IMG/VR virus record: IMGVR_UViG_3300038443_000660
Coordinates: 66,082 to 130,081 of that record
Source of the DNA: a virus
Lineage: Duplodnaviria; Heunggongvirae; Uroviricota; Caudoviricetes
Length of the DNA: 64,000 nucleotides
Direction: 5' to 3' (one strand)
Below, piece by piece: positions 1 to 64,000 of the stretch. The position numbers were made by a program, and so were the translations under genes. How positions within the stretch are numbered: the stretch's first letter is position 1; each line of letters opens with the position of its first letter. The notes below the pieces were generated by a model. The model saw only the letters and a program-made list of their open reading frames with translations, was not told where the DNA came from and did not search any database.

Positions 1-217
1 TGAGAGGGATATGTTCTATATGTTCGTTGTCATTCTCCATTCGAGAAATAATAAGATCGACTACACCTTTGGAATCAGGCCCACGGTCGATGTAGTCGCC
101 CACAAAGATAATTTTGGTGTCCTGTCCATGTGATTCGATATCTTTGTCAATAGCATCAAGCAAAGCCACCAATTCAGCTTTGCACCCATGCACGTCACCT
201 ATCGCATATAAAATCAT
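1..217 (-). CDS. Ser/Thr metallophosphatase (calcineurin-like), partial - C-terminus lies outside the window
   Basis: Minus-strand translation from ATG at 217 gives MILYAIGDVHGC...IFVGDYIDRGPDS, the GDxHG and GDxxDRG metallophosphoesterase motifs. The start overlaps the stop of the upstream gene (ATGA). Confidence 0.6.
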   Translation of the reverse strand, partial: MILYAIGDVHGCKAELVALLDAIDKDIESHGQDTKIIFVGDYIDRGPDSKGVVDLIISRMENDNEHIEHIPL

Positions 218-672
218 TCTGCTATTCCTTGCCCACAATCAAACACAAAAATATTCTTGTCATTGTAACAATTTTTTACAACATTGGGCCGGTCATCAAA
301 AGCCATGAAAATCGGACCATATTTTTCTTCAATTTCATCGACCAACTCTCTCTTGACTTCCCAATCTGGTCTGAAATCATTCTTCTTTCTCATATACATT
401 TCTGTATAATGCAAACCATTTTTTGCCAACCACGCTTCGGATTGTGGGCGTTCATTTTCTGAACGAGCGGTGACAATGAGATTGATTACATCTGGATTTG
501 CGGAAAGAAGTTTGTATAGCAACAATGTTTGCGGAATCGGATCGTCATTGACTGATTCCTGCATAAATTTTTTCCAGTTTTTTGGCTTTTCCTTGATTAA
601 GGGAAGCCGCCATGAACTGTCACTTAATGTTCCATCCAAATCATGGCAACAAATGAGTTTCTTCATTGACAA
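214..672 (-). CDS. HAD-superfamily phosphatase (polynucleotide 3'-phosphatase / nucleotidase-like)
   Basis: 152 aa; N-terminal CCHDLDGTL is the DxDGT HAD motif I; it sits next to a metallophosphatase. Confidence 0.55.
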   Translation of the reverse strand: MSMKKLICCHDLDGTLSDSSWRLPLIKEKPKNWKKFMQESVNDDPIPQTLLLYKLLSANPDVINLIVTARSENERPQSEAWLAKNGLHYTEMYMRKKNDFRPDWEVKRELVDEIEEKYGPIFMAFDDRPNVVKNCYNDKNIFVFDCGQGIAE

Positions 673-947
673 TTGTTTCCGTAAATTTGATTATTAAAAT
701 ATTCCACGATTTCAGGAGAAGCGGTTATCAGAACGAACTCGATATCAGTTAAACCCAATTCATCATCAGTCGATAGTTCTTCTTTGAGTAGTTCTTTTTC
801 TATCTCTATTTGGTTATCGTCCAAAACAACGTCATAGCCAACGAAATGCAAAATTTCAGTCAAAGCAATGTCATAGCCCACGAAATGCAAAATTTCAGCG
901 GTGTTATTTGGATTAACAGCAATTATTCCGGTTAAAAATTTATTCAT
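663..947 (-). CDS. hypothetical protein with internal tandem duplication
   Basis: 94 aa ORF; EILHFVGYD is repeated because of a ~39 bp direct DNA repeat at 841-900. Confidence 0.35.
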   Translation of the reverse strand: MNKFLTGIIAVNPNNTAEILHFVGYDIALTEILHFVGYDVVLDDNQIEIEKELLKEELSTDDELGLTDIEFVLITASPEIVEYFNNQIYGNNCQ

Positions 948-965
948 GTTTTCTAGTGTTTTAAA

Positions 966-1042
966 TGGTGCGACCGTTCGGACTCGAACCGAAATAGCAC
1001 CTGTTATGAGCAGGGGTCATTAACCAATTATGATACAGTCGC
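966..1042 (-). tRNA. tRNA-Met (anticodon CAU; elongator or Ile-lysidine type)
   Basis: Hand-folded cloverleaf: acceptor GCGACTG/CGGTCGC, T-loop TTCGAGT, anticodon loop CTCATAA, CCA encoded. Confidence 0.7.
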
Positions 1043-1331
1043 TTTATTTTAAAATGTAAGTGCAATACTCATGTGTGTCAAGAGATAATAAATCCAGTAT
1101 CCTACTGTTCCCATGCCAATAAAAGCAAATATCGACCCAAAAAACATAAGAGGATACAGAACATTTTCTAAATCTGTTTTAAACATTTACACTCTTTCAA
1201 ATTCATCTGGTTTCAAATCGATATATCGAATCGATTGAGTATAATCCTTGACGACAGCGAAGCCGGTTGGCAAGACAATGCTTGCCAACAACACACGTAA
1301 CCTATTTAGCACCATATTCATACTCTCTGTT

Positions 1332-2096
1332 TCACTTTTGCTTCTTTTTTGGAACCGGGCCTTTTCCCTCAATCCATAGTTCCAAATCTTCAACGGTAAA
1401 CCAACCGAAGTTATTGGTATCCTGTTCGTAAGGATTAAGCCAGTAAACTACCGGATACTTGGTGTCAATATCCGAAAATTTCGAAGACCAACGGGGAGAA
1501 CACGCAAAATACTTCTTACCCGCCGCATTCAGCTTATCATGAATTCCGGTCTTTTCCGACTCTGCCTTGAGCCGAATATTATCATCGATATCTTCATCGA
1601 ATTCCTTGATTTTGAATTCGGGAAGCTTATCGAGGTATACGAAATTCAGACCGGACTTTCCAGTCATTTTTGCGCTGATAAGAGGAACGACACGCTTTTT
1701 CATGATGTTGGTGTAAAGTTCCTCGACAACGGCCTTGTACGGTTCCTCGAAGGCCGCAAGAAGAAACCTGTTTTCATCCCAATAGGAAACAAAACCGTTT
1801 CGTGCGAAATAGTTATATTTTGGGCTAAGATTATACTGCTTAATCAAGGACGCTTCGTCATACCCATAGATACTCGTCATGGTTACGGCGGTGAGGGACT
1901 TCTTTTTGATAAATCGAATACTGTCTGTATTGCTGATTACTCGATCAGCGAAATAAGCGTCTTCACTGGCATTTACACCAAGTGAAGATTTCAACCTCTT
2001 GATGCCCCATTCGTGTTCCGATACATGGTCAAATCCCATCGAAAACCCGACTTCCGTAGGACCAACATCAGACAAACCCAACCGCATATCAATCAT
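1332..2096 (-). CDS. hypothetical protein
   Basis: 254 aa minus-strand ORF with no recognised motif; a TTGACA-type promoter lies just upstream (~2139-2144). Confidence 0.5.
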   Translation of the reverse strand: MIDMRLGLSDVGPTEVGFSMGFDHVSEHEWGIKRLKSSLGVNASEDAYFADRVISNTDSIRFIKKKSLTAVTMTSIYGYDEASLIKQYNLSPKYNYFARNGFVSYWDENRFLLAAFEEPYKAVVEELYTNIMKKRVVPLISAKMTGKSGLNFVYLDKLPEFKIKEFDEDIDDNIRLKAESEKTGIHDKLNAAGKKYFACSPRWSSKFSDIDTKYPVVYWLNPYEQDTNNFGWFTVEDLELWIEGKGPVPKKKQK

Positions 2097-2279
2097 CCTC
2101 TATTCAACTAATGTGTTTGTATTTCATAGATAATATATTGTCAAGACCTTTTATATAAAAAAGAGTAGTGGTTATCCACTACTCTTTCTTCATACGCTCT
2201 TGATGCGTCCATCGTTATCCCAATCTCATTGCAAGCGGTCGCCCCATGTATTGAGTGTGCCGAAGATTGAGCGTATTAT

Positions 2280-2480
2280 CTTTCAAAACCGTTTTCTAAT
2301 TCATACAATCTATCTAATTAACCTAAATGTTCTTAGCTAACCGAAACCGTTTACAAACATTTTAATCATCCTACCGTTTTCTAATTCATACAATCTATCT
2401 AATTAAAAACTAAATGTTCTTAGCTAAAGGAAATCATTCACGAACATTTATCTAATTCCTACTTTTCAAACATAATCTAT
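2280..2480. repeat. iteron-like direct repeats (2 full ~55 bp copies plus a partial third)
   Basis: accgttttctaattcatacaatctatctaatta..taaatgttcttagctaa occurs at ~2289-2340 and ~2374-2428; a related tctaattcctac...aatctatcaatctaa lies at ~2450-2478; the region has no long ORF. Confidence 0.6.
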
Positions 2481-2566
2481 CAATCTAACACACTAGAAAG
2501 AGGAACGGGTTACATGACTTTATCTCCTGTCTGTTTCACTCAATCTCAACTCAACCCTACATTTAT

Positions 2567-2595
2567 TAATATAATCGGATTCTATAGAATGTCAA
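2567..2595 (-). promoter_or_regulatory. sigma70-like promoter (TTGACA-N17-ATATTA) firing leftward into the repeat block
   Basis: Minus strand reads TTGACATTCTATAGAATCCGATTATATTA; it belongs to the conserved promoter family. Confidence 0.5.
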
Positions 2596-2605
2596 CACCT
2601 ATTTT

Positions 2606-3214
2606 TCAATAATATATAATTTTTTCGATGATATCCCACAATTCGGCTTCGTCCATTTTCTTGGAGAATGGGCATACATCGGGAGCAACTACAGGCTTGA
2701 TAATTCTGGCGTAATCTTTGATAATTTCGCCTCTTGTCAGATAAGTTATCGTTGGTTCATGGTATTTAATTCTATGGAATGCATCAGCAGACAAAGCATA
2801 TTCAGAACCTTCGGTCAGACTAAAGCTGCACACCATAGAAATATCAACCTCTTTTAGAAAATGCGGAGGCTTGCCTGCATCTTCCATAGAACACGACACT
2901 TCAAATAATCCCAAATCAGTAAATAACATGGAATCATAAACGAAAATTTCATTAGTCAACGAACCTTTTAGAATTCGACTTCTAAAAGTATATCGGTGGT
3001 CGTGAATTTCTTCATCATCCAGAATCGGCATCAACTCTGGATGATAGAAATGAATTCGTTCGTATTTATTCAGCTTCAATTGAATGAAACCAAGGCCAAA
3101 ATAGTGTGGAGTACCAAGAGTTTTTAGATACTCCACATTATTCTTATACAGCTTGTATTCTTGTAGTTCTATTTCCATCGTTATCATTATCCCTTTTTCT
3201 ATGCTTATCGACAA
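2606..3214 (-). CDS. hypothetical protein with His cluster (possible metal-binding / cupin-like)
   Basis: 202 aa; HFYHPELMP...EEIHDHRYTF; the true start is probably an internal Met (~3178-3187) because of a 70-nt overlap with the HNH gene. Confidence 0.45.
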   Translation of the reverse strand: MSISIEKGIMITMEIELQEYKLYKNNVEYLKTLGTPHYFGLGFIQLKLNKYERIHFYHPELMPILDDEEIHDHRYTFRSRILKGSLTNEIFVYDSMLFTDLGLFEVSCSMEDAGKPPHFLKEVDISMVCSFSLTEGSEYALSADAFHRIKYHEPTITYLTRGEIIKDYARIIKPVVAPDVCPFSKKMDEAELWDIIEKIIYY

Positions 3215-3779
3215 TCAGGTTATTGGTTGAGAATGCTGGCAAAAATTGTGCCCAATTAGGGTCATCAATCACCAATGGATATTTTGCCCGAATTTCAATC
3301 ATTTGAAAGAAAGACGGTTCGAAAATTTTCTTTTTCGGTTGCCACTTACCTACAGGCATGGATGCACCTTTCATCCGGTTACATTCCGGGCAGGATGCCA
3401 CCAGATTGGTCCATTCGGTCTTACCGCCTTTTGACAATGGCACAACGTGGTCATCCGTCATGGTGTTGCGTTGATGCTTTTGCTTTGTCAAAGGCATGTC
3501 ACACCAAAAACATCTTGTGTTATCTCTGTAATACAAGGCTTCTTTCGTCAATCTGACTTTGTTGATGAATTTTTTGGCATGTTTGGTCACAACCACAGAT
3601 GGCCAGTACAGGTCACGCCGAGAGGGCGTTAAAATTGGTCTATCATACCAATAAACGACATCAACTTTCCCTGATAGATATCCACAAATAGCGTCCCTTG
3701 CCAACACTGTTGACAATGGAAAAACTGAATGCGGCATAAATGATTGGTCCAGAACCAATGTCCTTAAATTGATTTCCAT
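3144..3779 (-). CDS. HNH endonuclease
   Basis: CFWCDMPL...DHVVPLSKGGKTEWTNLVASCPECNRMKG is a canonical HNH motif. Confidence 0.7.
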   Translation of the reverse strand: MEINLRTLVLDQSFMPHSVFPLSTVLARDAICGYLSGKVDVVYWYDRPILTPSRRDLYWPSVVVTKHAKKFINKVRLTKEALYYRDNTRCFWCDMPLTKQKHQRNTMTDDHVVPLSKGGKTEWTNLVASCPECNRMKGASMPVGKWQPKKKIFEPSFFQMIEIRAKYPLVIDDPNWAQFLPAFSTNNLIVDKHRKRDNDNDGNRTTRIQAV

Positions 3780-3848
3780 GGTTGCATCTTCATTTTTGAT
3801 AAATAAGACAGAGTATATAACATTTTCCTAGAAAGTTCAATAATAAAA

Positions 3849-5717
3849 ATGTCATTTAAGCATTTCATTACCGAAGCCTCTTTTAATTCCAAAGATGTTC
3901 CAGAAGTAATCAAAAAGGTTTCAAATATCGTATCAGATAAGCTTGGCAAGAAGTTGTATCCATACAATCAAACCGGTTATCAGGAATTGATGTCTGGTGG
4001 AAAAACATATCAATGTTATTTATTCTTCATGGACGACTGTAAAGCAGTAAGATTTAACACAATTAATGGAACTTTTGATTCTATTGAAATCTGGAATAAG
4101 TATAAAACGAATGGTATCGATGAACCGAAATCAGATTTCACTATCCGCCTAGATGGAATGAATATTCTAAAGGTTATTGATTCGCTTGTCAACGTGATTA
4201 AGAAGCCACGAGAAGGAACATATCGCATCAACGTAAACGAAGATTCTGACCAAAATAAGCAGATGATTTTTGAATCAAATGCTGCCGAAGAAGCCGCTAG
4301 ACTTGGATTGCAAAATCTTGGTTATGGTCGATATGGTCGTGAGATTGACGGCGAGATGGTTCAAACACATAGAGTTGATAAGTTGCGTGATCGATTGGTC
4401 GATTTTCAACCTACAGCACCAGAATCCAGAAAGAAGCAAGTCAAAGACCCTCATGACTGGCACATGATGGCAATTAAAACATTTGGTGATACCAAAAATC
4501 TTTCAAGATTATCGTGGTCCGATGTTGAAATCATTGCTGCCAAAAATGGCGTCACTATTCCCGGTTGGGTTAGAGCATCCGGTGTAGGCAAGGGGAAGAA
4601 CAAGACATTTTCTTCTGTTCCATCAGCGCATCTTACGCAACCCGCCGAAACCATGCAGCAGGCCGGTGAACATAAAGGCGTTCAATATTTTGCGAAAATA
4701 TCGCCTCGTGATCCTATCACCAATAAATTTACTTCTGTCAAAGATGATGAATACGCTCAACGCTTGACGAAAATGATGGATGCAGCCCTGAATGCCCCGT
4801 CACACGATGTGATTGAAAAAGAAATGGTCGATCCAGATACACTTTTTGGTAGAATGTCTGACCTAATTAAACTTATCGTCAAAGGCGTTTCTCCATCGTT
4901 GTTCATTTATGGTGGTCCCGGTATTGGTAAAACATTCATTGTTAACAAAACATTGAAAGAAGCTGGTTTGAAAAAGAATCAGGATTACTACATCGTTAAG
5001 GGTAAAATCACACCAACAGCCCTTTATCAAACTCTTTATACCCATAGAAATGGTAATACTATGTTGGTGTTTGACGATGCCGACTCCGCATTTAGAACAG
5101 AAGATTCAGCAAATATTTTGAAAGCCGCTCTTGATTCGTATGAAGAAAGAGAAATTTCATATTCATCCGCCAGAACCATTAACGTAGATAAGTGGTCTGA
5201 TGAAAAACGTGAAGCATATGAAGCTAAACTAGATAAGCATTTGTTGTCTATCGGTGATGACGATGACGATGACGATCTTGAAGACGATGACGATTTTGGT
5301 GCCGATGACAATGCGGCCTTTCCCGGCAATGGTCGTGGTATGAATAAAGGTGAAAAAAAGAAAAAGAAAAAAGAAGAAAAGATAACCAAACTTCCTTCAA
5401 AATTCAAATTCGATGGAAAAATCATCTTCATTTCAAACTTGGCTAGGGACCAAGTTGACGACGCTGTTCTTTCTCGTTCATATAAGATTGATATGGAAAT
5501 GACGGCTGAACAACGCTTCAAGCGCATGGAAAGCATTCTGCCGTATGTTGTACCAGAAGTTGAAGATACAGAGTTGAAAAAGCGTGTCATGGAAGCAATC
5601 AAAGTTAACCACAAGCTTGGTAAACTTGACCTTCCATCCATGAGAATGTTTGAATCTGGTATTAAAGTTGCAGCTTCTGGTTTACCTAACTGGAAGGAAC
5701 TATTAGATTATATCTAA
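3849..5717 (+). CDS. AAA+ ATPase with ~300-aa N-terminal domain of unknown function and poly-Asp/poly-Lys linker
   Basis: Walker A GGPGIGKT, Walker B MLVFDDAD and sensor region AVLSRSYKID; DDDDDDDLEDDDD then KKKKKKEEK; one of only two plus-strand genes. Confidence 0.75.
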   Translation: MSFKHFITEASFNSKDVPEVIKKVSNIVSDKLGKKLYPYNQTGYQELMSGGKTYQCYLFFMDDCKAVRFNTINGTFDSIEIWNKYKTNGIDEPKSDFTIRLDGMNILKVIDSLVNVIKKPREGTYRINVNEDSDQNKQMIFESNAAEEAARLGLQNLGYGRYGREIDGEMVQTHRVDKLRDRLVDFQPTAPESRKKQVKDPHDWHMMAIKTFGDTKNLSRLSWSDVEIIAAKNGVTIPGWVRASGVGKGKNKTFSSVPSAHLTQPAETMQQAGEHKGVQYFAKISPRDPITNKFTSVKDDEYAQRLTKMMDAALNAPSHDVIEKEMVDPDTLFGRMSDLIKLIVKGVSPSLFIYGGPGIGKTFIVNKTLKEAGLKKNQDYYIVKGKITPTALYQTLYTHRNGNTMLVFDDADSAFRTEDSANILKAALDSYEEREISYSSARTINVDKWSDEKREAYEAKLDKHLLSIGDDDDDDDLEDDDDFGADDNAAFPGNGRGMNKGEKKKKKKEEKITKLPSKFKFDGKIIFISNLARDQVDDAVLSRSYKIDMEMTAEQRFKRMESILPYVVPEVEDTELKKRVMEAIKVNHKLGKLDLPSMRMFESGIKVAASGLPNWKELLDYI

Positions 5718-5720
5718 TAC

Positions 5721-5752
5721 AAAAATAACCCCGGAATTTCCGGGGTTATTTG
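5721..5752. terminator. rho-independent terminator (palindromic hairpin)
   Basis: aaccccggaatttccggggtt followed by ttatttgatt, immediately after the plus-strand AAA+ gene. Confidence 0.6.
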
Positions 5753-5756
5753 ATTC

Positions 5757-5860
5757 TGGTAGGGGAAGTCAGACTCGAACTGACAATTGATATGCATATG
5801 CTTAACCGGAACATATCGGCGGCTCTACACCGCTGTGTCTACCAATTTCACCATTCCCCT
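5757..5860 (-). tRNA. class II tRNA, anticodon ambiguous (UAG-Leu or GUA-Tyr), unusually long (~104 nt)
   Basis: Acceptor AGGGGAA/TTCCCCT with CCA, 3-bp D stem, T-loop TTCGAGT; anticodon loop TGTAGAG has G at position 33; variable region ~35 nt. Confidence 0.45.
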
Positions 5861-5867
5861 AAGTTGG

Positions 5868-5949
5868 TATGGGCGACCGGACTCGAACCGGTACGGATAA
5901 ATCCGAGAGATTTTAAGTCTCTTGCGGCTACCAATTACGCCACGCCCAC
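5868..5949 (-). tRNA. tRNA-Leu (anticodon UAA), class II
   Basis: Acceptor GTGGGCG/CGCCCAT, anticodon stem AGAGA/TCTCT with loop CTTAAAA, variable arm CGGATTTATCCG, T-loop TTCGAGT. Confidence 0.65.
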
Positions 5950-5959
5950 ATATTTCTAT

Positions 5960-6241
5960 TTATATGATTTCATGACCGTCCATGAATGGTTTAACACACT
6001 CAATAGGGACCATGAACCATACTTTTGGCCTTGTATCTCGACAATCTTTGGCCATTTCGAATTCTTCCACACAGTAGCAAATCAAAGCAGCTTCAAACGC
6101 AACATTGTCTACAAGACAAACCGCTATCTTGTTATTGTATTTGTAACTAGGCGGTGCCATGCCAACCGGCTTGACCAAATCGCCATGGTCATTCAGGAAT
6201 TCACTCTTAGTTACATTCGCTGGATTTATATAGAAGCCCAT
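5960..6241 (-). CDS. hypothetical protein
   Basis: 93 aa minus-strand ORF that tiles with its neighbours. Confidence 0.4.
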   Translation of the reverse strand: MGFYINPANVTKSEFLNDHGDLVKPVGMAPPSYKYNNKIAVCLVDNVAFEAALICYCVEEFEMAKDCRDTRPKVWFMVPIECVKPFMDGHEII

Positions 6242-6543
6242 TACACGAACCTTTTCAAATCTTCAATATCGTCCATCCCATTAAGACGTTGTTCTTGCAA
6301 TTGCATCAAGATATCCATAAGCCATCCGTGCATTTTTGCAAGTTCGGTAATCATGGAATCATGCTGAATTCGAGCCATTTGGAACGTTTCAGGCTTCAAC
6401 TGATAGTCACGGCCATGCGGTCTAGCCTTTGCCATCATGTCGATAAGTTCTTTAGTTTTCTGGTACAATTCGTGATAGCGAATATAAAGTTCGTCACCAT
6501 CTGTACCATTGATATTAATCGTAGGAGCGATATTTTCACTCAT
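6241..6543 (-). CDS. hypothetical protein
   Basis: 100 aa ORF that tiles with its neighbours. Confidence 0.4.
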   Translation of the reverse strand: MSENIAPTININGTDGDELYIRYHELYQKTKELIDMMAKARPHGRDYQLKPETFQMARIQHDSMITELAKMHGWLMDILMQLQEQRLNGMDDIEDLKRFV

Positions 6544-6802
6544 GACAAATACCTCTTTTATTCAATCCCCGCTCCGCAAGCCTAAACCCAGAACGAATTT
6601 CAAGCAAGCGATTCGTGGACAACTCCGAATAGGTTTTCCACAACTTCATCCATTTCCACGGCGGAACATCGTCGGAAAAATCCATCAATTGCTGAATGAG
6701 ACGGCTTCGATCTATTTTCATGCTGCTAGTGCCTGCCCATAAACCGAATACCAACCCCGAAGCCATTCGAAGTAGAAACGGGTATTGACACGATACGGAC
6801 AA
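6536..6802 (-). CDS. hypothetical protein
   Basis: 88 aa ORF. Confidence 0.35.
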   Translation of the reverse strand: MSVSCQYPFLLRMASGLVFGLWAGTSSMKIDRSRLIQQLMDFSDDVPPWKWMKLWKTYSELSTNRLLEIRSGFRLAERGLNKRGICHE

Positions 6803-6899
6803 TTCGTCTGAAATCCATCAAGGGCGGCAGACCGGCCTTCACGAAAGAAAATTGATTCCATAATCAAACCCTCGTTTCGATTATTATGTATCACAGATT

Positions 6900-7136
6900 C
6901 TATCGAACGTCAAGTAGCGTTAGGTTAGAATCTATATCCTCGATTGTTACCATTCCAAGACGAATTGCGAATGTTTTGGCAGGAACCTTTTCTTTGCAAC
7001 GATATACCGCCAATTCTTTCGAACCATCTTCTTTTGTAACAATTTTGGTCCAATGATTAAACATTTCGAAATATTCAATCGCTCGATAAACAGACATTCG
7101 AATTTTCTTCGATTCATATGTGGAGTATTTTGCCAT
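6900..7136 (-). CDS. hypothetical protein
   Basis: 78 aa ORF. Confidence 0.35.
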   Translation of the reverse strand: MAKYSTYESKKIRMSVYRAIEYFEMFNHWTKIVTKEDGSKELAVYRCKEKVPAKTFAIRLGMVTIEDIDSNLTLLDVR

Positions 7137-7159
7137 GGCCTTACCAGTTATCAGAAAAT

Positions 7160-7417
7160 TTAAATTTCTGCTATTTCATTAAGATGCTTCTGGTTTTCTT
7201 CCGAAAACATGTGCCAGAATGAAGCTACCGAATTGATACCGATAACATCATGTGGTCCATTGTCTTCCTTGTCAACCTTGTCATAATGCTCGACACAATT
7301 CCATAGCTGTTCGTAGAGATTTCCGAAGTCGAACACACCATTCCAACATTCGGCAACCGTATCTGGCGTGATATATTTAAAGCGCTCGTGCGGTTTGATT
7401 TCAGTCATCATAGTCAA
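7160..7417 (-). CDS. hypothetical protein
   Basis: 85 aa ORF; its start overlaps the stop of the upstream gene. Confidence 0.4.
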   Translation of the reverse strand: MTMMTEIKPHERFKYITPDTVAECWNGVFDFGNLYEQLWNCVEHYDKVDKEDNGPHDVIGINSVASFWHMFSEENQKHLNEIAEI

Positions 7418-7767
7418 CCATTCACCGATTCCAGAAGTTCAACGATGGTATCAATTTCCTGCTGGCAATAGCCACCAGCCGAATTCTTGTCGTATGCATC
7501 CTTACCATGAATCATGTGCTTGACCATGTTCTTCTGCAAATCAACCGCCAATGCGGGAACTTTCTTGAAAATCTGTTCGTAAACAAAACTTTTCGGAAGC
7601 CGCCGCACGAAAGCAGTAAAATTAACCAGCGTGGTCGTTACAAATCCACCATTCATCAAATTTGCGGCCATAATCGCAGGCGCAATCGAAATGAACTGAA
7701 CGAACGGAAGCTTCTCGATTCGCATGGCGAGAGCAAGAACATCGTCAAACTTGGTGCTGTCGTACAT
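7414..7767 (-). CDS. hypothetical protein
   Basis: ORF-track start 7806 lies inside the promoter -10 element; internal Met at 7767 is preceded by AAAGAGGG. Confidence 0.45.
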   Translation of the reverse strand: MYDSTKFDDVLALAMRIEKLPFVQFISIAPAIMAANLMNGGFVTTTLVNFTAFVRRLPKSFVYEQIFKKVPALAVDLQKNMVKHMIHGKDAYDKNSAGGYCQQEIDTIVELLESVNG

Positions 7768-7799
7768 ATTCATTCCCTCTTTCACAAGTTCATTTATAT

Positions 7800-7827
7800 A
7801 ATACAAAAATGTAGGTGAATGTCAACG
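7800..7827 (-). promoter_or_regulatory. sigma70-like promoter TTGACA-N16-TATTAT (conserved family)
   Basis: Minus strand: TTGACATTCACCTACATTTTTGTATTAT. Confidence 0.6.
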
Positions 7828-7831
7828 GCTT

Positions 7832-8110
7832 TTAATGAACGCCATTGTTAAAATTGCGGCCATACAATTCATAATAATATTCAAGGAAAGTTCCGTATTT
7901 TCCGGTATCGTGGTTCAGAAACAGCTTGGCCTTTTCGATGGTATCGACTTCATGGTATTTGAGTTCACCCATGTTGTGAATCTTGTTATCGATAGTCATC
8001 ATCAGGTCAGCGGTTTTACGGTCACAGTCAACCGTCATCAGTGCTTTGACGTTGTTATACACACCCTTGACGGTGAACGAAGAAGCATAAATCATATCAA
8101 AATTCCTCAC
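7832..8110 (-). CDS. hypothetical protein
   Basis: 92 aa ORF. Confidence 0.4.
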   Translation of the reverse strand: MRNFDMIYASSFTVKGVYNNVKALMTVDCDRKTADLMMTIDNKIHNMGELKYHEVDTIEKAKLFLNHDTGKYGTFLEYYYELYGRNFNNGVH

Positions 8111-8125
8111 AATTTTAGTTATCTC

Positions 8126-8320
8126 TTAATCTTCGATTTCAGCCTGCCATGTCTTACCACCATCCATGCGGCTAAAAATAGATTCTCTTTCGGCTTCTGC
8201 CTTTGCAAACTTGATTGCTTCGGCTTTAGTTCTGGCCTCGACATAGGTTTCCCAAGAATGGTGATATACACTCGGATACTTCAATTTCGCAACCACTCGA
8301 TATTTGTGATATGCTTTCAT
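8126..8320 (-). CDS. hypothetical protein
   Basis: 64 aa ORF. Confidence 0.3.
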   Translation of the reverse strand: MKAYHKYRVVAKLKYPSVYHHSWETYVEARTKAEAIKFAKAEAERESIFSRMDGGKTWQAEIED

Positions 8321-8336
8321 ATCATAGTTTTCCTAA

Positions 8337-8567
8337 TTAATTCTGGTGAACCAAACGACCTTCATACCATCGAGGAAATATAACAACGTCGAGCATACCT
8401 TGCGTTTCGTAGTGACAGTATCCTTTATATTGATACCCAAAAAAATCACTTTTAGTTATATGCTTGCTTCCAACCGTTTCCATAATCCCGTCAATGATAA
8501 CTGTATCACCTATCCGAAGTTGCGAAATATGAACTTTTTTAGTAGTAAAACGAACCGGTAAATTCAT
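8337..8567 (-). CDS. hypothetical protein
   Basis: 76 aa ORF directly downstream of a promoter. Confidence 0.4.
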   Translation of the reverse strand: MNLPVRFTTKKVHISQLRIGDTVIIDGIMETVGSKHITKSDFFGYQYKGYCHYETQGMLDVVIFPRWYEGRLVHQN

Positions 8568-8597
8568 AAACTCAACTCCATCAGTAATCTATAATTT

Positions 8598-8625
8598 ATA
8601 TTATTGAAATTTGTAGAAATGTCAA
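8598..8625 (-). promoter_or_regulatory. sigma70-like promoter TTGACA-N16-TAATAT (conserved family)
   Basis: Minus strand: TTGACATTTCTACAAATTTCAATAATAT. Confidence 0.6.
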
Positions 8626-8630
8626 CACCA

Positions 8631-8660
8631 AAATAAAAAAGAAGGGGATTTCTCCCCTTC
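8631..8660 (-). terminator. rho-independent terminator
   Basis: Hairpin gaagggga-tttc-tccccttc followed on the minus strand by TTTTTTATTT, just downstream of the DUF932 gene. Confidence 0.65.
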
Positions 8661-8663
8661 CTG

Positions 8664-9641
8664 TTATGCAGCTTCGGCCATTTCCAAAGCAAGGTTCAGC
8701 GCTCGAACTTTCAGGTCACGAGTCGTACCATACCATGCGTTGTTGAGCCGGTTTTCTTGGGAACGGCCAAGCTGGTGGTCAGACATATAGGTGATGGTAT
8801 TGAAAAGCTGCCAATACGTCCCTTCACCAAGTTCAGCGCCGGGTTGCGTTTCCATGAATTCCAACGCCTTGATTGCGTTCCTAGAACCTTTCTCTTTCTT
8901 TTCTTCGTCCTTGGAATTGGAAGGAAATAGCTTCTGGAAGTATTCCTTGACCAAATCCTTCTTGTATTTCTTTGTAATCAGGAATTCAGCCCGCTCACGG
9001 TATTCAGTCAGATTTTCCTTGGCGGCGAACAGAGTTTCTTTGACCACTTCCGGGTCAAATTTCTGGTCATGGTTCATCTTGACAATTTTCGCTGATGCCT
9101 TGGAAAGGGCGAGGGTTAGTGTATTATTGCACACCACTCGCACGTCCGTCTGGTCAACGATGATTGCTCGACCAAATTCATGAGGATTAGAAAACAGAAG
9201 GTAATCCTCAATCACGTCTTCCTTGTTACCAAAGCGAAGCCGGAATTTTTCCTTCGTCTTCGCCAGTGCCCAAGTACGGCGTCCTTTGCAAATCGAACCG
9301 GCAGTGTTCATTTCCAATTCGCCAGCCCGAACGAATTCATCGAAAAATTCGAACGCCTTTTCATTCTGCAAAGGTTCCCAATTATCAGGAACAAAAGTCA
9401 GAATCGAATTGTCTGTGTCACGAACAAGCGCCGTCATGGTCGTCTGCCGCAGGTCATCTCCGTTCTTCATATACAGTGGCTGTTTAGAGACGGTCCAGTC
9501 CAATCCAGCAGCTACCAGCATTTCATGTGGTGTCAGGTCATTGGAAACCTTCGTACCCAAACCGTGCCAGCACGGTTCACCTGAATACGCCATGGATGCT
9601 TTTCCGCCAACCATTTCAAGATTATGAGACATTATGTTCAC
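8664..9641 (-). CDS. DUF932 / phage-plasmid-like protein (TIGR03299-type)
   Basis: 325 aa with the family's length and overall pattern (N-terminal MNIMSHNL...PCWHGLG); flanked by a promoter and a terminator; GC-richer than its surroundings. Confidence 0.5.
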   Translation of the reverse strand: MNIMSHNLEMVGGKASMAYSGEPCWHGLGTKVSNDLTPHEMLVAAGLDWTVSKQPLYMKNGDDLRQTTMTALVRDTDNSILTFVPDNWEPLQNEKAFEFFDEFVRAGELEMNTAGSICKGRRTWALAKTKEKFRLRFGNKEDVIEDYLLFSNPHEFGRAIIVDQTDVRVVCNNTLTLALSKASAKIVKMNHDQKFDPEVVKETLFAAKENLTEYRERAEFLITKKYKKDLVKEYFQKLFPSNSKDEEKKEKGSRNAIKALEFMETQPGAELGEGTYWQLFNTITYMSDHQLGRSQENRLNNAWYGTTRDLKVRALNLALEMAEAA

Positions 9642-9687
9642 CTTTCACGTTCACGTTCACGTTGCAATTTGAAATTTCAATAATGCA

Positions 9688-9716
9688 AATATCGTTTATT
9701 ATTATCCGTATGTCAA
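9688..9716 (-). promoter_or_regulatory. sigma70-like promoter TTGACA-N17-GATATT
   Basis: Minus strand: TTGACATACGGATAATAATAAACGATATT. Confidence 0.5.
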
Positions 9717-9750
9717 GCGAAATTTGATAATGAAATAAAAAAATTTGAAA

Positions 9751-9780
9751 AATAAAAAAAGCCGGGTAAAACCCCGGCCA
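9751..9780 (-). terminator. rho-independent terminator
   Basis: gccggg-taaaac-cccggc hairpin with TTTTTTTATTTTT on the minus strand. Confidence 0.6.
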
Positions 9781-9797
9781 TCAGAAGCATGTTTTTG

Positions 9798-10103
9798 CTA
9801 TGCCGACACATAAACCTTTTCGTTAGGATGCTCTACACAAGCCGCCATGATTCGGGCCATGAACAGAATACCACCAGCGGCAGACCCCCAACCGTTAGGC
9901 GCATTATACCTTTCATAATGACAACCTCGATGAATCGAATCGAACGCTGAACTTAGAATAGCAACCGCTTCCTTACCGGTTCGGTTATGCAGGCACTGAA
10001 TACCAGTATTTCCATGTTCATCATGAATATGTTCATGAAACATATTGGCTAGATTGCTCGTATAGTTTGCGTCGAAACTACCAACAGAAACGTCATAACT
10101 CAT
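9798..10103 (-). CDS. hypothetical protein
   Basis: 101 aa ORF. Confidence 0.4.
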   Translation of the reverse strand: MSYDVSVGSFDANYTSNLANMFHEHIHDEHGNTGIQCLHNRTGKEAVAILSSAFDSIHRGCHYERYNAPNGWGSAAGGILFMARIMAACVEHPNEKVYVSA

Positions 10104-10309
10104 TTCGAATTCTCCATAATTTCCATATTCAAAACCTTCATCGCATGAATAATATCATAAGCCTTGGCGATGCGGATTTCCCGAAGTCCCTTTCTTAGAC
10201 GATAAAATGATTTTTCAGTTGCTTCGTATTCAGCCATCCATATTGCTGCCGCCAGTTTCGTAGCAGCATTTCTACAATTTTCAGGAACTTCTTCTGCACG
10301 AGTTACCAT
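10100..10309 (-). CDS. hypothetical protein
   Basis: 69 aa ORF; start/stop overlap with neighbours. Confidence 0.4.
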   Translation of the reverse strand: MVTRAEEVPENCRNAATKLAAAIWMAEYEATEKSFYRLRKGLREIRIAKAYDIIHAMKVLNMEIMENSK

Positions 10310-10310
10310 G

Positions 10311-10514
10311 TTAACCCTTTCGCTTCTGTGCCTTCAAAATTCGCTTGGCGGCAGCAAGTCGGGCATTATCTTCGGGAGTGTTCAAAGCACCGCCAAAAAG
10401 CGACAGCGCCTTGACCATATTTCGAAGACTTGCACCCTGATTATTGCCGACCAATGCATAATCGGCAGCAAGTGCCGGATTGTTCTTGCGAAGGTCATCA
10501 AGCCAAGTACCCAT
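10311..10514 (-). CDS. hypothetical protein
   Basis: ORF-track start 10532 sits at the transcription start; internal Met at 10514 has an AGGAG SD 7 nt upstream. Confidence 0.45.
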   Translation of the reverse strand: MGTWLDDLRKNNPALAADYALVGNNQGASLRNMVKALSLFGGALNTPEDNARLAAAKRILKAQKRKG

Positions 10515-10542
10515 TCCGAATCTCCTATTCACTTCGATTTAT

Positions 10543-10570
10543 ATATTATCGAAATCTAGGAGAATGTCAA
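10543..10570 (-). promoter_or_regulatory. sigma70-like promoter TTGACA-N16-TAATAT (conserved family)
   Basis: Minus strand: TTGACATTCTCCTAGATTTCGATAATAT; divergent from the plus-strand gene at 10626. Confidence 0.6.
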
Positions 10571-10625
10571 CTGATAATTTTTAAACCCCCAAGATTCATA
10601 AATATGAGTAAATTAGGGAAATAAC

Positions 10626-11312
10626 ATGAAAACGTCTTTTAAAAAATATCTTCTGGAGTCTGTAGAAGTAGATGAAGAAAAGATTGAAAAGTATTATCAA
10701 AAACTTCTGCCGAAATTACAACAAATAGAACGAACGTTTGAACAAGTTTTACGTTCGTCTTTACCCAAACGGATACAGAAAGTTGATAAGTTTGGTAAAG
10801 CGTATTCAGCACAACCAATAATTATTACAAATATCAAACCGGCAGCTTCTGTAATTTCTAAAGTGAAACGTGGTAAAAAGATTGAACAAATTGGTGATAT
10901 GGTTCGTGGTGCAGTTTTGTTGCCAGATTCAAAATCAGTGGACGAATTTGCCAAAATGTTTGTTCGAAAAAATCAAGGAATAATCGACAAGTTAGATATA
11001 AAAAAATTTGGAGAGGATAAAACATATGGATATTACGGGTCACAACACATCGATTTGGTGATTAGCGGGTTGCGAGTGGAACTTCAAGTTATGACACAAA
11101 AGTTGTGGAAGATGAAACACTACGCACACCAAATTTATACTAAAACCAGAGATTCAGGTGTAACTACTGACAGCGACCGAATTCAATCCAAAAATATCTT
11201 CAAAATTGGAAATAAGCCTAAGTTTGTAAAAGAATGCGAAGTGCCAGATGATATCGATGCGCTCTATGAATTCATGTTAATCGATGACCGTTGGAAGTTA
11301 TATCTGGATTAA
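10626..11312 (+). CDS. RelA/SpoT-family nucleotidyltransferase (small alarmone synthetase-like, toxSAS-like)
   Basis: IGDMVRGAVLL (D-x-G-x-R), YGYYGSQHIDLV (G-Y-x-S-x-H) and LRVELQVMT...HYAHQIYTK (E-x-Q-x-x-T...A-H-x-x-Y-K) match the synthetase-domain signature; isolated plus-strand gene with stop codons convergent and overlapping with the gene at 11309. Confidence 0.5.
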   Translation: MKTSFKKYLLESVEVDEEKIEKYYQKLLPKLQQIERTFEQVLRSSLPKRIQKVDKFGKAYSAQPIIITNIKPAASVISKVKRGKKIEQIGDMVRGAVLLPDSKSVDEFAKMFVRKNQGIIDKLDIKKFGEDKTYGYYGSQHIDLVISGLRVELQVMTQKLWKMKHYAHQIYTKTRDSGVTTDSDRIQSKNIFKIGNKPKFVKECEVPDDIDALYEFMLIDDRWKLYLD

Positions 11313-11695
11313 CTCTTTTTGACGAAATAGAATACACCAGCCCACTCATAAAACATATAATCCGTAAGCTTAAGAGCAAACTTACTTGCGAGTTTATGAT
11401 AAATTCTTCTCTTTTTCTTTGTATTAGCAGAGAAATATAGTATGTATGGGTGATTAGTCGCTAGATACTCCATAATGATGTTCTCGACAATTCGGAACAC
11501 CTTTCTGGCATTCGTAAAATACCTTCTATCTCGCATACCAAACTCAACGAAGTCATCATTCCACTCTGGCACAAATTCGTTTATGTCGGTTCCACCACCG
11601 ATTAGATTAAAAGTGACTCGACCGGAAACACTAATATCCAGTCTGTAGTAAAGCCCACCTATATCAAATTTTCTAACAAACACAATTGCACACAT
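11309..11695 (-). CDS. hypothetical protein
   Basis: 128 aa ORF; very short leader after the promoter; stop overlaps the stop of the plus-strand SAS-like gene. Confidence 0.4.
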   Translation of the reverse strand: MCAIVFVRKFDIGGLYYRLDISVSGRVTFNLIGGGTDINEFVPEWNDDFVEFGMRDRRYFTNARKVFRIVENIIMEYLATNHPYILYFSANTKKKRRIYHKLASKFALKLTDYMFYEWAGVFYFVKKS

Positions 11696-11709
11696 TTCCT
11701 TTCATTTAT

Positions 11710-11737
11710 ATAATATCAAATTATAGGAGAATGTCAA
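11710..11737 (-). promoter_or_regulatory. sigma70-like promoter TTGACA-N16-TATTAT (conserved family)
   Basis: Minus strand: TTGACATTCTCCTATAATTTGATATTAT. Confidence 0.6.
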
Positions 11738-11743
11738 TAGGAA

Positions 11744-11911
11744 TTAGAACATAGTAAGAAGAAAAATATCAGTGAGAACAAACATAAAAAGTGGAATAAC
11801 CAGCGCTGATTTTCTCACACCTTTAATATTTCTGTTGACCAACGCAATAAAAATAACGAGGGTGCCAAAAAGAAAATATGTCAATGTAAAATAGTAAAAA
11901 AACTCGTTCAT
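11744..11911 (-). CDS. small membrane protein (55 aa), not in ORF track
   Basis: MNEFFYYFTLTYFLFGTLVIFIALVNRNIKGVRKSALVIPLFMFVLTDIFLLTMF preceded by AGGA-N8-ATG. Confidence 0.35.
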   Translation of the reverse strand: MNEFFYYFTLTYFLFGTLVIFIALVNRNIKGVRKSALVIPLFMFVLTDIFLLTMF

Positions 11912-12034
11912 TTTCAATATCCTAATCTTTCAATGCGACCTTGAATGCCACGCTTCTTGCAAGTTTTTGATGCGAATCTTGTTGTTCAAAAATCCAGAGC
12001 GAACAGAGTACATAGTTGGTTGATTTGCGTTCAT

Positions 12035-12346
12035 CTAAAACGTCCGTCCGTCGATGATTTCTTTAATGGCTTTGGTTGGTTGAATACCAAAATGCGTATC
12101 GAATTTTCCACGAGCCTTGTAGATTTGTTCAATGGTAGTTTTCGAATTTCTATCTTTAGTATCCTCATATAAAGCGTCAATAGCTTTATCAAGAATCTCG
12201 TTAAAATCTTTGGTTAGCTGTTCATATTCGTCCTCGGTCTGAACAGCATCGACCAATTGCCAATATCTCGTTTCCGCCGCTTCAATTTCAGGAAGCAGTT
12301 TTCGGGTATGATTGTATCTCGGCGTCTTTTCGATAATGTTCGTCAT
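12035..12346 (-). CDS. hypothetical protein
   Basis: 103 aa acidic ORF downstream of a promoter. Confidence 0.4.
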   Translation of the reverse strand: MTNIIEKTPRYNHTRKLLPEIEAAETRYWQLVDAVQTEDEYEQLTKDFNEILDKAIDALYEDTKDRNSKTTIEQIYKARGKFDTHFGIQPTKAIKEIIDGRTF

Positions 12347-12376
12347 GACCCTGTACTCCTATGTACACTCATAGAT

Positions 12377-12404
12377 AATATAGCATAACCTATTGGAATG
12401 TCAA
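12377..12404 (-). promoter_or_regulatory. sigma70-like promoter TTGACA-N16-TATATT
   Basis: Minus strand: TTGACATTCCAATAGGTTATGCTATATT. Confidence 0.55.
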
Positions 12405-12430
12405 GACTATTTAATTTGCTTACGTTTGGA

Positions 12431-12466
12431 TGCAAAAACGGGGCCTGCCATATTGACAAACCCCGT
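12431..12466 (-). terminator. rho-independent terminator
   Basis: acgggg...ccccgt hairpin followed on the minus strand by TTTTTGC, downstream of the GapR-like gene. Confidence 0.5.
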
Positions 12467-12489
12467 TCGATGAATTTCAAAATTATAAA

Positions 12490-12750
12490 TTAGACCATCC
12501 CTAGCGCCGCTTTATACAAATCCAAAATGGATTCTTCTTCCTGCCGTTCGGCAGCATCCTTCTTACGCATGGAGACAATCTGTCGGATGGCCTTGGTATC
12601 AAAACCAGTGCCCTTCGCCTCGGCATAGACTTCCTTGATGTCCGTGGAAATCGAATCCTTTTCTTCCGTCAACCGTTCAATTCGTTCGATGAATGCTCTT
12701 AGCTGGCCAGCCGCAACCGTCTGTGACGTTTCTGTAATTTCTTCGCTCAA
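12490..12750 (-). CDS. GapR-like DNA-binding protein (DUF2312/UPF0335)
   Basis: [49 protein letters not shown] matches the conserved GapR core. Confidence 0.65.
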
Positions 12751-13040
12751 TTTTTAACTTTCTCTAGCTACTCGATGAATGTCGGAGCGAGAAATTCCAA
12801 TGTCTGAAAGTTCTTTGTTCGACAATCTCGATAATTCTCTGACTGTATTGATGTATGTTCTTCTGTGATTGATGTAGTTTCTAATTCTGTTAAACACGGT
12901 TGTCTTTCCTTATGCAAATAGGTGTATCACCTATATTTATTGTGCATTGCACAAAGAATCAACCGCTATTTTTGCATTCCTCCTATGCTTAATCTATGAA
13001 TTCTAATGGATTGTAACCGATTGCTTCAATAAAAATAATT

Positions 13041-13277
13041 TTACATCCTCGGATACATTGATTGCATTGATACTGGCGCACCATAACTTCCTGAACATGT
13101 TTCACAATGAAAAAGATGTTCTTCTACAGAGTAACACGAATCTGGAATGGAAATAGAAGACGTTTTTTCTGTAACCCTCATGAATCGACCACAGCTAGAA
13201 CACTTGATAGAATTCGAACAAATAATTACTTTGCGCATGATTGATACTCCATTTGAGGTATAGAATATCAATATCAT
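13041..13277 (-). CDS. zinc-ribbon protein
   Basis: 78 aa with CSSCGRF...CETCSG Cys pairs. Confidence 0.4.
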   Translation of the reverse strand: MILIFYTSNGVSIMRKVIICSNSIKCSSCGRFMRVTEKTSSISIPDSCYSVEEHLFHCETCSGSYGAPVSMQSMYPRM

Positions 13278-13286
13278 TAACTAAAG

Positions 13287-13646
13287 TCAATGAATTTTGT
13301 TTTTATTTGCTGATAGATTCCACATAAATGAATCGAATTTATGATATTCTACTAGTGTCCTTTTGACAGATGTATAGTAATAATAAGAACATTGTCCATT
13401 AGACCATTGTATTCTTATTTTTGAATAATCATGAAATTTTGGTTTTTTCGGTTTCTTTAATGGTTTTCTAAAAATTTTTCTAAAGAAATTCGATACTTTG
13501 AATGTTTGTATACGTCTTATATTACATTCTTTGGAATGGCACCACGGTATAATAACACCGTAGTCTCTAACATGTTCGGCATTGATTTCGAGGGAACTAA
13601 ATTCTCTATCCTCCATTGTATTTTCGAATCGATACATATTAACCAT
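13287..13646 (-). CDS. hypothetical protein
   Basis: 119 aa ORF. Confidence 0.35.
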   Translation of the reverse strand: MVNMYRFENTMEDREFSSLEINAEHVRDYGVIIPWCHSKECNIRRIQTFKVSNFFRKIFRKPLKKPKKPKFHDYSKIRIQWSNGQCSYYYYTSVKRTLVEYHKFDSFMWNLSANKNKIH

Positions 13647-14067
13647 TTGTAAACATCCTCAATTCATTTCTCTTGGCCATCAGTAGTTTTCCAAGATGAT
13701 TGTGACCGACACCATCACAAACGCCCCAAAATTTATCTCCCCATGTGTTCCCCTCTACCAATTCTTCATCGCCCGTCGCTAGTAATTTGTCGGCTAATTC
13801 TCGATCTTCAAATTTGAAATTCAGCCACATGCACATGACCGGAATTTTTATTTTATCCCAATCTTTTCGCATATCGCAAAACTGGCCAAGTATCTTAGCT
13901 TTACCCGGCGTTGGTGCGTTTCTGATTTCTTCCCGTTGGGCTTTGTTTCTGGTCTTACATGCCTGATATCCATGTTCAACGGTAGGATATAATTTACCAC
14001 CAAACACGATTGGTGATTCGTAAAAATTTGATAAGAAGCGATATTCGCCGTGGAAATTGTCAATCAT
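13639..14067 (-). CDS. NADAR-domain protein (YbiA-like N-glycosidase / ADP-ribose processing)
   Basis: FLSNFYESPIVFGGKLYPTVEHGYQACK...GNTWGDKFWGV is the NADAR/DUF1768 signature. Confidence 0.65.
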   Translation of the reverse strand: MIDNFHGEYRFLSNFYESPIVFGGKLYPTVEHGYQACKTRNKAQREEIRNAPTPGKAKILGQFCDMRKDWDKIKIPVMCMWLNFKFEDRELADKLLATGDEELVEGNTWGDKFWGVCDGVGHNHLGKLLMAKRNELRMFTNG

Positions 14068-15088
14068 TTTTTAATTCGTTGATTTCTTTGGCGTTTCCGA
14101 AAAACCAATGGGTAGCGGTTTGAACATGGTTTTCCCTGACATATTTCCCGACATTATTACGAAAATCTCTCCACAAGAAATCCCCCGCTCGTCGGATGAC
14201 AAAGCCTTCCACGTTGGCGGATTTTCCGTTAACTTCTCGGATGATTCTTTCAAGTTCTTTTTCGTCATATTTTCCTCGATACAGAATAGGAACGTGAGTG
14301 ATTCCTAATAGATTGAACCATTCTACAGTTTCATCCCATGGCAGACATCTCAAACCATGCCAAATAGAGAACCCCATGAGATATGACGGTAGATTATCAT
14401 ATTTGATTGAGTGTTTGGCATATAAATTTTCCGCACAAATCCGCCAATCATCCGGCAAGTCATAGGCAAAATTTTGTGCGAAATTTTTTGTCCAATCTCT
14501 GGACCAGTGATTGCGACCATCCACGGAACGAGCATGGATATATCCGTCCGAATAAATTGTGGTATTTTCACCATCCATTTTTTCGGTAATGACAACATCT
14601 TGACCGTGGAAAAAGTCCATGGATTTCATCATGCGGTCATCATCATTCATGCCGGGAGACATAACGACATGATAAGTCCGTGGGTACTTCATTCTGGTAG
14701 TGTATAAATCAAGAACACCACCTTGTTTCAAAATCTTTTGGACAGATTCGTCATCAAACAATTCGCCACGAACACGCTGCCCATTTTCTAAAACAATATC
14801 TCCCCATTTTGTGTAGGAAACATCGGAATAAAAATGTTCTGGCAAAGCAGGTTTCAATATGCCTGCATATTCTCTGATTTGCTCGACAGATATTAATGTT
14901 TGTTCACATTCAATATGATGCTTTTCACAAACGGAAGCGCCGTTTTCGAGATAGTAGCCGCCATCAGAGAACAATCGCCTTTCCAATATATGGTGAGCGT
15001 CAACAGCATCTTCACCACAGACAACGCATTTATGGTTGTCTCTGGCAAACACACCTTCTCTAAAATCGTCTCTGGACAGTAGTTTCAT
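14060..15088 (-). CDS. HNH endonuclease domain fused to RNA-ligase (Rnl-family nucleotidyltransferase) domain
   Basis: N-term HKCVVCGEDAVDAHHILERR...CEKHH (HNH); then EKMDGEN (KxDG motif I), VEGFVIRR (motif IV) and NVGKYVRENH (motif V). Confidence 0.55.
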   Translation of the reverse strand: MKLLSRDDFREGVFARDNHKCVVCGEDAVDAHHILERRLFSDGGYYLENGASVCEKHHIECEQTLISVEQIREYAGILKPALPEHFYSDVSYTKWGDIVLENGQRVRGELFDDESVQKILKQGGVLDLYTTRMKYPRTYHVVMSPGMNDDDRMMKSMDFFHGQDVVITEKMDGENTTIYSDGYIHARSVDGRNHWSRDWTKNFAQNFAYDLPDDWRICAENLYAKHSIKYDNLPSYLMGFSIWHGLRCLPWDETVEWFNLLGITHVPILYRGKYDEKELERIIREVNGKSANVEGFVIRRAGDFLWRDFRNNVGKYVRENHVQTATHWFFGNAKEINELKND

Positions 15089-15266
15089 AAAAAGAATCCT
15101 TTAGCATAATCAATACACTAAAGGATTAAGTTTGTCAATGTTAAATCAATGAATAACCGATTAACGCTACGAGTACGATTATCCAGAACAAACCAATGAA
15201 AAATGAAAATTCACCGTTTGAATATCTAAACCATATCTTAAACCAGTCTGGCATTTGTCGCTCTAA

Positions 15267-15908
15267 TCACTGAATGTATAGAGTTGGGTAGGCAAGGAAG
15301 GCGGTCCATGCCGCCGTCCCATTCTTCTTCAAGTGACGGAGCCGCCCCTTGATTTCCGAAAGCTTGAACTTCGGCTTGATATCAGCCTCGATGTTAGCCA
15401 TATAGGTCCAAACAACATCCGTGTACCGACCCTTAGCATCCTTGGCATCACTCATGGCGATACCGACCTTCTGGACACGAGTCTTGCTCCACTCGGAATA
15501 TCCACCGTAAACTCGTTCAGGACCAACCCAGAACAGAACACCGGTAGTGCCGACCGGAACCTTGCGGCCCTTGACAACCGTAACAGTATCACCCTTTACA
15601 GGCTTACGGAGTGCAGCAAGATATCCGGCAAAAACATCACGGCGAAGCTTCTTATAAGCCCAAGCATCAGCCTTGGCCTTATTCTCGGCAGTAACATCAA
15701 GAGAGGCAGTACCACCACCAGCGAACCGAGTCGTTGCATACTCATACTTAGTGATTTTCTGGTTCTCGTCATCCCATGCAATTACATAGAAATCCGAGTC
15801 GTGATAGCCGTTATACTCACGCATGGCGATAACACCGTCCTGAAACAGAACCTTCTCACCACCGTCACGATTAGGCATATAAACAGGCATGACAATCTCC
15901 ATTTCCAA
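15267..15908 (-). CDS. hypothetical protein
   Basis: 213 aa, GC-richer ORF; promoter-like TTGACA at 15954-15959. Confidence 0.45.
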   Translation of the reverse strand: MEMEIVMPVYMPNRDGGEKVLFQDGVIAMREYNGYHDSDFYVIAWDDENQKITKYEYATTRFAGGGTASLDVTAENKAKADAWAYKKLRRDVFAGYLAALRKPVKGDTVTVVKGRKVPVGTTGVLFWVGPERVYGGYSEWSKTRVQKVGIAMSDAKDAKGRYTDVVWTYMANIEADIKPKFKLSEIKGRLRHLKKNGTAAWTAFLAYPTLYIQ

Positions 15909-15969
15909 CCTCGATTATTTACATAATCAAAATTTATAAGATTGTCAAGTTATTAAATTATCAAAATTC

Positions 15970-16521
15970 TTACATATCATCGGTAAAGAATTTTGCAGGA
16001 TTGTATAATTGATGAAGCCGCTTTAGAGATTCTTTTGCTGTTTTGTGAACGATAAATGTGCCACCAGAATTAACCCATAGGTCCATATATTTTGTTCTGT
16101 CATCAATTAGAATGTCGCCGGGAGAACAGTAAAAGTGTTTCTCTTTCGATTTACAAACAATCGTCGGAATGTTCGGAAAATGTTCTCTACCCCAACGAAA
16201 TTTTTGTAAATATCCCCATTCGGCTGGCGAACCGGTTAGAATAGCAACGTCAAAATTATTATCGATAGCCCATTCTGAAACACCAGATACCAATTCAAAA
16301 GCATCCGGCATAGGTTTGAGTCGTTCAAAGAAAAACGGGTCAATAGAATGTGTATGATTCCACATTTCTTCTTTGGTCATTCTTCGCCTAATTGTTTCAG
16401 CGTCAAATTCCCAAAATTCAAACCATCGCTGATTAAAATCTGCGAGTACCCCATCCATATCGATGTAAACTGTGTTGTCAGTCATAGGTTGTCTTTTATT
16501 TTGTGATGAACATATAATCAA
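15970..16521 (-). CDS. 5'(3')-deoxyribonucleotidase (NT5C/HAD family)
   Basis: VYIDMDGVLADFNQRWFEFW at the N-terminus is typical of NT5C-type deoxyribonucleotidases. Confidence 0.7.
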   Translation of the reverse strand: MIICSSQNKRQPMTDNTVYIDMDGVLADFNQRWFEFWEFDAETIRRRMTKEEMWNHTHSIDPFFFERLKPMPDAFELVSGVSEWAIDNNFDVAILTGSPAEWGYLQKFRWGREHFPNIPTIVCKSKEKHFYCSPGDILIDDRTKYMDLWVNSGGTFIVHKTAKESLKRLHQLYNPAKFFTDDM

Positions 16522-16703
16522 TTTTTTCGTTAAGAAAATTTAATACATTTTGTGCATTTTGTTTGGTGCTGTTTCGAAGAACCATACAAATAGATAAATC
16601 ACTATCTGAACAAATTATATAATAACTCGTATGTTTTTGGTTATTGTTGGTTGAATTGCGTTCGATTTCTTTAATTTCAAATTGCATTTCGAACCTTTGA
16701 AAT

Positions 16704-16780
16704 TTGGTGCCAGATTGTGGTTTCGATCCACATCCTATAGTTCTTCAAACTATCGCTTCTACCAAGTTAGCTTATCTGGC
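16704..16780 (-). tRNA. tRNA-Phe (GAA)
   Basis: Acceptor GCCAGAT/ATCTGGC, anticodon loop TTGAAGA, T-loop TTCGAAA-like (GGATCGAAACC), CCA encoded. Confidence 0.65.
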
Positions 16781-16782
16781 AT

Positions 16783-16865
16783 TGGTGCTGGTGGAGAGAC
16801 TCGAACTCCCGATGTTTGTATGACGCCTTACAAGAGCGTTGCAGTCGCCGCTGTGCCACACCAGC
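16783..16865 (-). tRNA. tRNA-Thr (UGU), atypically long (83 nt)
   Basis: Acceptor GCTGGTG/CACCAGC, anticodon stem ACGCT/GGCGT with loop CTTGTAA, T-loop TTCGAGT; 12-nt variable region. Confidence 0.5.
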
Positions 16866-16875
16866 ATTCTTACTA

Positions 16876-16904
16876 TATTTATAACAAAAACAATGGTTTG
16901 TCAA
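16876..16904 (-). promoter_or_regulatory. sigma70-like promoter upstream of the tRNA-Thr/Phe pair
   Basis: Minus strand: TTGACAAACCATTGTTTTTGTTATAAATA. Confidence 0.45.
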
Positions 16905-16957
16905 TAGATAAATGGGAGAAGTGTTTAATTTCTCCCATTTATCTTGGTTAGCAAAGG

Positions 16958-17494
16958 TTAACGGCGACCCTTGCCCTTATCGCCCTTATGCCCATTATTG
17001 GAATTATCCTTATCAACCTGTCCCGGAGGGCCGGAATGATGGTGATTTTTATCACCATAGCCGTTACCGGGCTTATCCCTATCGGGCGTGTTCGCATGAC
17101 CATGACCATGACCATGATTACCAGCGTGACCATGATTACCATGGTTTCCGTGATTGCCGTGGTTTCCATGATTACCATGATGGTCGTGATGACCGTGGCT
17201 GTGATGCCCATGATGGCCATGGTGGCCATGATGTCCGTGTCCATGTCCCGGATTTGTAGGCCCGTTTCCGTCATCACCGCCGCCAGAACCATCGTCACCA
17301 CCGGACGGGTCTGTTGGGCTAGTCGGACTGGCTACTGCATTACGAACGGCTGGATGGTCCCCAGAGCGAACGCAACGCATATCATGATACGGCTTGGCAA
17401 GACACTCGTAGCTGACATTCGGACCAGCGAACGCATATCCGGTAACGAACAGAGTTGCGACACAACTCATTACAAACACAAAAAACTTGTTCAT
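16958..17494 (-). CDS. secreted histidine-rich (HGH/GNH repeat) protein
   Basis: Signal peptide MNKFFVFVMSCVATLFVTGYAFA; then HGHGHHGHHGHHGHHSHGHHDHHGNHGNHGNHGNHGNHGH encoded by GC-rich 15-nt tandem DNA repeats. Confidence 0.6.
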   Translation of the reverse strand: MNKFFVFVMSCVATLFVTGYAFAGPNVSYECLAKPYHDMRCVRSGDHPAVRNAVASPTSPTDPSGGDDGSGGGDDGNGPTNPGHGHGHHGHHGHHGHHSHGHHDHHGNHGNHGNHGNHGNHGHAGNHGHGHGHANTPDRDKPGNGYGDKNHHHSGPPGQVDKDNSNNGHKGDKGKGRR

Positions 17495-17629
17495 ACTCAC
17501 TTCTCCATCATTTTCGTGTTTCAAAATGAAACACTAGTACATGACTCGTACCATTACGAGTCATTAGTTCACATATATACGAGAAATCTATAAATTACAA
17601 GTGTTCTCTTATAATATGGTAAATATTAT

Positions 17630-17941
17630 TTACCACAAATCATAGTTGGTTAAGTCGAATTTTTCACCGGATGAATGTTCGACAACATAGATAACCCCAA
17701 TTGAAGTAGGAGTCATCTGATAAGTAAACTCACCACCGATAGCGCCCAATTCCTCAATCGGAACTTCGACTTTCTTTTTCCAAGTTTGGAATTTTTTCAG
17801 AGTGGCTTTATCCACTTGAATCGTCAGACCGCAGAAGTCCATATCAACTTGATTGGCAATTTTCTTTTTTAATTTTTCCTTGCGGTCAGGGGAAAACAAC
17901 TCAACTAACTTGTTTAATTTTTTTGTCATAATTATCACCAA
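17630..17941 (-). CDS. hypothetical protein
   Basis: 103 aa ORF. Confidence 0.4.
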   Translation of the reverse strand: MVIIMTKKLNKLVELFSPDRKEKLKKKIANQVDMDFCGLTIQVDKATLKKFQTWKKKVEVPIEELGAIGGEFTYQMTPTSIGVIYVVEHSSGEKFDLTNYDLW

Positions 17942-17952
17942 TTCAATATTTT

Positions 17953-18027
17953 TGGAGCGGGCAACCGATACCGCCTCGGTCTTTCCAGTTTGGAAAACTG
18001 GCGCACATCTATCTATACCATACCCGC
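17953..18027 (-). tRNA. tRNA-Gly (UCC)-like with aberrant D arm and T-loop
   Basis: Acceptor GCGGGTA/TGCCCGC plus CCA, anticodon stem CCAGT/ACTGG with loop TTTCCAA; T-loop GGCGGTA is non-canonical and the D stem is poor. Confidence 0.4.
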
Positions 18028-18035
18028 TTATTTAA

Positions 18036-18236
18036 TCAATAATCCCAAATGACCAAATCGGCTTTGCCTCTAATAACCAGCCATAATGCTCTTAGCGTTC
18101 TTCGAACAGAGAATATTCTTTCTGGTCTGGCAAACCCAACCTTACCATCCTTTGTTTTATACATAGTCATATTAGACGGATATGTCAAATGATTAATATG
18201 GTAAATATTGGGGCTAGTAGGCATTTTACTGCGCAT
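18036..18236 (-). CDS. hypothetical protein
   Basis: 66 aa ORF. Confidence 0.3.
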   Translation of the reverse strand: MRSKMPTSPNIYHINHLTYPSNMTMYKTKDGKVGFARPERIFSVRRTLRALWLVIRGKADLVIWDY

Positions 18237-18237
18237 T

Positions 18238-18432
18238 TTACTGCTTTCCTACAAATTCTTTGGCTTCGGCCTCGGTATCACACACTTTGATAACCTGCCA
18301 CTTGAATTCAGGGTCATCGTCATCGAAATGTACCAACGTCATATTCCATACGTTGAATTTACCATCAAGACGACTGCCAATTTCAAACGGCAGACTATCG
18401 GTGAACCAATTAGAAGTTTCGATCTTGTTCAT
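18238..18432 (-). CDS. hypothetical protein
   Basis: 64 aa acidic ORF. Confidence 0.3.
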   Translation of the reverse strand: MNKIETSNWFTDSLPFEIGSRLDGKFNVWNMTLVHFDDDDPEFKWQVIKVCDTEAEAKEFVGKQ

Positions 18433-18460
18433 GTTTTATTTATGCCTTCTATTAAGAAAG

Positions 18461-19621
18461 TTACTGGAATTCCGTTAAATTTTTGCCCTTGCGGTTCAAA
18501 TAATCTTCGGAAACGAATTTGAGAATCACTCTGCCTAGTTCATCGTTTCGCTGTTCCCTAATTGGAGTAACAACTACACCCTCACGGATATTTTCACCAT
18601 TTCCAACTACAGTTTCACCATCAACATATTTTGATACTTCCTCTTGCGTATCTACAATGTCAAGAATAGGGACATGTTGAATATCAAGTTGTTTGAAGAA
18701 CTCGTATTTAAGATCGGCATCCATGTAACCGGTAATGTCCATGAAATCAAATGCTCTAAAGGTTGGTGTTTTTTGTGAATAGTGCAAATCTTGAACACCA
18801 ACACCAAATATTTCACCAAACAAGAAGTATGGACTAATTGACACGCCGATTTGTTTGATACTGTCAATAATACCAGTTTCTTTTAGAGTTTTAACATATA
18901 AATTCTTTGCATTGTTTTCATTATCTTTGAAAACTAGCCCAGATGCACCGAAACCCTTGGAAAATACAACAATCGAATTGCCCTTTCCATCAGAAATCAA
19001 ATCAGGATGTTCAAGATTTGGAATGAATCCAATTCCACAGAAAGTTCCATGCAACTTTTCAGTAATGTAGAACGGACCAATATCGTTTGTCAAAACATTT
19101 GGATATTTTTTGACGTTTTCGATGTCGTATTTTGGAATAGACACGTAAGAGCCGATGTATAAAATTTCACCGTCCATATATGCTGGAATTACTGGTTCAT
19201 ACTTGGTAATACCCAAGAACTCTGAAACGTCATCCCCGACTTGTAGGCAATGTGAAGAATCGCCTACAGAATTATAAAGGATGTTCCCGCCCATTTTCTT
19301 GATTACGGGTAGTAGAATACCTTCTGATAGGACGTTCCGAAGACGAATTGGTCTTACTCGATTACCATCGGGTCCACCAAGCATCCCCTTGTTATTTTTT
19401 TCATCCCAGAAGCCATCTTTCAAAATGTAATCTGGAACGATAGAATCAGCCTGTACATAGACAACCCAATCGCCGGGATTATATCTATGTGAACCATCTT
19501 CAAGCTTGCCAGAAACAATTTGATAACTGAAACCTTTAAGTTTGATAATCGATAACCTATCAGCATTCGGATGGTCGATTACATTCTCGACCACCATTAC
19601 TTTTGATTCAAAATTTGCCAT
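18461..19621 (-). CDS. RNA ligase (Rnl family) with N-terminal tRNA-binding OB domain
   Basis: N-term VIDHPNADRLSIIKLKGF...LRNVLSEGIL (CsaA/Trbp111-type tRNA-binding domain); ITEKLHGT (motif I Lys), REGVVVTP (IV), RVILKFVSEDY (V). Confidence 0.6.
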   Translation of the reverse strand: MANFESKVMVVENVIDHPNADRLSIIKLKGFSYQIVSGKLEDGSHRYNPGDWVVYVQADSIVPDYILKDGFWDEKNNKGMLGGPDGNRVRPIRLRNVLSEGILLPVIKKMGGNILYNSVGDSSHCLQVGDDVSEFLGITKYEPVIPAYMDGEILYIGSYVSIPKYDIENVKKYPNVLTNDIGPFYITEKLHGTFCGIGFIPNLEHPDLISDGKGNSIVVFSKGFGASGLVFKDNENNAKNLYVKTLKETGIIDSIKQIGVSISPYFLFGEIFGVGVQDLHYSQKTPTFRAFDFMDITGYMDADLKYEFFKQLDIQHVPILDIVDTQEEVSKYVDGETVVGNGENIREGVVVTPIREQRNDELGRVILKFVSEDYLNRKGKNLTEFQ

Positions 19622-19848
19622 AGTTTCTTTCGTTTTCTATTAATTTTTTTATTAAGCGTTTCAGAACCGAGAAATTCTTTTTTAGCAATCAAGCCATGTG
19701 CTTGACCTATCCAGTCAACTACATCTTCACGGCTTTTCGGATTACATTGTATAATAGGGTCAACACACAAATTTGTGTGTTTCAAAGCATCACGAACTTC
19801 TTTGGGAAAATTATCGTAATAAAGATTAAGATAGCGTATCTTGTTCAT
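19597..19848 (-). CDS. hypothetical protein
   Basis: 83 aa ORF. Confidence 0.35.
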   Translation of the reverse strand: MNKIRYLNLYYDNFPKEVRDALKHTNLCVDPIIQCNPKSREDVVDWIGQAHGLIAKKEFLGSETLNKKINRKRKKLWQILNQK

Positions 19849-19864
19849 GTAGTCAATTACATTT

Positions 19865-20413
19865 TTATTCGTCTTGAAAGAAATCTACAATATTTTTAAG
19901 AACATTCTTGTTCATGAGAATTTCGAAATGATTAGACTCAACTGGAATATAGTTGGCATCTTCGATACTCATTTGACTGGCTATAGAGACGACGCCATCG
20001 TTCCTTGAAAATAACCATGGATTATTACCGGAACATGTTACGTAAAGTTGATGCTGGACCGATATCGATTGTGTGTGTTTAATCAGTTTCTTTAATTCAT
20101 GACCAATTGTTTTTGGTGGCCAAAACGAGCCTATACCACCAATTGGTGCGGCCAAAGTTGCGATTTTGTTGACATTCAATCCAGTATTAGACAGAGCGAT
20201 TGCAAGAACACCACCTAGAGAATGTCCGACAATGTTTACAGGTTCTTGACTTTTGTTTAAAATTTCATTTCGAATCGTATCCAAAACCTTTAACAAACGT
20301 TCCGATGAATCATATTTTACAACGATTTCATTCTTCCATTTGTGAATTTCTCGAAAATAATTAAAAGTAGATGGGGCAGAGAATGCCCCATGTATGAATA
20401 CCGTTGGATGCAT
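19865..20413 (-). CDS. alpha/beta-hydrolase (lipase/esterase-like)
   Basis: Nucleophile elbow VGHSLGG; 182 aa. Confidence 0.55.
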   Translation of the reverse strand: MHPTVFIHGAFSAPSTFNYFREIHKWKNEIVVKYDSSERLLKVLDTIRNEILNKSQEPVNIVGHSLGGVLAIALSNTGLNVNKIATLAAPIGGIGSFWPPKTIGHELKKLIKHTQSISVQHQLYVTCSGNNPWLFSRNDGVVSIASQMSIEDANYIPVESNHFEILMNKNVLKNIVDFFQDE

Positions 20414-20414
20414 A

Positions 20415-21455
20415 CTAGTATTTAGGTGTCGGTATCATATCCTCGATGATAGTTTTGACTTGTTCGGTTCTTTCTTCAAAATCAGAAGATGAAATAATTT
20501 CAAACGGTTTCTGCCATGCCTCCAATTGAGCCATGATTGAATGATAAAAATTCCAGCGCTTGGATTCGTTATCGGAAATTCGAAAACCGTCTTGCACCCA
20601 TGGAACAGTAGGAGCCAACAAAATATATTTGTCAATTTGTTGGTTTTCGGCAAACTTATATAATTCAGAGTTGTCATCATTTGGAAGCCAGATATCAGCA
20701 TACAGTGCGGTAATGAGTGCTTCCGTATCGGTAACGACAATTGGACACAACTCGTTCGAACGGGCCGAATCAATCATCATTTTTTGAGTTTTTTGAATTA
20801 TACGGAAATCCGTATAATCCAATTCATTTTTGCGATTGACGGCAAGAAAGCGCCCATATTCAGGAACCGGCCATGCAGTCAGGTCGCTTCCAAGTTCTTT
20901 GACAAGAGTCGATTTACCGGTTGATTCTGGACCAACAACAGCTACGACTTTCGACAAATCATGTCGAACATAAGACGGAAGCATGCTGAAGTTCACTTCA
21001 AAATTGTTTCTGATATCAGTAGCAGAGATTGGAACAGTTTCCCTGTCAGGGTCTACCGGCACCCAAACACAATTCAATTCCTTGGCGATTCGTTCACCAT
21101 ACAAATCAGAAGTGAATACATGTGATGGATGAATTGAAATGAAATTGAGAATGCGTTTTGTATCATCTAACCATCTAATCCAGTATGATTCATCAGTAAT
21201 CGTACCGAATGCATCCTTCTGAACGCTCTTATCGAATTCTTCTTGTTCGACAATAACAACATCACCACGACGATTATAATCGAAATTTGACACACATTTC
21301 CGAATCCAGCGCTTTCGAGCATCAAATGAATATGGGTCATTGTCATCAACACCAACAAGGACAATGAGATAATCACAATTTACCATTGCTGTGTTGATAA
21401 GGAACTCATGTCCCTTGGTGAACGGAAGAAATTTACCTAGAGTAAGACCAATCAT
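20415..21455 (-). CDS. nadR: NadR-like bifunctional NMN adenylyltransferase / ribosylnicotinamide kinase
   Basis: N-term GKFLPFTKGHEFLI (nucleotidyltransferase H-x-G-H-type motif); C-terminal P-loop VGPESTGKST. Confidence 0.65.
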   Translation of the reverse strand: MIGLTLGKFLPFTKGHEFLINTAMVNCDYLIVLVGVDDNDPYSFDARKRWIRKCVSNFDYNRRGDVVIVEQEEFDKSVQKDAFGTITDESYWIRWLDDTKRILNFISIHPSHVFTSDLYGERIAKELNCVWVPVDPDRETVPISATDIRNNFEVNFSMLPSYVRHDLSKVVAVVGPESTGKSTLVKELGSDLTAWPVPEYGRFLAVNRKNELDYTDFRIIQKTQKMMIDSARSNELCPIVVTDTEALITALYADIWLPNDDNSELYKFAENQQIDKYILLAPTVPWVQDGFRISDNESKRWNFYHSIMAQLEAWQKPFEIISSSDFEERTEQVKTIIEDMIPTPKY

Positions 21456-21931
21456 AGTTTCTCTCGTTCTATCATATTCTTTATAGCTTTCAGAAGAAAA
21501 TCATCCACTGTAATGTTCTCTTTCAGTGCCGTTTCTTCTATAATGTTCATTGTACCTTCGTCAATATCAAAATTCATTACGACATCGGTATCAAATTTAC
21601 GATTAGTTAGGATCGCTTTCACCTTATCCAAGATATCAGTTTCATCATCCGTAATTGCCGCATCGGATACAATATTTTTATTTTTATTGTATTCATATCT
21701 CGCTTCCTTGATACCGGGTTGCAACCATCTATATTGGTGCTGGCGGCTTAATTTATCAGAAACAAAAACTTCATAGATTTCTAAAGTTTTTGGGTCAAAA
21801 TAAGCCCACGCAAAACCAGCTTTAGTTTCAGCATCGATAACTCTGGTATCCTTCGGATAGCAATCCAGTTCTGCTAGATTGCCTTCCACAACCATGTAAT
21901 CAACAGCCTTCATAAAATCGATGAATTTCAT
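21452..21931 (-). CDS. hypothetical protein
   Basis: 159 aa acidic ORF between nadR and pnuC. Confidence 0.4.
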   Translation of the reverse strand: MKFIDFMKAVDYMVVEGNLAELDCYPKDTRVIDAETKAGFAWAYFDPKTLEIYEVFVSDKLSRQHQYRWLQPGIKEARYEYNKNKNIVSDAAITDDETDILDKVKAILTNRKFDTDVVMNFDIDEGTMNIIEETALKENITVDDFLLKAIKNMIEREKL

Positions 21932-21944
21932 ACTCTAATTTCCT

Positions 21945-22652
21945 TTAAGATATGTTATGTGACCTGTAGAGTTTCCATGAATAGAACCACTGGTATAGCC
22001 CATAGAATGCATTACCAAGAAATAGCATATACTGGAACGCCAGAAGATACAATTCAGAAGTTGAAAATACATAGATTGAAATTACGTTAACAGCAATCCA
22101 CACAAGCCAGCATTCAAGTTTCTTGAAATTCATGAACCATTGGGCAATGACTGAAAACACCAGAATCGCACCATCAAACCCGGCAAGATTTCCACCATAA
22201 TATTCTGTTACTGTCTTTGCCCCATACCAAATAATAGGAACAAAAATGATTGCAGAAATTATTTGTGAAAAAGACAGATTTGATACATGAAGGTTATCAC
22301 GTTCACTCGGTCCATTACCACGCCACCAAACAAACCATCCAAGAATTTGAGCGGCGACGAAAAACACGGATTGTAGAAAAAAACTTGCCAGCAAGTTTTG
22401 TTGTAGACACAGTAGACCGATTAGCATTGATGCCGCAATACCGATTGGCCATTGCACAATACTTTGACGTGTAGCGAGATATACACAGGAAAAATTAAGA
22501 AGAACACAAGTGGCTTCGAATGATAAACTCGTATAATTTACATCATCACCAAACCAATTGAGATAATATCCAAGAAAATAGGAAATGCTAGTAAGACCAA
22601 GCCCTACTAGCATCCCTTCGATGAAATCACGATAATAAGAAGGTGTAAACAT
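21945..22652 (-). CDS. pnuC: PnuC-like nicotinamide riboside transporter
   Basis: 235 aa Trp-rich multi-TM protein of PnuC size, adjacent to NadR. Confidence 0.55.
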   Translation of the reverse strand: MFTPSYYRDFIEGMLVGLGLTSISYFLGYYLNWFGDDVNYTSLSFEATCVLLNFSCVYLATRQSIVQWPIGIAASMLIGLLCLQQNLLASFFLQSVFFVAAQILGWFVWWRGNGPSERDNLHVSNLSFSQIISAIIFVPIIWYGAKTVTEYYGGNLAGFDGAILVFSVIAQWFMNFKKLECWLVWIAVNVISIYVFSTSELYLLAFQYMLFLGNAFYGLYQWFYSWKLYRSHNIS

Positions 22653-22743
22653 TCTAAATCCTATTCAGAATCAATAAGTTCTTTCCAACGTTCAGTAGAA
22701 CACGTTATTTCTGTTGTCAATCTGTTTTTCACTATATGTGGTT

Positions 22744-23298
22744 TCATTCATTCTCTTCTTTTTCGTAATATGCAAATGAAGCGTTTAGTTCGTTCCAAGT
22801 TTGTTCATCGACCAGTTCAATCATTGCCAAGAACGTATGGTATTCATGAGAAGAAAACCATTGTCCATCTTTATGGTGCTTCCATTTATTATCTTTTGCC
22901 CATGCCACAGCACAGTCAGAAGGTTCGAAGCCCATTTCGTAATATTCTTGACATATAGAACAAAAATTAATCCAAACTTCTTTATCATTTTTGCAAAGAA
23001 CGTGAATCATGTTCCAAAGAACAACAGACCACTTAGTATCGACATTTTTACGCATATCGGTATGAAATGCCATACCAAAAGATACGTTTTTGCGATATTC
23101 CTTGTTGATGTTTTTGATCGCTTTAATAAAATCATTGCGGTATGATGTCATTAAATTATATTCAACAGCACCAAGACGTTGATACCGCAGCGCTTTGACG
23201 TGATTGCCAGTATCTAACGCTTCTATCATTTTTTCATGATAGTGTGCATGGTTGGCCATGGATACAGAATAATACTTATATGCTTCATATGCGCTCAT
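22744..23298 (-). CDS. hypothetical protein
   Basis: 184 aa ORF. Confidence 0.4.
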   Translation of the reverse strand: MSAYEAYKYYSVSMANHAHYHEKMIEALDTGNHVKALRYQRLGAVEYNLMTSYRNDFIKAIKNINKEYRKNVSFGMAFHTDMRKNVDTKWSVVLWNMIHVLCKNDKEVWINFCSICQEYYEMGFEPSDCAVAWAKDNKWKHHKDGQWFSSHEYHTFLAMIELVDEQTWNELNASFAYYEKEENE

Positions 23299-23346
23299 AA
23301 TATATCCTTTCGTATATAAATCGTTAATATATACGAACGTACATCA

Positions 23347-23799
23347 TTATGGATAAAGTTTCAAGAGGCTGGTCACTGAATTTACATCAAATGTATCTTT
23401 GTCACCAAACACATAAGCGCCCGTCAATAGAGGAACCAAATGTACGACAGAGCCATCAGATACAGGATAAGATGGGTCAAAAATAGAACCAAATATGATG
23501 GGTCGATTGTCTTCCCAATTCCACGCCAATTCATCGTTGTATCCTACCGTGCATTGATTGTGAATAGCTTCAATTGTTTTGATGGAAGTTTCCAAAACGA
23601 TTGTTGTACCAAATCCTCTTAAACTGGCCCATTCCAGCCATAACGTCTTTAGCGTAGCTTCCCTCTTGTTTTTGGAGGAAAACATTCGCTCAATAATGGT
23701 TTGAACGGCATTTGCGCCGTGGCAGGCTTGTGCTGCTAACTTTCCAGAATTCAGAGAATTAAGGTCATTTCGCATTAGCAAATAAAGACAAGGATTCAT
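23347..23799 (-). CDS. peptidyl-tRNA hydrolase, PTH2 family-like
   Basis: LMRNDLNSLNSGKLAAQACHGANAV matches the PTH2 N-terminal signature (R-x-D-L-x-M-x-x-G-K-x-A-A-Q-x-x-H-A). Confidence 0.55.
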   Translation of the reverse strand: MNPCLYLLMRNDLNSLNSGKLAAQACHGANAVQTIIERMFSSKNKREATLKTLWLEWASLRGFGTTIVLETSIKTIEAIHNQCTVGYNDELAWNWEDNRPIIFGSIFDPSYPVSDGSVVHLVPLLTGAYVFGDKDTFDVNSVTSLLKLYP

Positions 23800-23833
23800 A
23801 ATATACTCGTATTGTTTTGTTCAATCTTTTCCA

Positions 23834-25009
23834 TTAGATAAATCCTACTTTCTGTTTACCCTTATTGTAATTAGATTCCTCGGCGTACAGTGGGTTGGTG
23901 ATTTTAGCAAGAGAAATCGTATCAGTTTTCTTCATATCGATTGAAGAAATACCGAACTTTTTGGCCACTACATGTGCTTCGTCATAATCCAGTTCACGGA
24001 AATTAATAACATCAAAGCACCGTCCCGGTCTAACCAAGGCATGGTCCGTCTGATTGAAATCGCTATAATCAAGGTTGGCCGTGAATATAATCTTCTTGTT
24101 TGATTGTATCAGGCCATCAGAAATATTCAGCAACTTCGACATAATTTTATTGTTAGTCTGTTCACGAGATTGAATTAAAACGTCAGCGTCTTCCATCACA
24201 AGAATATTGGAATCGCCTTGAATAAAATCCATGTACATTTCGTCTGAATTCATTAGGAATTCATCATAGGTAATTGTTACTTCCAAATTATTGGTGGTAA
24301 TCAACTCACGCAAAAGCGATGACTTTCCCGTACCGGGCGGGCCGAGCATGATAAGAACATTAGCAGATGCTGAAATATACTTATCAAAAAAATCAGATAC
24401 CGAACCATATTTTTCGATAAGCCATGGATAAGCTTCGTCATAAAAAATCTTATTCGGCTTGATATCCATCGTCTTATAGGTAAATCGTCCACCAGATGTA
24501 TAGCACCACTTTACATTAGCAGACTTTGCCTTTTCGGGAATTGTCAAGAACAATGTATGTACAGCATCGGAAGCACCGCACACCATAATTTCCATATTTT
24601 CATCAGTTTGCTTGGAGAAAATATTCTTTTGATTTTTCTTTGGATATTCCTTGGACATGAGTTTGAGAATAAGAGTGTCGTTCTCAAAAACGTCAATGTA
24701 GAAATTCGGTCCACAATAAAAATGGTTGATTCTGGTGTGAATGGTTCTGTCAGCGAATGCGTTTTCCACCATACTAACAAGTTCTTTAACGGCTTCAAAA
24801 ATTGAAGTTGAATAGTCAAAGATAAATTGCGAGATTAGAAAATCATCTTGTACAGTTTTAGAAAATGTTAAGTAATGATACAGAAAATGTGCGTTATCAT
24901 CCTCAACAAGTGAATAATTAAAAGATATATTCGAGTCAGGCATAGAAAGCTTTCTGCTGTTAAGTTTTGCGGCTTTTGTTTTTAGATAATATGAAAGTGG
25001 TGGACCCAT
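23834..25009 (-). CDS. AAA+ ATPase with ~200-aa N-terminal domain
   Basis: Walker A GPPGTGKS, Walker B ILVMEDAD, ALVRPGRCFD (classic AAA sensor-2/Arg region). Confidence 0.7.
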   Translation of the reverse strand: MGPPLSYYLKTKAAKLNSRKLSMPDSNISFNYSLVEDDNAHFLYHYLTFSKTVQDDFLISQFIFDYSTSIFEAVKELVSMVENAFADRTIHTRINHFYCGPNFYIDVFENDTLILKLMSKEYPKKNQKNIFSKQTDENMEIMVCGASDAVHTLFLTIPEKAKSANVKWCYTSGGRFTYKTMDIKPNKIFYDEAYPWLIEKYGSVSDFFDKYISASANVLIMLGPPGTGKSSLLRELITTNNLEVTITYDEFLMNSDEMYMDFIQGDSNILVMEDADVLIQSREQTNNKIMSKLLNISDGLIQSNKKIIFTANLDYSDFNQTDHALVRPGRCFDVINFRELDYDEAHVVAKKFGISSIDMKKTDTISLAKITNPLYAEESNYNKGKQKVGFI

Positions 25010-25432
25010 TCAAATACTGATACTTTTCCAAGGTGTACTTGTTCCGCCCATTATTACAGATTCAAGATACTCGCCAATCTGTTGAGGCGTCATATCAGTG
25101 AGGTCGTTCAAATCAACTAAACACACTATAGGTTCTTGTTCTGTATTGATAATATCAAAACCATTGCCCGTTCTTCCAAAACTATCGAACATACCTAATT
25201 TTGATATTAGAGTATCGGGAGCGGTTCCGTCAAATGTTCCTTCAAAATAAATGCCGCCATTTGTTTTTACTTCTTTAGGGATTGCTAAAGCATTACACAT
25301 ATGACCAAAACAACAACATGAACCGTCAGGTCGTTCTAAAACACCACTTGCTTTTCGCAGATGCGGTTGCTTTAAATACGCAACAGCCTTTAATCTATTA
25401 GCATAAATTTCTTTATCAGATAGTGTAGACAT
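25010..25432 (-). CDS. hypothetical protein
   Basis: ORF-track start 25477 overlaps a tRNA; internal Met at 25432 is more plausible. Confidence 0.35.
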   Translation of the reverse strand: MSTLSDKEIYANRLKAVAYLKQPHLRKASGVLERPDGSCCCFGHMCNALAIPKEVKTNGGIYFEGTFDGTAPDTLISKLGMFDSFGRTGNGFDIINTEQEPIVCLVDLNDLTDMTPQQIGEYLESVIMGGTSTPWKSISI

Positions 25433-25466
25433 TGTTATATCTGTTTCTTTATGAAAGGGAAGATTT

Positions 25467-25541
25467 TGGTCCGGCATCGGAGAATCGAACTCCGCACTTT
25501 GGGGTGAAGGTCCAAGATTTTGACCACTAAACTAATGCCGG
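25467..25541 (-). tRNA. tRNA-Glu (UUC)-like, C at position 33
   Basis: Acceptor CCGGCAT/ATGCCGG plus CCA, T arm CGGAG-TTCGATT-CTCCG, anticodon loop CCTTCAC (E. coli Glu has CUUUCAC). Confidence 0.5.
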
Positions 25542-25543
25542 TC

Positions 25544-25636
25544 TGGTGTGGGAAATGGAAAGACTCGAACTTCTTGCCGCAAGGGAACTGGTTTACAGCC
25601 AGCCGACAGCACCCGCTATCCTTACTTGCATTTCCC
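25544..25636 (-). tRNA. tRNA-Tyr (GUA), class II
   Basis: Acceptor GGGAAAT(G)/(C)ATTTCCC, anticodon stem GCTGG/CCAGT with loop CTGTAAA, variable hairpin CTTG-CGG-CAAG, T-loop TTCGAGT; 3' tail CACCA. Confidence 0.55.
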
Positions 25637-25649
25637 ATATAATCTATAT

Positions 25650-25943
25650 TTAGTCTACCTTCATGCCTTTTGCAACCTTTTTGTAGGTGTTTTTTGCAGA
25701 TTTCGTTAATTCTTTTGTAGCATTATTAACTGTTTCTGCCAATTCTTTTTGCGAAGGAATATTTTCTACAATAGTTTCCTTCGCAGACATAGCAGTTTCT
25801 ACAGCAATGTCCTTTGCCGACGATACTTTATCAGAAACCTTTTCCAATGCAGGCTCAACAGCATCAATGCCTTCTGAAATAGTTTCGGCGGTCTTGCTAA
25901 CCAGATTTTTGGTCTTGTTCAGCACAGATTTGATAAATGACAT
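25650..25943 (-). CDS. Ala/Lys-rich amphipathic helical protein (phasin/LEA-like)
   Basis: 97 aa, low-complexity A/K/E/T repeats. Confidence 0.4.
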   Translation of the reverse strand: MSFIKSVLNKTKNLVSKTAETISEGIDAVEPALEKVSDKVSSAKDIAVETAMSAKETIVENIPSQKELAETVNNATKELTKSAKNTYKKVAKGMKVD

Positions 25944-25955
25944 GACACAATCCTT

Positions 25956-26219
25956 TTAGATGTTTCGACCAACATAAATTAAAAACTTGGCTGGTGCATA
26001 TACCGGCCATGCTATTCCTATTAATGCCGCATAATAGGCATTGGATTGAAAGCACAACCCACGTTCGATTCCCGGTTCGGCAGGACAACCTTGGGATATA
26101 TATTCCATTTTGGAAAAATGCCCAAAAATAACAAAGCCGAATATGATGTATGCAGCAAGAACAGAAAAGAATGTTATATTTTTCTTCCGCTGTGTGTGCT
26201 TCCAATCATCGTCTTTCAT
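25956..26219 (-). CDS. small membrane protein
   Basis: Internal Met start avoids an 88-nt overlap with the upstream ORF; hydrophobic helices. Confidence 0.3.
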   Translation of the reverse strand: MKDDDWKHTQRKKNITFFSVLAAYIIFGFVIFGHFSKMEYISQGCPAEPGIERGLCFQSNAYYAALIGIAWPVYAPAKFLIYVGRNI

Positions 26220-26266
26220 ATCATCTCCAATATGGTTGTCAACTGAAAATTCAATTGTTTTTATAA

Positions 26267-26545
26267 TCAGTGCAACGAAAACACAGTTTGAAAATGTTCT
26301 GTTTTCCAAACTTGTCTTATTACATTTTTCTTTGTAAAATACAGAACTAACCAATCTCCAACATTTATTTCGTGTTCTGCGTCATCAAAATAAAATTGAA
26401 CAATTCTTTCCGAAGGCGGAAGTTTTGTTCCTCGAATTGAACCATTACAATACTTCGAAATTAAATCATGATTATCTTCCGTCAATTGCATGGCGTGAAT
26501 AGTTATATCGTTGTTTACGAATGCATGTGTCTGTGTCTGTGTCAT
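26267..26545 (-). CDS. hypothetical protein
   Basis: 92 aa ORF; (TGTGTC)3 microsatellite at the 5' end. Confidence 0.35.
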   Translation of the reverse strand: MTQTQTHAFVNNDITIHAMQLTEDNHDLISKYCNGSIRGTKLPPSERIVQFYFDDAEHEINVGDWLVLYFTKKNVIRQVWKTEHFQTVFSLH

Positions 26546-26777
26546 AGAAGCGTGTGTTTTTCTGGAATTTCGTAATATTTCATTGAATTATTATATTCCA
26601 ATATCAGCCAACGTTAAAATGGGCGTCGAACCCATGTTTCCAGTTATCCAACCGGTGTCCTATCCACCTAGACGATTTAACTCAATGCAATCTTAGATCG
26701 GCAAATCCATTTCATGCATCGTGGCGACTGAACTATTTAAACATTGCCGTGTAGAAATAGTTCAATTCTGTTGTTGT

Positions 26778-27083
26778 TTATTCACTTGACTTTATTAGGC
26801 CAACTTTTGATTGTTCTTTTTCTATTAAAGCTTGAATTTCTTCTAAACTTTCAGATACATTAAACGATGACTTATTGTTCATATAGACGGCATAAGGTAT
26901 CTTCGTCTCATGGTGGTTTACACCTTTGTTAATCGTAACAAGTGAAATATTATTTGCGATAACCAACACCGGTTCAGTAGGTTCATCATAGTTAATATAA
27001 CCGGCTATTTCTCGATACATATGCAATGTAATTGTCGTTAACATTGTTTGAAAATTTCCTTGTATCTCGCCTTTGGTATCCAC
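26778..27083 (-). CDS. hypothetical protein
   Basis: 101 aa ORF. Confidence 0.35.
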   Translation of the reverse strand: MDTKGEIQGNFQTMLTTITLHMYREIAGYINYDEPTEPVLVIANNISLVTINKGVNHHETKIPYAVYMNNKSSFNVSESLEEIQALIEKEQSKVGLIKSSE

Positions 27084-27547
27084 TCACCAATCATGGCATT
27101 TATTCTGTGTTCTTGTAATATACGTTTTTCTTCTTTTCTTATATCGTTGTGAAATATATAATGTTCGATTTTATATCGCCGTAGTGGATCGCAAGTCTGA
27201 TATGTGTTTAATCTAGTTTTTACATTACGAGTTATTCCAATTTTATAAAAATCTGGAAATGCTTCGTTACTGATTACATAAACAAAACCACTTTTACTTG
27301 TGGGGTTTTTCTTAATAGGAACTTCAACAATTTCCCTACGTTTTTCGTTTAATTTTATAAGAGATAATGCAGCAAGTTTCTTTGCGTATCTAATATTATT
27401 TGATTTTATCTTTTTAGTAGTTCTAGCGTACTGATGACCATATTCATCATAGAATGCATCTATAATATCGTGCGTCACTTCAAATGTGCCAAATTCCGGT
27501 ATAAAACCATGTTTTATTAAATTCTCAATGACAGCTTGGTCTTTCAT
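27038..27547 (-). CDS. T5orf172-domain (GIY-YIG-like) protein
   Basis: GFVYVISNEAFPDFYKIGITRNVKTRLNTYQTCDP...EWIPKAR fits the T5orf172/MUG113 pattern. Confidence 0.55.
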   Translation of the reverse strand: MKDQAVIENLIKHGFIPEFGTFEVTHDIIDAFYDEYGHQYARTTKKIKSNNIRYAKKLAALSLIKLNEKRREIVEVPIKKNPTSKSGFVYVISNEAFPDFYKIGITRNVKTRLNTYQTCDPLRRYKIEHYIFHNDIRKEEKRILQEHRINAMIGEWIPKARYKEIFKQC

Positions 27548-27568
27548 TTCGCTTTTCGTATATAAGAA

Positions 27569-27644
27569 TGGCTCTGGCCGCTGGGATCGAACCAGCCTAT
27601 ACAGGGTAACAACCTGTCGCCTCCGCCGAGTTGGCTTGACCAGA
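27569..27644 (-). tRNA. tRNA-Asn (GUU)
   Basis: Acceptor TCTGGTC/GGCCAGA, anticodon stem ACAGG/CCTGT with loop TTGTTAC, T arm GCTGG-TTCGATC-CCAGC, CCA encoded. Confidence 0.65.
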
Positions 27645-27679
27645 ATATTTCTTGATACTATTCTATTTATATCGTTCTG

Positions 27680-27925
27680 TCAATAACTTTTTTCTTTGTA
27701 TCCAGAACTTTCAAACTCAACAATCAAATCAAACCAGTTCTTAAATGGAGTTTCGTTCATTCGATTTGCAAGCTTTTCCAATTTGTATCTGGCATTGATT
27801 TTTGTGTAGATGAAATCTGGTGGAGTATAATAGAGAATGCCTTTTTCCAAAATTCTAATATACAATCTTTTCTCGAATTTTTTGACTTCGGCTGTGTAAT
27901 ACAATTCTGGAAACACTACGGTCAT
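27680..27925 (-). CDS. hypothetical protein
   Basis: 81 aa ORF. Confidence 0.35.
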   Translation of the reverse strand: MTVVFPELYYTAEVKKFEKRLYIRILEKGILYYTPPDFIYTKINARYKLEKLANRMNETPFKNWFDLIVEFESSGYKEKSY

Positions 27926-28161
27926 TTGTCTATTTCTTCATATCCATATTCAAGACCACAGGAAGTCCCCAACAGTTCATTAATATTGAATATGTTAGGC
28001 GCTTTCTGGTGATATGGTTCATCCACACCAACGGCATATTGATCGCCATTCAGGCAATCCGTGCAAATATGTTTCAACAATTCTAATCGTGCTTGATTGA
28101 CAGAATCAAACTCTTTTGTCCATCCCGGAATAGAATATTTGTGAAGAAGAATTTTACACAT
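27922..28161 (-). CDS. hypothetical protein
   Basis: 79 aa ORF. Confidence 0.35.
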   Translation of the reverse strand: MCKILLHKYSIPGWTKEFDSVNQARLELLKHICTDCLNGDQYAVGVDEPYHQKAPNIFNINELLGTSCGLEYGYEEIDK

Positions 28162-28357
28162 TTTCTAAATATTCAGAAATTTTTGTTCGCAACGCCGAGT
28201 CACAATTGGAGTCAAATCCATATCGAAGCCCTTCAATGAAGGCTTTCTTGGCGATGTCGGTTTTCAATGCTTCTCGAAAAATGCCTGACATATGTCCAAA
28301 ATTTTCTTTTGGAAAGGTTGTGTCGAACCATTCATCAAAAATTTCATCCATGTTCAT
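28154..28357 (-). CDS. hypothetical protein
   Basis: ORF-track N-terminus runs through two tRNAs; truncated to the internal Met. Confidence 0.3.
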   Translation of the reverse strand: MNMDEIFDEWFDTTFPKENFGHMSGIFREALKTDIAKKAFIEGLRYGFDSNCDSALRTKISEYLENV

Positions 28358-28365
28358 TCTTTCTT

Positions 28366-28443
28366 TGGAGATTCCGGCAGGATTCGAACCTGCAACTTCA
28401 TGATTCGTATTCATGGGCTTTATTCCAGTTAAGCTACGGAACC
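28366..28443 (-). tRNA. tRNA-Arg (ACG)
   Basis: Acceptor GGTTCCG/CGGAATC, D stem GCTT/AAGC, anticodon stem CATGA/TCATG with loop ATACGAA, T arm GCAGG-TTCGAAT-CCTGC, CCA. Confidence 0.7.
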
Positions 28444-28449
28444 AAATGG

Positions 28450-28523
28450 TGGTAGGCAATGAGAGAATCGAACTCCCGACTATTGGGTGTAGACCAAGTG
28501 TTTTCCCGCTAAACTAATCGCCC
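28450..28523 (-). tRNA. tRNA-Val (UAC)-like, C at position 33
   Basis: Acceptor GGGCGAT/ATTGCCT (G-U wobbles), T arm GGGAG-TTCGATT-CTCTC, anticodon loop TCTACAC, CCA. Confidence 0.5.
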
Positions 28524-28558
28524 ATACAATGTATTTATACTTCAAATATGACTAATTG

Positions 28559-28819
28559 TCAAACTTTATCAATCATTTCTGACAACATAATGAGAGTGCG
28601 GTTTGCGTGGTCCAATGCTTTATTGCGGCCAGTTTCGTCCACTACAACCCATTTACCTTCAATAATATTGGAGCATATGCAGTGACCAGCATTGCATGGG
28701 ACAAAACATCGAAGGCCATGAGCGGCAGGAACGACATATAATTTTCCGGTCACGCCTTGGAGACGTAACAGTTCCGCCGCCGTTTTCAGTTGGTTTTTCA
28801 AATCATCAAAAGCAGTCAT
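28559..28819 (-). CDS. hypothetical protein
   Basis: 86 aa ORF. Confidence 0.35.
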   Translation of the reverse strand: MTAFDDLKNQLKTAAELLRLQGVTGKLYVVPAAHGLRCFVPCNAGHCICSNIIEGKWVVVDETGRNKALDHANRTLIMLSEMIDKV

Positions 28820-29369
28820 ATTTTATACCGAATCAATCAATGTAAGATATAAATGCAACGAAGCAAGCTAAACCAGCAAATCCAGCCATAACTAATAGTG
28901 CAAATACCAATCCAGTTGAAATATAGCTGGCTAATACGACGCACACTGCTGTAAGAACGTAAAGCCAAATAATGCATTTCAAATTCACAGACATAATAAA
29001 ATTTCCTTTTTTATGGTGCCAACAAAGTCAAAGCCACAATAAAAATAGCCAATGAGGTATTGAAGAAATCGATGTAAGCTTTCTTGCGTTCGCCCTTCTT
29101 AAATTTTATCAAGCCTGTCGCAAAACACATGCCAGCGCTAAACGTTAGAACATATGTTGCGATAAATAGTATCGGAGTCATCATATTTGTCATCCTTTTA
29201 CAAAAGATATGAAGTTAGTGCTGCTAGAAGAAATGCCGCCGAAAATATCAAGCAAAACACGGAATCTCGTGTTTGATGTATCACATTAAAATGTATAGCC
29301 AAAGAGAAATACATTCCTGAACAAAACATCAAGGTAAAGACGGAAATTACGGTTAAAATACTTGTAAAT

Positions 29370-29756
29370 TCATTCGGTGTCAACATAAAATTCCTTCATC
29401 TTTTTCGTTTCGGCATTTTCATGGAAACGTGTTCTGCTTCGAACAAATTTCTTTGCTCCACGAACAGCCTTGGCCATGCCACGATGGCCATTGGTAAAAT
29501 CGTTGCTGATAGATGCACCAATTTGTTTATCAGCAAGTTTTGATAAATTTCCCCAACCATGTAGAGATTTATCGAGATAGCGGGTTCGTCCCACACGCTG
29601 ATAAGATTCAGTAGGATCAGTGTTTTCGATTTCATGCATAGTTGGACGGGCTTCATCCGCAATGCGTGAGGCTGGAATTGAATAGCCATTACGATACGTA
29701 TTGTGGCGCAAAGCAACCGGCTTCCGATTCTTTCGTCTATGATTGATATCAGTCAT
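29370..29756 (-). CDS. basic hypothetical protein
   Basis: 128 aa, Arg/Lys-rich. Confidence 0.35.
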   Translation of the reverse strand: MTDINHRRKNRKPVALRHNTYRNGYSIPASRIADEARPTMHEIENTDPTESYQRVGRTRYLDKSLHGWGNLSKLADKQIGASISNDFTNGHRGMAKAVRGAKKFVRSRTRFHENAETKKMKEFYVDTE

Positions 29757-29983
29757 TTCAAAGATTCCTGAATAATGTTCTTGATATAATAATCTGTCTC
29801 TATTTCGGTGTCAAATTCTTTTATTTCCACTGAACAATTGTGGAAATCAGAATAAATTATGTTCATCAGGTCATTTACAGAAATATTTTCGCTCAAATAC
29901 CCGAAATTCTCTTGGTATTGAGAATACGAACCAAGAAAAATTTCTCCATATTCTCCAATACTTATGACAAGATGACGGGTCAT
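29753..29983 (-). CDS. hypothetical protein
   Basis: Internal Met start abuts the stop of the upstream gene. Confidence 0.3.
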   Translation of the reverse strand: MTRHLVISIGEYGEIFLGSYSQYQENFGYLSENISVNDLMNIIYSDFHNCSVEIKEFDTEIETDYYIKNIIQESLK

Positions 29984-30591
29984 ACCGTCACCGTATAGTC
30001 TTCTGGTGCATAGTTCTTTAGATTGATTCGGCAATAACCAATCTTCTGGTTCCAATAAACATTCATCTTTCGATTCCGCCTATAAAGCGTGGTTCGCTTG
30101 AATTCATCTGCCGGAACACCAGAGAATGTAATTGGTTTCTTGAACTTGACTGTCGCACCTTCTGGAATAGCTGCCGCTACCAACTTCTTCTGATTGCGGC
30201 AACCGTCACGCCACTTCTTGGCGTGTTCACCACCGTATTCATCAGTGACGATTTCAGACAGAAGGCCCAGAATCTTTGCAGGGCAATCCCAATAATAGGG
30301 TCCAGCATCTTCGCTCATATCCTTCCAAAGAAACTCTCCCTTGGAACGCTTGGTGAGAACTACTGCACCATAGACGAAGGCATTTTTGTCATCGGTCTTC
30401 CAACACTTGTATGTGTCAACCCGCTCACCCTTCACGACAACACGAATTGCCGCATAGACCGTAGTTCCGACCATTCGTGTCATGAGAACGGAAGAAACAA
30501 TCTTGTCATTCTCATAATTGTAATCATCGGTAACAAACTTGGAAGGATTCGTTACCTTCTGATAAACACCATTCCAACCCATTTCGAACAC
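29980..30591 (-). CDS. hypothetical protein
   Basis: 203 aa ORF downstream of a TTGACT/TATAAT promoter-like site (~30615-30640). Confidence 0.45.
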   Translation of the reverse strand: MFEMGWNGVYQKVTNPSKFVTDDYNYENDKIVSSVLMTRMVGTTVYAAIRVVVKGERVDTYKCWKTDDKNAFVYGAVVLTKRSKGEFLWKDMSEDAGPYYWDCPAKILGLLSEIVTDEYGGEHAKKWRDGCRNQKKLVAAAIPEGATVKFKKPITFSGVPADEFKRTTLYRRNRKMNVYWNQKIGYCRINLKNYAPEDYTVTV

Positions 30592-30645
30592 CTTTCTATC
30601 AATCTCGAATCTATATTATACAAGATTGTAGAAAAGTCAAGTATG

Positions 30646-31338
30646 TTATTTTAGAGTTTCCAGAATTTTCATGACTTTCGCCGCATCAATTTTTCCTTTA
30701 TAATGTTTCATCGCCTGTCCGACAAACCAGTTATAAAGTTGTGGGTTGAGTTTCGCTTTCTCCCACTGCTTATCATTTTCATTGATGACGTTTTTCAAAA
30801 ATATTTCAATTTCTTCGTTTGAAATATCTTCAAAAACATGTCGCTTACGAGCAACATCATATTCCAAGTTCTCATTCAAAATATCCGTCAGGATATTCAA
30901 TTTCTGCTTAAATTTCAATTCTGTATCGGATAGTAGAAAAACCAAATCATGAAATTTTACAGCGTTAATCAATGCTTTTCCGTGTAGCTTGTGGTCTTTA
31001 CCATAAACAGACACTGGACCAAGATACAACTTTATCGTTTCTGATACATAATCTATTGAATTTTCAAAAATAATTTGTAAATTAGCCAAGAGAATATGAA
31101 AATCAGGATGAAATCCATCGAAAATATTTTCGATATCATCTGAAATTAATGACTCAATATCGATTCCATGCTTCTCTTTGATATGTTTTTTGGGAGAATC
31201 AACAACCCAAGAAAATTTTTTGAACCAAGCTTCGTCATTCAATTTGGTCCAAACAGAAGAATATTCTTTAGTTTCATCGTCAAATGTTCGACCGGTTATC
31301 CAATCTCTATCTGTGCTGATAATCTGAATATGCTTCAT
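30646..31338 (-). CDS. protein with C-terminal GatB/YqeY-like domain
   Basis: C-terminus LYNWFVGQAMKHYKGKIDAAKVMKILETLK resembles the YqeY/GatB C-terminal motif. Confidence 0.4.
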   Translation of the reverse strand: MKHIQIISTDRDWITGRTFDDETKEYSSVWTKLNDEAWFKKFSWVVDSPKKHIKEKHGIDIESLISDDIENIFDGFHPDFHILLANLQIIFENSIDYVSETIKLYLGPVSVYGKDHKLHGKALINAVKFHDLVFLLSDTELKFKQKLNILTDILNENLEYDVARKRHVFEDISNEEIEIFLKNVINENDKQWEKAKLNPQLYNWFVGQAMKHYKGKIDAAKVMKILETLK

Positions 31339-31541
31339 TTTTCATCTTCCGGTAATTCAAATAATCCAAAGAATTCAACTTCCACCGGGTCAATCATAAC
31401 CCAAACTTTTGGTCCTGCTTTGCGACGGACACAACCAAATGATTTATTACAGGAATTGCAATGCCAGATCGCACCAGCTTGCATATCTTCCTCTTTACAT
31501 TCAGTTTCTTCACCACAAATGCAGGACCAAATATATTTCAT
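31335..31541 (-). CDS. zinc-ribbon protein
   Basis: CICGEETEC...CNSCNKSFGC; 68 aa. Confidence 0.4.
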   Translation of the reverse strand: MKYIWSCICGEETECKEEDMQAGAIWHCNSCNKSFGCVRRKAGPKVWVMIDPVEVEFFGLFELPEDEK

Positions 31542-31544
31542 CGA

Positions 31545-32447
31545 TTACTTCAATTCATCCTTGATACCGGGCTTGTCTACATTTTTCAATGTATCATCGT
31601 TCATGTTCAGCATGAAATTGGAATCCGCACCCATAATCTTTGGCAGGATGCCATCCCACTTCTGAATCATCATGTATCGAACCAATGTAGTGGTCAACGA
31701 TTCGGTAAGAAGCTTATTGGCCTTCGCCTGTGCATCAGCTTCAAGAATGATAGATTCTGCCGTTCCTCTAGCTTCCTCAATCTTCTTTTGCGCTTCCGCC
31801 TTAGTCTGTTCGATTTCATTTTGACGCTGTTGTGTCTTTTGGGTTGCTTCAATCTTGGCATTGATAGAAGCGACAACATTATCAGGAAGCCTTAGCGTTC
31901 CTACCCAATAAACACGTTCGATAACGATACCGATTGGTGAAACCTGTTGACGGACTCGATCTTCAACGGAACGAATCAAATCTTCCTTACCCGCACCATA
32001 GACGGATTCAATCCTAAGCCTAGATGCTTCGGCCACCATCGCATCACGAACCATGTTACGGAGATAAATTGACGTGATTTCCTCAACACCACGGCGATAC
32101 TTCTGGAAAATGACCGGAACCATGTCAGGCTTGATTGAATACGAAATGCCAACATCGGCATTCACGTTCATACCTTCGACAGTTTGGAAAGTCAGAGATT
32201 CATCTTCTGTACCAGTTTCGTCAGGTTCACGAGTCCACACATAGTTCTGTGTAAACGTTGGGAAAACGTGAAGTTCCTGATTCCAGCCAACCCAATATCG
32301 TCCCGGCCCAAGGGCTTCCGCATCAACACCCTTGTCAGAACCATAAAGGTTGATACGAACGCCGACATTACCAGCCGGAACTTTTCCACATGCAGCAAGC
32401 ATGAGTGAAGCACCGATAATCGCTAAAACAGAATGCGCTTTCTTCAT
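31545..32447 (-). CDS. SPFH/Band-7 (prohibitin/HflK-like) lipoprotein
   Basis: Lipoprotein signal MKKAHSVLAIIGASLMLAACG; SPFH-type core followed by a coiled-coil Q/E/K-rich tail. Confidence 0.55.
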   Translation of the reverse strand: MKKAHSVLAIIGASLMLAACGKVPAGNVGVRINLYGSDKGVDAEALGPGRYWVGWNQELHVFPTFTQNYVWTREPDETGTEDESLTFQTVEGMNVNADVGISYSIKPDMVPVIFQKYRRGVEEITSIYLRNMVRDAMVAEASRLRIESVYGAGKEDLIRSVEDRVRQQVSPIGIVIERVYWVGTLRLPDNVVASINAKIEATQKTQQRQNEIEQTKAEAQKKIEEARGTAESIILEADAQAKANKLLTESLTTTLVRYMMIQKWDGILPKIMGADSNFMLNMNDDTLKNVDKPGIKDELK

Positions 32448-32453
32448 TGTATT

Positions 32454-32669
32454 TTACATACCCTTGATTTTGTTAATAATATACTTGCCTTCATCGGACA
32501 TATACCAAATCCTGATAAGATATCCGATTGCAACTAGTGTTGACGGAATTGAAATAAATCCGAGAATCACCAATACATTTGACGGCGCTGAAATTAGTTC
32601 GGGCGCTACCACACCAAAGCATGTGATAATTAAGAAAATTATCGTGCTTGCCACAAAAACCGTTACCAT
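32454..32669 (-). CDS. small membrane protein
   Basis: 71 aa, two TM helices. Confidence 0.35.
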   Translation of the reverse strand: MVTVFVASTIIFLIITCFGVVAPELISAPSNVLVILGFISIPSTLVAIGYLIRIWYMSDEGKYIINKIKGM

Positions 32670-32885
32670 CTAATTCGCTCCATAAAAAATTGCTATCATA
32701 ACTGCAATGAACACGCAGATTACAAAGAAACCGATAACCATTTGATTACTAGTTGAAGTTGACGTTGAGGAAATCAACCAATCATCGTCTTTCCAGTCCG
32801 AAAACAAAGGTTTCACTTCTTTTTCGGAAGGTTTCTTGGTGAGAATGTCATCAAGAAATTTGGAAAGTTTATCAAGCATACCCAT
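32670..32885 (-). CDS. small membrane protein
   Basis: 71 aa with a C-terminal TM helix. Confidence 0.35.
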   Translation of the reverse strand: MGMLDKLSKFLDDILTKKPSEKEVKPLFSDWKDDDWLISSTSTSTSNQMVIGFFVICVFIAVMIAIFYGAN

Positions 32886-33999
32886 TTTTTATCTTCTCGT
32901 CAATCCATTTTGTTCTAATTCGTTTCAATTCTTTACCTAATTCTGGTCCCGGTTCAAAACCTTGTTGAATAAGTAACAAAGAACTACCAACCGGCCACGA
33001 ATCCAGATTTGGATAATCGTTAAAAAATTTGTTCCAAGCATCTGAATTTCGCATTACACCGACAGAAGCCAGATATTGCACCCATGCTCGTTTCTCGATG
33101 TTATTCAACGTGTAATCCAGAATATGATAATTGTCGGTTCTGGAATTGTTGAGAACAAAATATTGCTTGACAAAATCTTGTTCAACAGAAGACGCTTTAT
33201 AACGAGATTTCAGTACATGTAAGACATCTTCGTTGAAGTTAAAGAGCGCTATCAACCGCAACAGATAACTTTTATTGCGAAAATCATTGTAATGAAGACA
33301 CGAATGAGGAATATCGATATATGGTCCGATAGACCTTGACATAGCCTGAATGACAGGGAAATTTCCTATTTCCAAAATTTTTGTTAGTTCTGCCCAGATG
33401 CGTTCACCAGAGATAGATTTAAGACCATCGCCAAGCTTTTCGATGATAGCCAAATTGTCTCTAAGAGTCTGGTCATAAACAATAGTTTTCATCTTACCCA
33501 AGAACCTGAAATATCTCAAAATTCTTAAATAATCTTCCCGAATGCGATCTTCTGCATTACCCACAAATTGTAGATGGCATTGCTTCAAATCTCTCTTGCC
33601 ATCAAAATAATCATAAATTTCACCAAATCGGTCCATGAACATAGCATTGATTGTGAAATCACGGCGGGAAGCGTCCAACCTCCAATCATCGGTAAATTCC
33701 ACGACCGCATGGCGACCATCGGTTTCCTTGTCGATTCGTAATGTAGTTACTTCAAACGGAATTTTATCGACAACAATCGTTACCGTACCATGCTTAAGAC
33801 CGGTAGGAATGACTTCTTTATCAAGTCTAGTGAATATCTCGACAATTTGTTCTGGCAATGCCGTAGTAGCAATGTCGATATCATGCGGCTGGATACCGGA
33901 AAGAAAATCACGCACTGCACCACCGGCAATTCTGGCCTGAAAGCCAGAATTTTCAATCGTTTGCATAATCCATTCGGCAATGGGATTCAGAGATTTCAT
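32872..33999 (-). CDS. cca: tRNA nucleotidyltransferase (CCA-adding enzyme)
   Basis: ARIAGGAVRDFL...PHDIDIAT...TLRID...RRDFTINAM are class II CCA-adding head-domain motifs. Confidence 0.75.
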   Translation of the reverse strand: MKSLNPIAEWIMQTIENSGFQARIAGGAVRDFLSGIQPHDIDIATTALPEQIVEIFTRLDKEVIPTGLKHGTVTIVVDKIPFEVTTLRIDKETDGRHAVVEFTDDWRLDASRRDFTINAMFMDRFGEIYDYFDGKRDLKQCHLQFVGNAEDRIREDYLRILRYFRFLGKMKTIVYDQTLRDNLAIIEKLGDGLKSISGERIWAELTKILEIGNFPVIQAMSRSIGPYIDIPHSCLHYNDFRNKSYLLRLIALFNFNEDVLHVLKSRYKASSVEQDFVKQYFVLNNSRTDNYHILDYTLNNIEKRAWVQYLASVGVMRNSDAWNKFFNDYPNLDSWPVGSSLLLIQQGFEPGPELGKELKRIRTKWIDEKIKNGYA

Positions 34000-34455
34000 T
34001 CAATCCGCCATTTTATCTATAAATTTCTTTAGATAATCAATACCCGAAACTTCAAGAATAATTCTCTCGCCTCTCCGACGCTTCTTTAAAATAGACAGAA
34101 TCTTATCTAAGCCATGAAAATTATTTGTAGTAAATAGACCAAATACTTTTGACACGATAACAAACTTGATTTTTTCATTAATATAGATGGTAAACGAATA
34201 CGCAGACATAAACTTTGAATATTCGAATGTTAAACTAACATTGTTTGGAAAACGATATTTTATATCGCAATTGATGTCGTTTAAATTATAGGAATAAGTC
34301 CATTGAATTGGTATCGAGGAATCCGAAATGTACTTTATGATAGCATCGACTAATGGGTCATTTTTCTCGGCCACATAACGAAATTCGTTTTCAGATGCGT
34401 AGACAAACTTTGATACAAATTCGGCGTTATTCATTGTTTGAATTTTCTTTAACAA
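34000..34455 (-). CDS. hypothetical protein, paralog A of tandem pair
   Basis: Shares DPL[VI]..I.[KR]YI...S..W.Y..NL..I.CDI.Y with the next gene. Confidence 0.45.
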   Translation of the reverse strand: MLKKIQTMNNAEFVSKFVYASENEFRYVAEKNDPLVDAIIKYISDSSIPIQWTYSYNLNDINCDIKYRFPNNVSLTFEYSKFMSAYSFTIYINEKIKFVIVSKVFGLFTTNNFHGLDKILSILKKRRRGERIILEVSGIDYLKKFIDKMAD

Positions 34456-34870
34456 ATTTGATTAGTGTGCTGATAGCCGCATTTCCAGATTTTTTCAAAA
34501 CATCATTTCTTTTGGAATGAAGAATACGCTTAATTTCAGAAAATCCATGAAATTTTGGACTTGAAATCCAACCACGAAATTTTTTTGATATTGGAAATAC
34601 GTTAATCTTATTCACAGAAATGACGAATACTTCATTCATAAGATTATAATACGATATTGTCATGGAATGATAACCAACAGCTTTATAATAAATGTCACAA
34701 TCAATTTTATCTAGATTATTGTTGTACACCCAATCGATAGATGTGCCATCCTTGGCAATATATCTTACAATAGAATTAATGAGCGGATCGTGTTCATCAT
34801 CTACCTTATACCAATAGGTATTATTACCTTTATAGGTAAATTTTGAATCTGATAATGATAACTTAATCAT
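34427..34870 (-). CDS. hypothetical protein, paralog B of tandem pair
   Basis: Same motif pattern as 34000-34455. Confidence 0.4.
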   Translation of the reverse strand: MIKLSLSDSKFTYKGNNTYWYKVDDEHDPLINSIVRYIAKDGTSIDWVYNNNLDKIDCDIYYKAVGYHSMTISYYNLMNEVFVISVNKINVFPISKKFRGWISSPKFHGFSEIKRILHSKRNDVLKKSGNAAISTLIKFVKENSNNE

Positions 34871-35187
34871 TACTTGAAACCTTCCAATGAACCACATTCT
34901 TGTTTGGCAAATTCTATTAACTTGTCAAATGTGGATGCATAAATTTTATAGGAACCTATTGGTGTATCTGGATACCATTGTAAAGACCACAACTCATTCG
35001 TTAAACAAGCTTGCGTGTAATCTGCTTCATCAATCCATTCATCGGAATGATACCTGTCACTAGAATTAAAATATTGTTCGACAGTTTCATAGGATGACAA
35101 ATGATCGTTGTGTTCTATGTAACATGAAATTTTGTGCGGTGGTAATTCTATTGGCAATTTTCTACTCTTATGATGTTGCGATACCAC
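34870..35187 (-). CDS. hypothetical protein
   Basis: 105 aa ORF. Confidence 0.35.
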   Translation of the reverse strand: MVSQHHKSRKLPIELPPHKISCYIEHNDHLSSYETVEQYFNSSDRYHSDEWIDEADYTQACLTNELWSLQWYPDTPIGSYKIYASTFDKLIEFAKQECGSLEGFK

Positions 35188-35483
35188 GACATGAATGGAA
35201 TACGAATACCGGAAACCAGTACCGAATCACATGTCAAGTCCTTGCGAATCATGCGATGAACATCAGCCGAATTGAACTTCATGAACGACCATTCATCAGT
35301 ATTTTCAAAAGTTTCATCAGTCGAATATTCAAGAAACTTACATTCATTATCAGAAGAACAGACTCGTTCTCCATCTTTGACAAATGTAACGTTCGTCAAA
35401 GTTTCCGACCACGTAATCCGGTAGGCGACATAACCGCCTACCAAAACGCCGATTGCCAGAGCGCCGATAAAAATCTTTCTCAT
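35148..35483 (-). CDS. membrane-anchored/secreted hypothetical protein
   Basis: N-term MRKIFIGALAIGVLVGGYVAY. Confidence 0.4.
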   Translation of the reverse strand: MRKIFIGALAIGVLVGGYVAYRITWSETLTNVTFVKDGERVCSSDNECKFLEYSTDETFENTDEWSFMKFNSADVHRMIRKDLTCDSVLVSGIRIPFMSWYRNIIRVENCQ

Positions 35484-35494
35484 TGATTCAAACC

Positions 35495-35749
35495 TTACTG
35501 AATAACGACATAAGAATTACGGTTGCGAGGATCACCGAACAGAGACTTCATTTCAACCCGAATGAAACGCTTATTGGTTTCCTTGTCGTTGGGATTAGGA
35601 ATGGTGATATACGCCTTCTTACCATGAGAATATGCTTCCCACTTGTTCAGCAGTTTATCGAAATACGATACGTCCAACTTCTTACCAGAAGTGAACTTGC
35701 CACCCAAACCGCCCTTAGACGTATACTTCGGCCTCGACTTAATTGCCAT
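35495..35749 (-). CDS. hypothetical protein
   Basis: 84 aa basic ORF. Confidence 0.35.
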   Translation of the reverse strand: MAIKSRPKYTSKGGLGGKFTSGKKLDVSYFDKLLNKWEAYSHGKKAYITIPNPNDKETNKRFIRVEMKSLFGDPRNRNSYVVIQ

Positions 35750-35936
35750 AACATATTCTCCTATTCAATCAATGTTGTTCATTTGTTTAAGTTTCTGTTC
35801 TAATACATCTGGTGACATATCAATGTCAAGAACTTTAGGTAAATTATTCCAGATTTCTTCAATCTTATGAGAACCATACATAGTTCCCGGTCTGTCTTGT
35901 TTCAACCAAAACAGAAAGTACATCAGGTTAGATTTT

Positions 35937-36455
35937 TCATTCAAATTTTCCATGATTGATTTCCAAAATTAAATCTACCAATCTATTCTTGTCCAATCCA
36001 TTGTACAGATTGTATACAGGAATTTCTCTCTCATATGCCAGTCTGATAGCAGTTGCGGTTCCACCAGAAGGAAAACCATCTTCTGTATAACATATGAGAA
36101 ATTTGGATGGAGTTTTTAAATCTTTTCCTAGAACTTGGTGAACATTTCTAGCATGAAGTTTTTTATGCGAATCCTTTAATTTGTTCCATGCCGGATGAAT
36201 TGTTGCGGCTATATCAAAAGATTCGGGCGATGGCAATAGCAATGAAGTAGAATTGTTGAATCCAATCCATGGCACCCAAATTTCTTTTTCTCCATTGCGT
36301 CTGTCCGTGCCAGTTTCAAATGCTAAATCTGCACCATCTGCACCACCAGAACGAAGAATAAAGTTAGAAACCGCAAGATATCCAGAAAGAACCATCATTA
36401 GGTTTTGGATGTTTTGTGGGGTTTTTCTTGACCCCACACCAGTAAAATAATTCAT
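35937..36455 (-). CDS. DprA/Smf-like (SLOG/Rossmann) protein
   Basis: GVGSRKTP...LRSGGADGADLAFETG...GGTATAIRLAYEREIPVY resembles the DprA-like Rossmann fold. Confidence 0.45.
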   Translation of the reverse strand: MNYFTGVGSRKTPQNIQNLMMVLSGYLAVSNFILRSGGADGADLAFETGTDRRNGEKEIWVPWIGFNNSTSLLLPSPESFDIAATIHPAWNKLKDSHKKLHARNVHQVLGKDLKTPSKFLICYTEDGFPSGGTATAIRLAYEREIPVYNLYNGLDKNRLVDLILEINHGKFE

Positions 36456-36958
36456 TCATATATTTCCATGGTGTTAGCGTCTTTTAGTTTTACCCAAAAG
36501 CGGCGTTTTCTGCCCTTTTTCATTGTTCCACCATCTCTTTGTGATGTTAAAAATGAAATATCTGTTTTGGAAATATTAAAAGTAATTGATGAATAATCCG
36601 ATGCACCCTTCCTGATAAAAACACGGTCAACCTTTAATTCTGTGTTTTTTGGTAATGTTATAGGATAAGCTACCGGTTCAAGATGATAACGTACATGATG
36701 CTGAATATATTCGCTCCAAAGAAAATCTATCGTTTCTTGTGGTTTTCCACTATGAACAGCATCAAAATATTCGATATGGGCATGTTCATATTTTAGCCTG
36801 CGAATTTCACGTTCTTCATCATAGAATTTATTCATATTGGAATTCAAATCAGCAAATGAATCCCAAACATCATCATTTCTATATTCTTTATAGAGCGGAA
36901 AACTCCAATCGGCAGCTAACGTGATAGTATCACCGATATCAGGAATATGTAATCTCAA
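36452..36958 (-). CDS. hypothetical protein
   Basis: 168 aa ORF. Confidence 0.4.
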   Translation of the reverse strand: MRLHIPDIGDTITLAADWSFPLYKEYRNDDVWDSFADLNSNMNKFYDEEREIRRLKYEHAHIEYFDAVHSGKPQETIDFLWSEYIQHHVRYHLEPVAYPITLPKNTELKVDRVFIRKGASDYSSITFNISKTDISFLTSQRDGGTMKKGRKRRFWVKLKDANTMEIYE

Positions 36959-37241
36959 TATAATGCCTCGCTACAGTTGAATCGTGAACATTCTGTCGAA
37001 TGATATTCGTTTTGATATATTTTCCATACCTGATTGCATTCGAGACAACGATAGGCATAAATTGTGTGATCAAGTTGTCTTAGATATGCTCGATTCTTCT
37101 TTCCATCAATGTATCTGTTACCATGTTCATCTACAGATGAATTTTTCCATCGTTTCCAAATGCGCTCTTGTGCTTTGTTGTAACGATAGTTTTCCCGTCG
37201 CCGTATATTTACGGGATCATATGAAAGTTGTCTAGGCATGT
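36955..37241 (-). CDS. zinc-finger hypothetical protein
   Basis: Truncated to the internal Met to avoid tRNA overlap; CLECN...CSRFNC. Confidence 0.35.
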
Positions 37242-37253
37242 AAAATCCTATAA

Positions 37254-37344
37254 TGGCGGAAAGTATCCGATTTGAACGGATGGAACGTATGAGGTTCGGC
37301 GACTTAGCAAGCCGCTGCAATAAGCCAGACTCTGCCAACTTTCC
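37254..37344 (-). tRNA. tRNA-Ser (GCU), class II
   Basis: Acceptor GGAAAGT/ACTTTCC, disc G, CCA; anticodon stem GCGGC/GTCGC with loop TTGCTAA; T arm ATCCG-TTCAAAT-CGGAT; long variable arm. Confidence 0.65.
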
Positions 37345-37352
37345 GCTAATAT

Positions 37353-37763
37353 TTATTCAGCAGCAACGCTCATTTCAGCTTCAAGAGCGTTTTCGATTTC
37401 GGTATTGAACTTATCCCGAAGGAATTCATCAGCCGATACACGGCGACGATAATCCTTGGCGCACTGGCGAGCGTTCAACATGGTATTTGCCAAAATACAG
37501 GTCAACGCAATCGTGCGCTGGTGAGCGCCCATATCAATACCCTTCTTGGCGAGTTGCTTGGATTCACGGCTCAATTCGCTGATATTGTCATAGGTGCGCT
37601 TCCAAAGATCAGTCCACTTAAGGTATGTGGTCTTGTCCATGTCTTCAAAACGAACATCTAGGAAACGAAAAACCGGTTGAATCAGTGCTTCCAAATCATT
37701 GTATGCCCAGATTTCCTTGAGAGAATAGGCGTTCTGGCGAAACTTAGAATTTGCCTTGTTCAT
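37353..37763 (-). CDS. hypothetical protein
   Basis: 136 aa ORF. Confidence 0.4.
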   Translation of the reverse strand: MNKANSKFRQNAYSLKEIWAYNDLEALIQPVFRFLDVRFEDMDKTTYLKWTDLWKRTYDNISELSRESKQLAKKGIDMGAHQRTIALTCILANTMLNARQCAKDYRRRVSADEFLRDKFNTEIENALEAEMSVAAE

Positions 37764-37944
37764 GAATACATTCCTCTTTCTGTCTATTATCGCATGATAG
37801 TTTAAGTTTTAAAATTTCAGTCACTTCTAACCAAGGATTATGATTGAGAGGTTTGGAAATTATTAAACCTTGGCATGATACTAAGATAAATGAAGAACAG
37901 ATTAAAAGCAAGGGGAAAAATAGTTTCTTCATGTTTATACGCAA
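37744..37944 (-). CDS. small lipoprotein
   Basis: MRINMKKLFFPLLLICSSFILVSC lipobox. Confidence 0.4.
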   Translation of the reverse strand: MRINMKKLFFPLLLICSSFILVSCQGLIISKPLNHNPWLEVTEILKLKLSCDNRQKEECIHEQGKF

Positions 37945-37958
37945 GTTTTTAGAGTTTT

Positions 37959-38043
37959 TGGTGCGGAATCCCGGACTCGAACCGGGACGCCTTACGGCAT
38001 GACGTTTTGAGTGTCACATGGCTACCAATTACATCAATCCCGC
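37959..38043 (-). tRNA. tRNA-Leu (CAA), class II
   Basis: Acceptor GCGGGAT/ATTCCGC plus A plus CCA, anticodon loop CTCAAAA, variable hairpin GCC-GTAA-GGC, T arm CCCGG-TTCGAGT-CCGGG. Confidence 0.6.
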
Positions 38044-38047
38044 CCAA

Positions 38048-38130
38048 TGGTGCGCCGGGGGAGATTCGAACTCCCAAAAGCACGGTTTCTAAGACCGTTA
38101 GCTGTACCGATTTGCATATGCCACCAGCGC
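38048..38130 (-). tRNA. tRNA-Leu (UAG)-like with enlarged D region
   Basis: Acceptor GCGCTGG/CCGGCGC plus A plus CCA, anticodon stem ACGGT/ACCGT with loop CTTAGAA, T arm GGGAG-TTCGAAT-CTCCC; D region ~23 nt. Confidence 0.5.
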
Positions 38131-38139
38131 ATTTCTTTA

Positions 38140-38168
38140 TTTATAATCTATGAGACAAAACTTGTCAA
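38140..38168 (-). promoter_or_regulatory. sigma70-like promoter driving the tRNA-Leu pair
   Basis: Minus strand: TTGACAAGTTTTGTCTCATAGATTATAAA; predicted start ~3 nt before the tRNA 5' end. Confidence 0.5.
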
Positions 38169-38173
38169 CAGTT

Positions 38174-38389
38174 TTAAGCATTGACATACATTGTAGATGA
38201 TTCACGCTGCGTCTTGGCATTCTTTCGGCACTTCTTGTAAAGTTCAGCATTCTTCTTGGTAGAGAAATTCTGAACTTCATTATCAGGGCCAATGACTGTC
38301 CATTTCAGCATCGGATCATGCCAATCACCATCATGATAAGGCTTATCAAGCTTACAAACAACGATACCCTTCACTTCCGCCTCCATCAA
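38174..38389 (-). CDS. hypothetical protein
   Basis: 71 aa ORF. Confidence 0.35.
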   Translation of the reverse strand: MMEAEVKGIVVCKLDKPYHDGDWHDPMLKWTVIGPDNEVQNFSTKKNAELYKKCRKNAKTQRESSTMYVNA

Positions 38390-38688
38390 TAATAAATCAT
38401 CTGCAATCCGAGATTGTCACAACGAGTCGGAATGCCCCGTACACTTGGATAATTATTCAACTCACACACAATATCATAGGCGGTTGCTTCACCATCGTTT
38501 TCTTCTGCTTCGGTAGCAATAGCGACGGCATAGGCATAACCGATTTTCGCCGCATCGCCACTTCCACAAACAATACCAGTGGTAGTTCGACCGAACATAC
38601 CACGGCCCGAATAATCCTCGTAAACCTCTGCCTCAACGTCCATTTCACCCAGAACATCGACAACACGCTTTGCAACAGCAAGTTCCAT
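38386..38688 (-). CDS. hypothetical protein
   Basis: 100 aa ORF, GC-richer. Confidence 0.4.
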   Translation of the reverse strand: MELAVAKRVVDVLGEMDVEAEVYEDYSGRGMFGRTTTGIVCGSGDAAKIGYAYAVAIATEAEENDGEATAYDIVCELNNYPSVRGIPTRCDNLGLQMIYY

Positions 38689-38700
38689 TTCAAAACCCTT

Positions 38701-38985
38701 TCAATAATAAACCTTCATCTCACCGTAACCAGCCCAAATGTTGGTGTGAAGCTTCCCATCAGAGCCTTGAGCAAGGCCCTCTTTATCGTGAGGAGTCATT
38801 TGAGTTTCATCACGAAACGCCGCAATCTTGGCGAAGCCATCGTAATGCTTGGCAATCATCGCATAGGCAACCTTCCGACCAAGGTTTGTCTTCACATGCT
38901 CCCACTTGGTGGCACCATCAGGAAGGAGAATATCAGCAAAGTAGTTCGCTTCCGGCTTTCTGGTCTGGTATCCATAGACAGTCAT
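38701..38985 (-). CDS. hypothetical protein
   Basis: 94 aa ORF downstream of a promoter. Confidence 0.4.
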   Translation of the reverse strand: MTVYGYQTRKPEANYFADILLPDGATKWEHVKTNLGRKVAYAMIAKHYDGFAKIAAFRDETQMTPHDKEGLAQGSDGKLHTNIWAGYGEMKVYY

Positions 38986-39014
38986 TTCGAAACCCTCTTT
39001 CTTCCTACATTTTT

Positions 39015-39042
39015 ATAATATAGAAATAATCGAGAATGTCAA
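39015..39042 (-). promoter_or_regulatory. sigma70-like promoter TTGACA-N16-TATTAT (conserved family)
   Basis: Minus strand: TTGACATTCTCGATTATTTCTATATTAT. Confidence 0.6.
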
Positions 39043-39050
39043 TCGTGTTT

Positions 39051-39347
39051 TTATCTAATAATCAAAGAAAATTTTCTGAATTTTTCACCAGTAAATTCCA
39101 GCAATTCTGTGATCGCCGCTATTGTGGTTTTGCCCCAACCACGATTACCAGATTCTTCGTCTCCATCAAAAAAAGCACACCATATCTTATCGTCATGTTC
39201 TGCTTTTTGAATTACTATATTTTTTCGTATCGGATACCACCTAACGGCGGCTATTGGTGTGATGATACCATCTACAGGACGCCAAATAAATTCCATGATT
39301 TTACTCCAAAATATTACAAATTTCTGGGTCAGCTTCCATTTCTTCAA
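39051..39347 (-). CDS. hypothetical protein
   Basis: 98 aa ORF. Confidence 0.35.
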   Translation of the reverse strand: MKKWKLTQKFVIFWSKIMEFIWRPVDGIITPIAAVRWYPIRKNIVIQKAEHDDKIWCAFFDGDEESGNRGWGKTTIAAITELLEFTGEKFRKFSLIIR

Positions 39348-39507
39348 TCAAACGTGATAAAATTACTCTATTGGCGTTCGGATAATTAATGGTATCGTGC
39401 AACACTCTGATTGCTGCATCATAAGCGGCTTGTAAAACATCTTTTGGAGGAAGTTCATCCGACTGGAAATGGTCTTTAAGCCATCTGTTCATTGTCGTTT
39501 CCCTTTT

Positions 39508-39831
39508 TTACAGCTTGGTATAAAGGCCAGTCTGTTCGGTGAAAATATCCTGTAGCTGGTCCCAATAGACATTGGCAACCGTGTAAACAAGTCGGTTTTC
39601 CAGCTTCTTTGCATTCCACTTGTTGAACGTCATGCGATACGTATCGTTAACGTCAAGAGTAATGTTGATATTGTTGATTCCGTTCTTCAACGGAATCCAG
39701 AAATTCAGACATTCATCGCCAGCAGTAAACTTTTTGGCACCAGTCATGGCGATAAATCGCTGCCCGCCAAGCTGGTTCAGGATAGTGTGAGCAACCTCTT
39801 GATTATAGGACATTTTAATTCCCGTTAGCAT
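39508..39831 (-). CDS. hypothetical protein
   Basis: 107 aa ORF. Confidence 0.4.
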   Translation of the reverse strand: MLTGIKMSYNQEVAHTILNQLGGQRFIAMTGAKKFTAGDECLNFWIPLKNGINNINITLDVNDTYRMTFNKWNAKKLENRLVYTVANVYWDQLQDIFTEQTGLYTKL

Positions 39832-40024
39832 AGATTTTCAGAAGAACCAAATCACCACCAAGAGCGGCGATGACAGCTTCGGCAAGCTTTCGTTCTGCCC
39901 TAGCCCGACTCTGCATCGCCACAATCTGTGGATTCTGGTCCTTGATAGCTTCCACTTCTTCCGAAGAATCGACAACCTCTTTCAGAAGCTTCTTAATCAG
40001 CAGTTGTTCTTTCACATTAACCAT
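39815..40024 (-). CDS. hypothetical protein
   Basis: 69 aa ORF downstream of a promoter. Confidence 0.35.
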   Translation of the reverse strand: MVNVKEQLLIKKLLKEVVDSSEEVEAIKDQNPQIVAMQSRARAERKLAEAVIAALGGDLVLLKIYANGN

Positions 40025-40052
40025 GTCGGAACCTCAATTCATCTTCATTTAT

Positions 40053-40080
40053 ATAATACGAAAATGTAGACGAATGTCAA
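40053..40080 (-). promoter_or_regulatory. sigma70-like promoter TTGACA-N16-TATTAT (conserved family)
   Basis: Minus strand: TTGACATTCGTCTACATTTTCGTATTAT. Confidence 0.6.
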
Positions 40081-40550
40081 GCGTTTTTATTTTCCAGAGC
40101 ATTTTTAAGAAAATGATAAGTTTTCACATACTTATTCATCCTCTCCAAATCTTTTTCACGAATGCCTTTCAGCCGTCGCAAATCCATGTTGTGGCGAAGA
40201 TCGCACATTTTTACTTTAGTTGCATCATGGTTCGACATCAAATTGGCGATATACGAATCATACGAATCTTCGTCTTTGTGGGTAAGCAATCGAACAGCCG
40301 CAACAACCCTATCGGTCATACCGATGTATTTCAAGGCTTCGAAACCAGCTTCATGATCGTTTGAGTAGGCGTCTTCAACAACATCATGCAGAACGGCGAT
40401 AGCCATCAGTTCTTCATCATCAGTTTTCAGGAAACTCATTACCCGGAGCGGATGCAGAATGTACGGAAGTCCACCACGATCAAACTGTCCGTCATGCTTC
40501 TGTGTCGCAAATGTAATTGCCTTTGAAAGAATGTGTTTATTGTTCATCAC
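40077..40550 (-). CDS. small alarmone hydrolase (HD domain, SpoT/Mesh1-like (p)ppGpp hydrolase)
   Basis: AITFATQKHDGQFDRGGLPYILHPLRVMSFL...AIAVLHDVVEDAYS is the RelA/SpoT HD hydrolase signature; 157 aa, no synthetase domain. Confidence 0.65.
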   Translation of the reverse strand: MMNNKHILSKAITFATQKHDGQFDRGGLPYILHPLRVMSFLKTDDEELMAIAVLHDVVEDAYSNDHEAGFEALKYIGMTDRVVAAVRLLTHKDEDSYDSYIANLMSNHDATKVKMCDLRHNMDLRRLKGIREKDLERMNKYVKTYHFLKNALENKNA

Positions 40551-40801
40551 TTGCCTTCTTTATTGATATAGTAATCCTCTTTATGCCAACCAGTTTCGTA
40601 TGCTTCATAAGGATCAGGTTCTACATCAGAATCATACGGATTGTCGTACTGACCCTTTGACCGGTCATGTATTCCACCAAGCATTGTGTACCATGCTGGT
40701 GTAAACATTGGATATTCTTTAAAATCTGTATTCATGTCATTACACCCTTTCCATATTTTCATTTTATAGAAGTAATAATGGTTGTCAAGAAATTTCTTCA
40801 A
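40547..40801 (-). CDS. hypothetical protein
   Basis: 84 aa ORF. Confidence 0.35.
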   Translation of the reverse strand: MKKFLDNHYYFYKMKIWKGCNDMNTDFKEYPMFTPAWYTMLGGIHDRSKGQYDNPYDSDVEPDPYEAYETGWHKEDYYINKEGK

Positions 40802-41009
40802 TCAACCAAATCATGTCGTTTCTAACACGGCGGTCTTTCGACCAACTTGCCAAGCCGCCTCTTTTGGTCAACACAATGGGTTGGAATGCACCTTCGTAAC
40901 GCCCAACAAAATAATTATTATTTTCGTCGGACCACAAAATTTCACACACATTTCCCAGATTATTTTTGTATCTTTTACCGACTTCTAACGCAATCATAGA
41001 ATTCTCCAA
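40785..41009 (-). CDS. hypothetical protein
   Basis: 74 aa ORF. Confidence 0.35.
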   Translation of the reverse strand: MENSMIALEVGKRYKNNLGNVCEILWSDENNNYFVGRYEGAFQPIVLTKRGGLASWSKDRRVRNDMIWLIEEIS

Positions 41010-41045
41010 AAAAAGAAGGCGACTCCCGAAAGAGCCGCCTTTAAG
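41006..41045 (-). terminator. rho-independent terminator
   Basis: AAGGCG...CGCCTT hairpin followed by TTTTTTTGG on the minus strand, downstream of the solute-binding protein gene. Confidence 0.55.
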
Positions 41046-41068
41046 TTGCTCCCTACTAAGAAGCTGTA

Positions 41069-41980
41069 TTAATTACCGTATTCCGACACGATAGAAGCCT
41101 TGGCACGGTTCATGTACTTAATGAAATCACCCAAAGCCTTTTCATTCTGAAACTTTTCGGGGTTGATGTATACACCAGCCAACCACGATACAGTTTCACG
41201 CTTTCCACCAAAGAAACCCTGCAAATTTTTGTAGGTGCGGGGAATGTCAATGAACTCATAGAGCGGCTTGCCCCGAATATCCTTGGCGTCGTTGAAGTCC
41301 CAATCGGTGGCTTCCGCCATGACAACAGAGTCGGAAAGGTTGTCGTTAGCTTCCTGCATGGTCGAATTATTCAAGCCAGCAGCGATAATCATACAAGTGG
41401 TTTCACCCGATGAAACCGAACCAAGAGCAATATTATCCGGTTCGTTCATCGTTGGAACGTCCTTATACGAAGCATCCTCGGCAATGAAGTTCTGCCAAAT
41501 AGCCCATGCACCAGAGCCTTCCTTACCGATATTGACCGTGAACGGATTACCGGCAGAATCCTTGCCACCGGGCAAATCCTCGATATCGTCAACACCGGAT
41601 TCCTTGTTGCAAAGCACCTGTAGATATTCACGGTGCAACTGGCCGACTTGCTTGACCGGCAGCGACTTATTAGCCCGCTTTGCCAGAACTACGGCGTCGG
41701 GCTGGCCAATGAAGGCATCGCAAGAATCAGGTTCACCGGCAACAACATCGACCGAGCGGCGGATATTATCGAGAGAACCGGCTGATTCGACAACATTAAT
41801 ACGAACGTTGGCCGAACCATTTGCCTGCGAAGCAATCATCTTGCCTGCCTGATTATACGGAAATCCGCTAGAACCAGTGCAGAGAGTGACCGAAGTCGGT
41901 TCGGCGGCGGCAACAGACGCAAAACCAATTGTTGCCGCCAGTGCTGCCGAAACAGCAAAAATCATAGTCTTAATCTTCAT
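41069..41980 (-). CDS. periplasmic solute-binding protein (TAXI/TRAP- or phosphonate/phosphate-binding-like), GC-rich island
   Basis: Signal peptide MKIKTMIFAVSAALAATIGFASVAAA; 303 aa; local GC ~50 percent versus the ~35 percent backbone. Confidence 0.45.
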   Translation of the reverse strand: MKIKTMIFAVSAALAATIGFASVAAAEPTSVTLCTGSSGFPYNQAGKMIASQANGSANVRINVVESAGSLDNIRRSVDVVAGEPDSCDAFIGQPDAVVLAKRANKSLPVKQVGQLHREYLQVLCNKESGVDDIEDLPGGKDSAGNPFTVNIGKEGSGAWAIWQNFIAEDASYKDVPTMNEPDNIALGSVSSGETTCMIIAAGLNNSTMQEANDNLSDSVVMAEATDWDFNDAKDIRGKPLYEFIDIPRTYKNLQGFFGGKRETVSWLAGVYINPEKFQNEKALGDFIKYMNRAKASIVSEYGN

Positions 41981-41991
41981 GATATATAATC

Positions 41992-42411
41992 CTATTCTTT
42001 CTTCAAGAGTTTGTTTACAAGTTGGGAAGCAAGTTTACCATCGTATTGGTTTGCATAATTGGCCTTTAAATGACCCATTAATGCCCCAATATTCGCCTTT
42101 CCATCATCGATAGCATTCTGAATAATATCTGTCAACTCTTTTTCAGAAAGATTTTGAGGAAGATATGTCAAAAGAATATTCTTTTCAGTGAGTAACGCCT
42201 TGTCTTCCTTGATTTTCAGTGTGTCATCGATATTTTTGACAAACTTCTTAACAGTAGATACAGCAAGGTCGTCGGAAATACACTTTTTTCCATCTTCAAT
42301 GACAGATTTGGTTTCCATCTCCCCGATTAAGGTAGACAGAAGCAAAGATTTCTCTGTTTCTCTGTGCTTTCGAGCCTCAACGAAGTCTCTCTTGATAATA
42401 TCAATCAGCAT
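41992..42411 (-). CDS. GatB/YqeY-domain protein
   Basis: 139 aa; LLTYLPQNLSEKELTDII...GALMGHLKANYANQYDGKLASQLVNKLL matches the YqeY pattern. Confidence 0.55.
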   Translation of the reverse strand: MLIDIIKRDFVEARKHRETEKSLLLSTLIGEMETKSVIEDGKKCISDDLAVSTVKKFVKNIDDTLKIKEDKALLTEKNILLTYLPQNLSEKELTDIIQNAIDDGKANIGALMGHLKANYANQYDGKLASQLVNKLLKKE

Positions 42412-42412
42412 T

Positions 42413-42874
42413 TTAAGGTTCCAATACTTCTTTCAACATTTCGATTGTGTCATTTAACTTGATATTGTTATATGATTCCCCAGAAGCATGATGTTCATAC
42501 CCGTCTAATTCGTCTCTGACATTTTCTAAAACTGGCAAAGTTTCTTTGACTAGTTTAAATAGACTACAAACAACATCAGCCAAGTCAGCAGAAGCTTTCG
42601 CTTCTCTATGTAACCATTGGGCGAGATATACGGGCGTCGATTCATCTACATGGCCGTCCAATTGATTGGCCACTTCATATACGTCACGTCCATTGATTGT
42701 CAACGATGTAATATCACCACCATAATTTTTTTCTTCAATTTTATTCACAATCTGGCTCTCAATATTTGATGAATGGAGTGACAGGAAGCCGCCGTTTATG
42801 TATAGTTGCGAAATATCTGTCCACAATCTTATTGTGGGCTTCAATCCCCACGTCCTTACCTTCAAGAAAATCAT
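42413..42874 (-). CDS. hypothetical protein (start uncertain)
   Basis: 153 aa ORF overlapping the nadE 3' end by ~115 nt; the true start may be downstream. Confidence 0.3.
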   Translation of the reverse strand: MIFLKVRTWGLKPTIRLWTDISQLYINGGFLSLHSSNIESQIVNKIEEKNYGGDITSLTINGRDVYEVANQLDGHVDESTPVYLAQWLHREAKASADLADVVCSLFKLVKETLPVLENVRDELDGYEHHASGESYNNIKLNDTIEMLKEVLEP

Positions 42875-43598
42875 CGATTTGGGAATAAGTCAGTCCAAAT
42901 GCAACTTCATCTGGTAATCCCGGCTTATTCGTTTCCAAATCGGCAGTCGGCACCTTATTGACCAGTTCATCTGGAATGTTCAACGCTTTACCAATTTTCA
43001 TGATTTGACGTTTATTTAAACCAGCGAGAGGCATAATATCAGCAGCGCCGTCACCAAATTTCGTAAAGAAACCCATTACAGCTTCGGCAGCATGGTCCGT
43101 TCCTACAACTAAGCCATTGGTTTCACTAGCAACGGCGTATTGTACAACCATACGTTGCCTTGCTTTGATATTACCCAAATTAAAATCGGATAGCATCTTA
43201 GAAGTACCCTCAAACAAGGTATTATCGACCGATGATGCTAAATCGTCAGTGCATGACTTGATATTGATTTCCAGTGTTCTATCCGGTTGGATAATTGATA
43301 AGGCATTACGAGCATCTTCTTTATCAATTTGCATACCATATGGCAAGCGGACGCCAATCATTGTAGCATCGTATTGATAGCATCGTAGAATGGTAACAGC
43401 ATTTCTAACCAGCACACCGGCGACCGTGGAATCCACACCACCAGAAATACCGATGACATATGTGTTGTGACCGGAATTTTGCAAAGTATCTACCAAAAAT
43501 CTTGTTCTAAGGCAAATTTCCTTCGACATGACGATTGATGGCCTGACACCGAAATGATTAATTATCAAGGTTTGTTCACTAGAAAGCATAATACACAT
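42759..43598 (-). CDS. nadE: NH3-dependent NAD+ synthetase
   Basis: PP-loop YVIGISGGVDS; NadE-like architecture; ~275 aa. Confidence 0.65.
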   Translation of the reverse strand: MCIMLSSEQTLIINHFGVRPSIVMSKEICLRTRFLVDTLQNSGHNTYVIGISGGVDSTVAGVLVRNAVTILRCYQYDATMIGVRLPYGMQIDKEDARNALSIIQPDRTLEINIKSCTDDLASSVDNTLFEGTSKMLSDFNLGNIKARQRMVVQYAVASETNGLVVGTDHAAEAVMGFFTKFGDGAADIMPLAGLNKRQIMKIGKALNIPDELVNKVPTADLETNKPGLPDEVAFGLTYSQIDDFLEGKDVGIEAHNKIVDRYFATIHKRRLPVTPFIKY

Positions 43599-43606
43599 CC
43601 TTTATA

Positions 43607-43682
43607 TGGCCGGGACACCGATATTTGAAATCGGCCTAACTCTTAGACAGAGAGTCGTGCTAAGCCACTACACTATGCCCCG
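43607..43682 (-). tRNA. tRNA-Asp (GUC)
   Basis: Acceptor CGGGGCA/TGTCCCG, disc G, CCA; D stem GTGT/GCAC; anticodon stem ACTCT/AGAGT with loop CTGTCTA; T arm CCGAT-TTCAAAT-ATCGG. Confidence 0.65.
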
Positions 43683-43949
43683 GTTTGTTTCAACCGTAAT
43701 CTTAATTTCCAACGGTTGTGCGTAAATTACCTTTATCACATCATTATGATGAAATCTAAGATAATTGTCAAGTTCTTCTTTGGTTTCAAAAACCAAATAG
43801 TCGATAGAGGTTATGGTTTCTGTGTATGCCGGATAACCATGGCCCGGATTTGTTCGACTTCTTTCATCGCCTTCATGATGTATGGTTCGAACATTATTTC
43901 GTAGGACAGCATAATGTTCAGTTTTTGGAATGTTTTTCAATTCGGTCAT
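43668..43949 (-). CDS. hypothetical protein
   Basis: 93 aa ORF; 3' end overlaps the tRNA-Asp 5' end by ~15 nt. Confidence 0.3.
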   Translation of the reverse strand: MTELKNIPKTEHYAVLRNNVRTIHHEGDERSRTNPGHGYPAYTETITSIDYLVFETKEELDNYLRFHHNDVIKVIYAQPLEIKITVETNRGIV

Positions 43950-43962
43950 ATCTCACCTGTAT

Positions 43963-44199
43963 TTATACGATTTCTGGAGTCCAGTCTCTTTTATGTTGAT
44001 AGCATTTTTTGCAAATTGGTCTAATTGGATTTCCCGTATTTCTATCGAATTGTGGCTTCCAATCGTGTTCTTCACGTTGTTTGTGTCCATCTGGTGTGGA
44101 CGAATAGGTTGTTCCACATTCTTCGCAACCCTGACAATCCTGCGGCCAATCAGAGCCGAACCAATTGCTTTTTCCACACTTGCATCTTAGATAAATCAT
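43963..44199 (-). CDS. zinc-ribbon protein
   Basis: CKCGKSNWF...CQGCEECG...CKKC. Confidence 0.4.
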   Translation of the reverse strand: MIYLRCKCGKSNWFGSDWPQDCQGCEECGTTYSSTPDGHKQREEHDWKPQFDRNTGNPIRPICKKCYQHKRDWTPEIV

Positions 44200-44465
44200 A
44201 TAAGTTCAACTCGGTTTAATTTAGTAAAACGAGCATTCCAGTCGTCAATCATCCCATTTCCATCTAATCGTGGAATATCAAGTTCTAAATATATTCCCCA
44301 ATAATCAGGACCATATGCATCTTTAATGATTGCTTCTCGATTCTTCCTACGATACTTTATCATGACCTTTCGACCAACCAAGACGGATTTCAAATAATCC
44401 AAATATTCTTTTTCGGTTTCTCGGAATTCAAAATATTTCTCATTGAATTCTTCATCCAGCGCCAT
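44196..44465 (-). CDS. hypothetical protein
   Basis: 89 aa ORF. Confidence 0.35.
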   Translation of the reverse strand: MALDEEFNEKYFEFRETEKEYLDYLKSVLVGRKVMIKYRRKNREAIIKDAYGPDYWGIYLELDIPRLDGNGMIDDWNARFTKLNRVELI

Positions 44466-44467
44466 GA

Positions 44468-46675
44468 TTATGTTCCCGGTTCTATTTCTAGAATATCGTA
44501 AATTACCTGAACATCTGTATTCGTTACATCATAAATGATGTCTGCTTCCTCTGGTGAATCCACAATAATATCGTTAGCAGAATGATACAAATGTAGAACT
44601 TTAGCAAATGTCGGCTTCTTGTTTGGAAGATTGACGATATTCTTTGCCATGCTTTTTACTTTACTGGTCATCGAAATCATGTTGGAATACATTCTCCTAG
44701 ACCCATAAAGGTCAATCAAAATGACTTCTCTGGTCTTAAGGTCAAAAGCGAAGGCCATGAAAGTGTTCGTTTTTCCGGTCAATTTGACTTTAGTTTTTAC
44801 TGACTTTGGTTCAAATAGTTCACCAGAACTAACATCCTTTCTTTCCATAAAGCCAGCATAACATTCAAATGTATCAAAAGGATCGCCACGATATGAAATA
44901 ATATTCGACACCACATATCGAGTATTATTGCCTACATGCTCAACACATTTCTTGATATCAATATCGATGAATTCGGTAGCACCATCGGGAGCCGATTGAA
45001 TATCACCAGAGTGAATGGAATAACTTTCGTTCGATCTAAGGCGTGTATAGGCAACATGGTCAAGAAAATCCCAATTTTCGTCATAAAATGCCGCCGACAA
45101 ATCAACGTCAACATGCCCCTTCCACCATGTATACAAACGAATCACGTCACCCTTAAAGGCAACTCGTGACCCTTTCGACAATATATTTTCTGACTTATCA
45201 GAATCACCACGGCGATTAAATGGAACGACAATACCGTGCAAGGTACGGTCGATAAATACCTTGCGCTCATCACCCGGAGCATTACCAGTCCGAAACCGGT
45301 CAATTAATACTTCGTCAATTGATTCAACAATCTGAATAGCATGAAGCGTATCAACATTCTTCCGATTTTCTGGACGCATAAAATATTTGTTTTGATTTCC
45401 CTTGATGAAGAAAATGCGAGTGTCGGCATCCGCATTGTTTCGATCACCAAAATGTGAACTCAACTCAAACAAGACTTTGGTGGAGATATTTTTGGCAACT
45501 TCCCTGAACTTAGGGAGAAATTCTTTCCAGAACTTTTCTTCATCATTATTCAGATTGCGAACGATGAAATCAACCCGGCGCACGAATTCACCCGGCCTCG
45601 ATGCCAGAAAATCGATCAAGCCAGTGATATCATTGCATTTTGTATAAATTTCAGCCTTTCGATTAAACGTCATAATACCCTTCGGATAATTCCTAAGAGT
45701 ATTGAACGCATTTGCCAATTTTGGATATTTATTGGTATTCTTGGCAGAATTAGGGTGCGCAATCTCACCAAAACGAAGCCAGCGCTCACGGTTACGCATG
45801 AAATCTTCTTCCAAATTAGGAAGCGTTTCCAGCATCACCATGAAGTTCCTGATATCGGCACCCTTCAATGAAAACTTCACATTATCCTTTAGTGACAAAT
45901 CGGCATTTTCATCTGACATGTAGTAAGCCAGTCGAAGAACATCTGTCGCACCAGAAAGTTGCGATGTCACATACTTAATATTCTTGGAATATTTGTAGAT
46001 GAACGGGAGCGTTTCCTTAAAACATTTTTCAGGAAAATTGCGAAAATCTGTATACTTGATATATTCAGCAAGAAAGTCCTTCTCTAGTTCAGATAGCGAA
46101 GAATGACGAGAAAGAAGCTGATTAGCTTTTTCCGCAATTTCTTCCCTACCGATAACGTACAAAGGCTTCAACGGGGTCACGCATTCGAATTTCATATTCG
46201 AACGAGTTGGTGTATCTAGTTCGTTCACCTGAAACTGACAAATTGGGCATACACCAAAATCATTGATATTAAACAAATTTTCGTCAATGACATGACCACA
46301 TGACAAAAACTTGCCCTTGGCATCAGGGAACATATTTCCGATAGCACCAAGGATACGATTGATATTGTACTCAAATGGGTCAGGAGTATCATAAGGAAAA
46401 TTATTGAATAGAACATTCACATTAGGAATGTTTGAAAATTGCGACAAATCGGCAAGAATGTATTTGCGGACCAGCGAAAAATTCGCTTTGGAAATAGATT
46501 TGGGGAAGTTGACGATTGAATATCCGGTAGCGGATATTTCTTTCCGAAAGATATTCAAATCATCGTTGCTAACATTCTCAATCCAAGCGACATTATTTGG
46601 GCCGGGCATATAAACGCAAGAATATAGGGGAATCAAGTACCTATTGAAGTTCAACATAATAAAATCCTTTAACAA
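44468..46675 (-). CDS. large multidomain protein with C-terminal TerD-like domain
   Basis: 735 aa; the C-terminal region VDVDLSAAFYDENWDFLDHVAYTRLRS...IHSGDIQSAPDGATEFIDIDI...YVVSNIISY follows the TerD pattern (DhDLSA ... HSGD ... G..E.I.hDL). Confidence 0.45.
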   Translation of the reverse strand: MLKDFIMLNFNRYLIPLYSCVYMPGPNNVAWIENVSNDDLNIFRKEISATGYSIVNFPKSISKANFSLVRKYILADLSQFSNIPNVNVLFNNFPYDTPDPFEYNINRILGAIGNMFPDAKGKFLSCGHVIDENLFNINDFGVCPICQFQVNELDTPTRSNMKFECVTPLKPLYVIGREEIAEKANQLLSRHSSLSELEKDFLAEYIKYTDFRNFPEKCFKETLPFIYKYSKNIKYVTSQLSGATDVLRLAYYMSDENADLSLKDNVKFSLKGADIRNFMVMLETLPNLEEDFMRNRERWLRFGEIAHPNSAKNTNKYPKLANAFNTLRNYPKGIMTFNRKAEIYTKCNDITGLIDFLASRPGEFVRRVDFIVRNLNNDEEKFWKEFLPKFREVAKNISTKVLFELSSHFGDRNNADADTRIFFIKGNQNKYFMRPENRKNVDTLHAIQIVESIDEVLIDRFRTGNAPGDERKVFIDRTLHGIVVPFNRRGDSDKSENILSKGSRVAFKGDVIRLYTWWKGHVDVDLSAAFYDENWDFLDHVAYTRLRSNESYSIHSGDIQSAPDGATEFIDIDIKKCVEHVGNNTRYVVSNIISYRGDPFDTFECYAGFMERKDVSSGELFEPKSVKTKVKLTGKTNTFMAFAFDLKTREVILIDLYGSRRMYSNMISMTSKVKSMAKNIVNLPNKKPTFAKVLHLYHSANDIIVDSPEEADIIYDVTNTDVQVIYDILEIEPGT

Positions 46676-46860
46676 ATCTGGCTACTAAAAGGTTGCGTTG
46701 GTGAATCTATATAGAAGGAAGCACACCAATGGGTTAAAGATTTTTAATGAAACGAATCGGATAGCTAATTATTCAGCCAAAAGAAATTGTAGAAGGAAGC
46801 ATTTCCATAGGTTTCATGTTCACGAATATATAATCTATTTATCTGTCTGTCAAGGAAAAT

Positions 46861-47319
46861 TTACATTTTCTTCAACTCTTTTTTGTTAGAATTGTAAAAA
46901 AACTCGGCAAGAATGCCGATTGTGATATGGAATTTGTTGAAATCAGGTAATCCAAGTTCAGCACGAATTTTTCTGATATCATCAGAATAGACATCAATAA
47001 AATAGTAACGGCCAATCTTCTCAATATCAACCGGGCCATTGTCGCCAGAATATCGAACGATTGGCTCATAGGAGAAAGAAATTTCTTTCTTGTCCCAATT
47101 CATGGCAATATCATATTTTTCTTCAAAATTTATTTTTGAAATCGTGATATGCGAATTCCATGATGGTCTGAACAGTTTGATATGTTCATGGCGGTATAAT
47201 TCCTCACGATAATATCGTGACAATTCTTCGCATGTTGATGCAGTAATCAAAAAATTTGTTGTGTGATTAATCTTTTTTGGATTCTTGACAACATGTACGG
47301 TAGCCGTGGAGGAAAACAT
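46861..47319 (-). CDS. 2H phosphoesterase (LigT/2'-5' RNA ligase/cyclic phosphodiesterase-like)
   Basis: Two H-x-T-x motifs, NSHITISKI and KFHITIGIL, at typical spacing; 152 aa. Confidence 0.55.
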   Translation of the reverse strand: MFSSTATVHVVKNPKKINHTTNFLITASTCEELSRYYREELYRHEHIKLFRPSWNSHITISKINFEEKYDIAMNWDKKEISFSYEPIVRYSGDNGPVDIEKIGRYYFIDVYSDDIRKIRAELGLPDFNKFHITIGILAEFFYNSNKKELKKM

Positions 47320-47492
47320 TAGTCAACTTGTTTCAACTTCTTCTTTCAATTTATTTTACTCATCAATATATTTGAAGATAACATAGTACTCTGGATACAT
47401 TTTTCTGACAATTCGTTTTAAAAGAACATTATGACTGAAATTTAAGTCTCGTTCAGTTTTACCAGAAATTTCCATTATTAACACTTCTTTCA

Positions 47493-47696
47493 TTATGGAT
47501 TCCTTGAGAAAATTTGAGAGTCTAACAGACCGTCTTTCGAAATATTGGCCCGAATTAACTTGTCTTTTAATTGAAACTGAATATATTCGTCATTACGTTG
47601 AATGAGACTTCCGTCCATTTCCTGTAGACGAATCAAGAAATCATCAACTGGAATAAAATCCGGGTCTGTAGACATATTGATTTCATTCATATTCAT
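47493..47696 (-). CDS. hypothetical protein
   Basis: 67 aa ORF. Confidence 0.3.
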   Translation of the reverse strand: MNMNEINMSTDPDFIPVDDFLIRLQEMDGSLIQRNDEYIQFQLKDKLIRANISKDGLLDSQIFSRNP

Positions 47697-47864
47697 CTTT
47701 GTTTGGTATCCTTAACTTTAATTGAAAAATCATCTTCTGGATGCTTTTCTTTTAACGCATCTTTCAGTAGTTTTTTGAAACTAACGCCCCAAATCTTTTT
47801 ACTTTCTTCATCTAATTCTTTATCAATTTCGATGGTTTTTTTCATTGGAGTTTCTTTCTAAGAT

Positions 47865-47941
47865 TGGTTGACGGGGATGGATTTGAACCATCGATCTTTC
47901 GATTATCAGTCGAATGCATTAGACCGCTATGCTACCCGTCA
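47865..47941 (-). tRNA. tRNA-Ile (GAU)
   Basis: Acceptor TGACGGG/CCCGTCA plus A plus CCA, D stem GCAT/ATGC, anticodon stem TTCGA/TCGAA with loop CTGATAA, T arm GATGG-TTCAAAT-CCATC. Confidence 0.7.
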
Positions 47942-48430
47942 AAACTATTACCTATTATCCCTGTATTCTGACCAATTTACCATCAACAATCTTGAACGTA
48001 TTTGGGAAGAAATGTTGAAGTACGGCAGTTTCAGCCGAAAACGTATCTTCGAATTTCATGACTTGTTGTTTAAGGCCGGTATCGAGGGAATTCGATAGTG
48101 TTTTCATATCAGTTACTCTTTAGTTTCAATTTGGTTGGAATGCCACTCCCATTCCTAGATAATACTTCGTCCTTATGACGTGACCTTATCTCTGGTGCCA
48201 GCATGGACTCGAATACCTTCCGGTATACCTGATATTTATACACCATGGAGCGTAAGCATGGTGTTTATATGGACACGGAACCGCTTTTTGTAGAATTCTA
48301 CCTATCAACCACGACCTTGTTGCAACTAAAGGCTAGTCCATATTCTCGATTAAAACCAGATTAGCCGTATCGAACGGCTTTTTGGCCGATCAACCAAACG
48401 CAATCACACTCATCGAGGTTTAATCAATTG
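47942..48430. other. ORF-poor structured region (candidate ncRNA) ending in a plus-strand hairpin plus T-run
   Basis: No ORF over 76 aa; local hairpins (ccatgg-agcgtaag-catgg); agccgt-atcga-acggct plus ttttt at 48363-48383. Confidence 0.3.
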
Positions 48431-48664
48431 TCATCGTTGTAATTTAAAATCGTTTGCTTTCGTTATAACACCACCGTACACACTAAAATAGTCATTTGCG
48501 ACTTTGTATTCATTCTTATTCAACCATGCTAGAAACACAGGATAAAATGTATTATTTCGAATATGGTCAACTGTCCACAAATCTATATCGTAATTGTCGG
48601 AAAATGCTGATGCTCTCCCAAGTGTTATTTCTGATATAACATACATTTTTTTGTGTTTGTTCAT
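48431..48664 (-). CDS. hypothetical protein
   Basis: 77 aa ORF. Confidence 0.35.
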   Translation of the reverse strand: MNKHKKMYVISEITLGRASAFSDNYDIDLWTVDHIRNNTFYPVFLAWLNKNEYKVANDYFSVYGGVITKANDFKLQR

Positions 48665-48682
48665 AACAATATGTCCAAAATG

Positions 48683-48775
48683 TGGCGGTAACGGTAGGAT
48701 TCGAACCCACGGAACGCTATTAACGTCCTCTAGTTTTCAAGACTAGCGCCATAAACCAGACTCGGCCACGTTACC
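48683..48775 (-). tRNA. tRNA-Ser (UGA), class II
   Basis: Acceptor GGTAACG/CGTTACC, disc G, CCA; anticodon stem CTAGT/ACTAG with loop CTTGAAA; long variable arm; T arm GTGGG-TTCGAAT-CCTAC. Confidence 0.7.
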
Positions 48776-48784
48776 ATTGTTATA

Positions 48785-48814
48785 TTTATACAATCTAACA
48801 CAAAACTTGTCAAT
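48785..48814 (-). promoter_or_regulatory. sigma70-like promoter driving tRNA-Ser
   Basis: Minus strand: TTGACAAGTTTTGTGTTAGATTGTATAAA. Confidence 0.5.
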
Positions 48815-48823
48815 ACTTTTTTA

Positions 48824-48934
48824 TCAATTTCCTCGCAATGCCATCCAAAACACCCAAAAGGCATGGCCAGTTTCGTGTGGATACCAAAGTATCATTATCA
48901 ACAAAAGTAACCAAAAGATTCCAGACACACGCAT
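48824..48934 (-). CDS. small hydrophobic peptide (36 aa), not in ORF track
   Basis: MRVSGIFWLLLLIMILWYPHETGHAFWVFWMALRGN between a TTGACA promoter (48983-48988) and the tRNA-Ser promoter. Confidence 0.25.
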   Translation of the reverse strand: MRVSGIFWLLLLIMILWYPHETGHAFWVFWMALRGN

Positions 48935-48984
48935 AATATCATTCCCTATCTTTTAGGTCTATATATTATGGTTTTATATAAATG

Positions 48985-49668
48985 TCAATCACTAATTGGC
49001 ACAGTGAACGTTTTTATTTCAAGATACTTATTCAACTCGTTAGGATAGCCCCACTGATTAGCAAGTACCCTGCAATTACCAATCATGAAATCCATATCAA
49101 CATGAGAATGTCCACAAATCCAAAATTTCTTGTTCGAATCAAAAATTTTTGTGTCCAGATTATTGTTGAAATATGTATTGAGCGGGTCGCCAGCATGTTT
49201 TTGAGCGATGCATTGGAAAGATGGTGTGAAATGTGTCAATACAATTTCAGAAGGACTATTAAAGATTTTATCGACATGCTCTTTGTTCATGTTGATACAT
49301 TTTTCAGTATTCCAATCAGGAATGTATTTGAAATCCCAAATACGGCGGGATGCATACCATGCATCATTCGGATTATTGTTAAAATTTGTCCAGAGACACC
49401 CACCGACAATGCCATCCTCGTCAAATGAATCATCGAAAACTTCTGTTTTGAAATAATCGTGATTGCCCATTACATACTTAAATGGGATAGTGATTTTTTC
49501 GAGAAATTGTTCTCGCTTCCTTCGGGACGAATGAATGTCACCGCCAATCAACAACATATCTAAATGCGTATGCGAGTTGATAAAATCGATGGTATTGGCG
49601 ATGAAATCCGAGTCCCGAAATTCCAGATGCGAATCGGAAAAATATCCTATCACTTTGACATTGTTCAT
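48985..49668 (-). CDS. calcineurin-like metallophosphoesterase
   Basis: GYFSDSH, LLIGGDIH, VMGNHD and ICGHSH motifs. Confidence 0.65.
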   Translation of the reverse strand: MNNVKVIGYFSDSHLEFRDSDFIANTIDFINSHTHLDMLLIGGDIHSSRRKREQFLEKITIPFKYVMGNHDYFKTEVFDDSFDEDGIVGGCLWTNFNNNPNDAWYASRRIWDFKYIPDWNTEKCINMNKEHVDKIFNSPSEIVLTHFTPSFQCIAQKHAGDPLNTYFNNNLDTKIFDSNKKFWICGHSHVDMDFMIGNCRVLANQWGYPNELNKYLEIKTFTVPISD

Positions 49669-49671
49669 TAA

Positions 49672-50106
49672 TTAACCCTTGAATGACACAGAAAACGCAA
49701 TCAACGGGTCCAATGTTTTCACACTCACCATTCTGCGAATCTGAATAGGATTATCAAATTTGAGTGAATTTTTGAATTCATACTTTTTAGTTATAAAAAT
49801 TTCTCTATGAATGTTGTATGCATGAATTGCCGCTTCTTTGCTATTAAAATCTAGGGCTGAAATTTTATATTCCAGTATTTTACTTTTGAACTCATCGTGC
49901 GACTCGTCGCCAGATGCAACATGTATTAGTGGTGTTATTACCTCAACAAGTGTGTTAAAATATTCATTAAGAACAACTTCATATTCGGCAAGTTCTTGTT
50001 CAAAAGTGGTTTTCGGCATATTCGGGATAGCCATCGCCGTGGTTGGTAAAAGACCACCAACTGTCACGGCACCCAAACACTTCAACAAATTTCTTTTATT
50101 AACCAT
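49672..50106 (-). CDS. secreted hypothetical protein
   Basis: N-terminal signal MVNKRNLLKCLGAVTVGGLLPTTAMA. Confidence 0.4.
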   Translation of the reverse strand: MVNKRNLLKCLGAVTVGGLLPTTAMAIPNMPKTTFEQELAEYEVVLNEYFNTLVEVITPLIHVASGDESHDEFKSKILEYKISALDFNSKEAAIHAYNIHREIFITKKYEFKNSLKFDNPIQIRRMVSVKTLDPLIAFSVSFKG

Positions 50107-50109
50107 GAT

Positions 50110-50544
50110 TTAATCCTTCGGTTTCCATTGCGTCTTACGCTGCGATTTCCAGTTACGTTCAATGCTCCTAGTACGGTCATCCCAAGAATTAGGAAGCAAA
50201 TTCCTCTTAGGGCGAGTAGGAAATTCCTGCGAACGTTCTTGCTTGGTTCTGACATTCTTGCAATAGGGTCCACCGTTGTAATTACGAATGCCGGGAACCG
50301 GCCCACGACGATGGACATATTTCTTTCGACCGTACCAGTGTTCCAGTTGCGCCTTGCGCATTTTCCAGAAAACATCATAGAGTTTTACGATGTCAATCGG
50401 CTGGTGGTCGTAAGAATCAAGAATACTGATTTCAAGTTCATGTTCATTATGACGATAATGATAAAATTCTCCCCAATAAGCACTGACAACTTCTTCAAGA
50501 GTCTCAAACTTACGGTAAGTAAGAAACGTTTTGACAATATACAT
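50110..50544 (-). CDS. hypothetical protein
   Basis: 144 aa basic ORF. Confidence 0.4.
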   Translation of the reverse strand: MYIVKTFLTYRKFETLEEVVSAYWGEFYHYRHNEHELEISILDSYDHQPIDIVKLYDVFWKMRKAQLEHWYGRKKYVHRRGPVPGIRNYNGGPYCKNVRTKQERSQEFPTRPKRNLLPNSWDDRTRSIERNWKSQRKTQWKPKD

Positions 50545-50645
50545 TTTGTTCTCCTAAGTTAAACTAACTTAGAAAAACTGGTCCTGTGCAAAAGAATAGG
50601 CAAACATCATTTTAATCCTTACTGCCAATCAACGGTATTACCGTA

Positions 50646-50981
50646 TCATGTATTTATGTCGTTGTCAAATTCTTTTTTACATTCTACAACTGTAGAACGT
50701 TTAATCATTTTATCGTTTTCAGACACAATTTCCCATTCGGTATCAGAATCATATTCTGTCACTCGAATGTATTTTCCAAGCAATTCGAATTTGCATTTTT
50801 CACACAAATCCAATTCGAGACTATCCATATCCTGAAACCAATTTGCCCCATATCCGGCAGTATCCTTGTATTGAAGGAACTCCTGATAGTCCAAGGGGTT
50901 ATCATATGTTTTCTTACATACGTCACATGTGATTGAATCGAGGATATCGACAACATGTGTTTCTTGTCGGTAATTTTTCAT
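50646..50981 (-). CDS. zinc-finger hypothetical protein
   Basis: CDVCKK...CEKCK. Confidence 0.4.
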   Translation of the reverse strand: MKNYRQETHVVDILDSITCDVCKKTYDNPLDYQEFLQYKDTAGYGANWFQDMDSLELDLCEKCKFELLGKYIRVTEYDSDTEWEIVSENDKMIKRSTVVECKKEFDNDINT

Positions 50982-50984
50982 TGT

Positions 50985-51242
50985 TTATTCCTTATCTATT
51001 GTTTCGGCGATTGCCTGTTTAGCATATTCTAAATATTCTTGACGTTCATCACTGTCAAAAATGCCATCGCCCTTTGGATTTGCGGCATAGATAAGATTGC
51101 CGTCCTTATCATCCACGGTAAAACGACCGTGGCGAAGGCGAAGATAGCCAACATATTCACCATTATAGTACGCATCGTATTGTTCTGGACATGCACCGCA
51201 CGTTTCTTCCAATTTGATATCATCGGCATTAATCATATTCAA
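50985..51242 (-). CDS. hypothetical protein
   Basis: 85 aa; CGACPEQ. Confidence 0.35.
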   Translation of the reverse strand: MNMINADDIKLEETCGACPEQYDAYYNGEYVGYLRLRHGRFTVDDKDGNLIYAANPKGDGIFDSDERQEYLEYAKQAIAETIDKE

Positions 51243-51442
51243 TCTCCATAATAATCCATCATTTTATGACCTGATCTTAGAATATACACGAAACTACCAA
51301 CATATACAATAGGCCAACCGATAATAAACCAATCATATCGCCATGTCAGAATCAAATAGAAAAACAGCAAGGGACAACATATAGCCAATGACAGAATGAA
51401 GTTGATTGTTGGTTTGTTGATGTAACGCTTAATTTTTACCAT
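51239..51442 (-). CDS. small membrane protein
   Basis: 67 aa with two TM helices. Confidence 0.35.
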   Translation of the reverse strand: MVKIKRYINKPTINFILSLAICCPLLFFYLILTWRYDWFIIGWPIVYVGSFVYILRSGHKMMDYYGD

Positions 51443-51993
51443 TTCCCTTCCTGCTTCATTTTCAAAATATGTGCAGTATAAACATTATTGGAAAATATCA
51501 ATAATTCTAAACGAGCATACAATGTATATCGAAATTTGTCAATCGTGGAAACAGGGCTGCGAACTTTACTATGCAACCAAGTTCTGAACTTTTTGACGTG
51601 AGGATAAAATTTCAAACGGGTCATCAATTTGAAAAAAGTGTAATTCGTTGTGTGCCTAGTCGAATTACATTCAGCGCAAGTCAGAATGAGATTTTTAACC
51701 AGATGTTCGCCGCCCCTGCTAACTGCTTTGATATGTTCAAACGTAGCATATCGTGGTGATGTTGCTTTAGAGAATTTCATCTGTTGTTGGCAGCAATCGC
51801 AAAGGCCATTCTGATTTTTGAACATTTGCGCCTTCAAAATATCAATATGAAGGATGAAGCCTCTGCCTAATTTAAGCGGAGTATTGGTGGAAATGTTCTG
51901 AATAAGCGTATTTTTTGATGATTTAAACGTGTTTGCTATGATACGATATTTCACAATCTTTCGGAATTCGGAAACGTTTAAATCAATTTTCAT
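51436..51993 (-). CDS. HNH endonuclease
   Basis: CDCCQQ...FEHIKAVSRGGEHLVKNLILTCAECN. Confidence 0.6.
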   Translation of the reverse strand: MKIDLNVSEFRKIVKYRIIANTFKSSKNTLIQNISTNTPLKLGRGFILHIDILKAQMFKNQNGLCDCCQQQMKFSKATSPRYATFEHIKAVSRGGEHLVKNLILTCAECNSTRHTTNYTFFKLMTRLKFYPHVKKFRTWLHSKVRSPVSTIDKFRYTLYARLELLIFSNNVYTAHILKMKQEGKW

Positions 51994-52013
51994 GTGGGAA
52001 CTACTTAAGAAAA

Positions 52014-52090
52014 TGGTGATTCCAGTAGGACTCGAACCTACAACCTACAGATTAGAAGTCTGTCGCTCTGTCCAGTTGCGCTATGGAACC
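52014..52090 (-). tRNA. tRNA-Arg (UCU)
   Basis: Acceptor GGTTCCA/TGGAATC plus A plus CCA, D stem GCGC/GAGC, anticodon stem ACAGA/TCTGT with loop CTTCTAA, T arm GTAGG-TTCGAGT-CCTAC. Confidence 0.7.
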
Positions 52091-52105
52091 ATATTTCTAT
52101 TTATG

Positions 52106-52588
52106 TTACTTGCTCATGACATTCTTGAATTTCACAGGTGGCTTTTCGACCAACGCAATAAACTGTAATGGAAATATTCCATAAACCAATTCTGGGTCAT
52201 TTTCAAGCTGTTGACGACAATAATCTTGTGCCTCTTTGATAGAATTAAATAGGGCTGAATATTCTGGCCCCGTACCCTCGTATTCGGCAACCAAATCCAT
52301 TCTACAAACAATAACGAACTGTTTCGTATTAGTTGTGTCTTTCTTTTTCGTTGAATTAGAATAATGATATCTAAAATTTTTTGCCTTGTACCAAATCGTT
52401 TCATTCTCATAGTACGTAGAATTGCCGCCCTCGGCAGAAATTCTTATTAACTGCCCAGAACCTTTCATAGTATCCGTGACTACATATGGCTTTCCCCGTT
52501 CAGCGCTCATATAATATGCAGTAGGCGTTACAACATCCCCAACAACGTAATCTTGCATTATTTTAATTCCTTTGGTGTATACGGGCAA
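52106..52588 (-). CDS. hypothetical protein
   Basis: 160 aa ORF. Confidence 0.4.
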   Translation of the reverse strand: MPVYTKGIKIMQDYVVGDVVTPTAYYMSAERGKPYVVTDTMKGSGQLIRISAEGGNSTYYENETIWYKAKNFRYHYSNSTKKKDTTNTKQFVIVCRMDLVAEYEGTGPEYSALFNSIKEAQDYCRQQLENDPELVYGIFPLQFIALVEKPPVKFKNVMSK

Positions 52589-52742
52589 AATATTTTGGTT
52601 CTTTCTCCGTCTTTTATGTAATCGATGTCAACAGCTTCATACCAGATACATTCAAAATCATGGGTCATTGTTCCGTTTTCGTCTCTCTGAACACCACAAC
52701 AAATACAATAACCACGTTTAACCTTAATTGCCTTGCCTATGT

Positions 52743-53468
52743 TCATTTTTTAAAAATCATGTATGACGAATTGGATATCGTTGAAAGCTGATTTTCGTTC
52801 TCTGCATTCTGAACTACTGTAAAAATTTCGGTTCTTCTCGAATCTACTTTTGCTGTGAATTCCTTGATGGTCCCATGGCACAATTCAAAACCAGAACCAT
52901 ATCTGGCGTTGATATACAGGACTTTATCGCCAATATTTAGCATATTTCCATCAATATCATGTTGTTCAGGATTGGCCAGAACATCAGTCTTGGCCGTTTT
53001 TGCGTCGAATTTTTCCCAAACGGTAGGCCCGTTATAATTCAGAAGTGCGACAACTTCTCGATTGTAGAGAGAAGTTTTTACGGAATTTTTTCGGCCATCC
53101 CAATGACAAATCCCGTACATAGAATCGTTTATGATTCCATACTGACATTCTGGTCTATAACTATACCCACGGCGATAATCGATTGTGATTTCTTTTTGAG
53201 AAAAATTATAATCTTTTGTGTTGGGTTTTACCTTGGCGATAGAACCTTTTCGATCACCAGAAATGAACTTAATGTATAATGTTCCTTCCCATAGCTTACG
53301 AGAAACTTCATTCAGGACTCGTACAATTTCAACGGCTGTAGGATCGTCTTTATCCTCGAAACCGTTACAGTATGGAAATGGAATTGAACAAGGAAATTCG
53401 TCTGGAAACATGATAATCTTTCTGTATTTTTTCAATATATATATGCATTTTTTCTTAGAGTCAACCAA
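52743..53468 (-). CDS. hypothetical protein
   Basis: 241 aa ORF. Confidence 0.45.
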   Translation of the reverse strand: MVDSKKKCIYILKKYRKIIMFPDEFPCSIPFPYCNGFEDKDDPTAVEIVRVLNEVSRKLWEGTLYIKFISGDRKGSIAKVKPNTKDYNFSQKEITIDYRRGYSYRPECQYGIINDSMYGICHWDGRKNSVKTSLYNREVVALLNYNGPTVWEKFDAKTAKTDVLANPEQHDIDGNMLNIGDKVLYINARYGSGFELCHGTIKEFTAKVDSRRTEIFTVVQNAENENQLSTISNSSYMIFKK

Positions 53469-53539
53469 AGAGAAGTTGGAATATCTGATAATGCCATAAG
53501 AAAAGATTCAAATGTAGAAATCTTATATAAACAAGCAAC

Positions 53540-53565
53540 CACACCCAATTGGGTGTGGTTTTATT
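53540..53565. terminator. palindromic hairpin (possible bidirectional terminator)
   Basis: ccacaccc-aatt-gggtgtgg with T-rich flanks on both strands. Confidence 0.4.
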
Positions 53566-53566
53566 T

Positions 53567-53653
53567 TGGAGGATCGGGTGAGGCTCGAACTCACACGGGC
53601 TTTACGCCGCCAAATTAAAAGTTTGGTCGCTTCACCAATTTGCATACCGATCC
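53567..53653 (-). tRNA. class II (long variable arm) tRNA with anticodon UUU and U73 - unusual
   Basis: Acceptor GGATCGG/CCGATCC plus T plus CCA, 3-bp D stem, clean anticodon stem CCAAA/TTTGG with loop CTTTTAA, 15-nt variable arm, T arm GTGAG-TTCGAGC-CTCAC. Confidence 0.5.
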
Positions 53654-53698
53654 ATTATTTATACTTTATTCAGCAAAACTATCTTTGTCAAGCTTTAA

Positions 53699-53938
53699 TT
53701 AAACCCAAACAGTCCATACTTCTACTTGGTCTTCTGAAAATGAACGCCATTCTGAAATATCAACATCAAACACTTTGATAATATCAGGATTCACATAGCC
53801 ACCAGAACCGGTAGGATGTTTGTCCGCTGGAATCAAATCGAAATTCTTGGTGCAATTCATGTGCCTGATTGTACCATCTTTCTTGGTAAATGTTACATAA
53901 ACCGTACCGTTTTTCAAAGCATCTTTCAAATTATGCAT
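53699..53938 (-). CDS. hypothetical protein
   Basis: 79 aa ORF. Confidence 0.35.
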   Translation of the reverse strand: MHNLKDALKNGTVYVTFTKKDGTIRHMNCTKNFDLIPADKHPTGSGGYVNPDIIKVFDVDISEWRSFSEDQVEVWTVWV

Positions 53939-53951
53939 AGTTACTTTTCTC

Positions 53952-54236
53952 CTAATGTGTGTTTGCTATCAAAAGGTCGCCAATTTCATAAAGGGCTTCC
54001 TCATTATATTCCATATCCATCACCTGATTATATTCACATACCCATTCTGCCGAAAGCATTCTCGCCTTTGCTCTAACAACGACTTTTTCAACGACAATTT
54101 TCATTTCCTCGAAACTGGTTTCAGAAGTTACAGGACTGAAAATAGTTCCATTAGATGTTGCTGGTGCGCTTGTCGTGACCACAATGCCAGCAACAGCAAC
54201 AGAACCGACACCAGAGATAAATTCACGTCGATTCAT
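53952..54236 (-). CDS. small Tat-signal secreted protein
   Basis: MNRREFISGVGSVAVAGIVVTTSA twin-arginine motif plus h-region. Confidence 0.45.
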   Translation of the reverse strand: MNRREFISGVGSVAVAGIVVTTSAPATSNGTIFSPVTSETSFEEMKIVVEKVVVRAKARMLSAEWVCEYNQVMDMEYNEEALYEIGDLLIANTH

Positions 54237-54478
54237 TTAATACGCCTAATACACGCATCAGTAATCGAAACACAAGAATAATTATATCCCATGCTTCGAA
54301 TTTTGTTGGTATAGTCGTCATCAACTCGAATAATGTATGCGCCCCAACCCGGAGGATAATTTGAATCATCAGCATGTGCTACACCAGCCGATGGACCACG
54401 ACCACAAATTGTTCCGGTGATTCCATTCATCGATGGAATATTATAAAGTTCTACTCTATCACCTTCAAGAAACTTCAT
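54233..54478 (-). CDS. hypothetical protein
   Basis: 81 aa ORF. Confidence 0.35.
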   Translation of the reverse strand: MKFLEGDRVELYNIPSMNGITGTICGRGPSAGVAHADDSNYPPGWGAYIIRVDDDYTNKIRSMGYNYSCVSITDACIRRIK

Positions 54479-54647
54479 CGACGTTCTCCCTTAGTTGCTA
54501 TCCACAATACTCCATATCCAGCTAAAAGCATAGCAATACCTATCAACGGAAAATAAACTGGTATGTAAAAATCATAGCCTCTCGATAAGAGAATGAAGGC
54601 TATGATTCCGACACACCAGACAGAAAACAAAATATATGGAAGATTCT

Positions 54648-55049
54648 TCATTTCTCTGGATACCGCCAGTAGAATTGTTCACGATACCCTTCCGCAATCT
54701 TGCTGTCAACAGTTTCATTCCAAACTCGTTTTGCCATTCCATCAGGAAGTTCTTTGGCGGCTTCACGAATATTCATAAGTTGTTCACGACCACGCCGATA
54801 TACCGAACCATCATCGGAATACATATGGGTCAAATCATGGCTAACGCACATATTTCGAAAAAGTTCTTCCAATACAGAGTCATACAGTTTCATATATGCA
54901 ATTGGATGGTCTGAACCGGTTCGTTGCCAAGAAAAAATATTCTGTGCTGGAATAACTCGGCCATCCGACATCTTGGCCAGATAGAAACGAGGGAATTTCA
55001 TCGGCTTGTCGTTCGAAGTATGTTCAATCCAATTTTCAGCTTCATCCAT
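54648..55049 (-). CDS. hypothetical protein
   Basis: 133 aa ORF downstream of a promoter. Confidence 0.4.
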   Translation of the reverse strand: MDEAENWIEHTSNDKPMKFPRFYLAKMSDGRVIPAQNIFSWQRTGSDHPIAYMKLYDSVLEELFRNMCVSHDLTHMYSDDGSVYRRGREQLMNIREAAKELPDGMAKRVWNETVDSKIAEGYREQFYWRYPEK

Positions 55050-55085
55050 AATACTTCACCATATCCATGCGATAATCTTTATTAT

Positions 55086-55113
55086 AGAATATAGGTTCTA
55101 TCGAAAATGTCAA
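55086..55113 (-). promoter_or_regulatory. sigma70-like promoter TTGACA-N16-TATTCT
   Basis: Minus strand: TTGACATTTTCGATAGAACCTATATTCT. Confidence 0.45.
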
Positions 55114-55340
55114 GCCCCGTTTAGAACTTTGCACCAGCACTGATTGGGCGACAAAATCCATCCTTCCATAATCAAATTTTGACCGATATCGGACTGAATA
55201 TCAATTTCACTAACAGAAACATCAGAATAAACAGTACAGTATCGGAATTCTACATTGATAGGACGGCCAATGTATTGCTCGATTTCCTGTATTACCTTGG
55301 TCCAGTTCATCATCTTCACTCCATCACCAGAACTAGCCAA
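55110..55340 (-). CDS. hypothetical protein
   Basis: 76 aa ORF. Confidence 0.3.
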   Translation of the reverse strand: MASSGDGVKMMNWTKVIQEIEQYIGRPINVEFRYCTVYSDVSVSEIDIQSDIGQNLIMEGWILSPNQCWCKVLNGA

Positions 55341-55367
55341 CCATACTCGAAAAATCTTAACAAATGG

Positions 55368-55799
55368 TTAAGCGGCCTTGATAATTCGGTAAATTGCAAT
55401 AGTATTGAAAGTTTGAATGACCGTCGCAAAAATCACGAATTGGGCGAATGTATGCATCCAATATATTGCGTTAAACGAAAAAATAAACATGATTGCAACA
55501 GATAGAGCAACATCGCTTAGGGGCTTCAAAAACCAAAGCTTTTCTAATTTATGACGAATAAATTTTTCTGGTTCATTTACAACCGCTGATTTAATAAATG
55601 GCTTCAAGAAAATGAAAGCGAATGAACAGAGTATCACCATTAGAATATAGATGATAGACATTGCAGCATAAGGAACCACGGAAACACTATATGAAGACAA
55701 GAAAACCATTAAGTAAACCGAAAGCATATATCCCGCTCTGGTCAAAATAAATTTATAAGTTTCAGTAGCGTTAACGGCTTTCATTTCTAGTTCAGTCAT
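55368..55799 (-). CDS. membrane protein
   Basis: 143 aa with 4 predicted TM helices. Confidence 0.4.
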   Translation of the reverse strand: MTELEMKAVNATETYKFILTRAGYMLSVYLMVFLSSYSVSVVPYAAMSIIYILMVILCSFAFIFLKPFIKSAVVNEPEKFIRHKLEKLWFLKPLSDVALSVAIMFIFSFNAIYWMHTFAQFVIFATVIQTFNTIAIYRIIKAA

Positions 55800-55839
55800 A
55801 TAATGTTTCCGTGATTGTATTGTACGTTATTTGTGAGAA

Positions 55840-56529
55840 TTACGAATTAATAGCAGTCTTTTCTTCATCAGTCATGTATGAGGCCGAAGCTGATGCAGTA
55901 GCTGCATATCTTATGCTTGAGCCTACCAAGGAACGAGCCGTATCCATAAAGTTTACCGGATTATAGGCATTAAGTGTTCCTAGATTTGAAACGATTTTTG
56001 CACCACCATTGAATGCTTCAAGCGTAGCACCAAGATATGTTACCGGCCAATTCTTCTTTTCATACTTAGCCAGAAGTTTCTTGGTATCTTCTAAAGAATG
56101 TTCGGTGGAAACATTTTCGTCACCATCCGTAATGATAACAAACTGAACCAAATCAGTTTTCTTCAAACCATTCTTCTTAGGAGTAGAGCCAAATTCACAA
56201 ATTGCATCGTACAGCGGCGTCATACCCCTTGGTGCAATTGACTTGTCATTGGCGGAAAATTCCGTCCAGTTTGAAGCATTCATGTATTTGTATTGAAGAA
56301 TCGGTTCAAGCCTAGACGAACCGTCATTGTAGAGGCGGTTGAAGTTCGGATAGGCTTCCTTGTCAAAGAATGCCAGTGTCAACAAAACATTGACATCATT
56401 ATTGCTTTTTAGTGTATTTAAATACTCATTCAAAGTTGCAATAGTCTTAGACCAATGAGTAGACATAGAACCAGTACGGTCAACCAAAACATATAGATTA
56501 AGAGTCTTCTTTTCAGTGTTAGTAGTCAA
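55840..56529 (-). CDS. von Willebrand factor A (vWA) domain protein
   Basis: MIDAS motif LVDRTGSMS; later VIITDGDEN. Confidence 0.6.
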   Translation of the reverse strand: MTTNTEKKTLNLYVLVDRTGSMSTHWSKTIATLNEYLNTLKSNNDVNVLLTLAFFDKEAYPNFNRLYNDGSSRLEPILQYKYMNASNWTEFSANDKSIAPRGMTPLYDAICEFGSTPKKNGLKKTDLVQFVIITDGDENVSTEHSLEDTKKLLAKYEKKNWPVTYLGATLEAFNGGAKIVSNLGTLNAYNPVNFMDTARSLVGSSIRYAATASASASYMTDEEKTAINS

Positions 56530-56560
56530 AATTTTCCTCGAATTGTTTGAGTTGTAGATA

Positions 56561-56583
56561 AAATAAAAGGGCCATTCAGGCCC
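56561..56583 (-). terminator. rho-independent terminator closing the ORF-free region
   Basis: gggcc-attca-ggccc with TTTTATTTT on the minus strand. Confidence 0.55.
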
Positions 56584-56585
56584 AT

Positions 56586-57425
56586 ATTATAAATTTCAAA
56601 GATATAAGTGAAACGTTGAGATTTAAGTTTCGCCACGGCCTTTCAGGACATTATAGGTTTGTTGCGCAAACCCTTCTTCCCTTATCCACCACCTTTTGAG
56701 TGGTATCCGCTAGGAATTTTTTGTATTCGACATCCACGATTTACTCGGCAACTTCTACATTAAATAGACCGGCCAAAGTCCACCTAATATTTCCCTTACC
56801 AAATTCCAACTACCTTGCGGGTAATCAGAACACCATATTCTGTTTCCAGTATGGTATTAATTCCCTTCATCGTGAACCGGAACAGACTTTGCTTTTTTAT
56901 AATAGACATTGGAATTGAACCAATATTCTATCGCTCCAAATGCGATTGCCTTACCATTCGGCTAGTCTGTAACCCACCAAGACGTGCTGTTCCAGTTGTT
57001 CCATAAACTTTTGGTCTACAGAATGCAACACGCCTCATATTTTCGACTTGCGGTCTACTCATGATCTTTCAAGAATCAGTTACCTTGCGGTCCCAAATCC
57101 TATCAGAATGACATTCGCCCTTGTCTGCTAAACTCGGACTAAAAATGCCCCAAAACGTTAGCTATCAACCATGGATAAGTTTTGCGTGGTATAAGATGCT
57201 TGCGGCATCGATTTCGGTCCAGTGTTACCCAACCTAATCTTTTTCTACCCTTATCGTCCGATCTATTTCCAACCTTGCGATTGAAACCATGCCTAAGTCT
57301 ATCAAACTCGTGCATGAAGCCCGTTCGCCGTATGCAACCTCTATTTCTAGAGTCGATAGAAACATGGGATTTCTATCTGTCAGAGTGTTACCACTCCTAT
57401 CATCACACGGAAAAATTCCTTGGTA
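56586..57425 (-). ncRNA. candidate large structured non-coding RNA (~0.85 kb, unclassified)
   Basis: No ORF over 85 aa; GC-richer than the backbone; at least five CCGCAAGG-type hairpins with GCAA (GNRA) loops on the minus strand; terminator at the 3' side. Confidence 0.35.
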
Positions 57426-57956
57426 TTAGTTACCATTGACTAATACAATTTTCTCCACAAATGTAATAGCTTTAGATATTTCTATCTTAAACCATTCTCC
57501 GTTGTTTTCGTAGCCAACCAATTCTTTTATTAGTAATTGTTCAGCCAATTTTCTATCATTAACTTGTCTTAAGTGACATAAGTTATATGATCTTGTTGGA
57601 TCACCAGTTTGATAAACTGATAGTCTTCGTTTTATGTTTAAAGCACATCCAATTTTAACCCAACCGGGCCATGCCTTATTTTCTATAACATAAACTGAAC
57701 CACTTTTTTGTGAATTTTGCGTTCCTACTACTCTATTCGCATCTTCACAAACAGATTCAACGTTTATTTTTACTTCTTTTAAGATTCTCTCTTTTTTTCG
57801 AGTTTCTTTCTGTAAGGCGATGTTCTGCTTTCTCTTATTACGCCTACCATTCAATGTCAAGTTTTTGTTTCTTGTTGTTATTTGGCAGGCGACACATGTT
57901 TTTTCATAACTATCATGCTTTGAACATGTCCATTTATAATTGTTTATGAAGGACAT
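57426..57956 (-). CDS. T5orf172-domain (GIY-YIG-like) protein with N-terminal Cys cluster
   Basis: GSVYVIENKAWPGWVKIGCALNIKRRLSVYQTGDP...EWFKI; N-term CSKHDSYEKTCVAC. Confidence 0.55.
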   Translation of the reverse strand: MSFINNYKWTCSKHDSYEKTCVACQITTRNKNLTLNGRRNKRKQNIALQKETRKKERILKEVKINVESVCEDANRVVGTQNSQKSGSVYVIENKAWPGWVKIGCALNIKRRLSVYQTGDPTRSYNLCHLRQVNDRKLAEQLLIKELVGYENNGEWFKIEISKAITFVEKIVLVNGN

Positions 57957-58152
57957 TTCATTATCTTTTTCATATCTAGGAGTGGTGTCTTAAAAAGCTG
58001 ACAGACTCTCTTATTAGACGACTGCATAAGCAGAATGGACTTTACACCATCATTGCCACTTATTTCTTTAACGATTGTTCAAGAAAACAGTTTATTTTGA
58101 ACTATTTGCTTCAACAATCAGTATTCATTTAATATAGTTTATTTAGTTCCCT

Positions 58153-58450
58153 TTGTCAACAAGAAAATTTAAAATTTTCCAACTATTTTCATTTTTTTCA
58201 ACTTTTTTCGTTGGTATTGGGAGAATGGACAGGCTCTAGAAACCCATGCTTTCGACTTCCCATATTGTGCAAGTTTTTTAACCTTTTCCATTTAGATGGT
58301 TAGCAGGCCATCTATCGAAAGAAAAGCTGTGAATTGCTAGTCCACCACTTGCACCCAAGTTATGTTGTTGTTGACACTACCCTATTCTTTTTCGTGTGTC
58401 AACAAGGAAATTCAAAATTTTCTAACTATTTTCACTTTTTCTCTAGAATT
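58153..58450. repeat. two ~53 bp direct repeats (tgtcaacaag-aaaattyaaaattttcyaactattttcay-ttttt)
   Basis: Copies at ~58153-58205 and ~58388-58440; related ttttcactttttctctagaa again at 58751-58770. Confidence 0.55.
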
Positions 58451-58671
58451 TCGATTTCAGCGAAAGAAAGACGAACAATCGGCTTTCCATAGTCATTTGT
58501 CTCACGCTTCTTGAAGGTAACTTTGTAACGATTACCCTCCATCTTTTCCATGGAAGCGTAAATGGTCCTCGTGCCAGCAGTCATGGACTTATTGTCCACC
58601 ATCCACTGAATGATTTCACGCTGTCTAGCAGTCACATGACGGGCAGCTACAATCTTGTACGAAGCAGACAT
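58432..58671 (-). CDS. hypothetical protein
   Basis: 79 aa ORF. Confidence 0.35.
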   Translation of the reverse strand: MSASYKIVAARHVTARQREIIQWMVDNKSMTAGTRTIYASMEKMEGNRYKVTFKKRETNDYGKPIVRLSFAEIEILEKK

Positions 58672-58747
58672 TTATCCCTCCAACCAATCTACAATCAAAA
58701 CGTACTATAGATTAGAAAGAATGTCAACTCATAAAAAAAATGTATTT

Positions 58748-58939
58748 TCACTTTTTCTCTAGAAATCTATTTTCAGTTTCACGAATGAACAGACATGTCG
58801 TGGAATGTATTCCACAATATTCACGTTCTATCATTTCAATCAATTTCCATCCAAAATCGCCTTGTTCATTCAGCCATTCTATGGATATCTGGGTCTTTTT
58901 ACCCGGATTGATATGTTTCTTATATTCGTATTGTTTCAT
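58748..58939 (-). CDS. hypothetical protein
   Basis: 63 aa ORF. Confidence 0.3.
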   Translation of the reverse strand: MKQYEYKKHINPGKKTQISIEWLNEQGDFGWKLIEMIEREYCGIHSTTCLFIRETENRFLEKK

Positions 58940-58941
58940 GG

Positions 58942-59364
58942 TTAATCCATCCTGCTACCCGGATAGGCGTTGATACCAGCTTCCCGAAGGACATTGGCAA
59001 AGGCACGAGCGTAAGCTTCCTTTCGCTGCATCGACTGCCCGCCTTCCGAAACCCAAATCTCATAGCCGCCATAGTATCCGGCATGGCCACGAACGCCGTT
59101 CTTCTTGCACCACGTCACAAACGGGCCTCGACCGGGCGCAATCGTCACCCACGCAAAACCACAAACCCCGCCTTCCTCGTAATAGGTCGGCTTCGAATAA
59201 TCGATCTTGTCAGACAGGCCGATGGCCGAACCGACAATCATTGGGACAGGGCGAGTCGCCTCAAGGGCAGCAAGACCAGCCGCACGAGCCTTCTCATAAA
59301 GAATGCCCGCCTGCTTAGGCGTCATCTTGACCGACTTCTTAACCGAATTCTCCATTTCTCTCAT
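58942..59364 (-). CDS. hypothetical protein (GC-rich)
   Basis: 140 aa, Gly/Ala-rich, ~55 percent GC. Confidence 0.45.
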   Translation of the reverse strand: MREMENSVKKSVKMTPKQAGILYEKARAAGLAALEATRPVPMIVGSAIGLSDKIDYSKPTYYEEGGVCGFAWVTIAPGRGPFVTWCKKNGVRGHAGYYGGYEIWVSEGGQSMQRKEAYARAFANVLREAGINAYPGSRMD

Positions 59365-59398
59365 TCTCCTAAAAAGAGGAAACCAACGATGTATCTTT

Positions 59399-59427
59399 TA
59401 TATAGAATGAAATTGTAGAAGTGTCAA
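59399..59427 (-). promoter_or_regulatory. sigma70-like promoter TTGACA-N17-TATATA
   Basis: Minus strand: TTGACACTTCTACAATTTCATTCTATATA. Confidence 0.55.
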
Positions 59428-59447
59428 GCGGTCATTTTCAAAATGTT

Positions 59448-59539
59448 TGGTAGGGGACCAAGGATTTGAACCTTGTCGAGAACGATAATCTGTCGCTGAA
59501 AGGTTTATAAAACCTCCCTGTGTACCAACACCATCCCCC
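59448..59539 (-). tRNA. tRNA-like gene, 92 nt, anticodon possibly UAU, very long variable region
   Basis: Acceptor GGGGGAT/GTCCCCT (two G-U) plus A plus CCA, T arm CAAGG-TTCAAAT-CCTTG, anticodon stem GAGGT/ACCTT with loop TTTATAA, ~24-nt variable region. Confidence 0.4.
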
Positions 59540-59545
59540 AATTTC

Positions 59546-59878
59546 TCACGTATCCGAACTCTCAAAATATTTTTGAGGCAGGAAGGAAACCACAGAATTC
59601 CTTTGGTTGTCATAGGCAATAGGGACATTAGTTCCTGCCAAATTCATGGCAAAAATAGAAATTCTGTTGGTCTTATGTTCAAGAAACATAGCTTCGCCGT
59701 TCTGAATCTGATTCTTGATATGATAGATATCGGATTCAGAAAAATTCAAATCATATCGCTCTTTAGCCCTAGTCTGTGCGTGTTTGGTTTGAGCGTTGAT
59801 TTTGTTCTTATACTTTCTTGACTTCTTTCTCGGATTTCCCGTTTTCTTCATTTTTTGCTCCATTAATTTCGTCATCAA
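59546..59878 (-). CDS. hypothetical protein
   Basis: 110 aa basic ORF. Confidence 0.35.
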   Translation of the reverse strand: MMTKLMEQKMKKTGNPRKKSRKYKNKINAQTKHAQTRAKERYDLNFSESDIYHIKNQIQNGEAMFLEHKTNRISIFAMNLAGTNVPIAYDNQRNSVVSFLPQKYFESSDT

Positions 59879-60146
59879 AATAATGCGAGATTTTCAGATA
59901 TTCTTCCTCGGAAAGCAGAACATCATGATAGTAATATCCGTTATTTTCGATACCAAGAATATACTTAATGCCTAACCACAGACGCTTGGTGAACCTAAAC
60001 TTCGCCAAGGTTGCGTGAATTGTATATTCTATCGAGTCGGGATAGTCATCACCCCAATCATGTCGTTCTATAAGAATATGATGTTCAACATCAGGACATG
60101 TACAGGGAATAAATTTTACATTTCGCTTAGGTTGCAGATTGTTCAT
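59808..60146 (-). CDS. hypothetical protein
   Basis: 112 aa ORF. Confidence 0.35.
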   Translation of the reverse strand: MNNLQPKRNVKFIPCTCPDVEHHILIERHDWGDDYPDSIEYTIHATLAKFRFTKRLWLGIKYILGIENNGYYYHDVLLSEEEYLKISHYFDDEINGAKNEENGKSEKEVKKV

Positions 60147-60576
60147 TATATTTCTTTCCAGATGTATCTTTCAGGTTCGTCATAAAATCATTGCAGGCTT
60201 CAATGATGATATCGACCGGAAGATTGAATTTTTCAGTCATATATGACAAAAACGATACCGTGTCAAATGTTCCGTGACGATGTTTCCAATATTCGTATTC
60301 GATAAAACATTTCAACGGTAACGGGTCCGACGAAAAATAAAAAAATTTTTTTTGGTTCGTCTCTGTGATTTTCATGAAATCGATGAACGGGAACCACACC
60401 CATTTGATATGGGTTTTTCTGGAAATCCTACCGTCTAATTCATATTCCCACTTGGTTTTTTTTCTGATGCCAATCAAAGGCAAAATTTTGTATTTCATCC
60501 GCTTTTTGAATGCGGTGCCGAGTAGAATATACCTAGTCGTATTGTCGTCAAATAACTTGAATTTAATAGTTCTCAT
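60127..60576 (-). CDS. hypothetical protein
   Basis: 149 aa ORF. Confidence 0.4.
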   Translation of the reverse strand: MRTIKFKLFDDNTTRYILLGTAFKKRMKYKILPLIGIRKKTKWEYELDGRISRKTHIKWVWFPFIDFMKITETNQKKFFYFSSDPLPLKCFIEYEYWKHRHGTFDTVSFLSYMTEKFNLPVDIIIEACNDFMTNLKDTSGKKYNEQSAT

Positions 60577-60867
60577 TTACGATATTTTAGAATATTTATT
60601 CAAGAATTCGTCATTTTTTAGGATTTCTATATTATCGGTTTCAGGATTATGGACAATCCAATCCAATTCATAGATGTGATAATGCACATTATTTTTGTAA
60701 TACAGCGATATATAATTGGGACCATAGTCTGTGCAAACAGAAAAAATTGAACTTAAATCAATCCAATTGGGTAATTTGACTTTTGCTACGTTAAATTCGA
60801 CTTGACTACCTTCTATATGAACACATTGGATTGCGGTAAATTCGACCGGTTTCTTCGTATAAATCAC
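60577..60867 (-). CDS. hypothetical protein
   Basis: 96 aa ORF. Confidence 0.35.
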   Translation of the reverse strand: MIYTKKPVEFTAIQCVHIEGSQVEFNVAKVKLPNWIDLSSIFSVCTDYGPNYISLYYKNNVHYHIYELDWIVHNPETDNIEILKNDEFLNKYSKIS

Positions 60868-60987
60868 TTCGAACCACCAGAAAATTTATCTGCCAAGAAC
60901 GCCATGACAAAAGCAAAACCAACCATGACGCTAATCAAAAGACCTGTAGCAAGCAATGCTTGTGCAATTTCTGTACCAGTACCCATG

Positions 60988-61392
60988 TTATTTCCTTTCT
61001 AAAATTTCTTTTGTTCCATCTGGAAAAACTATGTCAATTGGGGATTTTAAACGAAGCATATCGTTAGCTTCGATAATCATTCTATCTGTGAAATATCCTT
61101 CGATAGTGAATGGGAGTGCATCTGTATTTTCTACTGTAACTATCTCATATGCAACAATTTCGCATTCCATATACGGAAGAAATGCTCCAAATAAGCGAAC
61201 AGTTTCCCGTTTGCTATCAGAATAACATCTATATCCATAATCTCTATGGATAGCTTGGTTCAAATGATTTTTTAGAGCGCCAAGAGAAGCCCATGATTTT
61301 CCAGATTTGGTAAATGTTGGACTTGTTCCACCGGTAGAGAATAATCCATCAGATTTACGGCGAATCTTGTAGACGTATTTCTTGTTTGTCAT
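60988..61392 (-). CDS. hypothetical protein
   Basis: 134 aa ORF. Confidence 0.4.
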   Translation of the reverse strand: MTNKKYVYKIRRKSDGLFSTGGTSPTFTKSGKSWASLGALKNHLNQAIHRDYGYRCYSDSKRETVRLFGAFLPYMECEIVAYEIVTVENTDALPFTIEGYFTDRMIIEANDMLRLKSPIDIVFPDGTKEILERK

Positions 61393-61469
61393 ACGGGACT
61401 TTCTGAAAGAAATTTCAGAAGAACCGACGATTGTTTCCTGTAGTCGGATTTACAATCGTCGGTTCTTGA

Positions 61470-61546
<77 letters not shown>

Positions 61547-61573
61547 TATTCGTTATATATTTATGTTATCCTA

Positions 61574-62110
61574 CTATACTTTCCAATAATCGTCAAGCTT
61601 TTTATTCACATATTCGTTTCGCAACTCTCGATACACATATTGCCACTGAATACCATGATATTTTCTTTCTCTTTCATAGTCGGATGGTATCAAATCCGGC
61701 GAATATGCGTGATACGTAACCGGCACAGGCACTTTCAATTTCTTGTAGATATTGTGCATCATCACAACGGCATGTGCCATTTCATGGCATAAAACCACCT
61801 GCAATGAGTGTTTCCATGTTACTGGATGCTCGATAGAACCGATTTCTTCATCTGCTTCTATATGGGCATATTCATAGTACCCACAAATAGTATAATCGGT
61901 TATATAGAGAACCGAAATCTGAATATACGGTTCGTATCGTTTTCGAACCTTTTTTACTCCCCCTAAACATCCCTCATTTTTGTCGGTCACATTTAAAATT
62001 ACGTCTGGGAAACTTCGATAAATTGCAGTTTCGTTTAAGTAGCCCCTCATGTTGTTTATTGTTTCTGTCGCAAATTCCTTCATCGCCGCTAAATTATCTG
62101 GTTTCAACAT
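61574..62110 (-). CDS. SprT-like zinc metalloprotease domain protein
   Basis: HExxH motif LCHEMAHAV; 178 aa. Confidence 0.45.
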   Translation of the reverse strand: MLKPDNLAAMKEFATETINNMRGYLNETAIYRSFPDVILNVTDKNEGCLGGVKKVRKRYEPYIQISVLYITDYTICGYYEYAHIEADEEIGSIEHPVTWKHSLQVVLCHEMAHAVVMMHNIYKKLKVPVPVTYHAYSPDLIPSDYERERKYHGIQWQYVYRELRNEYVNKKLDDYWKV

Positions 62111-62240
62111 GTTGCCTCATCAACAAATTGTTAAACTTGATTCTTTCAACTTAAACGTTCAAACGAGGCAGGTCAAGCCAAAATTACACGTTGAAATGAA
62201 TCTTTATCTCGGAAACTGTGGATAACCTACAAAATAGTGT

Positions 62241-62435
62241 TTAGAAACTAGACCTTCCCCGCAGTTCTTCATATTCCGATTCGGTCATTTTCATTATCGT
62301 CATTGACCCCTTCATACTCAAATATTGTGAATTAAACTTCATCCTATGTTTTATAGATGGTTTTTCCATAGAATAAAACACAATATAATTATCATCCTTC
62401 GGGTCAGACTTGAAAACTATAAACTTGTTCATCAA
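62241..62435 (-). CDS. hypothetical protein
   Basis: 64 aa ORF. Confidence 0.3.
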   Translation of the reverse strand: MMNKFIVFKSDPKDDNYIVFYSMEKPSIKHRMKFNSQYLSMKGSMTIMKMTESEYEELRGRSSF

Positions 62436-62644
62436 CTAAAATTTGCCTTTGCGCACAATTCTTCATATTCTTGGTCGGTTAATAATCCACTCTTATTGAG
62501 ATATTTTTGTGCCACATATTTTTTCACCCATTTCTTTTTACCCATAGAAATCAATTTTGCTGTGGAATGCATCATATATTTCCCCTCCAAGAAACTGATA
62601 AAATCTGATTCTCCAAAATTCAGGATAAAAAACACTTGCTTCAT
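62432..62644 (-). CDS. hypothetical protein
   Basis: 70 aa ORF. Confidence 0.3.
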   Translation of the reverse strand: MKQVFFILNFGESDFISFLEGKYMMHSTAKLISMGKKKWVKKYVAQKYLNKSGLLTDQEYEELCAKANFS

Positions 62645-63009
62645 TCAATATCTTTCCAAAGTACAGGATTTAGTGGATACTCTGAATCTTCATCATCATG
62701 CTTGAACCACCAATCGGGCATAGACACTATTGGACCCCAACCTTCTCCCGACAAATCTTCATCAAAGCCACCACCAAAATCGGCCAAATACAACCCGTTT
62801 GGAGAATGGCCATTCCCTTCTACCCATGCAGCATAGGTCGTGATGCACTTTCCAGTAGGGTCGTCCAAATCTTGGTATGTATCGGCATCATGGTCATGAT
62901 AAACGAGAATTACACGGTCCTTCGGTGCAGAATCCATCGTTTTCATTTTGGATTTGATTAATTCCAAATTTTTAAAATTTCTTAGTGAGTACAAAATTTC
63001 GTTTGACAT
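62641..63009 (-). CDS. hypothetical protein
   Basis: 122 aa acidic ORF. Confidence 0.4.
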   Translation of the reverse strand: MSNEILYSLRNFKNLELIKSKMKTMDSAPKDRVILVYHDHDADTYQDLDDPTGKCITTYAAWVEGNGHSPNGLYLADFGGGFDEDLSGEGWGPIVSMPDWWFKHDDEDSEYPLNPVLWKDIE

Positions 63010-63010
63010 T

Positions 63011-63460
63011 TTAACCCTTTGGTAAGATTACAAGCCCGTCCAACCATGGAACAACCAAAACCGGAATGGAATAATATCTTCCCGTATAACCATTTCGCAA
63101 TGAAGTTGTCACGTCGAATCGATACAATGATTTTGACGAATCCAAGTTCATCAAATTTGCAAATTGTTCTTGTCCAATGTATATTATTAGCTGTTCTGGA
63201 TTGTACATGGAACAAATGTCATTAATGTTTTTGACATTTTTGAATATGAAATCATCCAGACGTTTTTGTTCTAATTCAGTAAATTTGAATACTTCATATG
63301 TTTCCCCATATAAATGTGTTTTTATTGCAGAAATTTTATGGAGAATTTTCCAGCAAATATCAGCCAACCACTTGTATTTTTGTGGCTTATATTCATATTT
63401 CGGTTCGTCAAGAATTTTTCTGTGTTTTCTAGAAGTGATAACAAAAGTTTTTATTTGCAA
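63011..63460 (-). CDS. hypothetical protein
   Basis: 149 aa ORF. Confidence 0.4.
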   Translation of the reverse strand: MQIKTFVITSRKHRKILDEPKYEYKPQKYKWLADICWKILHKISAIKTHLYGETYEVFKFTELEQKRLDDFIFKNVKNINDICSMYNPEQLIIYIGQEQFANLMNLDSSKSLYRFDVTTSLRNGYTGRYYSIPVLVVPWLDGLVILPKG

Positions 63461-63747
63461 ATCTTAAATCCTTCCGTGAAAGTTCCAGCAAATCTTGATG
63501 CCAAACTCTCATGTGTATCTGCTTTCAATAATTTTACAATATATGCAGAATTTCGCCATTTCAAAACAGAAACCAACCAATCTTTGGGGCGTGCCATCGC
63601 ATATTCATAGGCAGCTTTCCTTGCGGCTCTATAGTCATCTTGCCTTTTTTGCAGCTTTGGATTTTTTCGTAATCGCTCACGTAAGGCCCATTCATACATC
63701 AACGCATCCATGCGATAATCGAATGGGTGATAAATTTCATGTGGCAT
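63451..63747 (-). CDS. hypothetical protein
   Basis: 98 aa ORF. Confidence 0.35.
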   Translation of the reverse strand: MPHEIYHPFDYRMDALMYEWALRERLRKNPKLQKRQDDYRAARKAAYEYAMARPKDWLVSVLKWRNSAYIVKLLKADTHESLASRFAGTFTEGFKICK

Positions 63748-63985
63748 GAAGTGACGAACTCCAATAGCTTATGTAATCAATTGTAGAGCCTTCGTCATAT
63801 ATCCGATTACCTTGAAAAATTTCAGGGCAATCGTGCGTCACTGGCGCTCCACACGCCATTGTTGATAAATGCTCTGGTGTGCAAACAAATGTTGGGTTGT
63901 TGGGAACACCAACAACCCAACCACATTTACGGCAAAGCATTTCCTCTTTACCATATGGTTTGAAATCGTGTTTACGATATTTCAT
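63737..63985 (-). CDS. Cys-rich hypothetical protein
   Basis: 82 aa; CRKCGW...CTPEH...CGAP...C. Confidence 0.35.
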   Translation of the reverse strand: MKYRKHDFKPYGKEEMLCRKCGWVVGVPNNPTFVCTPEHLSTMACGAPVTHDCPEIFQGNRIYDEGSTIDYISYWSSSLHAT

Positions 63986-64000
63986 TTTCCGTGCATAATC

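Follow-up and report, generated by a model that had tools for sequence, protein, structure and literature searches.

A phage gene for a predicted exported, histidine-rich repeat protein with a putative role in periplasmic metal binding

The locus and its reading frame

The 64,000-nucleotide stretch of viral DNA analysed here (the window) belongs to a phage contig of at least 242 kb and carries, at 16958..17494 on the minus strand (TAA stop at 16958-16960 included), the coding sequence of a 178-aa His/Gly/Asn-rich protein with a predicted export signal. This ORF had been put forward in the original prediction and was borne out on the minus strand, with its ATG at 17494 and a Shine-Dalgarno GGAG (17503..17506, minus strand) located 8 nt upstream (...GATGGAGAAGTGAGT-ATG). 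A 188-aa version starting from TTG 17524 was rejected, as it has no such ribosome site and its acidic extension would precede the signal peptide.

The gene occupies a slot that is marked upstream by a conserved gene of ~100 aa (17630..17941, minus strand; phrog_26220, PHROG match E 5.5e-10) and downstream by two tRNA genes identified with ARAGORN, tRNA-Thr(tgt) (16783-16865) and tRNA-Phe(gaa) (16705-16780), both also on the minus strand. The upstream intergenic or 5' region (17495..17634, minus strand) contains three hairpins that are unique within the window, with an RNA fold of -40.2 kcal/mol (z = -4.4 relative to shuffles). Hairpin 1 (17618-17634) overlaps the stop codon of the upstream gene and is the only one of the three that is partly conserved in orthologs; hairpin 2 (17541-17564) has a 10-bp perfect stem and hairpin 3 (17516-17534) an 8-bp stem, all on the minus strand. 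Scans of the locus for sigma-70 promoters and terminators returned nothing above chance. Between the stop codon and tRNA-Thr, an 11-bp inverted repeat (AAATGGGAGAA-9 nt-TTCTCCCATTT, 16910..16940) can be read from the sequence; it has no T-run behind it in the coding strand, and the terminator scan did not report it. The neighbouring genes encode tRNAs, RNA ligases, NAD-salvage functions and a nucleotidase, and no metal-homeostasis genes were noticed among the neighbouring proteins that were scanned.

The locus contains four overlapping ORFs that each exceed 110 aa, and the JGI annotation of the identical sequence (contigs L006 and L007) chose another frame. Both observations could be taken to mean that the His frame is a repeat-driven artefact and that the real gene, if any, is an overlapping ORF, such as the 114-aa +1-frame ORF called by JGI (16948..17292, minus strand) or a 201-aa antisense ORF (16988..17593, plus strand). 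We find this scarcely credible. The alternative frames are Met/Thr/Val/Ile strings that have no start context, signal peptide or conserved feature, and the antisense ORF runs against the uniform minus-strand gene order. The repeat units of the array differ almost solely at third codon positions (the numbers of variable sites at the three codon positions are 0/0/3 for HGN units and 1/0/3 for HHG units), a pattern compatible with the His frame alone, and the repeat periods are all multiples of 3 in the window gene and in its orthologs. A frame that was not conserved in relatives had been named as grounds for dismissing the ORF; in the positional orthologs this frame is kept, together with the signal peptide, Cys pair and tail, whereas their off-frames are featureless Ala/Val/Thr-rich strings with neither a signal peptide nor a conserved tail. 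The third-position variation between repeat units and the same-slot gene in five related jumbo-phage contigs thus support the reading frame, and the His-frame ORF is a genuine coding gene. Wrong-frame calls by JGI recur in two of the orthologs (L011 and L015), indicating that automatic gene callers choose the wrong frame for repeat genes of this type.

The exact 178-aa protein was called on 7 Logan contigs. The seven metagenomic copies of the locus share 100% identity across stretches of up to 19.5 kb, and all seven have an intact ORF with its Shine-Dalgarno sequence, signal peptide and Cys pair. The gene is real and accessory, and its carrier is an uncultivated jumbo phage.

Positional orthologs and base composition

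Genes in the same slot, between a phrog_26220-like gene of ~100 aa and the tRNA-Thr(tgt)/tRNA-Phe(gaa) pair, were found in five related jumbo-phage contigs (L011, L013, L015, L017 and the partial locus L009). The Thr-Phe tRNA pair follows the slot in all six related loci that reach far enough, the seventh, L009, ending inside the gene. These orthologs share one layout, consisting of a signal peptide, a Cys pair, a low-complexity array and a basic tail, and the window gene is a positional ortholog of this fast-evolving gene: identity among relatives is 23-35% for the target gene versus 51-85% for its upstream neighbour. Two further relatives (L010 and L014) have an empty slot, so the gene is dispensable. 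The array had been proposed as a hotspot for length variation, and on an evolutionary scale this holds, the orthologs spanning 189-260 aa and containing perfect in-frame duplications. More distantly, local synteny is absent from Salicola phage SCTP-2 (the best match of the second RNA ligase), Sinorhizobium phiM12 has a homolog of the upstream gene and no equivalent of the target gene, and a metagenome scan with the neighbour alignment returned one distant locus, again lacking the gene.

The composition of the array differs among these genes. The ortholog arrays are rich in Gly/Asn/Thr (Thr/Pro/Asp in the partial L009 array), and His makes up 3-7% of the orthologs versus 17% of the window protein. 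A high His content is not shared by the positional orthologs, an observation that speaks against the metal-sponge role considered below. Given that the ortholog arrays are not His-rich, the conserved requirement may be only that the protein be exported, flexible and hydrophilic, with the His array being a drift product of repeat expansion.

The GC content of the gene is 0.523-0.526 against 0.386 for the window, with a peak 200-nt value of 0.585; these measurements replace the ~55 against ~35 percent given earlier, from which a GC island and a recent host-derived acquisition had been proposed. Horizontal transfer from the host of a GC-rich island with a metal-binding gene would account for the local GC (0.52-0.58 against 0.39) and for the mildly raised GC3 (0.433, where 0.337 is expected), and bacterial chromosomes do hold distant family members. 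However, the GC expected from the amino-acid composition and the phage's own codon usage is 0.490, and ~75% of the GC excess is predicted by amino-acid composition alone. The GC3 excess of 0.096 corresponds to ~1.4 SD of the reference ORFs and is exceeded in three other window genes, and the choice of codons for His, Gly, Asp and Asn is that of the backbone, so that codon usage is native. No mobility genes were noticed nearby. In addition, the slot is conserved across phages of the clade whose RNA ligases are just 51-85% identical to that of this phage, which indicates that the gene is old in the lineage. A recent acquisition, already largely refuted by these data, is thus very improbable. The high GC is mostly a composition effect, a by-product of His, Gly, Asp and Pro codons and not of horizontal acquisition, and more generally such "GC islands" can arise purely from amino-acid composition.

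Architecture of the predicted protein

Residues 1-23 (MNKFFVFVMSCVATLFVTGYAFA, 17426..17494, minus strand) constitute a predicted signal peptide, for which the -3/-1 rule places SPase I cleavage at AFA↓GP. By rule and inspection, MNKFFVFVMSCVATLFVTGYAFA↓GP follows the n/h/c layout expected of a Sec/SPase I signal (MNK / FFVFVMSCVATLFVTGY / AFA↓GP), with a positively charged n-region, an h-region within the 10-20-residue range and small residues at -3 and -1; its 9-residue Kyte-Doolittle maximum is 2.73. The same layout is present in 5 orthologs and in P0253, the protein's only close sequence relative, and AxA-equivalent cleavage signals (SYA↓E, AHA↓A, AHA↓S, ANA↓N) occur in all orthologs. In the AlphaFold2 model, residues 2-19 form the sole confident helix (pLDDT 77-85). 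The n/h/c layout, the AxA site and the modelled helix are all consistent with the classical Sec signal peptide proposed earlier, and export can be predicted on this basis. A lipoprotein signal (SPase II) was considered using the lipobox [LVI][ASTVI][GAS]C, in which the Cys typically lies at positions 15-35, and was rejected: the only candidate, VMSC, has its Cys at position 11, Met at -2 and ~7 hydrophobic residues before it, and the ortholog signal peptides contain no Cys.

The signal peptide is followed by a Cys31-x9-Cys41 loop (ECLAKPYHDMRC, 17372..17404, minus strand). In the alignment of orthologs, C31 and C41 are the only residues that do not vary outside the low-complexity stretches; they probably form a periplasmic disulfide. 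Beyond this loop lies an acidic Pro/Ser/Gly/Asp linker (residues 42-82, 17249..17371, minus strand) that is modelled with pLDDT ~50 and no secondary structure, and then the His/Gly/Asn array itself (residues 83-133, 17096..17248, minus strand), which reads GHGHGHH(GHH)3 SHGHHDH (HGN)5 HGHAGNHGHGHGH. Its 51 residues include 25 His, 17 Gly and 6 Asn, in agreement with the stretch of ~50 His-rich repeat residues described originally, and no other ORF of the window has a comparable composition. At the DNA level, the 15-nt tandem repeats that had been described were not recovered by Tandem Repeats Finder, which reports periods of 6, 9, 18 and 36 nt with 70-100% matches; exact direct repeats reach at most 17 nt. 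A collagen-like (G-X-Y) protein was also rejected, as the (GHH)3-4 and (GNH)5 runs are short and interrupted and the match to the NCBIfam model SclB, with E 0.43, reaches 9 bits where the cutoff is 325.

The C-terminal tail (residues 134-178, ANTPDRDKPGNGYGDKNHHHSGPPGQVDKDNSNNGHKGDKGKGRR, 16961..17095, minus strand) has a basic end and aligns by position with the ortholog tails, which read NNGHGNGDQ..APGNS..NNAEN..GQGNS..GKGK, though this alignment is not statistically significant (empirical p 0.018-0.99). Within the tail, the segment DKNHHHSGPPGQ (17018..17053, minus strand) has the only close sequence match outside this phage, 11 of its 12 residues being identical to DKNHEHSGPPGQ of P0253 (pairwise BLASTP E 5e-5). 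The two proteins have DKNHxHSGPPGQ in common, and P0253 has the same overall layout of signal peptide, Cys pair, linker, HG-repeat and basic tail.

The mature protein of ~155 aa (~16 kDa, GRAVY -1.75, pI ~7) contains 31 His, 14 Asp and a single Met, and just 7 aliphatic and 3 aromatic residues. AlphaFold2 assigns no secondary structure past residue 19 (pLDDT ~50), and the sequence beyond the signal peptide is accordingly predicted to be disordered.

Family relationships and possible roles

Searches with the window protein returned little. Pfam, PHROGs, NCBIfam and PADLOC scans gave nothing over noise and a PDB sequence search gave nothing; a phmmer-type search of 5.8 billion proteins yielded just one low-complexity match (P0001), and a word-index search did not return the protein, whose exact sequence is absent from a 15-billion-protein collection. 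Among 50,697 phage records there was no match, either by megablast with the 2.5-kb neighbourhood or by tblastn with the protein. IMG/VR scans with the protein, or with the RNA ligase as a single query, also gave nothing, and the back-translated GDKNHxHSGPPGQ variant motif had 0 matches there.

Three complete orthologs (L011, L015 and L017) carry a canonical C-terminal motif, NNGxGNGDQxAPGNSxxxNNAEN, and L013 carries a degenerate copy that passes the motif test (0-18 of 5000 shuffles, without null2). This motif defines an uncurated family that comprises 274 cluster representatives, 215 loci in the genomes of bacterial species and 65 viral contigs; neither Pfam nor NCBIfam has a model for it, and a literature search with the motif strings found no papers. 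It is common in phages and mobile elements, and it also occurs in giant cadherin/RTX-type surface proteins and at the C-terminus of weakly TadE-like proteins beside TadG/vWA pilus genes, where the TadE matches are sub-threshold (E 0.01-0.06) and the link to Tad pili is otherwise one of gene neighbourhood. Its presence on pilus-associated proteins, adhesins and many phage-borne exported proteins makes the family a concrete target for domain annotation.

The window protein resembles this family in its architecture and position, as alignments show the same signal peptide, Cys pair, low-complexity linker and basic C-terminus, and its gene is positionally orthologous to motif-bearing genes of related phages. 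As in the window protein, the Cys pair of family members sits right behind a signal peptide or lipobox and is followed by a linker of free composition and a basic end, the small members having an [E/D]-C-x7-13-C feature immediately past the signal peptide. It differs in that the canonical motif is undetectable: when scored with an HMM built from 149 motif segments, the window tail is equalled or bettered by 465-4953 of 5000 shuffles of itself, and a subfamily HMM gives empirical p values of 0.018-0.12. In its place is the variant GDKNHHHSGPPGQ, otherwise found solely in P0253. The window protein is an unusual and rapidly evolving branch of a large, so far undescribed set of exported proteins. 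His/Gly repeats stand directly before the C-terminal motif in several other members (L115, with GHHGGGHHGGDHGGKGDHGKGDHGKGDHGKGHG-NNGHGNGDQ, P0186, P0253 and L150), and their independent recurrence at this place suggests, from sequence comparison, selection for His rather than pure drift.

One possible reading of this architecture, which we consider unlikely though it deserves serious attention, is that of a disordered effector targeted to the host envelope. Here the Cys loop, the short C-terminal motif and the basic end would dock on an envelope component (a pilus, secretin, porin or peptidoglycan), for instance in superinfection exclusion or envelope remodelling, and the array would be a mere flexible spacer whose composition, His here and Gly/Asn/Thr elsewhere, is irrelevant. 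This is consistent with the free variation of array composition and length among orthologs in which the signal peptide, Cys pair and tail persist, with the low identity relative to the neighbouring gene, which is expected of host-interaction genes, and with the presence/absence polymorphism, which suits an accessory gene of the moron type. Moreover, the orthologs carry their canonical motif as a conserved linear motif within predicted disorder (in the AlphaFold2 model of P0132 the motif region has pLDDT ~50), and its frequency in phages and mobile elements and its occurrence on TadE-like and giant surface proteins point in the same direction. On the other hand, no partner is known, the window protein has only the P0253-type variant of the motif, the Tad link is made by sub-threshold matches and neighbourhood, and the recurrence of His/Gly repeats beside the motif in unrelated members indicates that composition matters.

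A gene that is expressed and effectively neutral, or decaying, would likewise explain the loss or undetectability of the canonical motif, which in a drifting low-complexity ORF could have been overwritten by triplet-repeat expansion. The absence of the gene from two relatives, the near lack of homologs and the disagreement between gene callers fit this account. We nevertheless regard it as quite improbable, since the ORF is intact in every copy with its ribosome site, signal peptide and Cys pair retained, and the tail segment is nearly identical to that of the distant relative P0253. Furthermore, the repeat units have accumulated only synonymous differences, which argues for purifying selection on the His/Gly/Asn sequence after expansion and not for recent slippage.

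The best explanation, to which we assign a probability of roughly 0.45, is that the gene encodes an accessory, disordered periplasmic protein whose His array chelates Zn, Ni or Cu. The array has an obvious predicted capacity for divalent metals, as the original prediction had anticipated, and its HGHGHG, GHH and HGN repeats are similar both to tags engineered for IMAC and to the His-rich loops found in zinc proteins of the periplasm (PMC8561739). Metal binding would then be the biological role of the protein. It would be exported into the periplasm of its host, which would be Gram-negative and is probably a proteobacterium, a location that we infer from its relatives, and its Cys loop would be oxidised there. 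The array would act as a multivalent, low-specificity chelator of Zn2+, Ni2+, Cu2+ and Co2+, that is, as a periplasmic "metal sponge or buffer" produced during infection, which could keep metal away from envelope proteins or else cushion metal stress up to the time of lysis. The short conserved C-terminal segment (GDKNHHHSGPPGQ... and the basic end) may contribute a site for docking or for additional metal binding. If true, this would be a case of a phage manipulating host metal homeostasis from within the envelope, of which we know of no described example.

In a broader and more speculative proposal, which we hold to be rather unlikely as a whole, the window gene would be a His-expanded phage member of a large, undescribed exported-disordered superfamily built around a conserved metal- or partner-binding linear motif (NNGxGNGDQxAPGNSxxxNNAEN and the GDKNHxHSGPPGQ variant), borne in bacteria by Tad minor-pilin-like proteins, giant adhesins and small lipoproteins. 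Repeated capture of the motif by phages would have served to manipulate the envelope or the metal economy of the host, and the window gene would encode the first periplasmic "metal sponge" of a phage.

Several known proteins offer points of comparison for the metal-binding reading. Helicobacter Hpn and the C-terminal part of HspA, His-rich nickel stores, have a very high His content in short repeats and bind Ni/Zn through His clusters. Their location is the cytoplasm, they lack a signal peptide, and their sequences include Cys-rich motifs. The window protein differs in having a signal peptide, and the homology to Hpn/HspA-like proteins that had been envisaged did not emerge from searches of 5.8 billion proteins, the PDB, Pfam and phage genomes, whose one match was the low-complexity P0001. 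ZraP is a periplasmic zinc protein with a His-rich flexible stretch. ZnuA and PA4063 also have periplasmic disordered stretches rich in His/Asp/Gly that capture divalent metal (PMC8561739), a function that is putative in the window protein. In ZnuA, PA4063 and ZraP, however, the His stretch is appended to a folded domain, whereas the array region is nearly the whole of the window protein, for which no folded domain is predicted.

A closer analogy is provided by SilE, an intrinsically disordered periplasmic "molecular sponge" with an established mechanism (PMC5008109). Like SilE and PcoE (PMC5008109), the window protein is small, carries a signal peptide for predicted export, is disordered in the apo form (as predicted here), has many candidate metal-ligand side chains scattered along the chain and is encoded on a mobile element. 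SilE uses His and Met motifs for Ag+/Cu+ and belongs to the sil/pco efflux operon (PMC5008109), whereas the ligand set of the mature window protein (31 His, 14 Asp and one Met) suits Zn/Ni/Cu(II). The protein also differs from both in being phage-borne and having no surrounding resistance operon; homology to SilE/PcoE is undetectable in Pfam and NCBIfam, and its single mature Met sets it apart from proteins with His/Met (HxxM or MxxH) Ag/Cu(I) motifs. The sponge-like traits that it does display are the export signal and the disorder, both predicted from sequence and model.

T4 Sp (spackle) and the lipoprotein exclusion factors Llp/Cor are phage "moron"-type periplasmic proteins, which are small, Sec-exported, accessory and variable between relatives, and which are folded and have defined targets (gp5 lysozyme and FhuA). 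Although no resemblance to them in sequence or composition was found, the window protein is similarly small, phage-encoded, accessory and variable, with predicted Sec export.

Coding frame and predicted product

The gene lies on the minus strand, runs from an ATG at 17494 to a TAA at 16958-16960 and encodes 178 aa. GGAG is found 8 nt upstream of this ATG, which we took as the start because an alternative TTG at 17524 has no GGAG-like site and would add an acidic extension. Four ORFs longer than 110 aa overlap at the locus, and for the same DNA the JGI pipeline called a 114-aa ORF in the +1 frame while the Logan pipeline called the histidine frame. The five HGN units of the array (CATGGTAAT, CATGGAAAC, CACGGCAAT, CACGGAAAC and again CATGGTAAT) have 0, 0 and 3 variable sites at codon positions 1, 2 and 3, and the HHG units 1, 0 and 3, so that divergence in the histidine frame is almost exclusively synonymous. 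Every repeat period in this gene and its orthologs is a multiple of three. The original prediction had held that a spurious, repeat-driven ORF would not keep its frame in relatives; the frame is kept in the positional orthologs, the off-frames of which are featureless Ala/Val/Thr strings. By these lines of sequence comparison the gene is real and the histidine frame coding, and a wrong-frame artefact is extremely improbable. JGI calls in the +1 frame recur on two contigs of the same phage (L006, 12330-12674; L007, 7267-7611) and at two orthologous loci (L011, 12578-13084; L015, 9260-9889), yielding pseudo-proteins rich in Met/Thr/Val or Ala/Val/Thr; for this phage Logan called the correct frame.

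The protein consists of a signal peptide (MNKFFVFVMSCVATLFVTGYAFA) and, after the predicted cleavage site, GPNVSYECLAKPYHDMRCVRSGDHPAVRNAVASPTSPTDPSGGDDGSGGGDDGNGPTNP, the array GHGHGHHGHHGHHGHHSHGHHDHHGNHGNHGNHGNHGNHGHAGNHGHGHGH and ANTPDRDKPGNGYGDKNHHHSGPPGQVDKDNSNNGHKGDKGKGRR. The 51-residue array contains 25 His, 17 Gly and 6 Asn. The mature chain (155 aa, ~16 kDa, pI ~7, GRAVY -1.75) has 31 His, 36 Gly, 16 Asn, 14 Asp, two Cys, one Met and almost no hydrophobic residues, and no other ORF of the window approaches it in its share of His or Gly. The sequence shows an export signal and a single potential disulfide, and the AlphaFold2 model has no secondary structure in the mature chain (pLDDT ~50 past residue 19). 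The ORF, signal peptide (as predicted from sequence) and His array first proposed are all real, and we consider it highly probable that the product is a genuine, exported, disordered protein.

Repeats, base composition and origin

Tandem Repeats Finder detects periods of 6, 9, 18 and 36 nt (matches 70-100%) in place of the 15-nt period originally described, and exact direct repeats reach 17 nt at most. The GC content of the gene is indeed raised (0.523-0.526, peaking at 0.585 in a 200-nt window, vs 0.386 for the whole window; GC1 0.68, GC2 0.46, GC3 0.43). However, with codon usage taken from 38 long ORFs in the window as reference, its amino-acid composition alone predicts a GC of 0.490; GC3 is 0.096 above expectation (~1.4 SD), with three other window genes deviating more, and the CAT/CAC, GGT/GGC/GGA/GGG, GAT/GAC and AAT/AAC ratios equal those of the backbone. 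The raised GC thus stems mostly from composition and does not mark foreign DNA. Recent acquisition from the host is accordingly unsupported and, in our estimate, very unlikely; it concerns origin and is compatible with any of the roles discussed below.

Two other minus-strand genes have a truly raised GC3 (0.52 vs 0.39 expected), and their GC excess, unlike that of the His-rich gene, is synonymous: 15267-15908, encoding a 213-aa protein conserved in relatives and with no assigned function, and 8664-9641, encoding a 325-aa DUF932-like protein. The largest GC3 excess in the window (0.15) is that of a 303-aa ORF (41069-41980, minus strand), a second predicted exported protein with a putative Sec signal peptide (MKIKTMIFAVSAALAATIGFASVAAA, cleaved before EP) and an NMT1_3/TAXI-like periplasmic solute-binding domain (E 1.2e-8).

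A conserved slot and a family of exported proteins

Relatives were found by querying with the neighbouring RNA ligase and fetching the contigs. The gene (X) occupies a strictly conserved slot: ~100-aa gene (phrog_26220), X, tRNA-Thr(tgt), tRNA-Phe(gaa). X is present at five related loci, L009 (partial; ligase 85% identical), L011, L013, L015 and L017. The encoded proteins have a signal peptide of the AxA type and two Cys that lie 9-15 residues apart, ahead of a long array of low complexity that is T/P/D-rich, (GGNTGGG)n or (GGT)n; where the gene is complete, as it is at four of the loci, a G/N/H/D tail with a K/G/R end comes next. In L010 and L014 the slot contains no gene and measures 43-87 nt. 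While the upstream ~100-aa neighbour is 51-85% identical across these phages, the His-rich protein is 23-35% identical to its orthologs, mostly from low-complexity columns, with Cys31 and Cys41 the only invariant residues outside the repeats in the alignment. Its His content is 17%, vs 3-7% in the orthologs. Perfect in-frame duplications in the orthologs (e.g. 36 nt x 2.0-2.6 at 100%) indicate that the array actively expands and contracts on an evolutionary scale, on which the suggested hotspot for length variation holds; the array of the window protein is older, as the synonymous divergence among its units shows.

The tRNA-Thr(tgt)-tRNA-Phe(gaa) pair (16705-16865) is syntenic in L010, L011, L013, L014, L015 and L017, a jumbo-phage clade. 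tRNA-Gly precedes the ~100-aa gene in 6 of 7 related loci and was not found at the corresponding place in the window. A 135-nt region upstream of the His-rich gene (17495-17634, minus strand) contains three hairpins (z = -4.4 vs shuffles), one with a perfect 10-bp stem (ATGACTCGTA/TACGAGTCAT); they are unique in the window and, save partly the first, unconserved in the orthologs.

The tails of L011, L015 and L017 share NNG[HY]GNGDQxAPGNSGDHNNAENSGHSGQGNS...GKGK. A module of ~25 residues, (K)GNNG[HWFY]GNGDQ[DS]APGNSxxxNNAEN, defines a large family of predicted exported proteins. A profile of N-termini and tails retrieved 29 small proteins, and an exhaustive HMMER search 274 cluster representatives at E<=1e-3 (44 at E<=1e-10). 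Among GTDB species genomes the motif is present at 215 loci, distributed over alpha-, beta- and gamma-proteobacteria, Campylobacterota, Verrucomicrobiota and a small number of other groups; 65 IMG/VR viral contigs carry it as well. Typical members (80-250 aa) have a Sec or lipoprotein signal, Cys pair, linker of arbitrary composition (PT, PE, K-, G- or H-rich), motif and basic end. Two (P0129, P0132) lie on phage-like contigs and one (P0136), from Seohaeicola, is next to a VapE-like/HNH/integrase island. Giant surface proteins of the cadherin/Big/RTX/PKD kind carry the motif too, set within PT-rich linkers.

In Rhodobacteraceae the motif ends ~240-aa proteins (L053, L062, L065, L071, L079, L082, L086, L096, L098, L101, L105) whose N-terminus resembles TadE below threshold (E 0.01-0.06 in the three scanned against Pfam), and bona fide TadG/vWA genes adjoin these genes. 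Proteins of ~620-720 aa are encoded nearby in L073, L077, L092, L094 and L095 (Tropicibacter, Sagittula and a Rhodobacteraceae MAG); the two scanned, both in L073, are clear TadG-like/vWA Flp-pilus proteins. Together, the weak N-terminus and these neighbours suggest that the motif decorates a minor pilin. AlphaFold2 gives the motif a pLDDT of ~50; it may be a linear motif, or else have a fold that depends on a ligand or metal. The family is matched by no model in Pfam or NCBIfam, and the motif strings do not occur in searchable papers.

The His-rich protein belongs to this family by position and architecture, not by the canonical motif. In place of the motif it has KPGNGYGDKNHHHSGPPGQ. Scored with an HMM built from 149 motif segments, its tail does no better than shuffled versions, a closer subfamily HMM gives an empirical p of 0.018-0.12, and the intermediate ortholog L013 scores significantly. 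The one convincing sequence relative is P0253, a 118-aa protein whose gene has an SD and a rho-independent terminator of its own on a metagenome contig of 916 bp. P0253 comprises a signal peptide, CEEFPWIHGC, a P/S-rich linker, KHGKGHGRGHGGKPGHGHG repeats, DKNHEHSGPPGQ and an NNNGRGHGRGGR end; DKNHEHSGPPGQ is 11/12 identical to residues 148-159 of the window protein (pairwise E 5e-5). We therefore regard the gene as a putative divergent offshoot of the motif family, in which a preceding NGHGNG-like sequence may have expanded into the His/Gly/Asn array. No curated family contains it.

Possible roles and phage context

The density of imidazole and carboxylate ligands is very high. The protein would be exported by Sec and cleaved after AFA, and its array would bind several divalent transition-metal ions per chain in the periplasm. 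Having one Met only, it should prefer Zn/Ni/Cu(II) over Ag/Cu(I). It appears to work most like known periplasmic disordered metal binders; the principle would be that of SilE, a disordered sponge of the periplasm (PMC5008109), and of the His-rich loops found in periplasmic zinc proteins (PMC8561739). Its novelty lies in being encoded by a phage, built on His/Gly/Asn and linked to a motif family with no earlier description. Other family members (L115, P0186, P0253 and L150) have independently arisen His/Gly repeats at the very position of the array, which favours a role for His. We tentatively put metal chelation as the biological role at about 0.45. Since the arrays of the closest orthologs are Gly/Asn/Thr and some slots are empty, the array may be only a spacer in a disordered envelope-docking or exclusion effector that presents conserved ends, an alternative that these arrays and slots keep alive and that we rate below chelation. 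A near-neutral, decaying gene is unlikely. Of the original interpretation, the idea of a secreted protein able to bind metal is plausible from sequence, whereas kinship with Hpn, like host acquisition, found no support. The chemistry is striking and the motif family unannotated; the function is one that we infer.

Sequence identical to the region is present on a 242,456-bp JGI metagenome contig and several Logan contigs, the seven copies being 100% identical over up to 19.5 kb. The nearest cultured relatives, including Salicola SCTP-2, Ralstonia RsoM2USA, Caulobacter CcrColossus/CcrBL9-type and Brevundimonas jumbo phages, reach only 37-60% protein identity, and by this comparison the phage is a novel jumbo phage. 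Its host is probably a proteobacterium, to which both a GapR-like gene and the affinities of its relatives point. Nearly all genes of the window lie on one strand. The window has 19 tRNA genes and encodes two RNA ligases, a CCA-adding enzyme, a 5'-nucleotidase and, for NAD salvage, a NadR-like/PnuC pair. ARAGORN also calls a tRNA-like gene with an undetermined 2-base anticodon (ga) at 26610-26683 (minus strand), resembling an odd call at 12561-12655 of the related locus L010. The second RNA ligase (14060-15088, minus strand; phrog_24030, E 1.9e-135) has an N-terminal HNH-like segment (residues ~8-70) and is followed by a NADAR-domain gene, and the two look like an RNA-repair/ADP-ribose cluster.

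Follow-up and report, generated by a model that had tools for sequence, protein, structure and literature searches.

A class-II-shaped tRNA(UUU) gene in a jumbo-phage contig, probably a lysine tRNA, belongs to a recurrent phage tRNA design

The minus strand of the window, the whole 64,000-nucleotide stretch of viral DNA analysed here, carries 23 tRNA-like genes in all, one of which (53567-53653) combines the lysine anticodon UUU with a class-II-shaped body. This is a real gene and a member of a recurrent phage tRNA design. Judging from its sequence it is most likely still a lysine tRNA, and would be charged with lysine. We favour with moderate confidence a functional elongator of a jumbo phage (242-kb contig) that would be lysine-charged, read AAA and probably AAG, and benefit the phage when host tRNA-Lys is in short supply or cleaved; promoter-like and terminator-like signals of its own accompany it. 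To our knowledge the textbook rule is that a long variable arm occurs in bacteria solely on Leu, Ser and Tyr (and Sec) tRNAs. Phage tRNAs break this rule systematically, with long arms on Lys(UUU), Lys(CUU), Asn, Thr, Cys, Gly and other isotypes and on a family of Ile(UAU) tRNAs.

ARAGORN folds the 87-nt gene as tRNA-Lys(ttt) with a score of 111.4, and model R1 gives it 88.5 bits. When 14 kb were scanned, Rfam RF00005 aligned to its full length at 50.6 bits (E 1.5e-8), above the gathering score of 29 bits and with all four cloverleaf helices present; 12 nt of the variable region stand as an insertion in this alignment. A whole-window Rfam run at the gathering cut-off missed the gene. The acceptor stem (53653-53647 paired with 53577-53571) and the T stem have the canonical 7 bp and 5 bp, the loops of the T arm (53594-53578) and of the anticodon arm are likewise canonical, and CCA is encoded at 53569-53567. 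The anticodon (53617-53619) lies within the 7-nt loop CUUUUAA (53621-53615) with U33 and A37. The D stem (53644-53642 paired with 53630-53628) has 3 bp (UGC/GCG) around an 11-nt loop, and this short stem with an enlarged loop is also seen in the Leu tRNAs of the window. The 15-nt variable arm in the ARAGORN fold, CGGCGUAAAGCCCGU (53595-53609), consists of 1 unpaired nucleotide, a 3-bp stem GGC/GCC, a 5-nt loop and 3 unpaired nucleotides. The discriminator (53570) is U73 in place of the A73 found in canonical Lys, Leu and Tyr tRNAs. A variable region of more than 10 nt that forms a stem-loop places the tRNA in class II and apart from class I bodies, with their 4-5-nt variable loop and 4-bp D stem, yet its anticodon lies outside the bacterial class II isotypes (Leu, Ser, Tyr or Sec); from the bacterial tRNA-Lys set it has the UUU anticodon and lacks A73. 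A reading of the letters without database searches (the sequence-only reading) had reported several non-canonical tRNAs here, among them this UUU species with its class-II-like body, 3-bp D stem, 15-nt arm and U73. The ARAGORN fold agrees, and that structural reading was right. It had named a standard fold, isotype and score from covariance-model tools as evidence against itself, and this applies by half: the scores are normal and the call is Lys, but the fold is not a standard one.

The gene is flanked by candidate expression signals on its own strand. A sigma-70-like match, TTGACA-17-TAAAGT (10/12; 53663-53691), ends 10 nt upstream of the 5′ end of the tRNA; this is a consensus match only, and the focal region holds 4 such promoter-like matches against 2.7 expected. 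A terminator-like hairpin of 10 pairs, 6 of them G-C, lies 6 nt past the CCA and runs into a U-rich tail (53537-53560). The tRNA recurs in a related contig from another sample; the two copies (L001, the contig of the window, and L002) do not differ at any position of the tRNA (100% identity) and therefore give no covariation signal. The exact anticodon arm had no match in viral contigs, and anchoring on the neighbouring proteins (55840-56529 and 52743-53411) led to 10 distant loci, none of them with this tRNA-Lys.

The architecture recurs widely in phages. A pattern scan of viral contigs returned 74 matches, 67 of which are ARAGORN tRNA(UUU) genes of 84-94 nt (56 distinct), while a control scan for Arg(UCU) returned 16 matches with a long-arm tRNA in 1. 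Cellular genomes (596 Gb) gave 22 calls, about 10 of them credible; about half of the calls are archaeal intron-type genes or assembly artefacts, and most of the remainder lie within arrays of 6-22 tRNAs per locus. In total we identified at least 63 distinct long-arm Lys(UUU) genes, and in a phage sample taken independently about 4% of Lys(UUU) genes were of this kind. Cultured carriers include Serratia phage BF, the Erwinia pEa_SNUABM phages and Mesorhizobium phage Cp1R7A-A1, in all of which the annotation is plain tRNA-Lys. The Lys(UUU) gene of BF is 87 nt long, and Cp1R7A-A1 has one of 88 nt with U73 as well as a Lys(CUU). A Megablast search of cultured phages with 30 long Lys genes found nothing, and the cultured-phage genes were recovered by word-11 blastn only. 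Among the other isotypes that carry long arms in phages, the commonest companions of long Lys(UUU) are Asn(GUU), Lys(CUU) and Thr(UGU).

The fold is maintained across this family by compensatory change. In an alignment of 37 homologues, compensatory double changes were found at 22 of 23 pairs and 89.6% of cells were paired; shuffles reached 60.5%, and slid controls did not exceed 53.6%; the four canonical helices of the homologue alignment are paired at 91-98%. MAFFT and covariance-model alignments misregistered many stems of the variable arm (62% paired), and hairpins were for this reason scored per sequence against shuffles. In the variable arm, a hairpin with 3 bp or more is present in 87% of the 63 distinct genes, against 43±6% in shuffles, and the stems comprise 47 different sequences. 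The arm geometry of the focal tRNA is the mode among these homologous genes. GNRA tetraloops (24/63) were considered as a feature special to the Lys arm, an idea that was dropped because phage Ser and Leu arms carry GNRA as often (54% and 40%).

Several features of the family point to lysine as its amino acid. One scaffold bears both UUU and CUU within the same phage in Cp1R7A-A1, L296, L017, L030 and others. The genes of L071 and L292 share acceptor stem and variable arm and differ in the discriminator (A73 or U73) and in a few D-loop and anticodon-stem substitutions; across the 63 family members A73 is found in 48 and U73 in 13. The long Asn and Cys genes keep the discriminators of their isotypes, G73 throughout the former and U73 throughout the latter. 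In L030 and L036 long and short Lys(UUU) tRNAs have a common acceptor stem; a general sharing of acceptor stems by the two forms within a phage was rejected, as it fails beyond these two and the stems are unrelated in several phages. Lysine is the most used amino acid in the genes of the window (78 per 1000 codons), where AAA accounts for 43 per 1000 codons and 55% of lysine codons, and no second tRNA-Lys was found in the window or in the examined flanks (about 9 kb on one side and 1 kb on the other). Several observations run counter to the favoured reading: U73 departs from the Lys identity set, the focal D arm is closely like that of the window's Leu tRNAs, the best cultured-phage matches of the focal tRNA are weak ones to tRNA-Leu, Tyr and Ser, the acceptor stems of long and short forms are unrelated in several phages, and the long form is a small minority of Lys(UUU) genes in the independent sample. 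Class II LysRS faces the variable-loop side of the tRNA, and a long arm could clash with it.

[quoted passage not shown] LysRS would recognise the focal tRNA through UUU, the main Lys identity element. Replacing A73 by U73 would cost little with LysRS while removing the A73 that LeuRS and TyrRS need, and so could keep a Leu/Tyr-shaped body from being mischarged. The class-II-shaped body, with its 3-4-bp variable-region hairpin and 3-bp D stem, is a recurrent phage design for tRNA-Lys, shared by Asn, Thr, Cys and other isotypes.

The likeliest benefit of such a lysine tRNA would be that lysine codons stay readable when host tRNA-Lys is limiting or has been cut, as by PrrC or PARIS AriB. On the minus strand of the window we identified an RNA ligase (PF09414; 14060-15088; E 7e-32), by family match only a possible RNA repair enzyme, a second RNA ligase by domain match (PF09414 with an OB-fold domain; 18461-19621) and a nucleotidyltransferase with a PolyA_pol head domain like that of CCA-adding enzymes (32872-33999; E 1.4e-32). 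Just outside the window, adjoining the tRNA region, lie genes for a PNKP-type phosphatase (HAD_PNKP), a kinase and a T4 Rnl1-type ligase. Lys(UUU), Thr(UGU) and Asn(GUU) are cut by AriB, and infection is rescued by tRNA variants of T5 (PMC12409363). Evasion of tRNA-cleaving defences by the focal tRNA is plausible because the contig carries the Rnl1-like ligase and PNKP-like phosphatase genes, and the earlier suggestion of defence-resistant tRNAs fits both these repair genes and the published counter-defence by phage tRNAs (PMC12409363). With its extra arm and altered core the tRNA would present host nucleases with a different recognition target. Positions 39-41 of the focal tRNA are U39 U40 U41, compared with U39 C40 A41 in E. 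coli; since U39 of the AriB site is retained, we infer that any resistance would have to stem from the arm, and nuclease evasion by this route is speculative.

The long form could instead have a role outside decoding, as a decoy or sponge for an anticodon nuclease or as the substrate or handle of a phage enzyme, for instance a repair ligase, a CCA-adding enzyme or a transferase that depends on aminoacyl-tRNA, which we think unlikely. Eight phages (L029, L030, L036, L052, L079, L083, L084 and L088) encode a canonical Lys(UUU) beside the long-arm one, so that the long form is redundant for decoding there, and the contig is rich in RNA repair genes. Charged tRNA is also used outside translation by phage enzymes, for example Mom (PMC13219725). 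However, the anticodon loop, T loop, 7/5 acceptor and T stems and CCA are fully canonical, nothing in the sequence indicates a specific partner, and the tRNA region of this window, like that of Mesorhizobium phage Cp1R7A-A1, yielded no Lys tRNAs other than the long forms.

The sequence-only reading had proposed a mischarging or recoding tRNA, in which case an anticodon-blind synthetase would charge a Leu/Tyr/Ser-type body and insert Leu, Tyr or Ser at AAA. In favour of this, LeuRS and SerRS ignore the anticodon, the focal body is of class II with D and variable arms like those of the window's Leu tRNAs, and the variable arms of the family come close to Tyr and Leu arms in geometry. The best cultured-phage sequence matches of the focal tRNA, all of them weak, are to tRNA-Leu, Tyr and Ser, and the nev-tRNAs of nematodes provide a precedent (PMC3333845, PMC4300185). 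Bacterial allo-tRNAs work likewise. The focal tRNA has however neither the A73 of LeuRS and TyrRS substrates nor the G73 typical of Ser, and phage Ser arms, at a mean of 5.7 bp, are much longer than its 3-bp arm. Many unrelated phages use the scaffold specifically with the two Lys anticodons, A73 and U73 alternate on it, the long Asn and Cys versions keep cognate discriminators, lysine is abundant and a second tRNA-Lys is absent from the window and examined flanks; recoding is on these grounds unsupported. Efficient misreading of AAA would moreover damage the phage, given the frequency of this codon in its genes. We regard this proposal as quite improbable; the tRNA may have a Leu- or Tyr-derived origin, with some mischarging. 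It is very improbable that the gene is decaying or neutral, a functionless duplicate of a class II tRNA whose anticodon drifted to UUU: other tRNA-like genes of the window do look degenerate, but this one has perfect helices, high scores, CCA and promoter-like and terminator-like sites, has an identical copy in the related contig, which comes from a different sample, and has 63 distinct homologues in unrelated phages with the fold kept through compensatory changes.

A second recurrent family is represented on the minus strand at 59448-59539, a 92-nt tRNA-Ile(UAU) (R1 28.5 bits) in which, as had been read from the letters, a UAU anticodon (loop UUUAUAA) is combined with a 24-nt variable region. 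The latter forms a 5-bp stem with a 7-nt loop (AGCGA-CAGAUUA-UCGUU), and the D arm is short (3 bp, 6-nt loop); an Rfam scan of 50000-64000 at E<=10 gave no match at this gene. We defined the family by UAU in a canonical loop and a variable region of 21-26 nt whose 4-5-bp stem is capped by CAGAUUA, all of which this gene displays. It comprises at least 100 distinct genes, with 26 different stems among 100, and the exact CAGAUUA was present in 4 of 6 long Ile(UAU) genes found without loop-based selection. The loop contains GAU, the major Ile anticodon.

We raise tentatively, as possible rather than probable, that phages have repeatedly equipped tRNAs of class I isotypes with accessory variable arms that act as functional modules, the arm of Lys, Asn and Thr as a disguise from nucleases and that of Ile(UAU) as a handle. 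The short arm on Lys, Asn, Thr and others would reshape what a nuclease sees while leaving use by synthetase and ribosome intact. CAGAUUA could serve as a recognition handle, for instance by recruiting IleRS or a U34-modifying enzyme, and would thereby let phages decode AUA without the host lysidine pathway.

The remaining unusual tRNAs, all on the minus strand, bear the features attributed to them in the sequence-only reading. The Leu-like gene at 5757-5860 (104 nt, A73; Rfam 37.9 bits, R1 46.4 bits) lies 4 nt downstream of Leu(UAA) and has a D arm GUG-AAAUUGGUAGA-CAC, a variable arm of about 33 nt and an anticodon hairpin, GCGGU-GUAGA-GCCGC, that is indeed ambiguous, with either a 5-nt loop or the loop UGUAGAG (UAG with G33). 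ARAGORN reads it as His with a 13-nt intron; a Leu-like body carrying a very long arm was preferred to this call. At 38048-38130 (83 nt, A73, CCA; R1 44.8 bits, partial Rfam match of 25.4 bits) the anticodon UAG in a canonical loop CUUAGAA is accompanied by an enlarged 23-nt D region and a short, class-I-like variable loop. The Gly(UCC)-like gene at 17953-18027 (75 nt, U73, CCA) was detected by R1 only (18.5 bits, E 0.006) and called by neither ARAGORN nor Rfam; its T loop is GGCGGUA and its D loop lacks GG. C33 is present in the ARAGORN folds of tRNA-Glu(UUC) (25467-25541; loop CCUUCAC; Rfam 52.4 bits) and tRNA-Val(UAC) (28450-28523; loop UCUACAC; Rfam 55.9 bits). We also identified an 83-nt tRNA-Thr(UGU) at 16783-16865 (Rfam 51 bits) with a 12-nt unpaired variable loop, CAUACAAACAUC. 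The genes at 25547-25635, 26610-26683 and 17953-18027 have a degenerate look, with just 18-21 bits from R1. Low-threshold ARAGORN calls at 22939-23025, 48355-48447 and 5407-5495 were rejected as they have no covariance-model support.

Published genomes of cultured phages already hold such genes, labelled merely 'tRNA-Lys' or 'tRNA-Ile', and in openly readable full texts we found no description of a long-arm phage tRNA-Lys or a CAGAUUA-arm tRNA-Ile. If the arms protect from tRNA-targeting immunity, they would provide a structural escape route beside the known route by point mutation. Should the Ile arm serve as a handle for identity or modification, it would bear on AUA decoding without TilS and offer a natural template for orthogonal tRNA design. 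Either module reading, if true, would be a new principle of viral tRNA engineering, and both questions are directly testable in the cultured phages BF, pEa_SNUABM, Cp1R7A-A1 and Lactobacillus phage LpeD.

Among known systems, T5 likewise encodes a Lys(UUU) tRNA unlike that of its host (PMC12409363), and tRNA repair genes are present here too; the isotypes that accompany long Lys(UUU), Asn(GUU), Lys(CUU) and Thr(UGU), overlap the AriB targets. T5 escapes however by two anticodon-stem substitutions (U39A, A41C) in a normal class I tRNA (PMC12409363), whereas the focal tRNA keeps U39 and differs in having U73, a D stem of 3 bp and an entire additional arm, through which resistance would be putative. 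The Rnl1-type ligase, PNKP-type phosphatase and kinase of the contig recall the PrrC/Pnkp/Rnl1 system of T4, in which tRNA-Lys(UUU) is the classical target, although T4 repairs host tRNA-Lys and encodes none while this phage supplies its own, structurally altered tRNA-Lys (PMC1484252, PMC2610378). Class and isotype are also uncoupled in Streptomyces coelicolor, which has a type I (short-arm) tRNA-Leu (PMC6614811). Phage arrays hold many short-arm Leu tRNAs, 38048-38130 being the candidate in this window; in those cases a class II isotype has lost its arm, and the focal case is the reverse, an arm gained by a class I isotype.

The allo-tRNAs of bacteria and phages combine long variable arms with an 8/4 or 9/3 arrangement of acceptor and T stems (PMC5389517), and resemble the present genes in their long arms and unexpected anticodons and in being mined from metagenomes, partly from phages. 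The focal tRNA differs from them in its standard 7/5 stems and short 3-bp arm, without Ser-type features. The nev-tRNAs are class II tRNAs of nematodes with Gly(CCC), Ile(UAU) or other anticodons that are charged with Leu (PMC3333845, PMC4300185). Both groups combine a long arm with the anticodon of a class I isotype and both include an Ile(UAU) version, although the recurrent CAGAUUA loop is particular to the phage Ile(UAU) arm. The nev-tRNAs are eukaryotic, restricted to nematodes, built on an A73 Leu-type body and mischarged by LeuRS, while the focal tRNA has U73 and lies on a 242-kb phage-like contig. The isotype-specific discriminators of the phage tRNAs and the presence of both Lys anticodons point, unlike in the nev-tRNAs, to cognate charging.

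The contig of which the window forms part is metagenomic and 242,456 bp in length (JGI 3300038393, Ga0395904_0000039), and nearly all genes and tRNAs of the window lie on the minus strand. ARAGORN identified 19 tRNAs, and a covariance model run with filters off identified 23 tRNA-like genes, 23/23 on the minus strand. The focal gene at 53567-53653(-) reads GGAUCGG UA UGC AAAUUGGUGAA GCG A CCAAA CUUUUAA UUUGG CGGCGUAAAGCCCGU GUGAG UUCGAGC CUCAC CCGAUCC U CCA. The class-II-shaped tRNA with anticodon UUU that a sequence-only reading had described here was confirmed, with acceptor and T stems of 7 and 5 bp, five perfect anticodon pairs, a 3-bp D stem, a canonical anticodon loop (U33, UUU, A37), a 15-nt variable region with a GGC/GCC stem, a U discriminator and an encoded CCA. 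The proposed check by ARAGORN and covariance scores detected the gene as a tRNA, at 111.4 in ARAGORN, inside the range of the window's other tRNAs, and at 50.6 bits against the Rfam tRNA model (gathering score 29; 14 kb searched); the whole-window Rfam gathering run did not pick it up. Consensus matching alone places the end of a promoter-like site (TTGACA-17-TAAAGT) 10 nt upstream of the gene and the start of a terminator-like hairpin of 10 pairs 6 nt past its CCA. The gene is by definition a tRNA and structurally one of class II, yet it breaks the class II isotype rule, carrying the main Lys identity element but neither A73 nor a class I body.

Identical copies of the focal gene are present in close relatives of the contig and no near relative of the phage was found among cultured phages, so collections were scanned with a pattern comprising TGGT in the D loop, CUUUUAA as anticodon loop, a spacing of 19-33 nt up to the T loop and an encoded CCA. 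Class I tRNAs have 13-14 nt from anticodon loop to T loop. The scan of IMG/VR gave 74 matches, 67 of them called by ARAGORN as tRNA(UUU) of 84-94 nt, with 56 distinct; the same pattern with an Arg(UCU) loop as control gave 16 matches and a single long-arm tRNA. From 596 Gb of bacterial and archaeal genomes we obtained 62 matches and 22 ARAGORN calls, about half of which were intron-bearing archaeal tRNA-Lys or assembly artefacts, while most of the remainder fell in loci of 6-22 tRNA genes, which are prophage-like arrays. Cellular copies identical to viral ones occur in Bradyrhizobium (viral locus L071) and Pseudaminobacter (viral locus L017). Word-11 blastn extended the family to cultured phages. 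Serratia phage BF shares one identical 87-nt long-arm Lys gene with six Erwinia pEa_SNUABM phages; in Mesorhizobium phage Cp1R7A-A1 the Lys(UUU), Lys(CUU) and Asn genes are all 88 nt long and both Lys genes have U73; further members are present in Rhodobacter RcXuper and Xanthomonas X1. The annotation of these Lys genes reads no more than 'tRNA-Lys'. Of the 48 distinct Lys(UUU) genes in 119 phage loci, an independent sample picked for another tRNA, 2 had a long arm. The class-II-shaped tRNA(UUU) is a minority design yet recurrent, and no one-off.

The fold of the long-arm tRNA(UUU) is under selection. In an alignment of 37 diverse members double (compensatory) changes were present at 22 of 23 base pairs, 89.6% of all cells were paired (60.5% in shuffles, no more than 53.6% with slid partners), and the four canonical helices were 91-98% paired. 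Since sequence alignment shifts the variable arm out of register, the arm was scored sequence by sequence: a variable-region hairpin of at least 3 bp was present in 87% of 63 distinct genes against 43±6% of shuffles (maximum 56%, 200 shuffles), and the arms of these genes comprise 47 different stem sequences. The commonest geometry, which the window gene resembles, is 1 nt, 3-4 bp, a 4-nt loop and 3-4 nt, similar to phage Tyr and Leu arms and unlike Ser arms.

The window contains a cluster of RNA repair and processing genes including two PF09414 RNA ligases at 14060-15088(-) and 18461-19621(-), a CCA-adding-type nucleotidyltransferase at 32872-33999(-) and a NadR-like protein at 20415-21455(-). 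Locus L167 (11431-17712), just outside the window start, adds a T4 Rnl1-type ligase, a PNKP-type phosphatase (HAD_PNKP), a metallophosphatase (Metallophos) and a Zeta-toxin-like kinase. Judged by its gene content, the contig appears to invest heavily in tRNA maintenance. Phage T4 undoes PrrC cleavage of tRNA-Lys with Pnkp and Rnl1. AriB of the PARIS system targets Lys(UUU), Thr(UGU) and Asn(GUU); its cut falls between positions 40 and 41, beside the variable region, and variant tRNAs are an escape route of T5 from AriB (PMC12409363). In phage loci with a long Lys(UUU), the further isotypes that most frequently had long arms, with counts of long/short forms, were Asn GUU (16/27), Lys CUU (11/18), Cys (7/21), Thr UGU (7/17), Glu UUC (6/31) and Ile UAU (5/2); long forms were rare for Arg UCU (1/21), Ala (1/32) and Trp (1/25) and absent for Val, Asp, Phe and His. 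The overlap of the long-armed isotypes with known nuclease targets, in what is a biased sample, is suggestive. The long-arm Lys could serve as a spare tRNA unseen by the nuclease, with which the presence of canonical and long Lys together would fit; in several phages a canonical Lys(UUU) does accompany the long one, an arrangement that fits a non-decoding role of the long-arm tRNA equally. Evasion of a tRNA-cleaving defence is a plausible, putative role for the extra arm.

As to the amino acid, indirect evidence favours a predicted charging with lysine. One scaffold carries both Lys anticodons within a single phage in Cp1R7A-A1 and in the viral loci L296/L297, L017, L030, L034, L043, L052 and L068, and a body charged with Leu, Tyr or Ser gives no ground for exactly these two anticodons. 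Other long-arm isotypes retain their own discriminators (Asn G73 14/14, Cys U73 4/4); in the Lys family, 48 genes have A73, 13 have U73 and 2 have G73. The viral loci L292 and L071 have the acceptor stem and variable arm in common and differ in A73/U73 and a few D-loop and anticodon-stem substitutions, so the discriminator is exchangeable, in agreement with the published Lys identity set, in which the anticodon is dominant and A73 secondary, and marginal for class I LysRS (PMC9976931). The window's genes also use lysine more than any other amino acid, at 78 per 1000 codons with 55% of these AAA, and no second tRNA-Lys was found in the window or in the ~9 kb and 1 kb of its two flanks that were examined. 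A73 is an established determinant for LeuRS and TyrRS. Taken with G73 of E. coli tRNA-Ser being an antideterminant against both enzymes (PMC9976931), this leads us to infer that U73 on a Leu/Tyr-shaped body would guard against mischarging. The mischarging or recoding tRNA that the sequence-only reading had suggested is not supported in the face of these observations, although the focal D arm and arm end (..CGU ahead of the T stem) resemble the window's own Leu tRNAs, the gene's best hits in the database, though weak, are to Leu, Tyr and Ser tRNAs, and long and short Lys of one phage have common acceptor stems only in some cases. The focal gene is most likely a tRNA-Lys in a class II body, from a widespread phage tRNA design for which we found no description in the full-text literature readable without subscription. 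Candidates for a genuine isotype/anticodon mismatch are a 95-nt class II tRNA with G73 and the Arg anticodon UCU (L102, 13020-13114) and a 90-nt gene annotated tRNA-Ser(act) in cultured Rhizobium phage RHph_TM2_3B (L170, 16806-16895).

Further odd tRNAs picked out from the sequence are present in the window as described. The 104-nt gene at 5757-5860 (Rfam 37.9 bits) combines a Leu-like D arm with A73, an arm of ~33 nt and an unusual anticodon hairpin, GCGGU-GUAGA-GCCGC; 38048-38130 has a 23-nt D region, a canonical loop CUUAGAA and a short variable loop; and C33 occurs in the Glu and Val tRNAs. The gene at 17953-18027(-), detected weakly and by our R1 covariance model alone (18.5 bits), is Gly(UCC)-like with anticodon UCC and the Gly discriminator U73. 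It is without both elbow partners, its D loop lacking G18G19 and its T loop being GGCGGUA, and is similar in concept to staphylococcal non-proteinogenic tRNA-Gly; phage Mom modifies DNA using Gly-tRNA-Gly (PMC13219725). Besides these, tRNA-Thr(UGU) at 16783-16865 has an unpaired variable loop of 12 nt. Two low-scoring tRNA-like genes may be degenerate. The one at 25547-25635(-) resembles Tyr(GUA) and scores 21.4 bits with R1; its D arm is poor, its T stem is mismatched, and its acceptor stem is followed by ACACCA in place of CCA. The one at 26610-26683(-) has an anticodon loop of 6 nt, lacks CCA and scores 100.3 in ARAGORN and 20.6 bits with R1. tRNA-Gln(UUG) at 56899-56972 sits inside the variable 5′ part of a full-length GOLLD RNA at 56613-57036(-) (Rfam RF02032, 168.5 bits). 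tRNA-Pro(UGG) at 61470-61546(-), the sole near-match of the window to cultured phages, has 93-96% identity to tRNA-Pro of Agrobacterium, Rhizobium and Sinorhizobium jumbo phages, a weak hint of a possible alphaproteobacterial host. HNH and T5orf172/MUG113 endonuclease-like genes at 51436-51993(-), 57426-57956(-) and 3144-3779(-) lie between the dispersed tRNA genes, resembling the homing endonucleases of T4 and Rhizobium-phage tRNA regions.

The most unexpected result was reached from another such tRNA, the 92-nt Ile(UAU) at 59448-59539, whose 24-nt variable region is present as reported and forms the arm AGCGA-CAGAUUA-UCGUU. Five long Ile(UAU) genes found without selection for the arm have 7-nt hairpin loops (CAGAUUA in three, TAGAUUG and CUGAUAU in one each). 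A CAGAUUA-loop scan of viral contigs (L171-L289) identified at least 100-112 distinct tRNA-Ile(UAU) with this arm, depending on the flank counted, making them very common in phages. Among the matches listed there are 26 different stems of 4-5 bp, and A73 is present in 109 of 112. Two body types occur, with a normal D arm or with a short 3-bp/6-nt D arm as in the window. The loop-closing pair is C-G or G-C in all 100 others listed and A-U in the window, whose copy thus differs on both sides of the pair. Cultured carriers include Lactobacillus, Levilactobacillus, Synechococcus and Sinorhizobium phages. The first hairpin (U33, A37) is the decoding loop; in the arm loop, A33-like and U37-like positions flank a GAU triplet, and this loop cannot decode. 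It seems to mimic, recognisably, the CUGAUAA loop of the major Ile anticodon and, speculatively, might recruit IleRS or a modification enzyme. We found no description of this family in the full-text literature readable without subscription.

Other phage tRNAs also depart from their usual class. Gly(UCC) tRNAs that measure 84-85 nt and have a hairpin inserted in the variable region recur in several phages (L291 1486-1570, from cultured Serratia phage BF; L296, L215, L238). The Arg(UCU) control scan (L089-L104) returned a tRNA-like family that ARAGORN does not call and that has no D arm: its 7-bp acceptor stem is followed by 7 nt, then by a UCU anticodon arm, ~20 nt that include a small hairpin, and finally a normal T arm and CCA. 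Class-I-shaped tRNA-Leu (≤79 nt) is frequent in phage tRNA arrays (L171-L289; Mesorhizobium phage Cp1R7A-A1, locus L290, 2827-4255; window 38048-38130), accounting for 20/61 UAA, 34/43 CAA and 19/48 UAG distinct genes, and is the mirror image of the long-arm Lys. The focal tRNA is no allo-tRNA, given its acceptor/T stems of 7/5; nor is it a nev-tRNA, given its location in a phage, its U73 and its signs of cognate identity. Its nearest functional precedent is the nuclease-resistant tRNA-Lys of T5, which works by point substitutions and not by a new arm.

Follow-up and report, generated by a model that had tools for sequence, protein, structure and literature searches.

A leftward GOLLD RNA gene with a tRNA-like linker module in the tRNA island of a tailed phage

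Introduction

GOLLD RNAs were first described by Weinberg et al. in 2009, as cited in PMC12286853. Their 3′ region is universally conserved and their 5′ region less so, and many members exceed 800 nt (PMC12286853). By cryo-EM the env-38 GOLLD is a 14-mer nanocage whose linker is disordered and lies inside (PDB 9MEE; PMC12286853). The S. agalactiae GOLLD forms a dodecamer (9L0R) and its 3′ domain a decamer (9LMF); according to PMC12990946 this RNA lacks P21b yet assembles, and loss of P21b accompanies a different stoichiometry. In the solved GOLLDs symmetric L21-L21 kissing contacts unite two half-shells (PMC12286853; PMC12990946). A tRNA nested in the linker of some members is a published trait of the family (PMC6582537; PMC12286853; PMC12990946). 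A tRNA-Phe in J13/15 that points inward has been described together with the idea of "inhibited storage" (PMC12990946), and in Mycobacterium aubagnense a pseudo-tRNA lies within GOLLD, with no separate transcript detected (PMC6582537). ROOL is likewise a large ornate phage-associated RNA that occurs near tRNAs and forms RNA-only cages, but it is unrelated in sequence and fold. GOLLD genes themselves lie in phages or prophages, mostly within or next to tRNA clusters, and a rise of expression in lytic growth is counted among the features of the family.

The window analysed here is a 64,000-nt stretch of a Caudoviricetes genome (IMG/VR record IMGVR_UViG_3300038443_000660, positions 66,082 to 130,081). 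A first-pass annotation had proposed that positions 56586-57425 encode a large structured non-coding RNA, read leftward and ended by a terminator, and had guessed at the GOLLD/ROOL class. A covariance-model match to GOLLD, covariation and the terminator bear out the first proposal, and the guess was on target: the match to RF02032 exceeds the gathering score and makes the RNA a GOLLD. There is little doubt that the region is a GOLLD RNA (RF02032) gene, oriented leftward and ended by an intrinsic terminator at 56583-56560, and no observation speaks against this identity. The copy is an ordinary member of the curated family, in a compact variant.

56562..57412, minus strand: whole GOLLD RNA gene, about 850 nt, 5′ end approximate; placed by Rfam match, 5′-domain homology and strand-specific fold

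Family membership and the conserved 3′ domain

The full RF02032 model (positions 1-416 of 416) aligns to the minus strand from 57036 to 56613 with 168.5 bits, above the gathering score of 150 (E 1.6e-45 in the window-wide search, 3.5e-47 in that of the region). Apart from GOLLD, a search of the region with a cutoff of E 1 returned only the nested tRNA and one chance-level hit. ROOL, HEARO, group I and II introns, RNase P and OLE gave no match in the window at gathering scores, and none in 56300-57700 at E up to 1. The Infernal search against Rfam that the first-pass annotation had suggested returns a full-length GOLLD, with ROOL, HEARO, introns and RNase P absent. Its accession for GOLLD, RF01998, was wrong (the correct one is RF02032), and its remark that the RNA may be new gives way to a full-length match to a curated family. 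The model covers the conserved 3′ domain only and leaves 57412-57037 outside; these approximately 375 nt are expected as the 5′ domain, since published GOLLDs consist of conserved 3′ and variable 5′ regions.

The locus resembles the rest of the family in its 3′-domain match, variable 5′ domain (about 400 nt in the family), linker, setting in a phage and tRNA island, and length of about 850 nt. It differs in its compact 3′ domain.

56613..56898, minus strand: conserved 3′ core, model positions about 130-416, from the cmscan alignment
56773..56788, minus strand: P21-region hairpin GGAC-UUUGGCC-GGUC, with the self-complementary GGCC in its loop

Blocks of the 3′ core comprise AAAAAAGCAAAGUCU, the hairpin CCCGCAAGG, GAGUA, GGUGGAUAAGG and AAUCUCA. 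The helices and blocks of the 3′ domain (opening hairpin, long-range helix, CGCAA hairpin, GAGUA, GGAUAAGG, AAUCUCA) are present with few non-canonical pairs. Two peripheral consensus hairpins, at model positions about 244-262 and 308-325, are missing. This compact form is common to the relative L024, and the other relatives compared have both hairpins. In the same P21-region loop relatives carry UUAGCG(C), CUAGCUAG, UUAA or UCGA. By analogy with the solved structures, we infer that the GGCC-loop hairpin corresponds to their L21 self-kissing loop.

The env-38 RNA has the same 3′-domain family and a linker at the equivalent place, but its linker is without a tRNA and it carries P21a and P21b, against one P21-region hairpin here. 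The S. agalactiae form, as described in PMC12990946, is likewise reduced, without P21b; compared by that description, it differs from the present locus in a 5′ domain without P9 and P11a-c and in being bacterial or prophage-borne. This form shows that compact GOLLD variants are functional assemblers.

The recurring motif CTTGCGG

The first-pass annotation had drawn attention to at least five plus-strand copies of CTTGCGG, each forming on the minus strand a stem with a GCAA tetraloop. The recurrence is real: the region has four exact plus-strand copies, starting at 56814, 57047, 57084 and 57199, and a fifth, related copy at 57274 that reads CTTGCGA, so that the count of exact copies was one too high and the coordinates were a few bases off. 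Both strands of the window hold 13 copies against 3.6 expected, and none of 100 shuffles reaches 13. With expectations taken from the density in the rest of the window, the 851 nt of the gene hold four plus-strand CTTGCGG against 0.07 (Poisson P about 8e-7) and five CTTGCG against 0.19 (P about 2e-6). Each copy, read on the minus strand, does cap a stem, but most caps are 5-nt CGCAA loops, both in the Rfam consensus and in the 20-sequence alignment described below; one of the five, the copy at 57084 (ACC-GCAA-GGU), is a true GCAA tetraloop. The recurrence is explained by family membership, since CGCAAG loops are a hallmark of GOLLD hairpins.

57195..57209, minus strand: hairpin GAUGC-CGCAA-GCAUC, present as a CGCAA-loop version in most relatives (alignment columns about 325-345)
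57045..57055, minus strand: hairpin GAC-CGCAA-GUC, helix 7 of the 5′-domain alignment, 100% paired, within the block GAGUA-NNN-CGCAAG-NN-GAAA

Gene neighbourhood

The longest open reading frame that overlaps 56586-57425 in any frame has 85 aa (57182-57439, plus strand), exactly the ceiling that the first-pass annotation had named. A Pfam search of the 85-aa and 72-aa frames in this interval gave no match. The gene was also said to be richer in GC than its surroundings, and it is (41.8% for 56562-57412 against 38.6% for the window), but the excess is modest.

Conserved GOLLD sequence starts directly past the stop codon (57426-57428) of the T5orf172 gene, an assignment that Pfam confirms (PF10544, E 1.5e-12). 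On the other side lies a gene at 55840-56529 that had been called vWA; its product has no Pfam hit and its PHROG match is 7371, a family of unknown function, which leaves the label unconfirmed. The proteins flanking the GOLLD gene match PHROG families, and the relatives of the flanking protein in IMG/VR are only 29-36% identical. The GOLLD gene has the same leftward orientation as all its neighbours. ARAGORN finds 19 tRNA genes in the window, all on the minus strand, and the window further encodes an RNA ligase (PF09414, 18461-19621) and a protein with a PolyA_pol head domain (PF01743, 32872-33999), a CCA-adding-type nucleotidyltransferase.

Mycobacterial GOLLDs offer a close parallel, with a tRNA or pseudo-tRNA nested in the linker (J13/15) and a locus in a tRNA cluster (PMC6582537; PMC12990946, citing Morgado 2020). 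A homing-endonuclease-type gene is nearby in both cases, HNH there and T5orf172 here. In contrast to the phage contig of virulent type studied here, the mycobacterial copies carry a tRNA-Phe or pseudo-tRNA in a chromosomal or horizontally transferred array.

Strand-specific folding, terminator and promoter

The minus strand of the gene folds at -253.9 kcal/mol (z -4.94), and none of 20 shuffles does as well; the plus strand folds at -177.8 kcal/mol (z -0.12). The terminator that had been reported to close the unit in minus orientation is found as a stem followed by a U-run, about 30 nt past the last conserved GOLLD motif. A GC hairpin and T-run likewise lie 3′ of GOLLD in phiCbK and in three of the loci introduced below (L012, L027 and L038).

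56560..56583, minus strand: intrinsic terminator, stem GGGCC-UGAAU-GGCCC (56583-56569), then the U-run UUUUAUUUUA

A scan of the minus strand between the T5orf172 stop (57426) and the RNA 5′ end found no sigma-70-like promoter, and inspection of 57520-57400 for a promoter of its own yielded poor candidates only. The nearest promoter-like site on the minus strand is at 58159-58131, upstream of T5orf172. Directly upstream of GOLLD, phiCbK and L009 have the promoter-like TTGAC(G/A)-N17-TAGAAC/TAGATT. Co-transcription with upstream genes, followed by processing, is plausible, since several relatives have a same-strand tRNA gene directly upstream of GOLLD.

Relatives of the locus

Relatives were gathered from IMG/VR and JGI metagenomes with the near-invariant block GAGUA-NNN-CGCAAG-NN-GAAA...GUG-NN-GCAU as pattern. 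The resulting set comprises 20 non-redundant sequences (the window and 19 relatives, cultured phiCbK-like phages included) whose 5′ domains are about 40-65% identical in pairwise comparison; IMG/VR viral contigs and cultured phages carry the relatives. L024 is the nearest of those collected, at 72% identity over 419 nt, and none is the window's own phage. A close relative of that phage was sought by megablast, and no collected locus matches the window. A first DNA pattern, TGTTGCATT...GAACAACTGG, had given 13 loci, of which only L009, L012 and L017 are GOLLD; the others fit chance and were dropped. In place of a protein gene, whose intact presence in relatives the first-pass annotation had considered, the relatives have the same RNA.

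When the region was compared by blastn with 50,697 phage records, the only match was a 115-nt block, the opening hairpin plus tRNA, in phiCbK-like phages. This block is 81% identical in 18 phiCbK-like Caulobacter phages, whose records annotate it only as "tRNA-Gly" or "tRNA-Lys". A full Rfam GOLLD with nested tRNA is found in phiCbK (165.3 bits), and copies of this architecture in phiCbK, Karma and L012 reach 165-174 bits. KY555147.1, a phiCbK-like phage, is a row in the published GOLLD alignment (Supplementary File 3), which spans the 3′ end only.

Blocks in common with phiCbK run throughout the 5′ part of the window's copy. UGACAG, UCCCAU, GGGUAAC and GAGUA-NNN-CGCAAG-NN-GAAA recur in the phiCbK-like group (phiCbK, Karma, Magneto, Ccr), as do the same opening hairpin, the same linker position of the tRNA-like module and the 3′ terminator. 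The differences are considerable: genome base composition is very unlike, the 5′ domains share only about 50% identity, the phiCbK-like phages have UCC or CUU as anticodon where this copy has UUG, the two hairpins absent here are retained in the phiCbK copies, and the promoter-like TTGACG-N17-TAGAAC upstream of the phiCbK copies has no recognised counterpart here. In the relative BL57 a CDS annotated as "hypothetical protein" lies over the GOLLD 5′ domain.

Covariation in the 5′ domain

The 5′ domain is of a subtype found in the phiCbK-like phages and is supported by comparison across all 20 loci.

57037..57412, minus strand: variable 5′ domain, phiCbK-like subtype, about 375 nt, homologous in 20 loci
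57382..57397, minus strand: helix 1, hairpin GGAGUG-GUAA-CACUCU with a GNRA loop
57364..57368, minus strand: helix 2, 5′ strand CCCAU of the long-range helix, pairing with GUGGG at 56977-56973
56973..56977, minus strand: 3′ strand GUGGG of the long-range helix, directly before the linker
57261-57251 with 57178-57169, minus strand: internal helix, from the covariation alignment
57138-57119, minus strand: internal helix, from the covariation alignment
about 56975..57036, minus strand: long opening hairpin of the Rfam model, model positions 1-62, containing helices 8 and 9 (97% paired)

From the 20 sequences RNAalifold predicts 50 pairs in nine helices of the 5′-domain alignment. Standard pairs occupy 94.1% of cells, as against 39-43% when the partners are slid by 1-3 columns and 67% after column shuffling, and none of 500 shuffles reaches the observed values. 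The covariation score is 0.759, compared with 0.09-0.16 for slid partners, and compensatory changes on both sides occur in 42 of the 50 pairs, which gives the helices the comparative support that the first-pass annotation had looked for. All six pairs of helix 1 covary, with 4-5 pair types each. The long-range helix CCCAU/GUGGG, which closes the whole 5′ domain, is paired in 95% of cases and shows CG/UA/AU covariation at four of its five pairs.

A profile of this 5′ subtype, run with nhmmer against the 5′ domain of env-38, which has a P1-P13 architecture, reached a best E of about 0.3 on an env-38 text that is imperfect (815 of 833 nt). Contacts of the env-38 cap are not transferable to this locus, since the profile has no significant similarity to that imperfect text.

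The tRNA-like module in the linker

The RNA has a two-domain layout, in which an approximately 375-nt 5′ domain and a long hairpin are followed by a single-stranded linker with a tRNA-shaped module and then by the 3′ core. The linker between the domains is 87 nt long. The tRNA-like element within it had gone unnoticed in the first-pass annotation.

56899..56972, minus strand: tRNA-like module in the GOLLD linker, Rfam tRNA RF00005 at 54.8 bits (gathering 29), ARAGORN tRNA-Gln(ttg)

Its anticodon loop is AUUUGGA (UUG, "Gln"), its D and T loops are canonical, and it lacks an encoded CCA. Mismatches at 1:72 (U-U) and 3:70 (C-A) leave the acceptor stem short of seven paired bases; the top of this stem is mismatched in most relatives too. 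The module is present in normal order at 17 of the 20 loci (13 by ARAGORN, and L024, L028, L031 and L039 by D- and T-loop motifs), in permuted order at two, and is absent in L041.

The triplet at the anticodon position varies widely. Twelve ARAGORN calls have a defined anticodon, and nine different triplets occur among them, with Lys in four. U33 and R37 are mostly kept and positions 34-36 vary. "Ser" and "Leu" anticodons occur on module bodies without a long variable arm, and non-canonical loops occur as well, with G33 or A33 in the phiCbK group and a 6-nt loop in L032. The 3′ half of GOLLD (columns 441 to about 880) is invariant across nine phiCbK-like phages barring seven columns, five of which are contiguous and correspond to the anticodon loop (CGUCCUA, CUCUUAA, CAUCCUA); the other two are single-base differences. 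Anticodon-loop change of this kind is also seen within the pairs L012/L027 and L032/L034. Column 577, the one further variable column of the 3′ core within the phiCbK group, was considered as a partner co-varying with the loop and rejected; it follows the anticodon allele in seven of the nine phages, which fits linkage rather than pairing.

Proposed mechanism and alternative explanations

The GOLLD RNA would be made during infection as part of the phage tRNA island, to judge from its genomic context. By analogy with the 14-mer of env-38 and the 10- and 12-mers of S. agalactiae, copies of the RNA may bind each other via kissing loops and A-minor contacts. They would probably form a closed homo-oligomeric cage of RNA alone, with the linker directed to the interior as in those structures, and the tRNA-like module with it. 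Indirect signs of such assembly are the retained 3′ core and the self-complementary GGCC of the P21-region loop, which fits a symmetric L21-L21 contact. The number of subunits is not predictable from the sequence, because the second P21-region hairpin is missing, as in the dodecameric S. agalactiae GOLLD. Its most likely role is in tRNA or translation biology, with tRNA-shaped modules kept in or on the cage, as suggested by the 19 tRNAs, the RNA ligase and the CCA-adding-type nucleotidyltransferase of the same window.

Two readings deny that this is a GOLLD gene at all. A decayed protein gene or plain spacer with incidental hairpins might be suspected from the lack of any frame above 85 aa and from the "hypothetical protein" CDS over the 5′ domain in BL57. 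The full-length model match, the short frames without Pfam match, the strand-specific folding and helices preserved by compensatory changes at 40-65% identity speak against this; the model match and the covariation alignment refute it, and it keeps practically no probability. Equally close to nil is the chance that the locus belongs to a new class of large RNA that merely resembles GOLLD. Its 5′ domain does lie outside the Rfam model and has no sequence match to that of env-38, and two 3′ hairpins are missing, but the GOLLD model is matched from 1 to 416 above a curated threshold, and variability of the 5′ domain is itself one of the traits that define GOLLD (PMC12286853). The phiCbK-like phages, whose 3′ ends sit in the published GOLLD alignment, carry this 5′ subtype as well; the matches in the window and phiCbK and the KY555147.1 row refute the idea of a separate class.

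The window encodes an RNA ligase, and such a ligase is a classic tRNA-repair counter-defence gene (T4 Rnl1/PrrC). Within the GOLLD reading, the question is what the module is for. GOLLD might mainly be a precursor or store of a genuine tRNA-Gln(UUG) that is released by RNase P and 3′ processing, or retained in the cage, and then used in translation. The module's 54.8-bit score, canonical D and T loops, U33 and purine at position 37 are as such a tRNA would have them, it is the sole tRNA-Gln among the 19 tRNAs of the window, a CCA-adding-type enzyme is encoded nearby, and a storage idea has been raised for the family (PMC12990946). Nevertheless we regard this as unlikely. The acceptor stem carries two mismatches here and is mismatched at its top in most relatives, the phiCbK copy fits the tRNA model at positions 4-67 only, and among the relatives several show either a non-canonical anticodon loop or a "Ser" or "Leu" anticodon on a body that lacks the long variable arm. 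The nested gene of Mycobacterium aubagnense yielded no separate tRNA that could be detected (PMC6582537), and the making of a tRNA needs no conserved, covarying scaffold of 800 nt. Alternatively, the cage could display many tRNA mimics as a decoy for anticodon-directed nucleases or other tRNA-targeting defences, with the loop re-targeted in an arms race. This would account for the nine triplets in 12 ARAGORN calls, for anticodon-loop columns that vary on a near-invariant GOLLD 3′ half in nine phiCbK-like phages, and for changes at 34-36 with U33 and R37 mostly kept, and the RNA ligase would suit it. [quoted passage not shown] It appears very unlikely.

A broader reading of the GOLLD linker, to which we give a small chance on comparative sequence grounds, is that in this GOLLD subclass the module belongs to the working core of the RNA and is no passenger tRNA gene, so that the RNA would present a cage of 10-14 tethered mimics with a re-targetable anticodon. 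It is suggested because the module occupies the same place in 19 of the 20 loci and its anticodon is swapped between near-identical phages. If this were true, the tethered mimics could bait anticodon-directed host defences or tRNA-modifying enzymes, and GOLLD would have its first concrete function.

An apparently empty 0.85 kb is here a GOLLD RNA gene that any Rfam-based pipeline would label. It adds a phage lineage and a compact 3′-domain variant to a structurally solved family, and a useful by-product is that its 5′ subtype is shared by the phiCbK-like Caulobacter phages, which are in culture and open to genetic work. If the observations on the module hold, work on GOLLD function is pointed to the linker module and not to the cage alone.

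Circularly permuted modules

The observations on the linker module might be the only parts of this analysis worth further work. A literature search, conducted without the 2009 GOLLD paper and Morgado 2020, found no report that connects GOLLD to permuted tRNAs or to varying anticodons, and the change of anticodon triplet between near-identical relatives together with circular permutation may be new. The permuted modules are those of L009 and L030, where ARAGORN detects a tRNA only after the halves are swapped. In both, the T arm comes first, with the 3′ strand of the acceptor stem and CCA behind it; a hairpin of 46-49 nt follows, and after it the 5′ strand of the acceptor stem, the D arm and the anticodon arm. 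All seven base pairs of the acceptor stem are intact in both, with a compensatory change from G2:C71 to C2:G71 between L009 and L030. The permuted module is attached to GOLLD at its variable-loop region, and the hairpin caps its acceptor end.

Variation and permutation of the nested tRNA-like module

In the 3′ half of GOLLD, the large structured phage RNA, nine near-identical phiCbK-like Caulobacter phages vary at five contiguous columns and at two single-base differences, the rest being invariant. The five columns are the anticodon loop of the tRNA-like module nested in the GOLLD linker, and the anticodon in these phages is either UCC or CUU. Across the wider subtype, comprising the relatives that have the window-type 5′ domain, the triplet of the module varies almost everywhere (nine different triplets among 12 calls). 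Two metagenomic loci, L009 and L030, carry a circularly permuted version in the linker, in which the T arm, the acceptor 3′ strand and CCA are followed by a 46-49-nt hairpin and then by the acceptor 5′ strand, D arm and anticodon arm. Only once the halves are rearranged does ARAGORN call a tRNA in these modules, and the two acceptor stems differ by a compensatory change.

L001, L017 and L042-L048 (the phiCbK-like phages), window equivalent 56972-56899: tRNA-like module, GOLLD linker
L009, about 2440-2600, minus strand: permuted tRNA-like module, GOLLD linker
L030, about 640-800, plus strand: permuted tRNA-like module, GOLLD linker

The phiCbK-like GOLLD loci

Directly upstream of the GOLLD gene, and in divergent orientation, the phiCbK-like phages L001 and L017 have a permuted tmRNA gene of the two-piece type. 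It matches Rfam RF04321 with 71 bits, and a tag peptide is given by ARAGORN. GOLLD itself is unannotated in the nine phiCbK-like records whose annotation was inspected, where the nested tRNA alone is marked. In the record of Caulobacter phage BL57 a "hypothetical protein" CDS overlies the GOLLD 5′ domain and is probably a mis-annotation.

L001, 1608-2047, minus strand: permuted tmRNA gene (Rfam RF04321, ARAGORN)
L017, 4226-4665, plus strand: permuted tmRNA gene (Rfam RF04321, ARAGORN)
L048 (phage BL57), 310-516: CDS BL57_146c (record annotation)

Other genes of the window

The window GOLLD is adjoined on its upstream side by a T5orf172-domain gene; mycobacterial GOLLD loci are reported to have an HNH endonuclease as neighbour (PMC6582537). 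An RNA ligase and a CCA-adding-type nucleotidyltransferase share the tRNA-rich stretch of the window and look like a tRNA repair/maturation toolkit. Three tRNA calls are unusual. At one of them (5760-5860) ARAGORN makes no tRNA call despite the Rfam tRNA match, possibly because of inserts or introns.

57426-57956, minus strand: T5orf172-domain gene, immediately upstream of GOLLD
18461-19621, minus strand: RNA ligase (PF09414 and OB-fold domain)
32872-33999, minus strand: PolyA_pol-head or CCA-adding-type nucleotidyltransferase (PF01743)
26610-26683, minus strand: tRNA with two-base anticodon (ARAGORN)
59448-59539, minus strand: tRNA-Ile(tat), 92 nt
5760-5860, minus strand: tRNA match, 101 nt (Rfam)
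58942-59364, minus strand: 140-aa ORF (PHROG 22149, function unknown)
3849-5717, plus strand: 622-aa ORF (matches to AAA_16 and STAND NTPase, weak and below threshold)

The 140-aa ORF, for which a Pfam search gave no match and PHROG 22149 is the only assignment, falls on a GC-rich island at 58800-59400 (0.49-0.54 vs a window mean of 0.386) that may have been acquired recently. The 622-aa ORF is the sole plus-strand ORF of at least 350 aa in the window; the minus strand carries the four remaining large ORFs and every one of the 19 tRNA genes.
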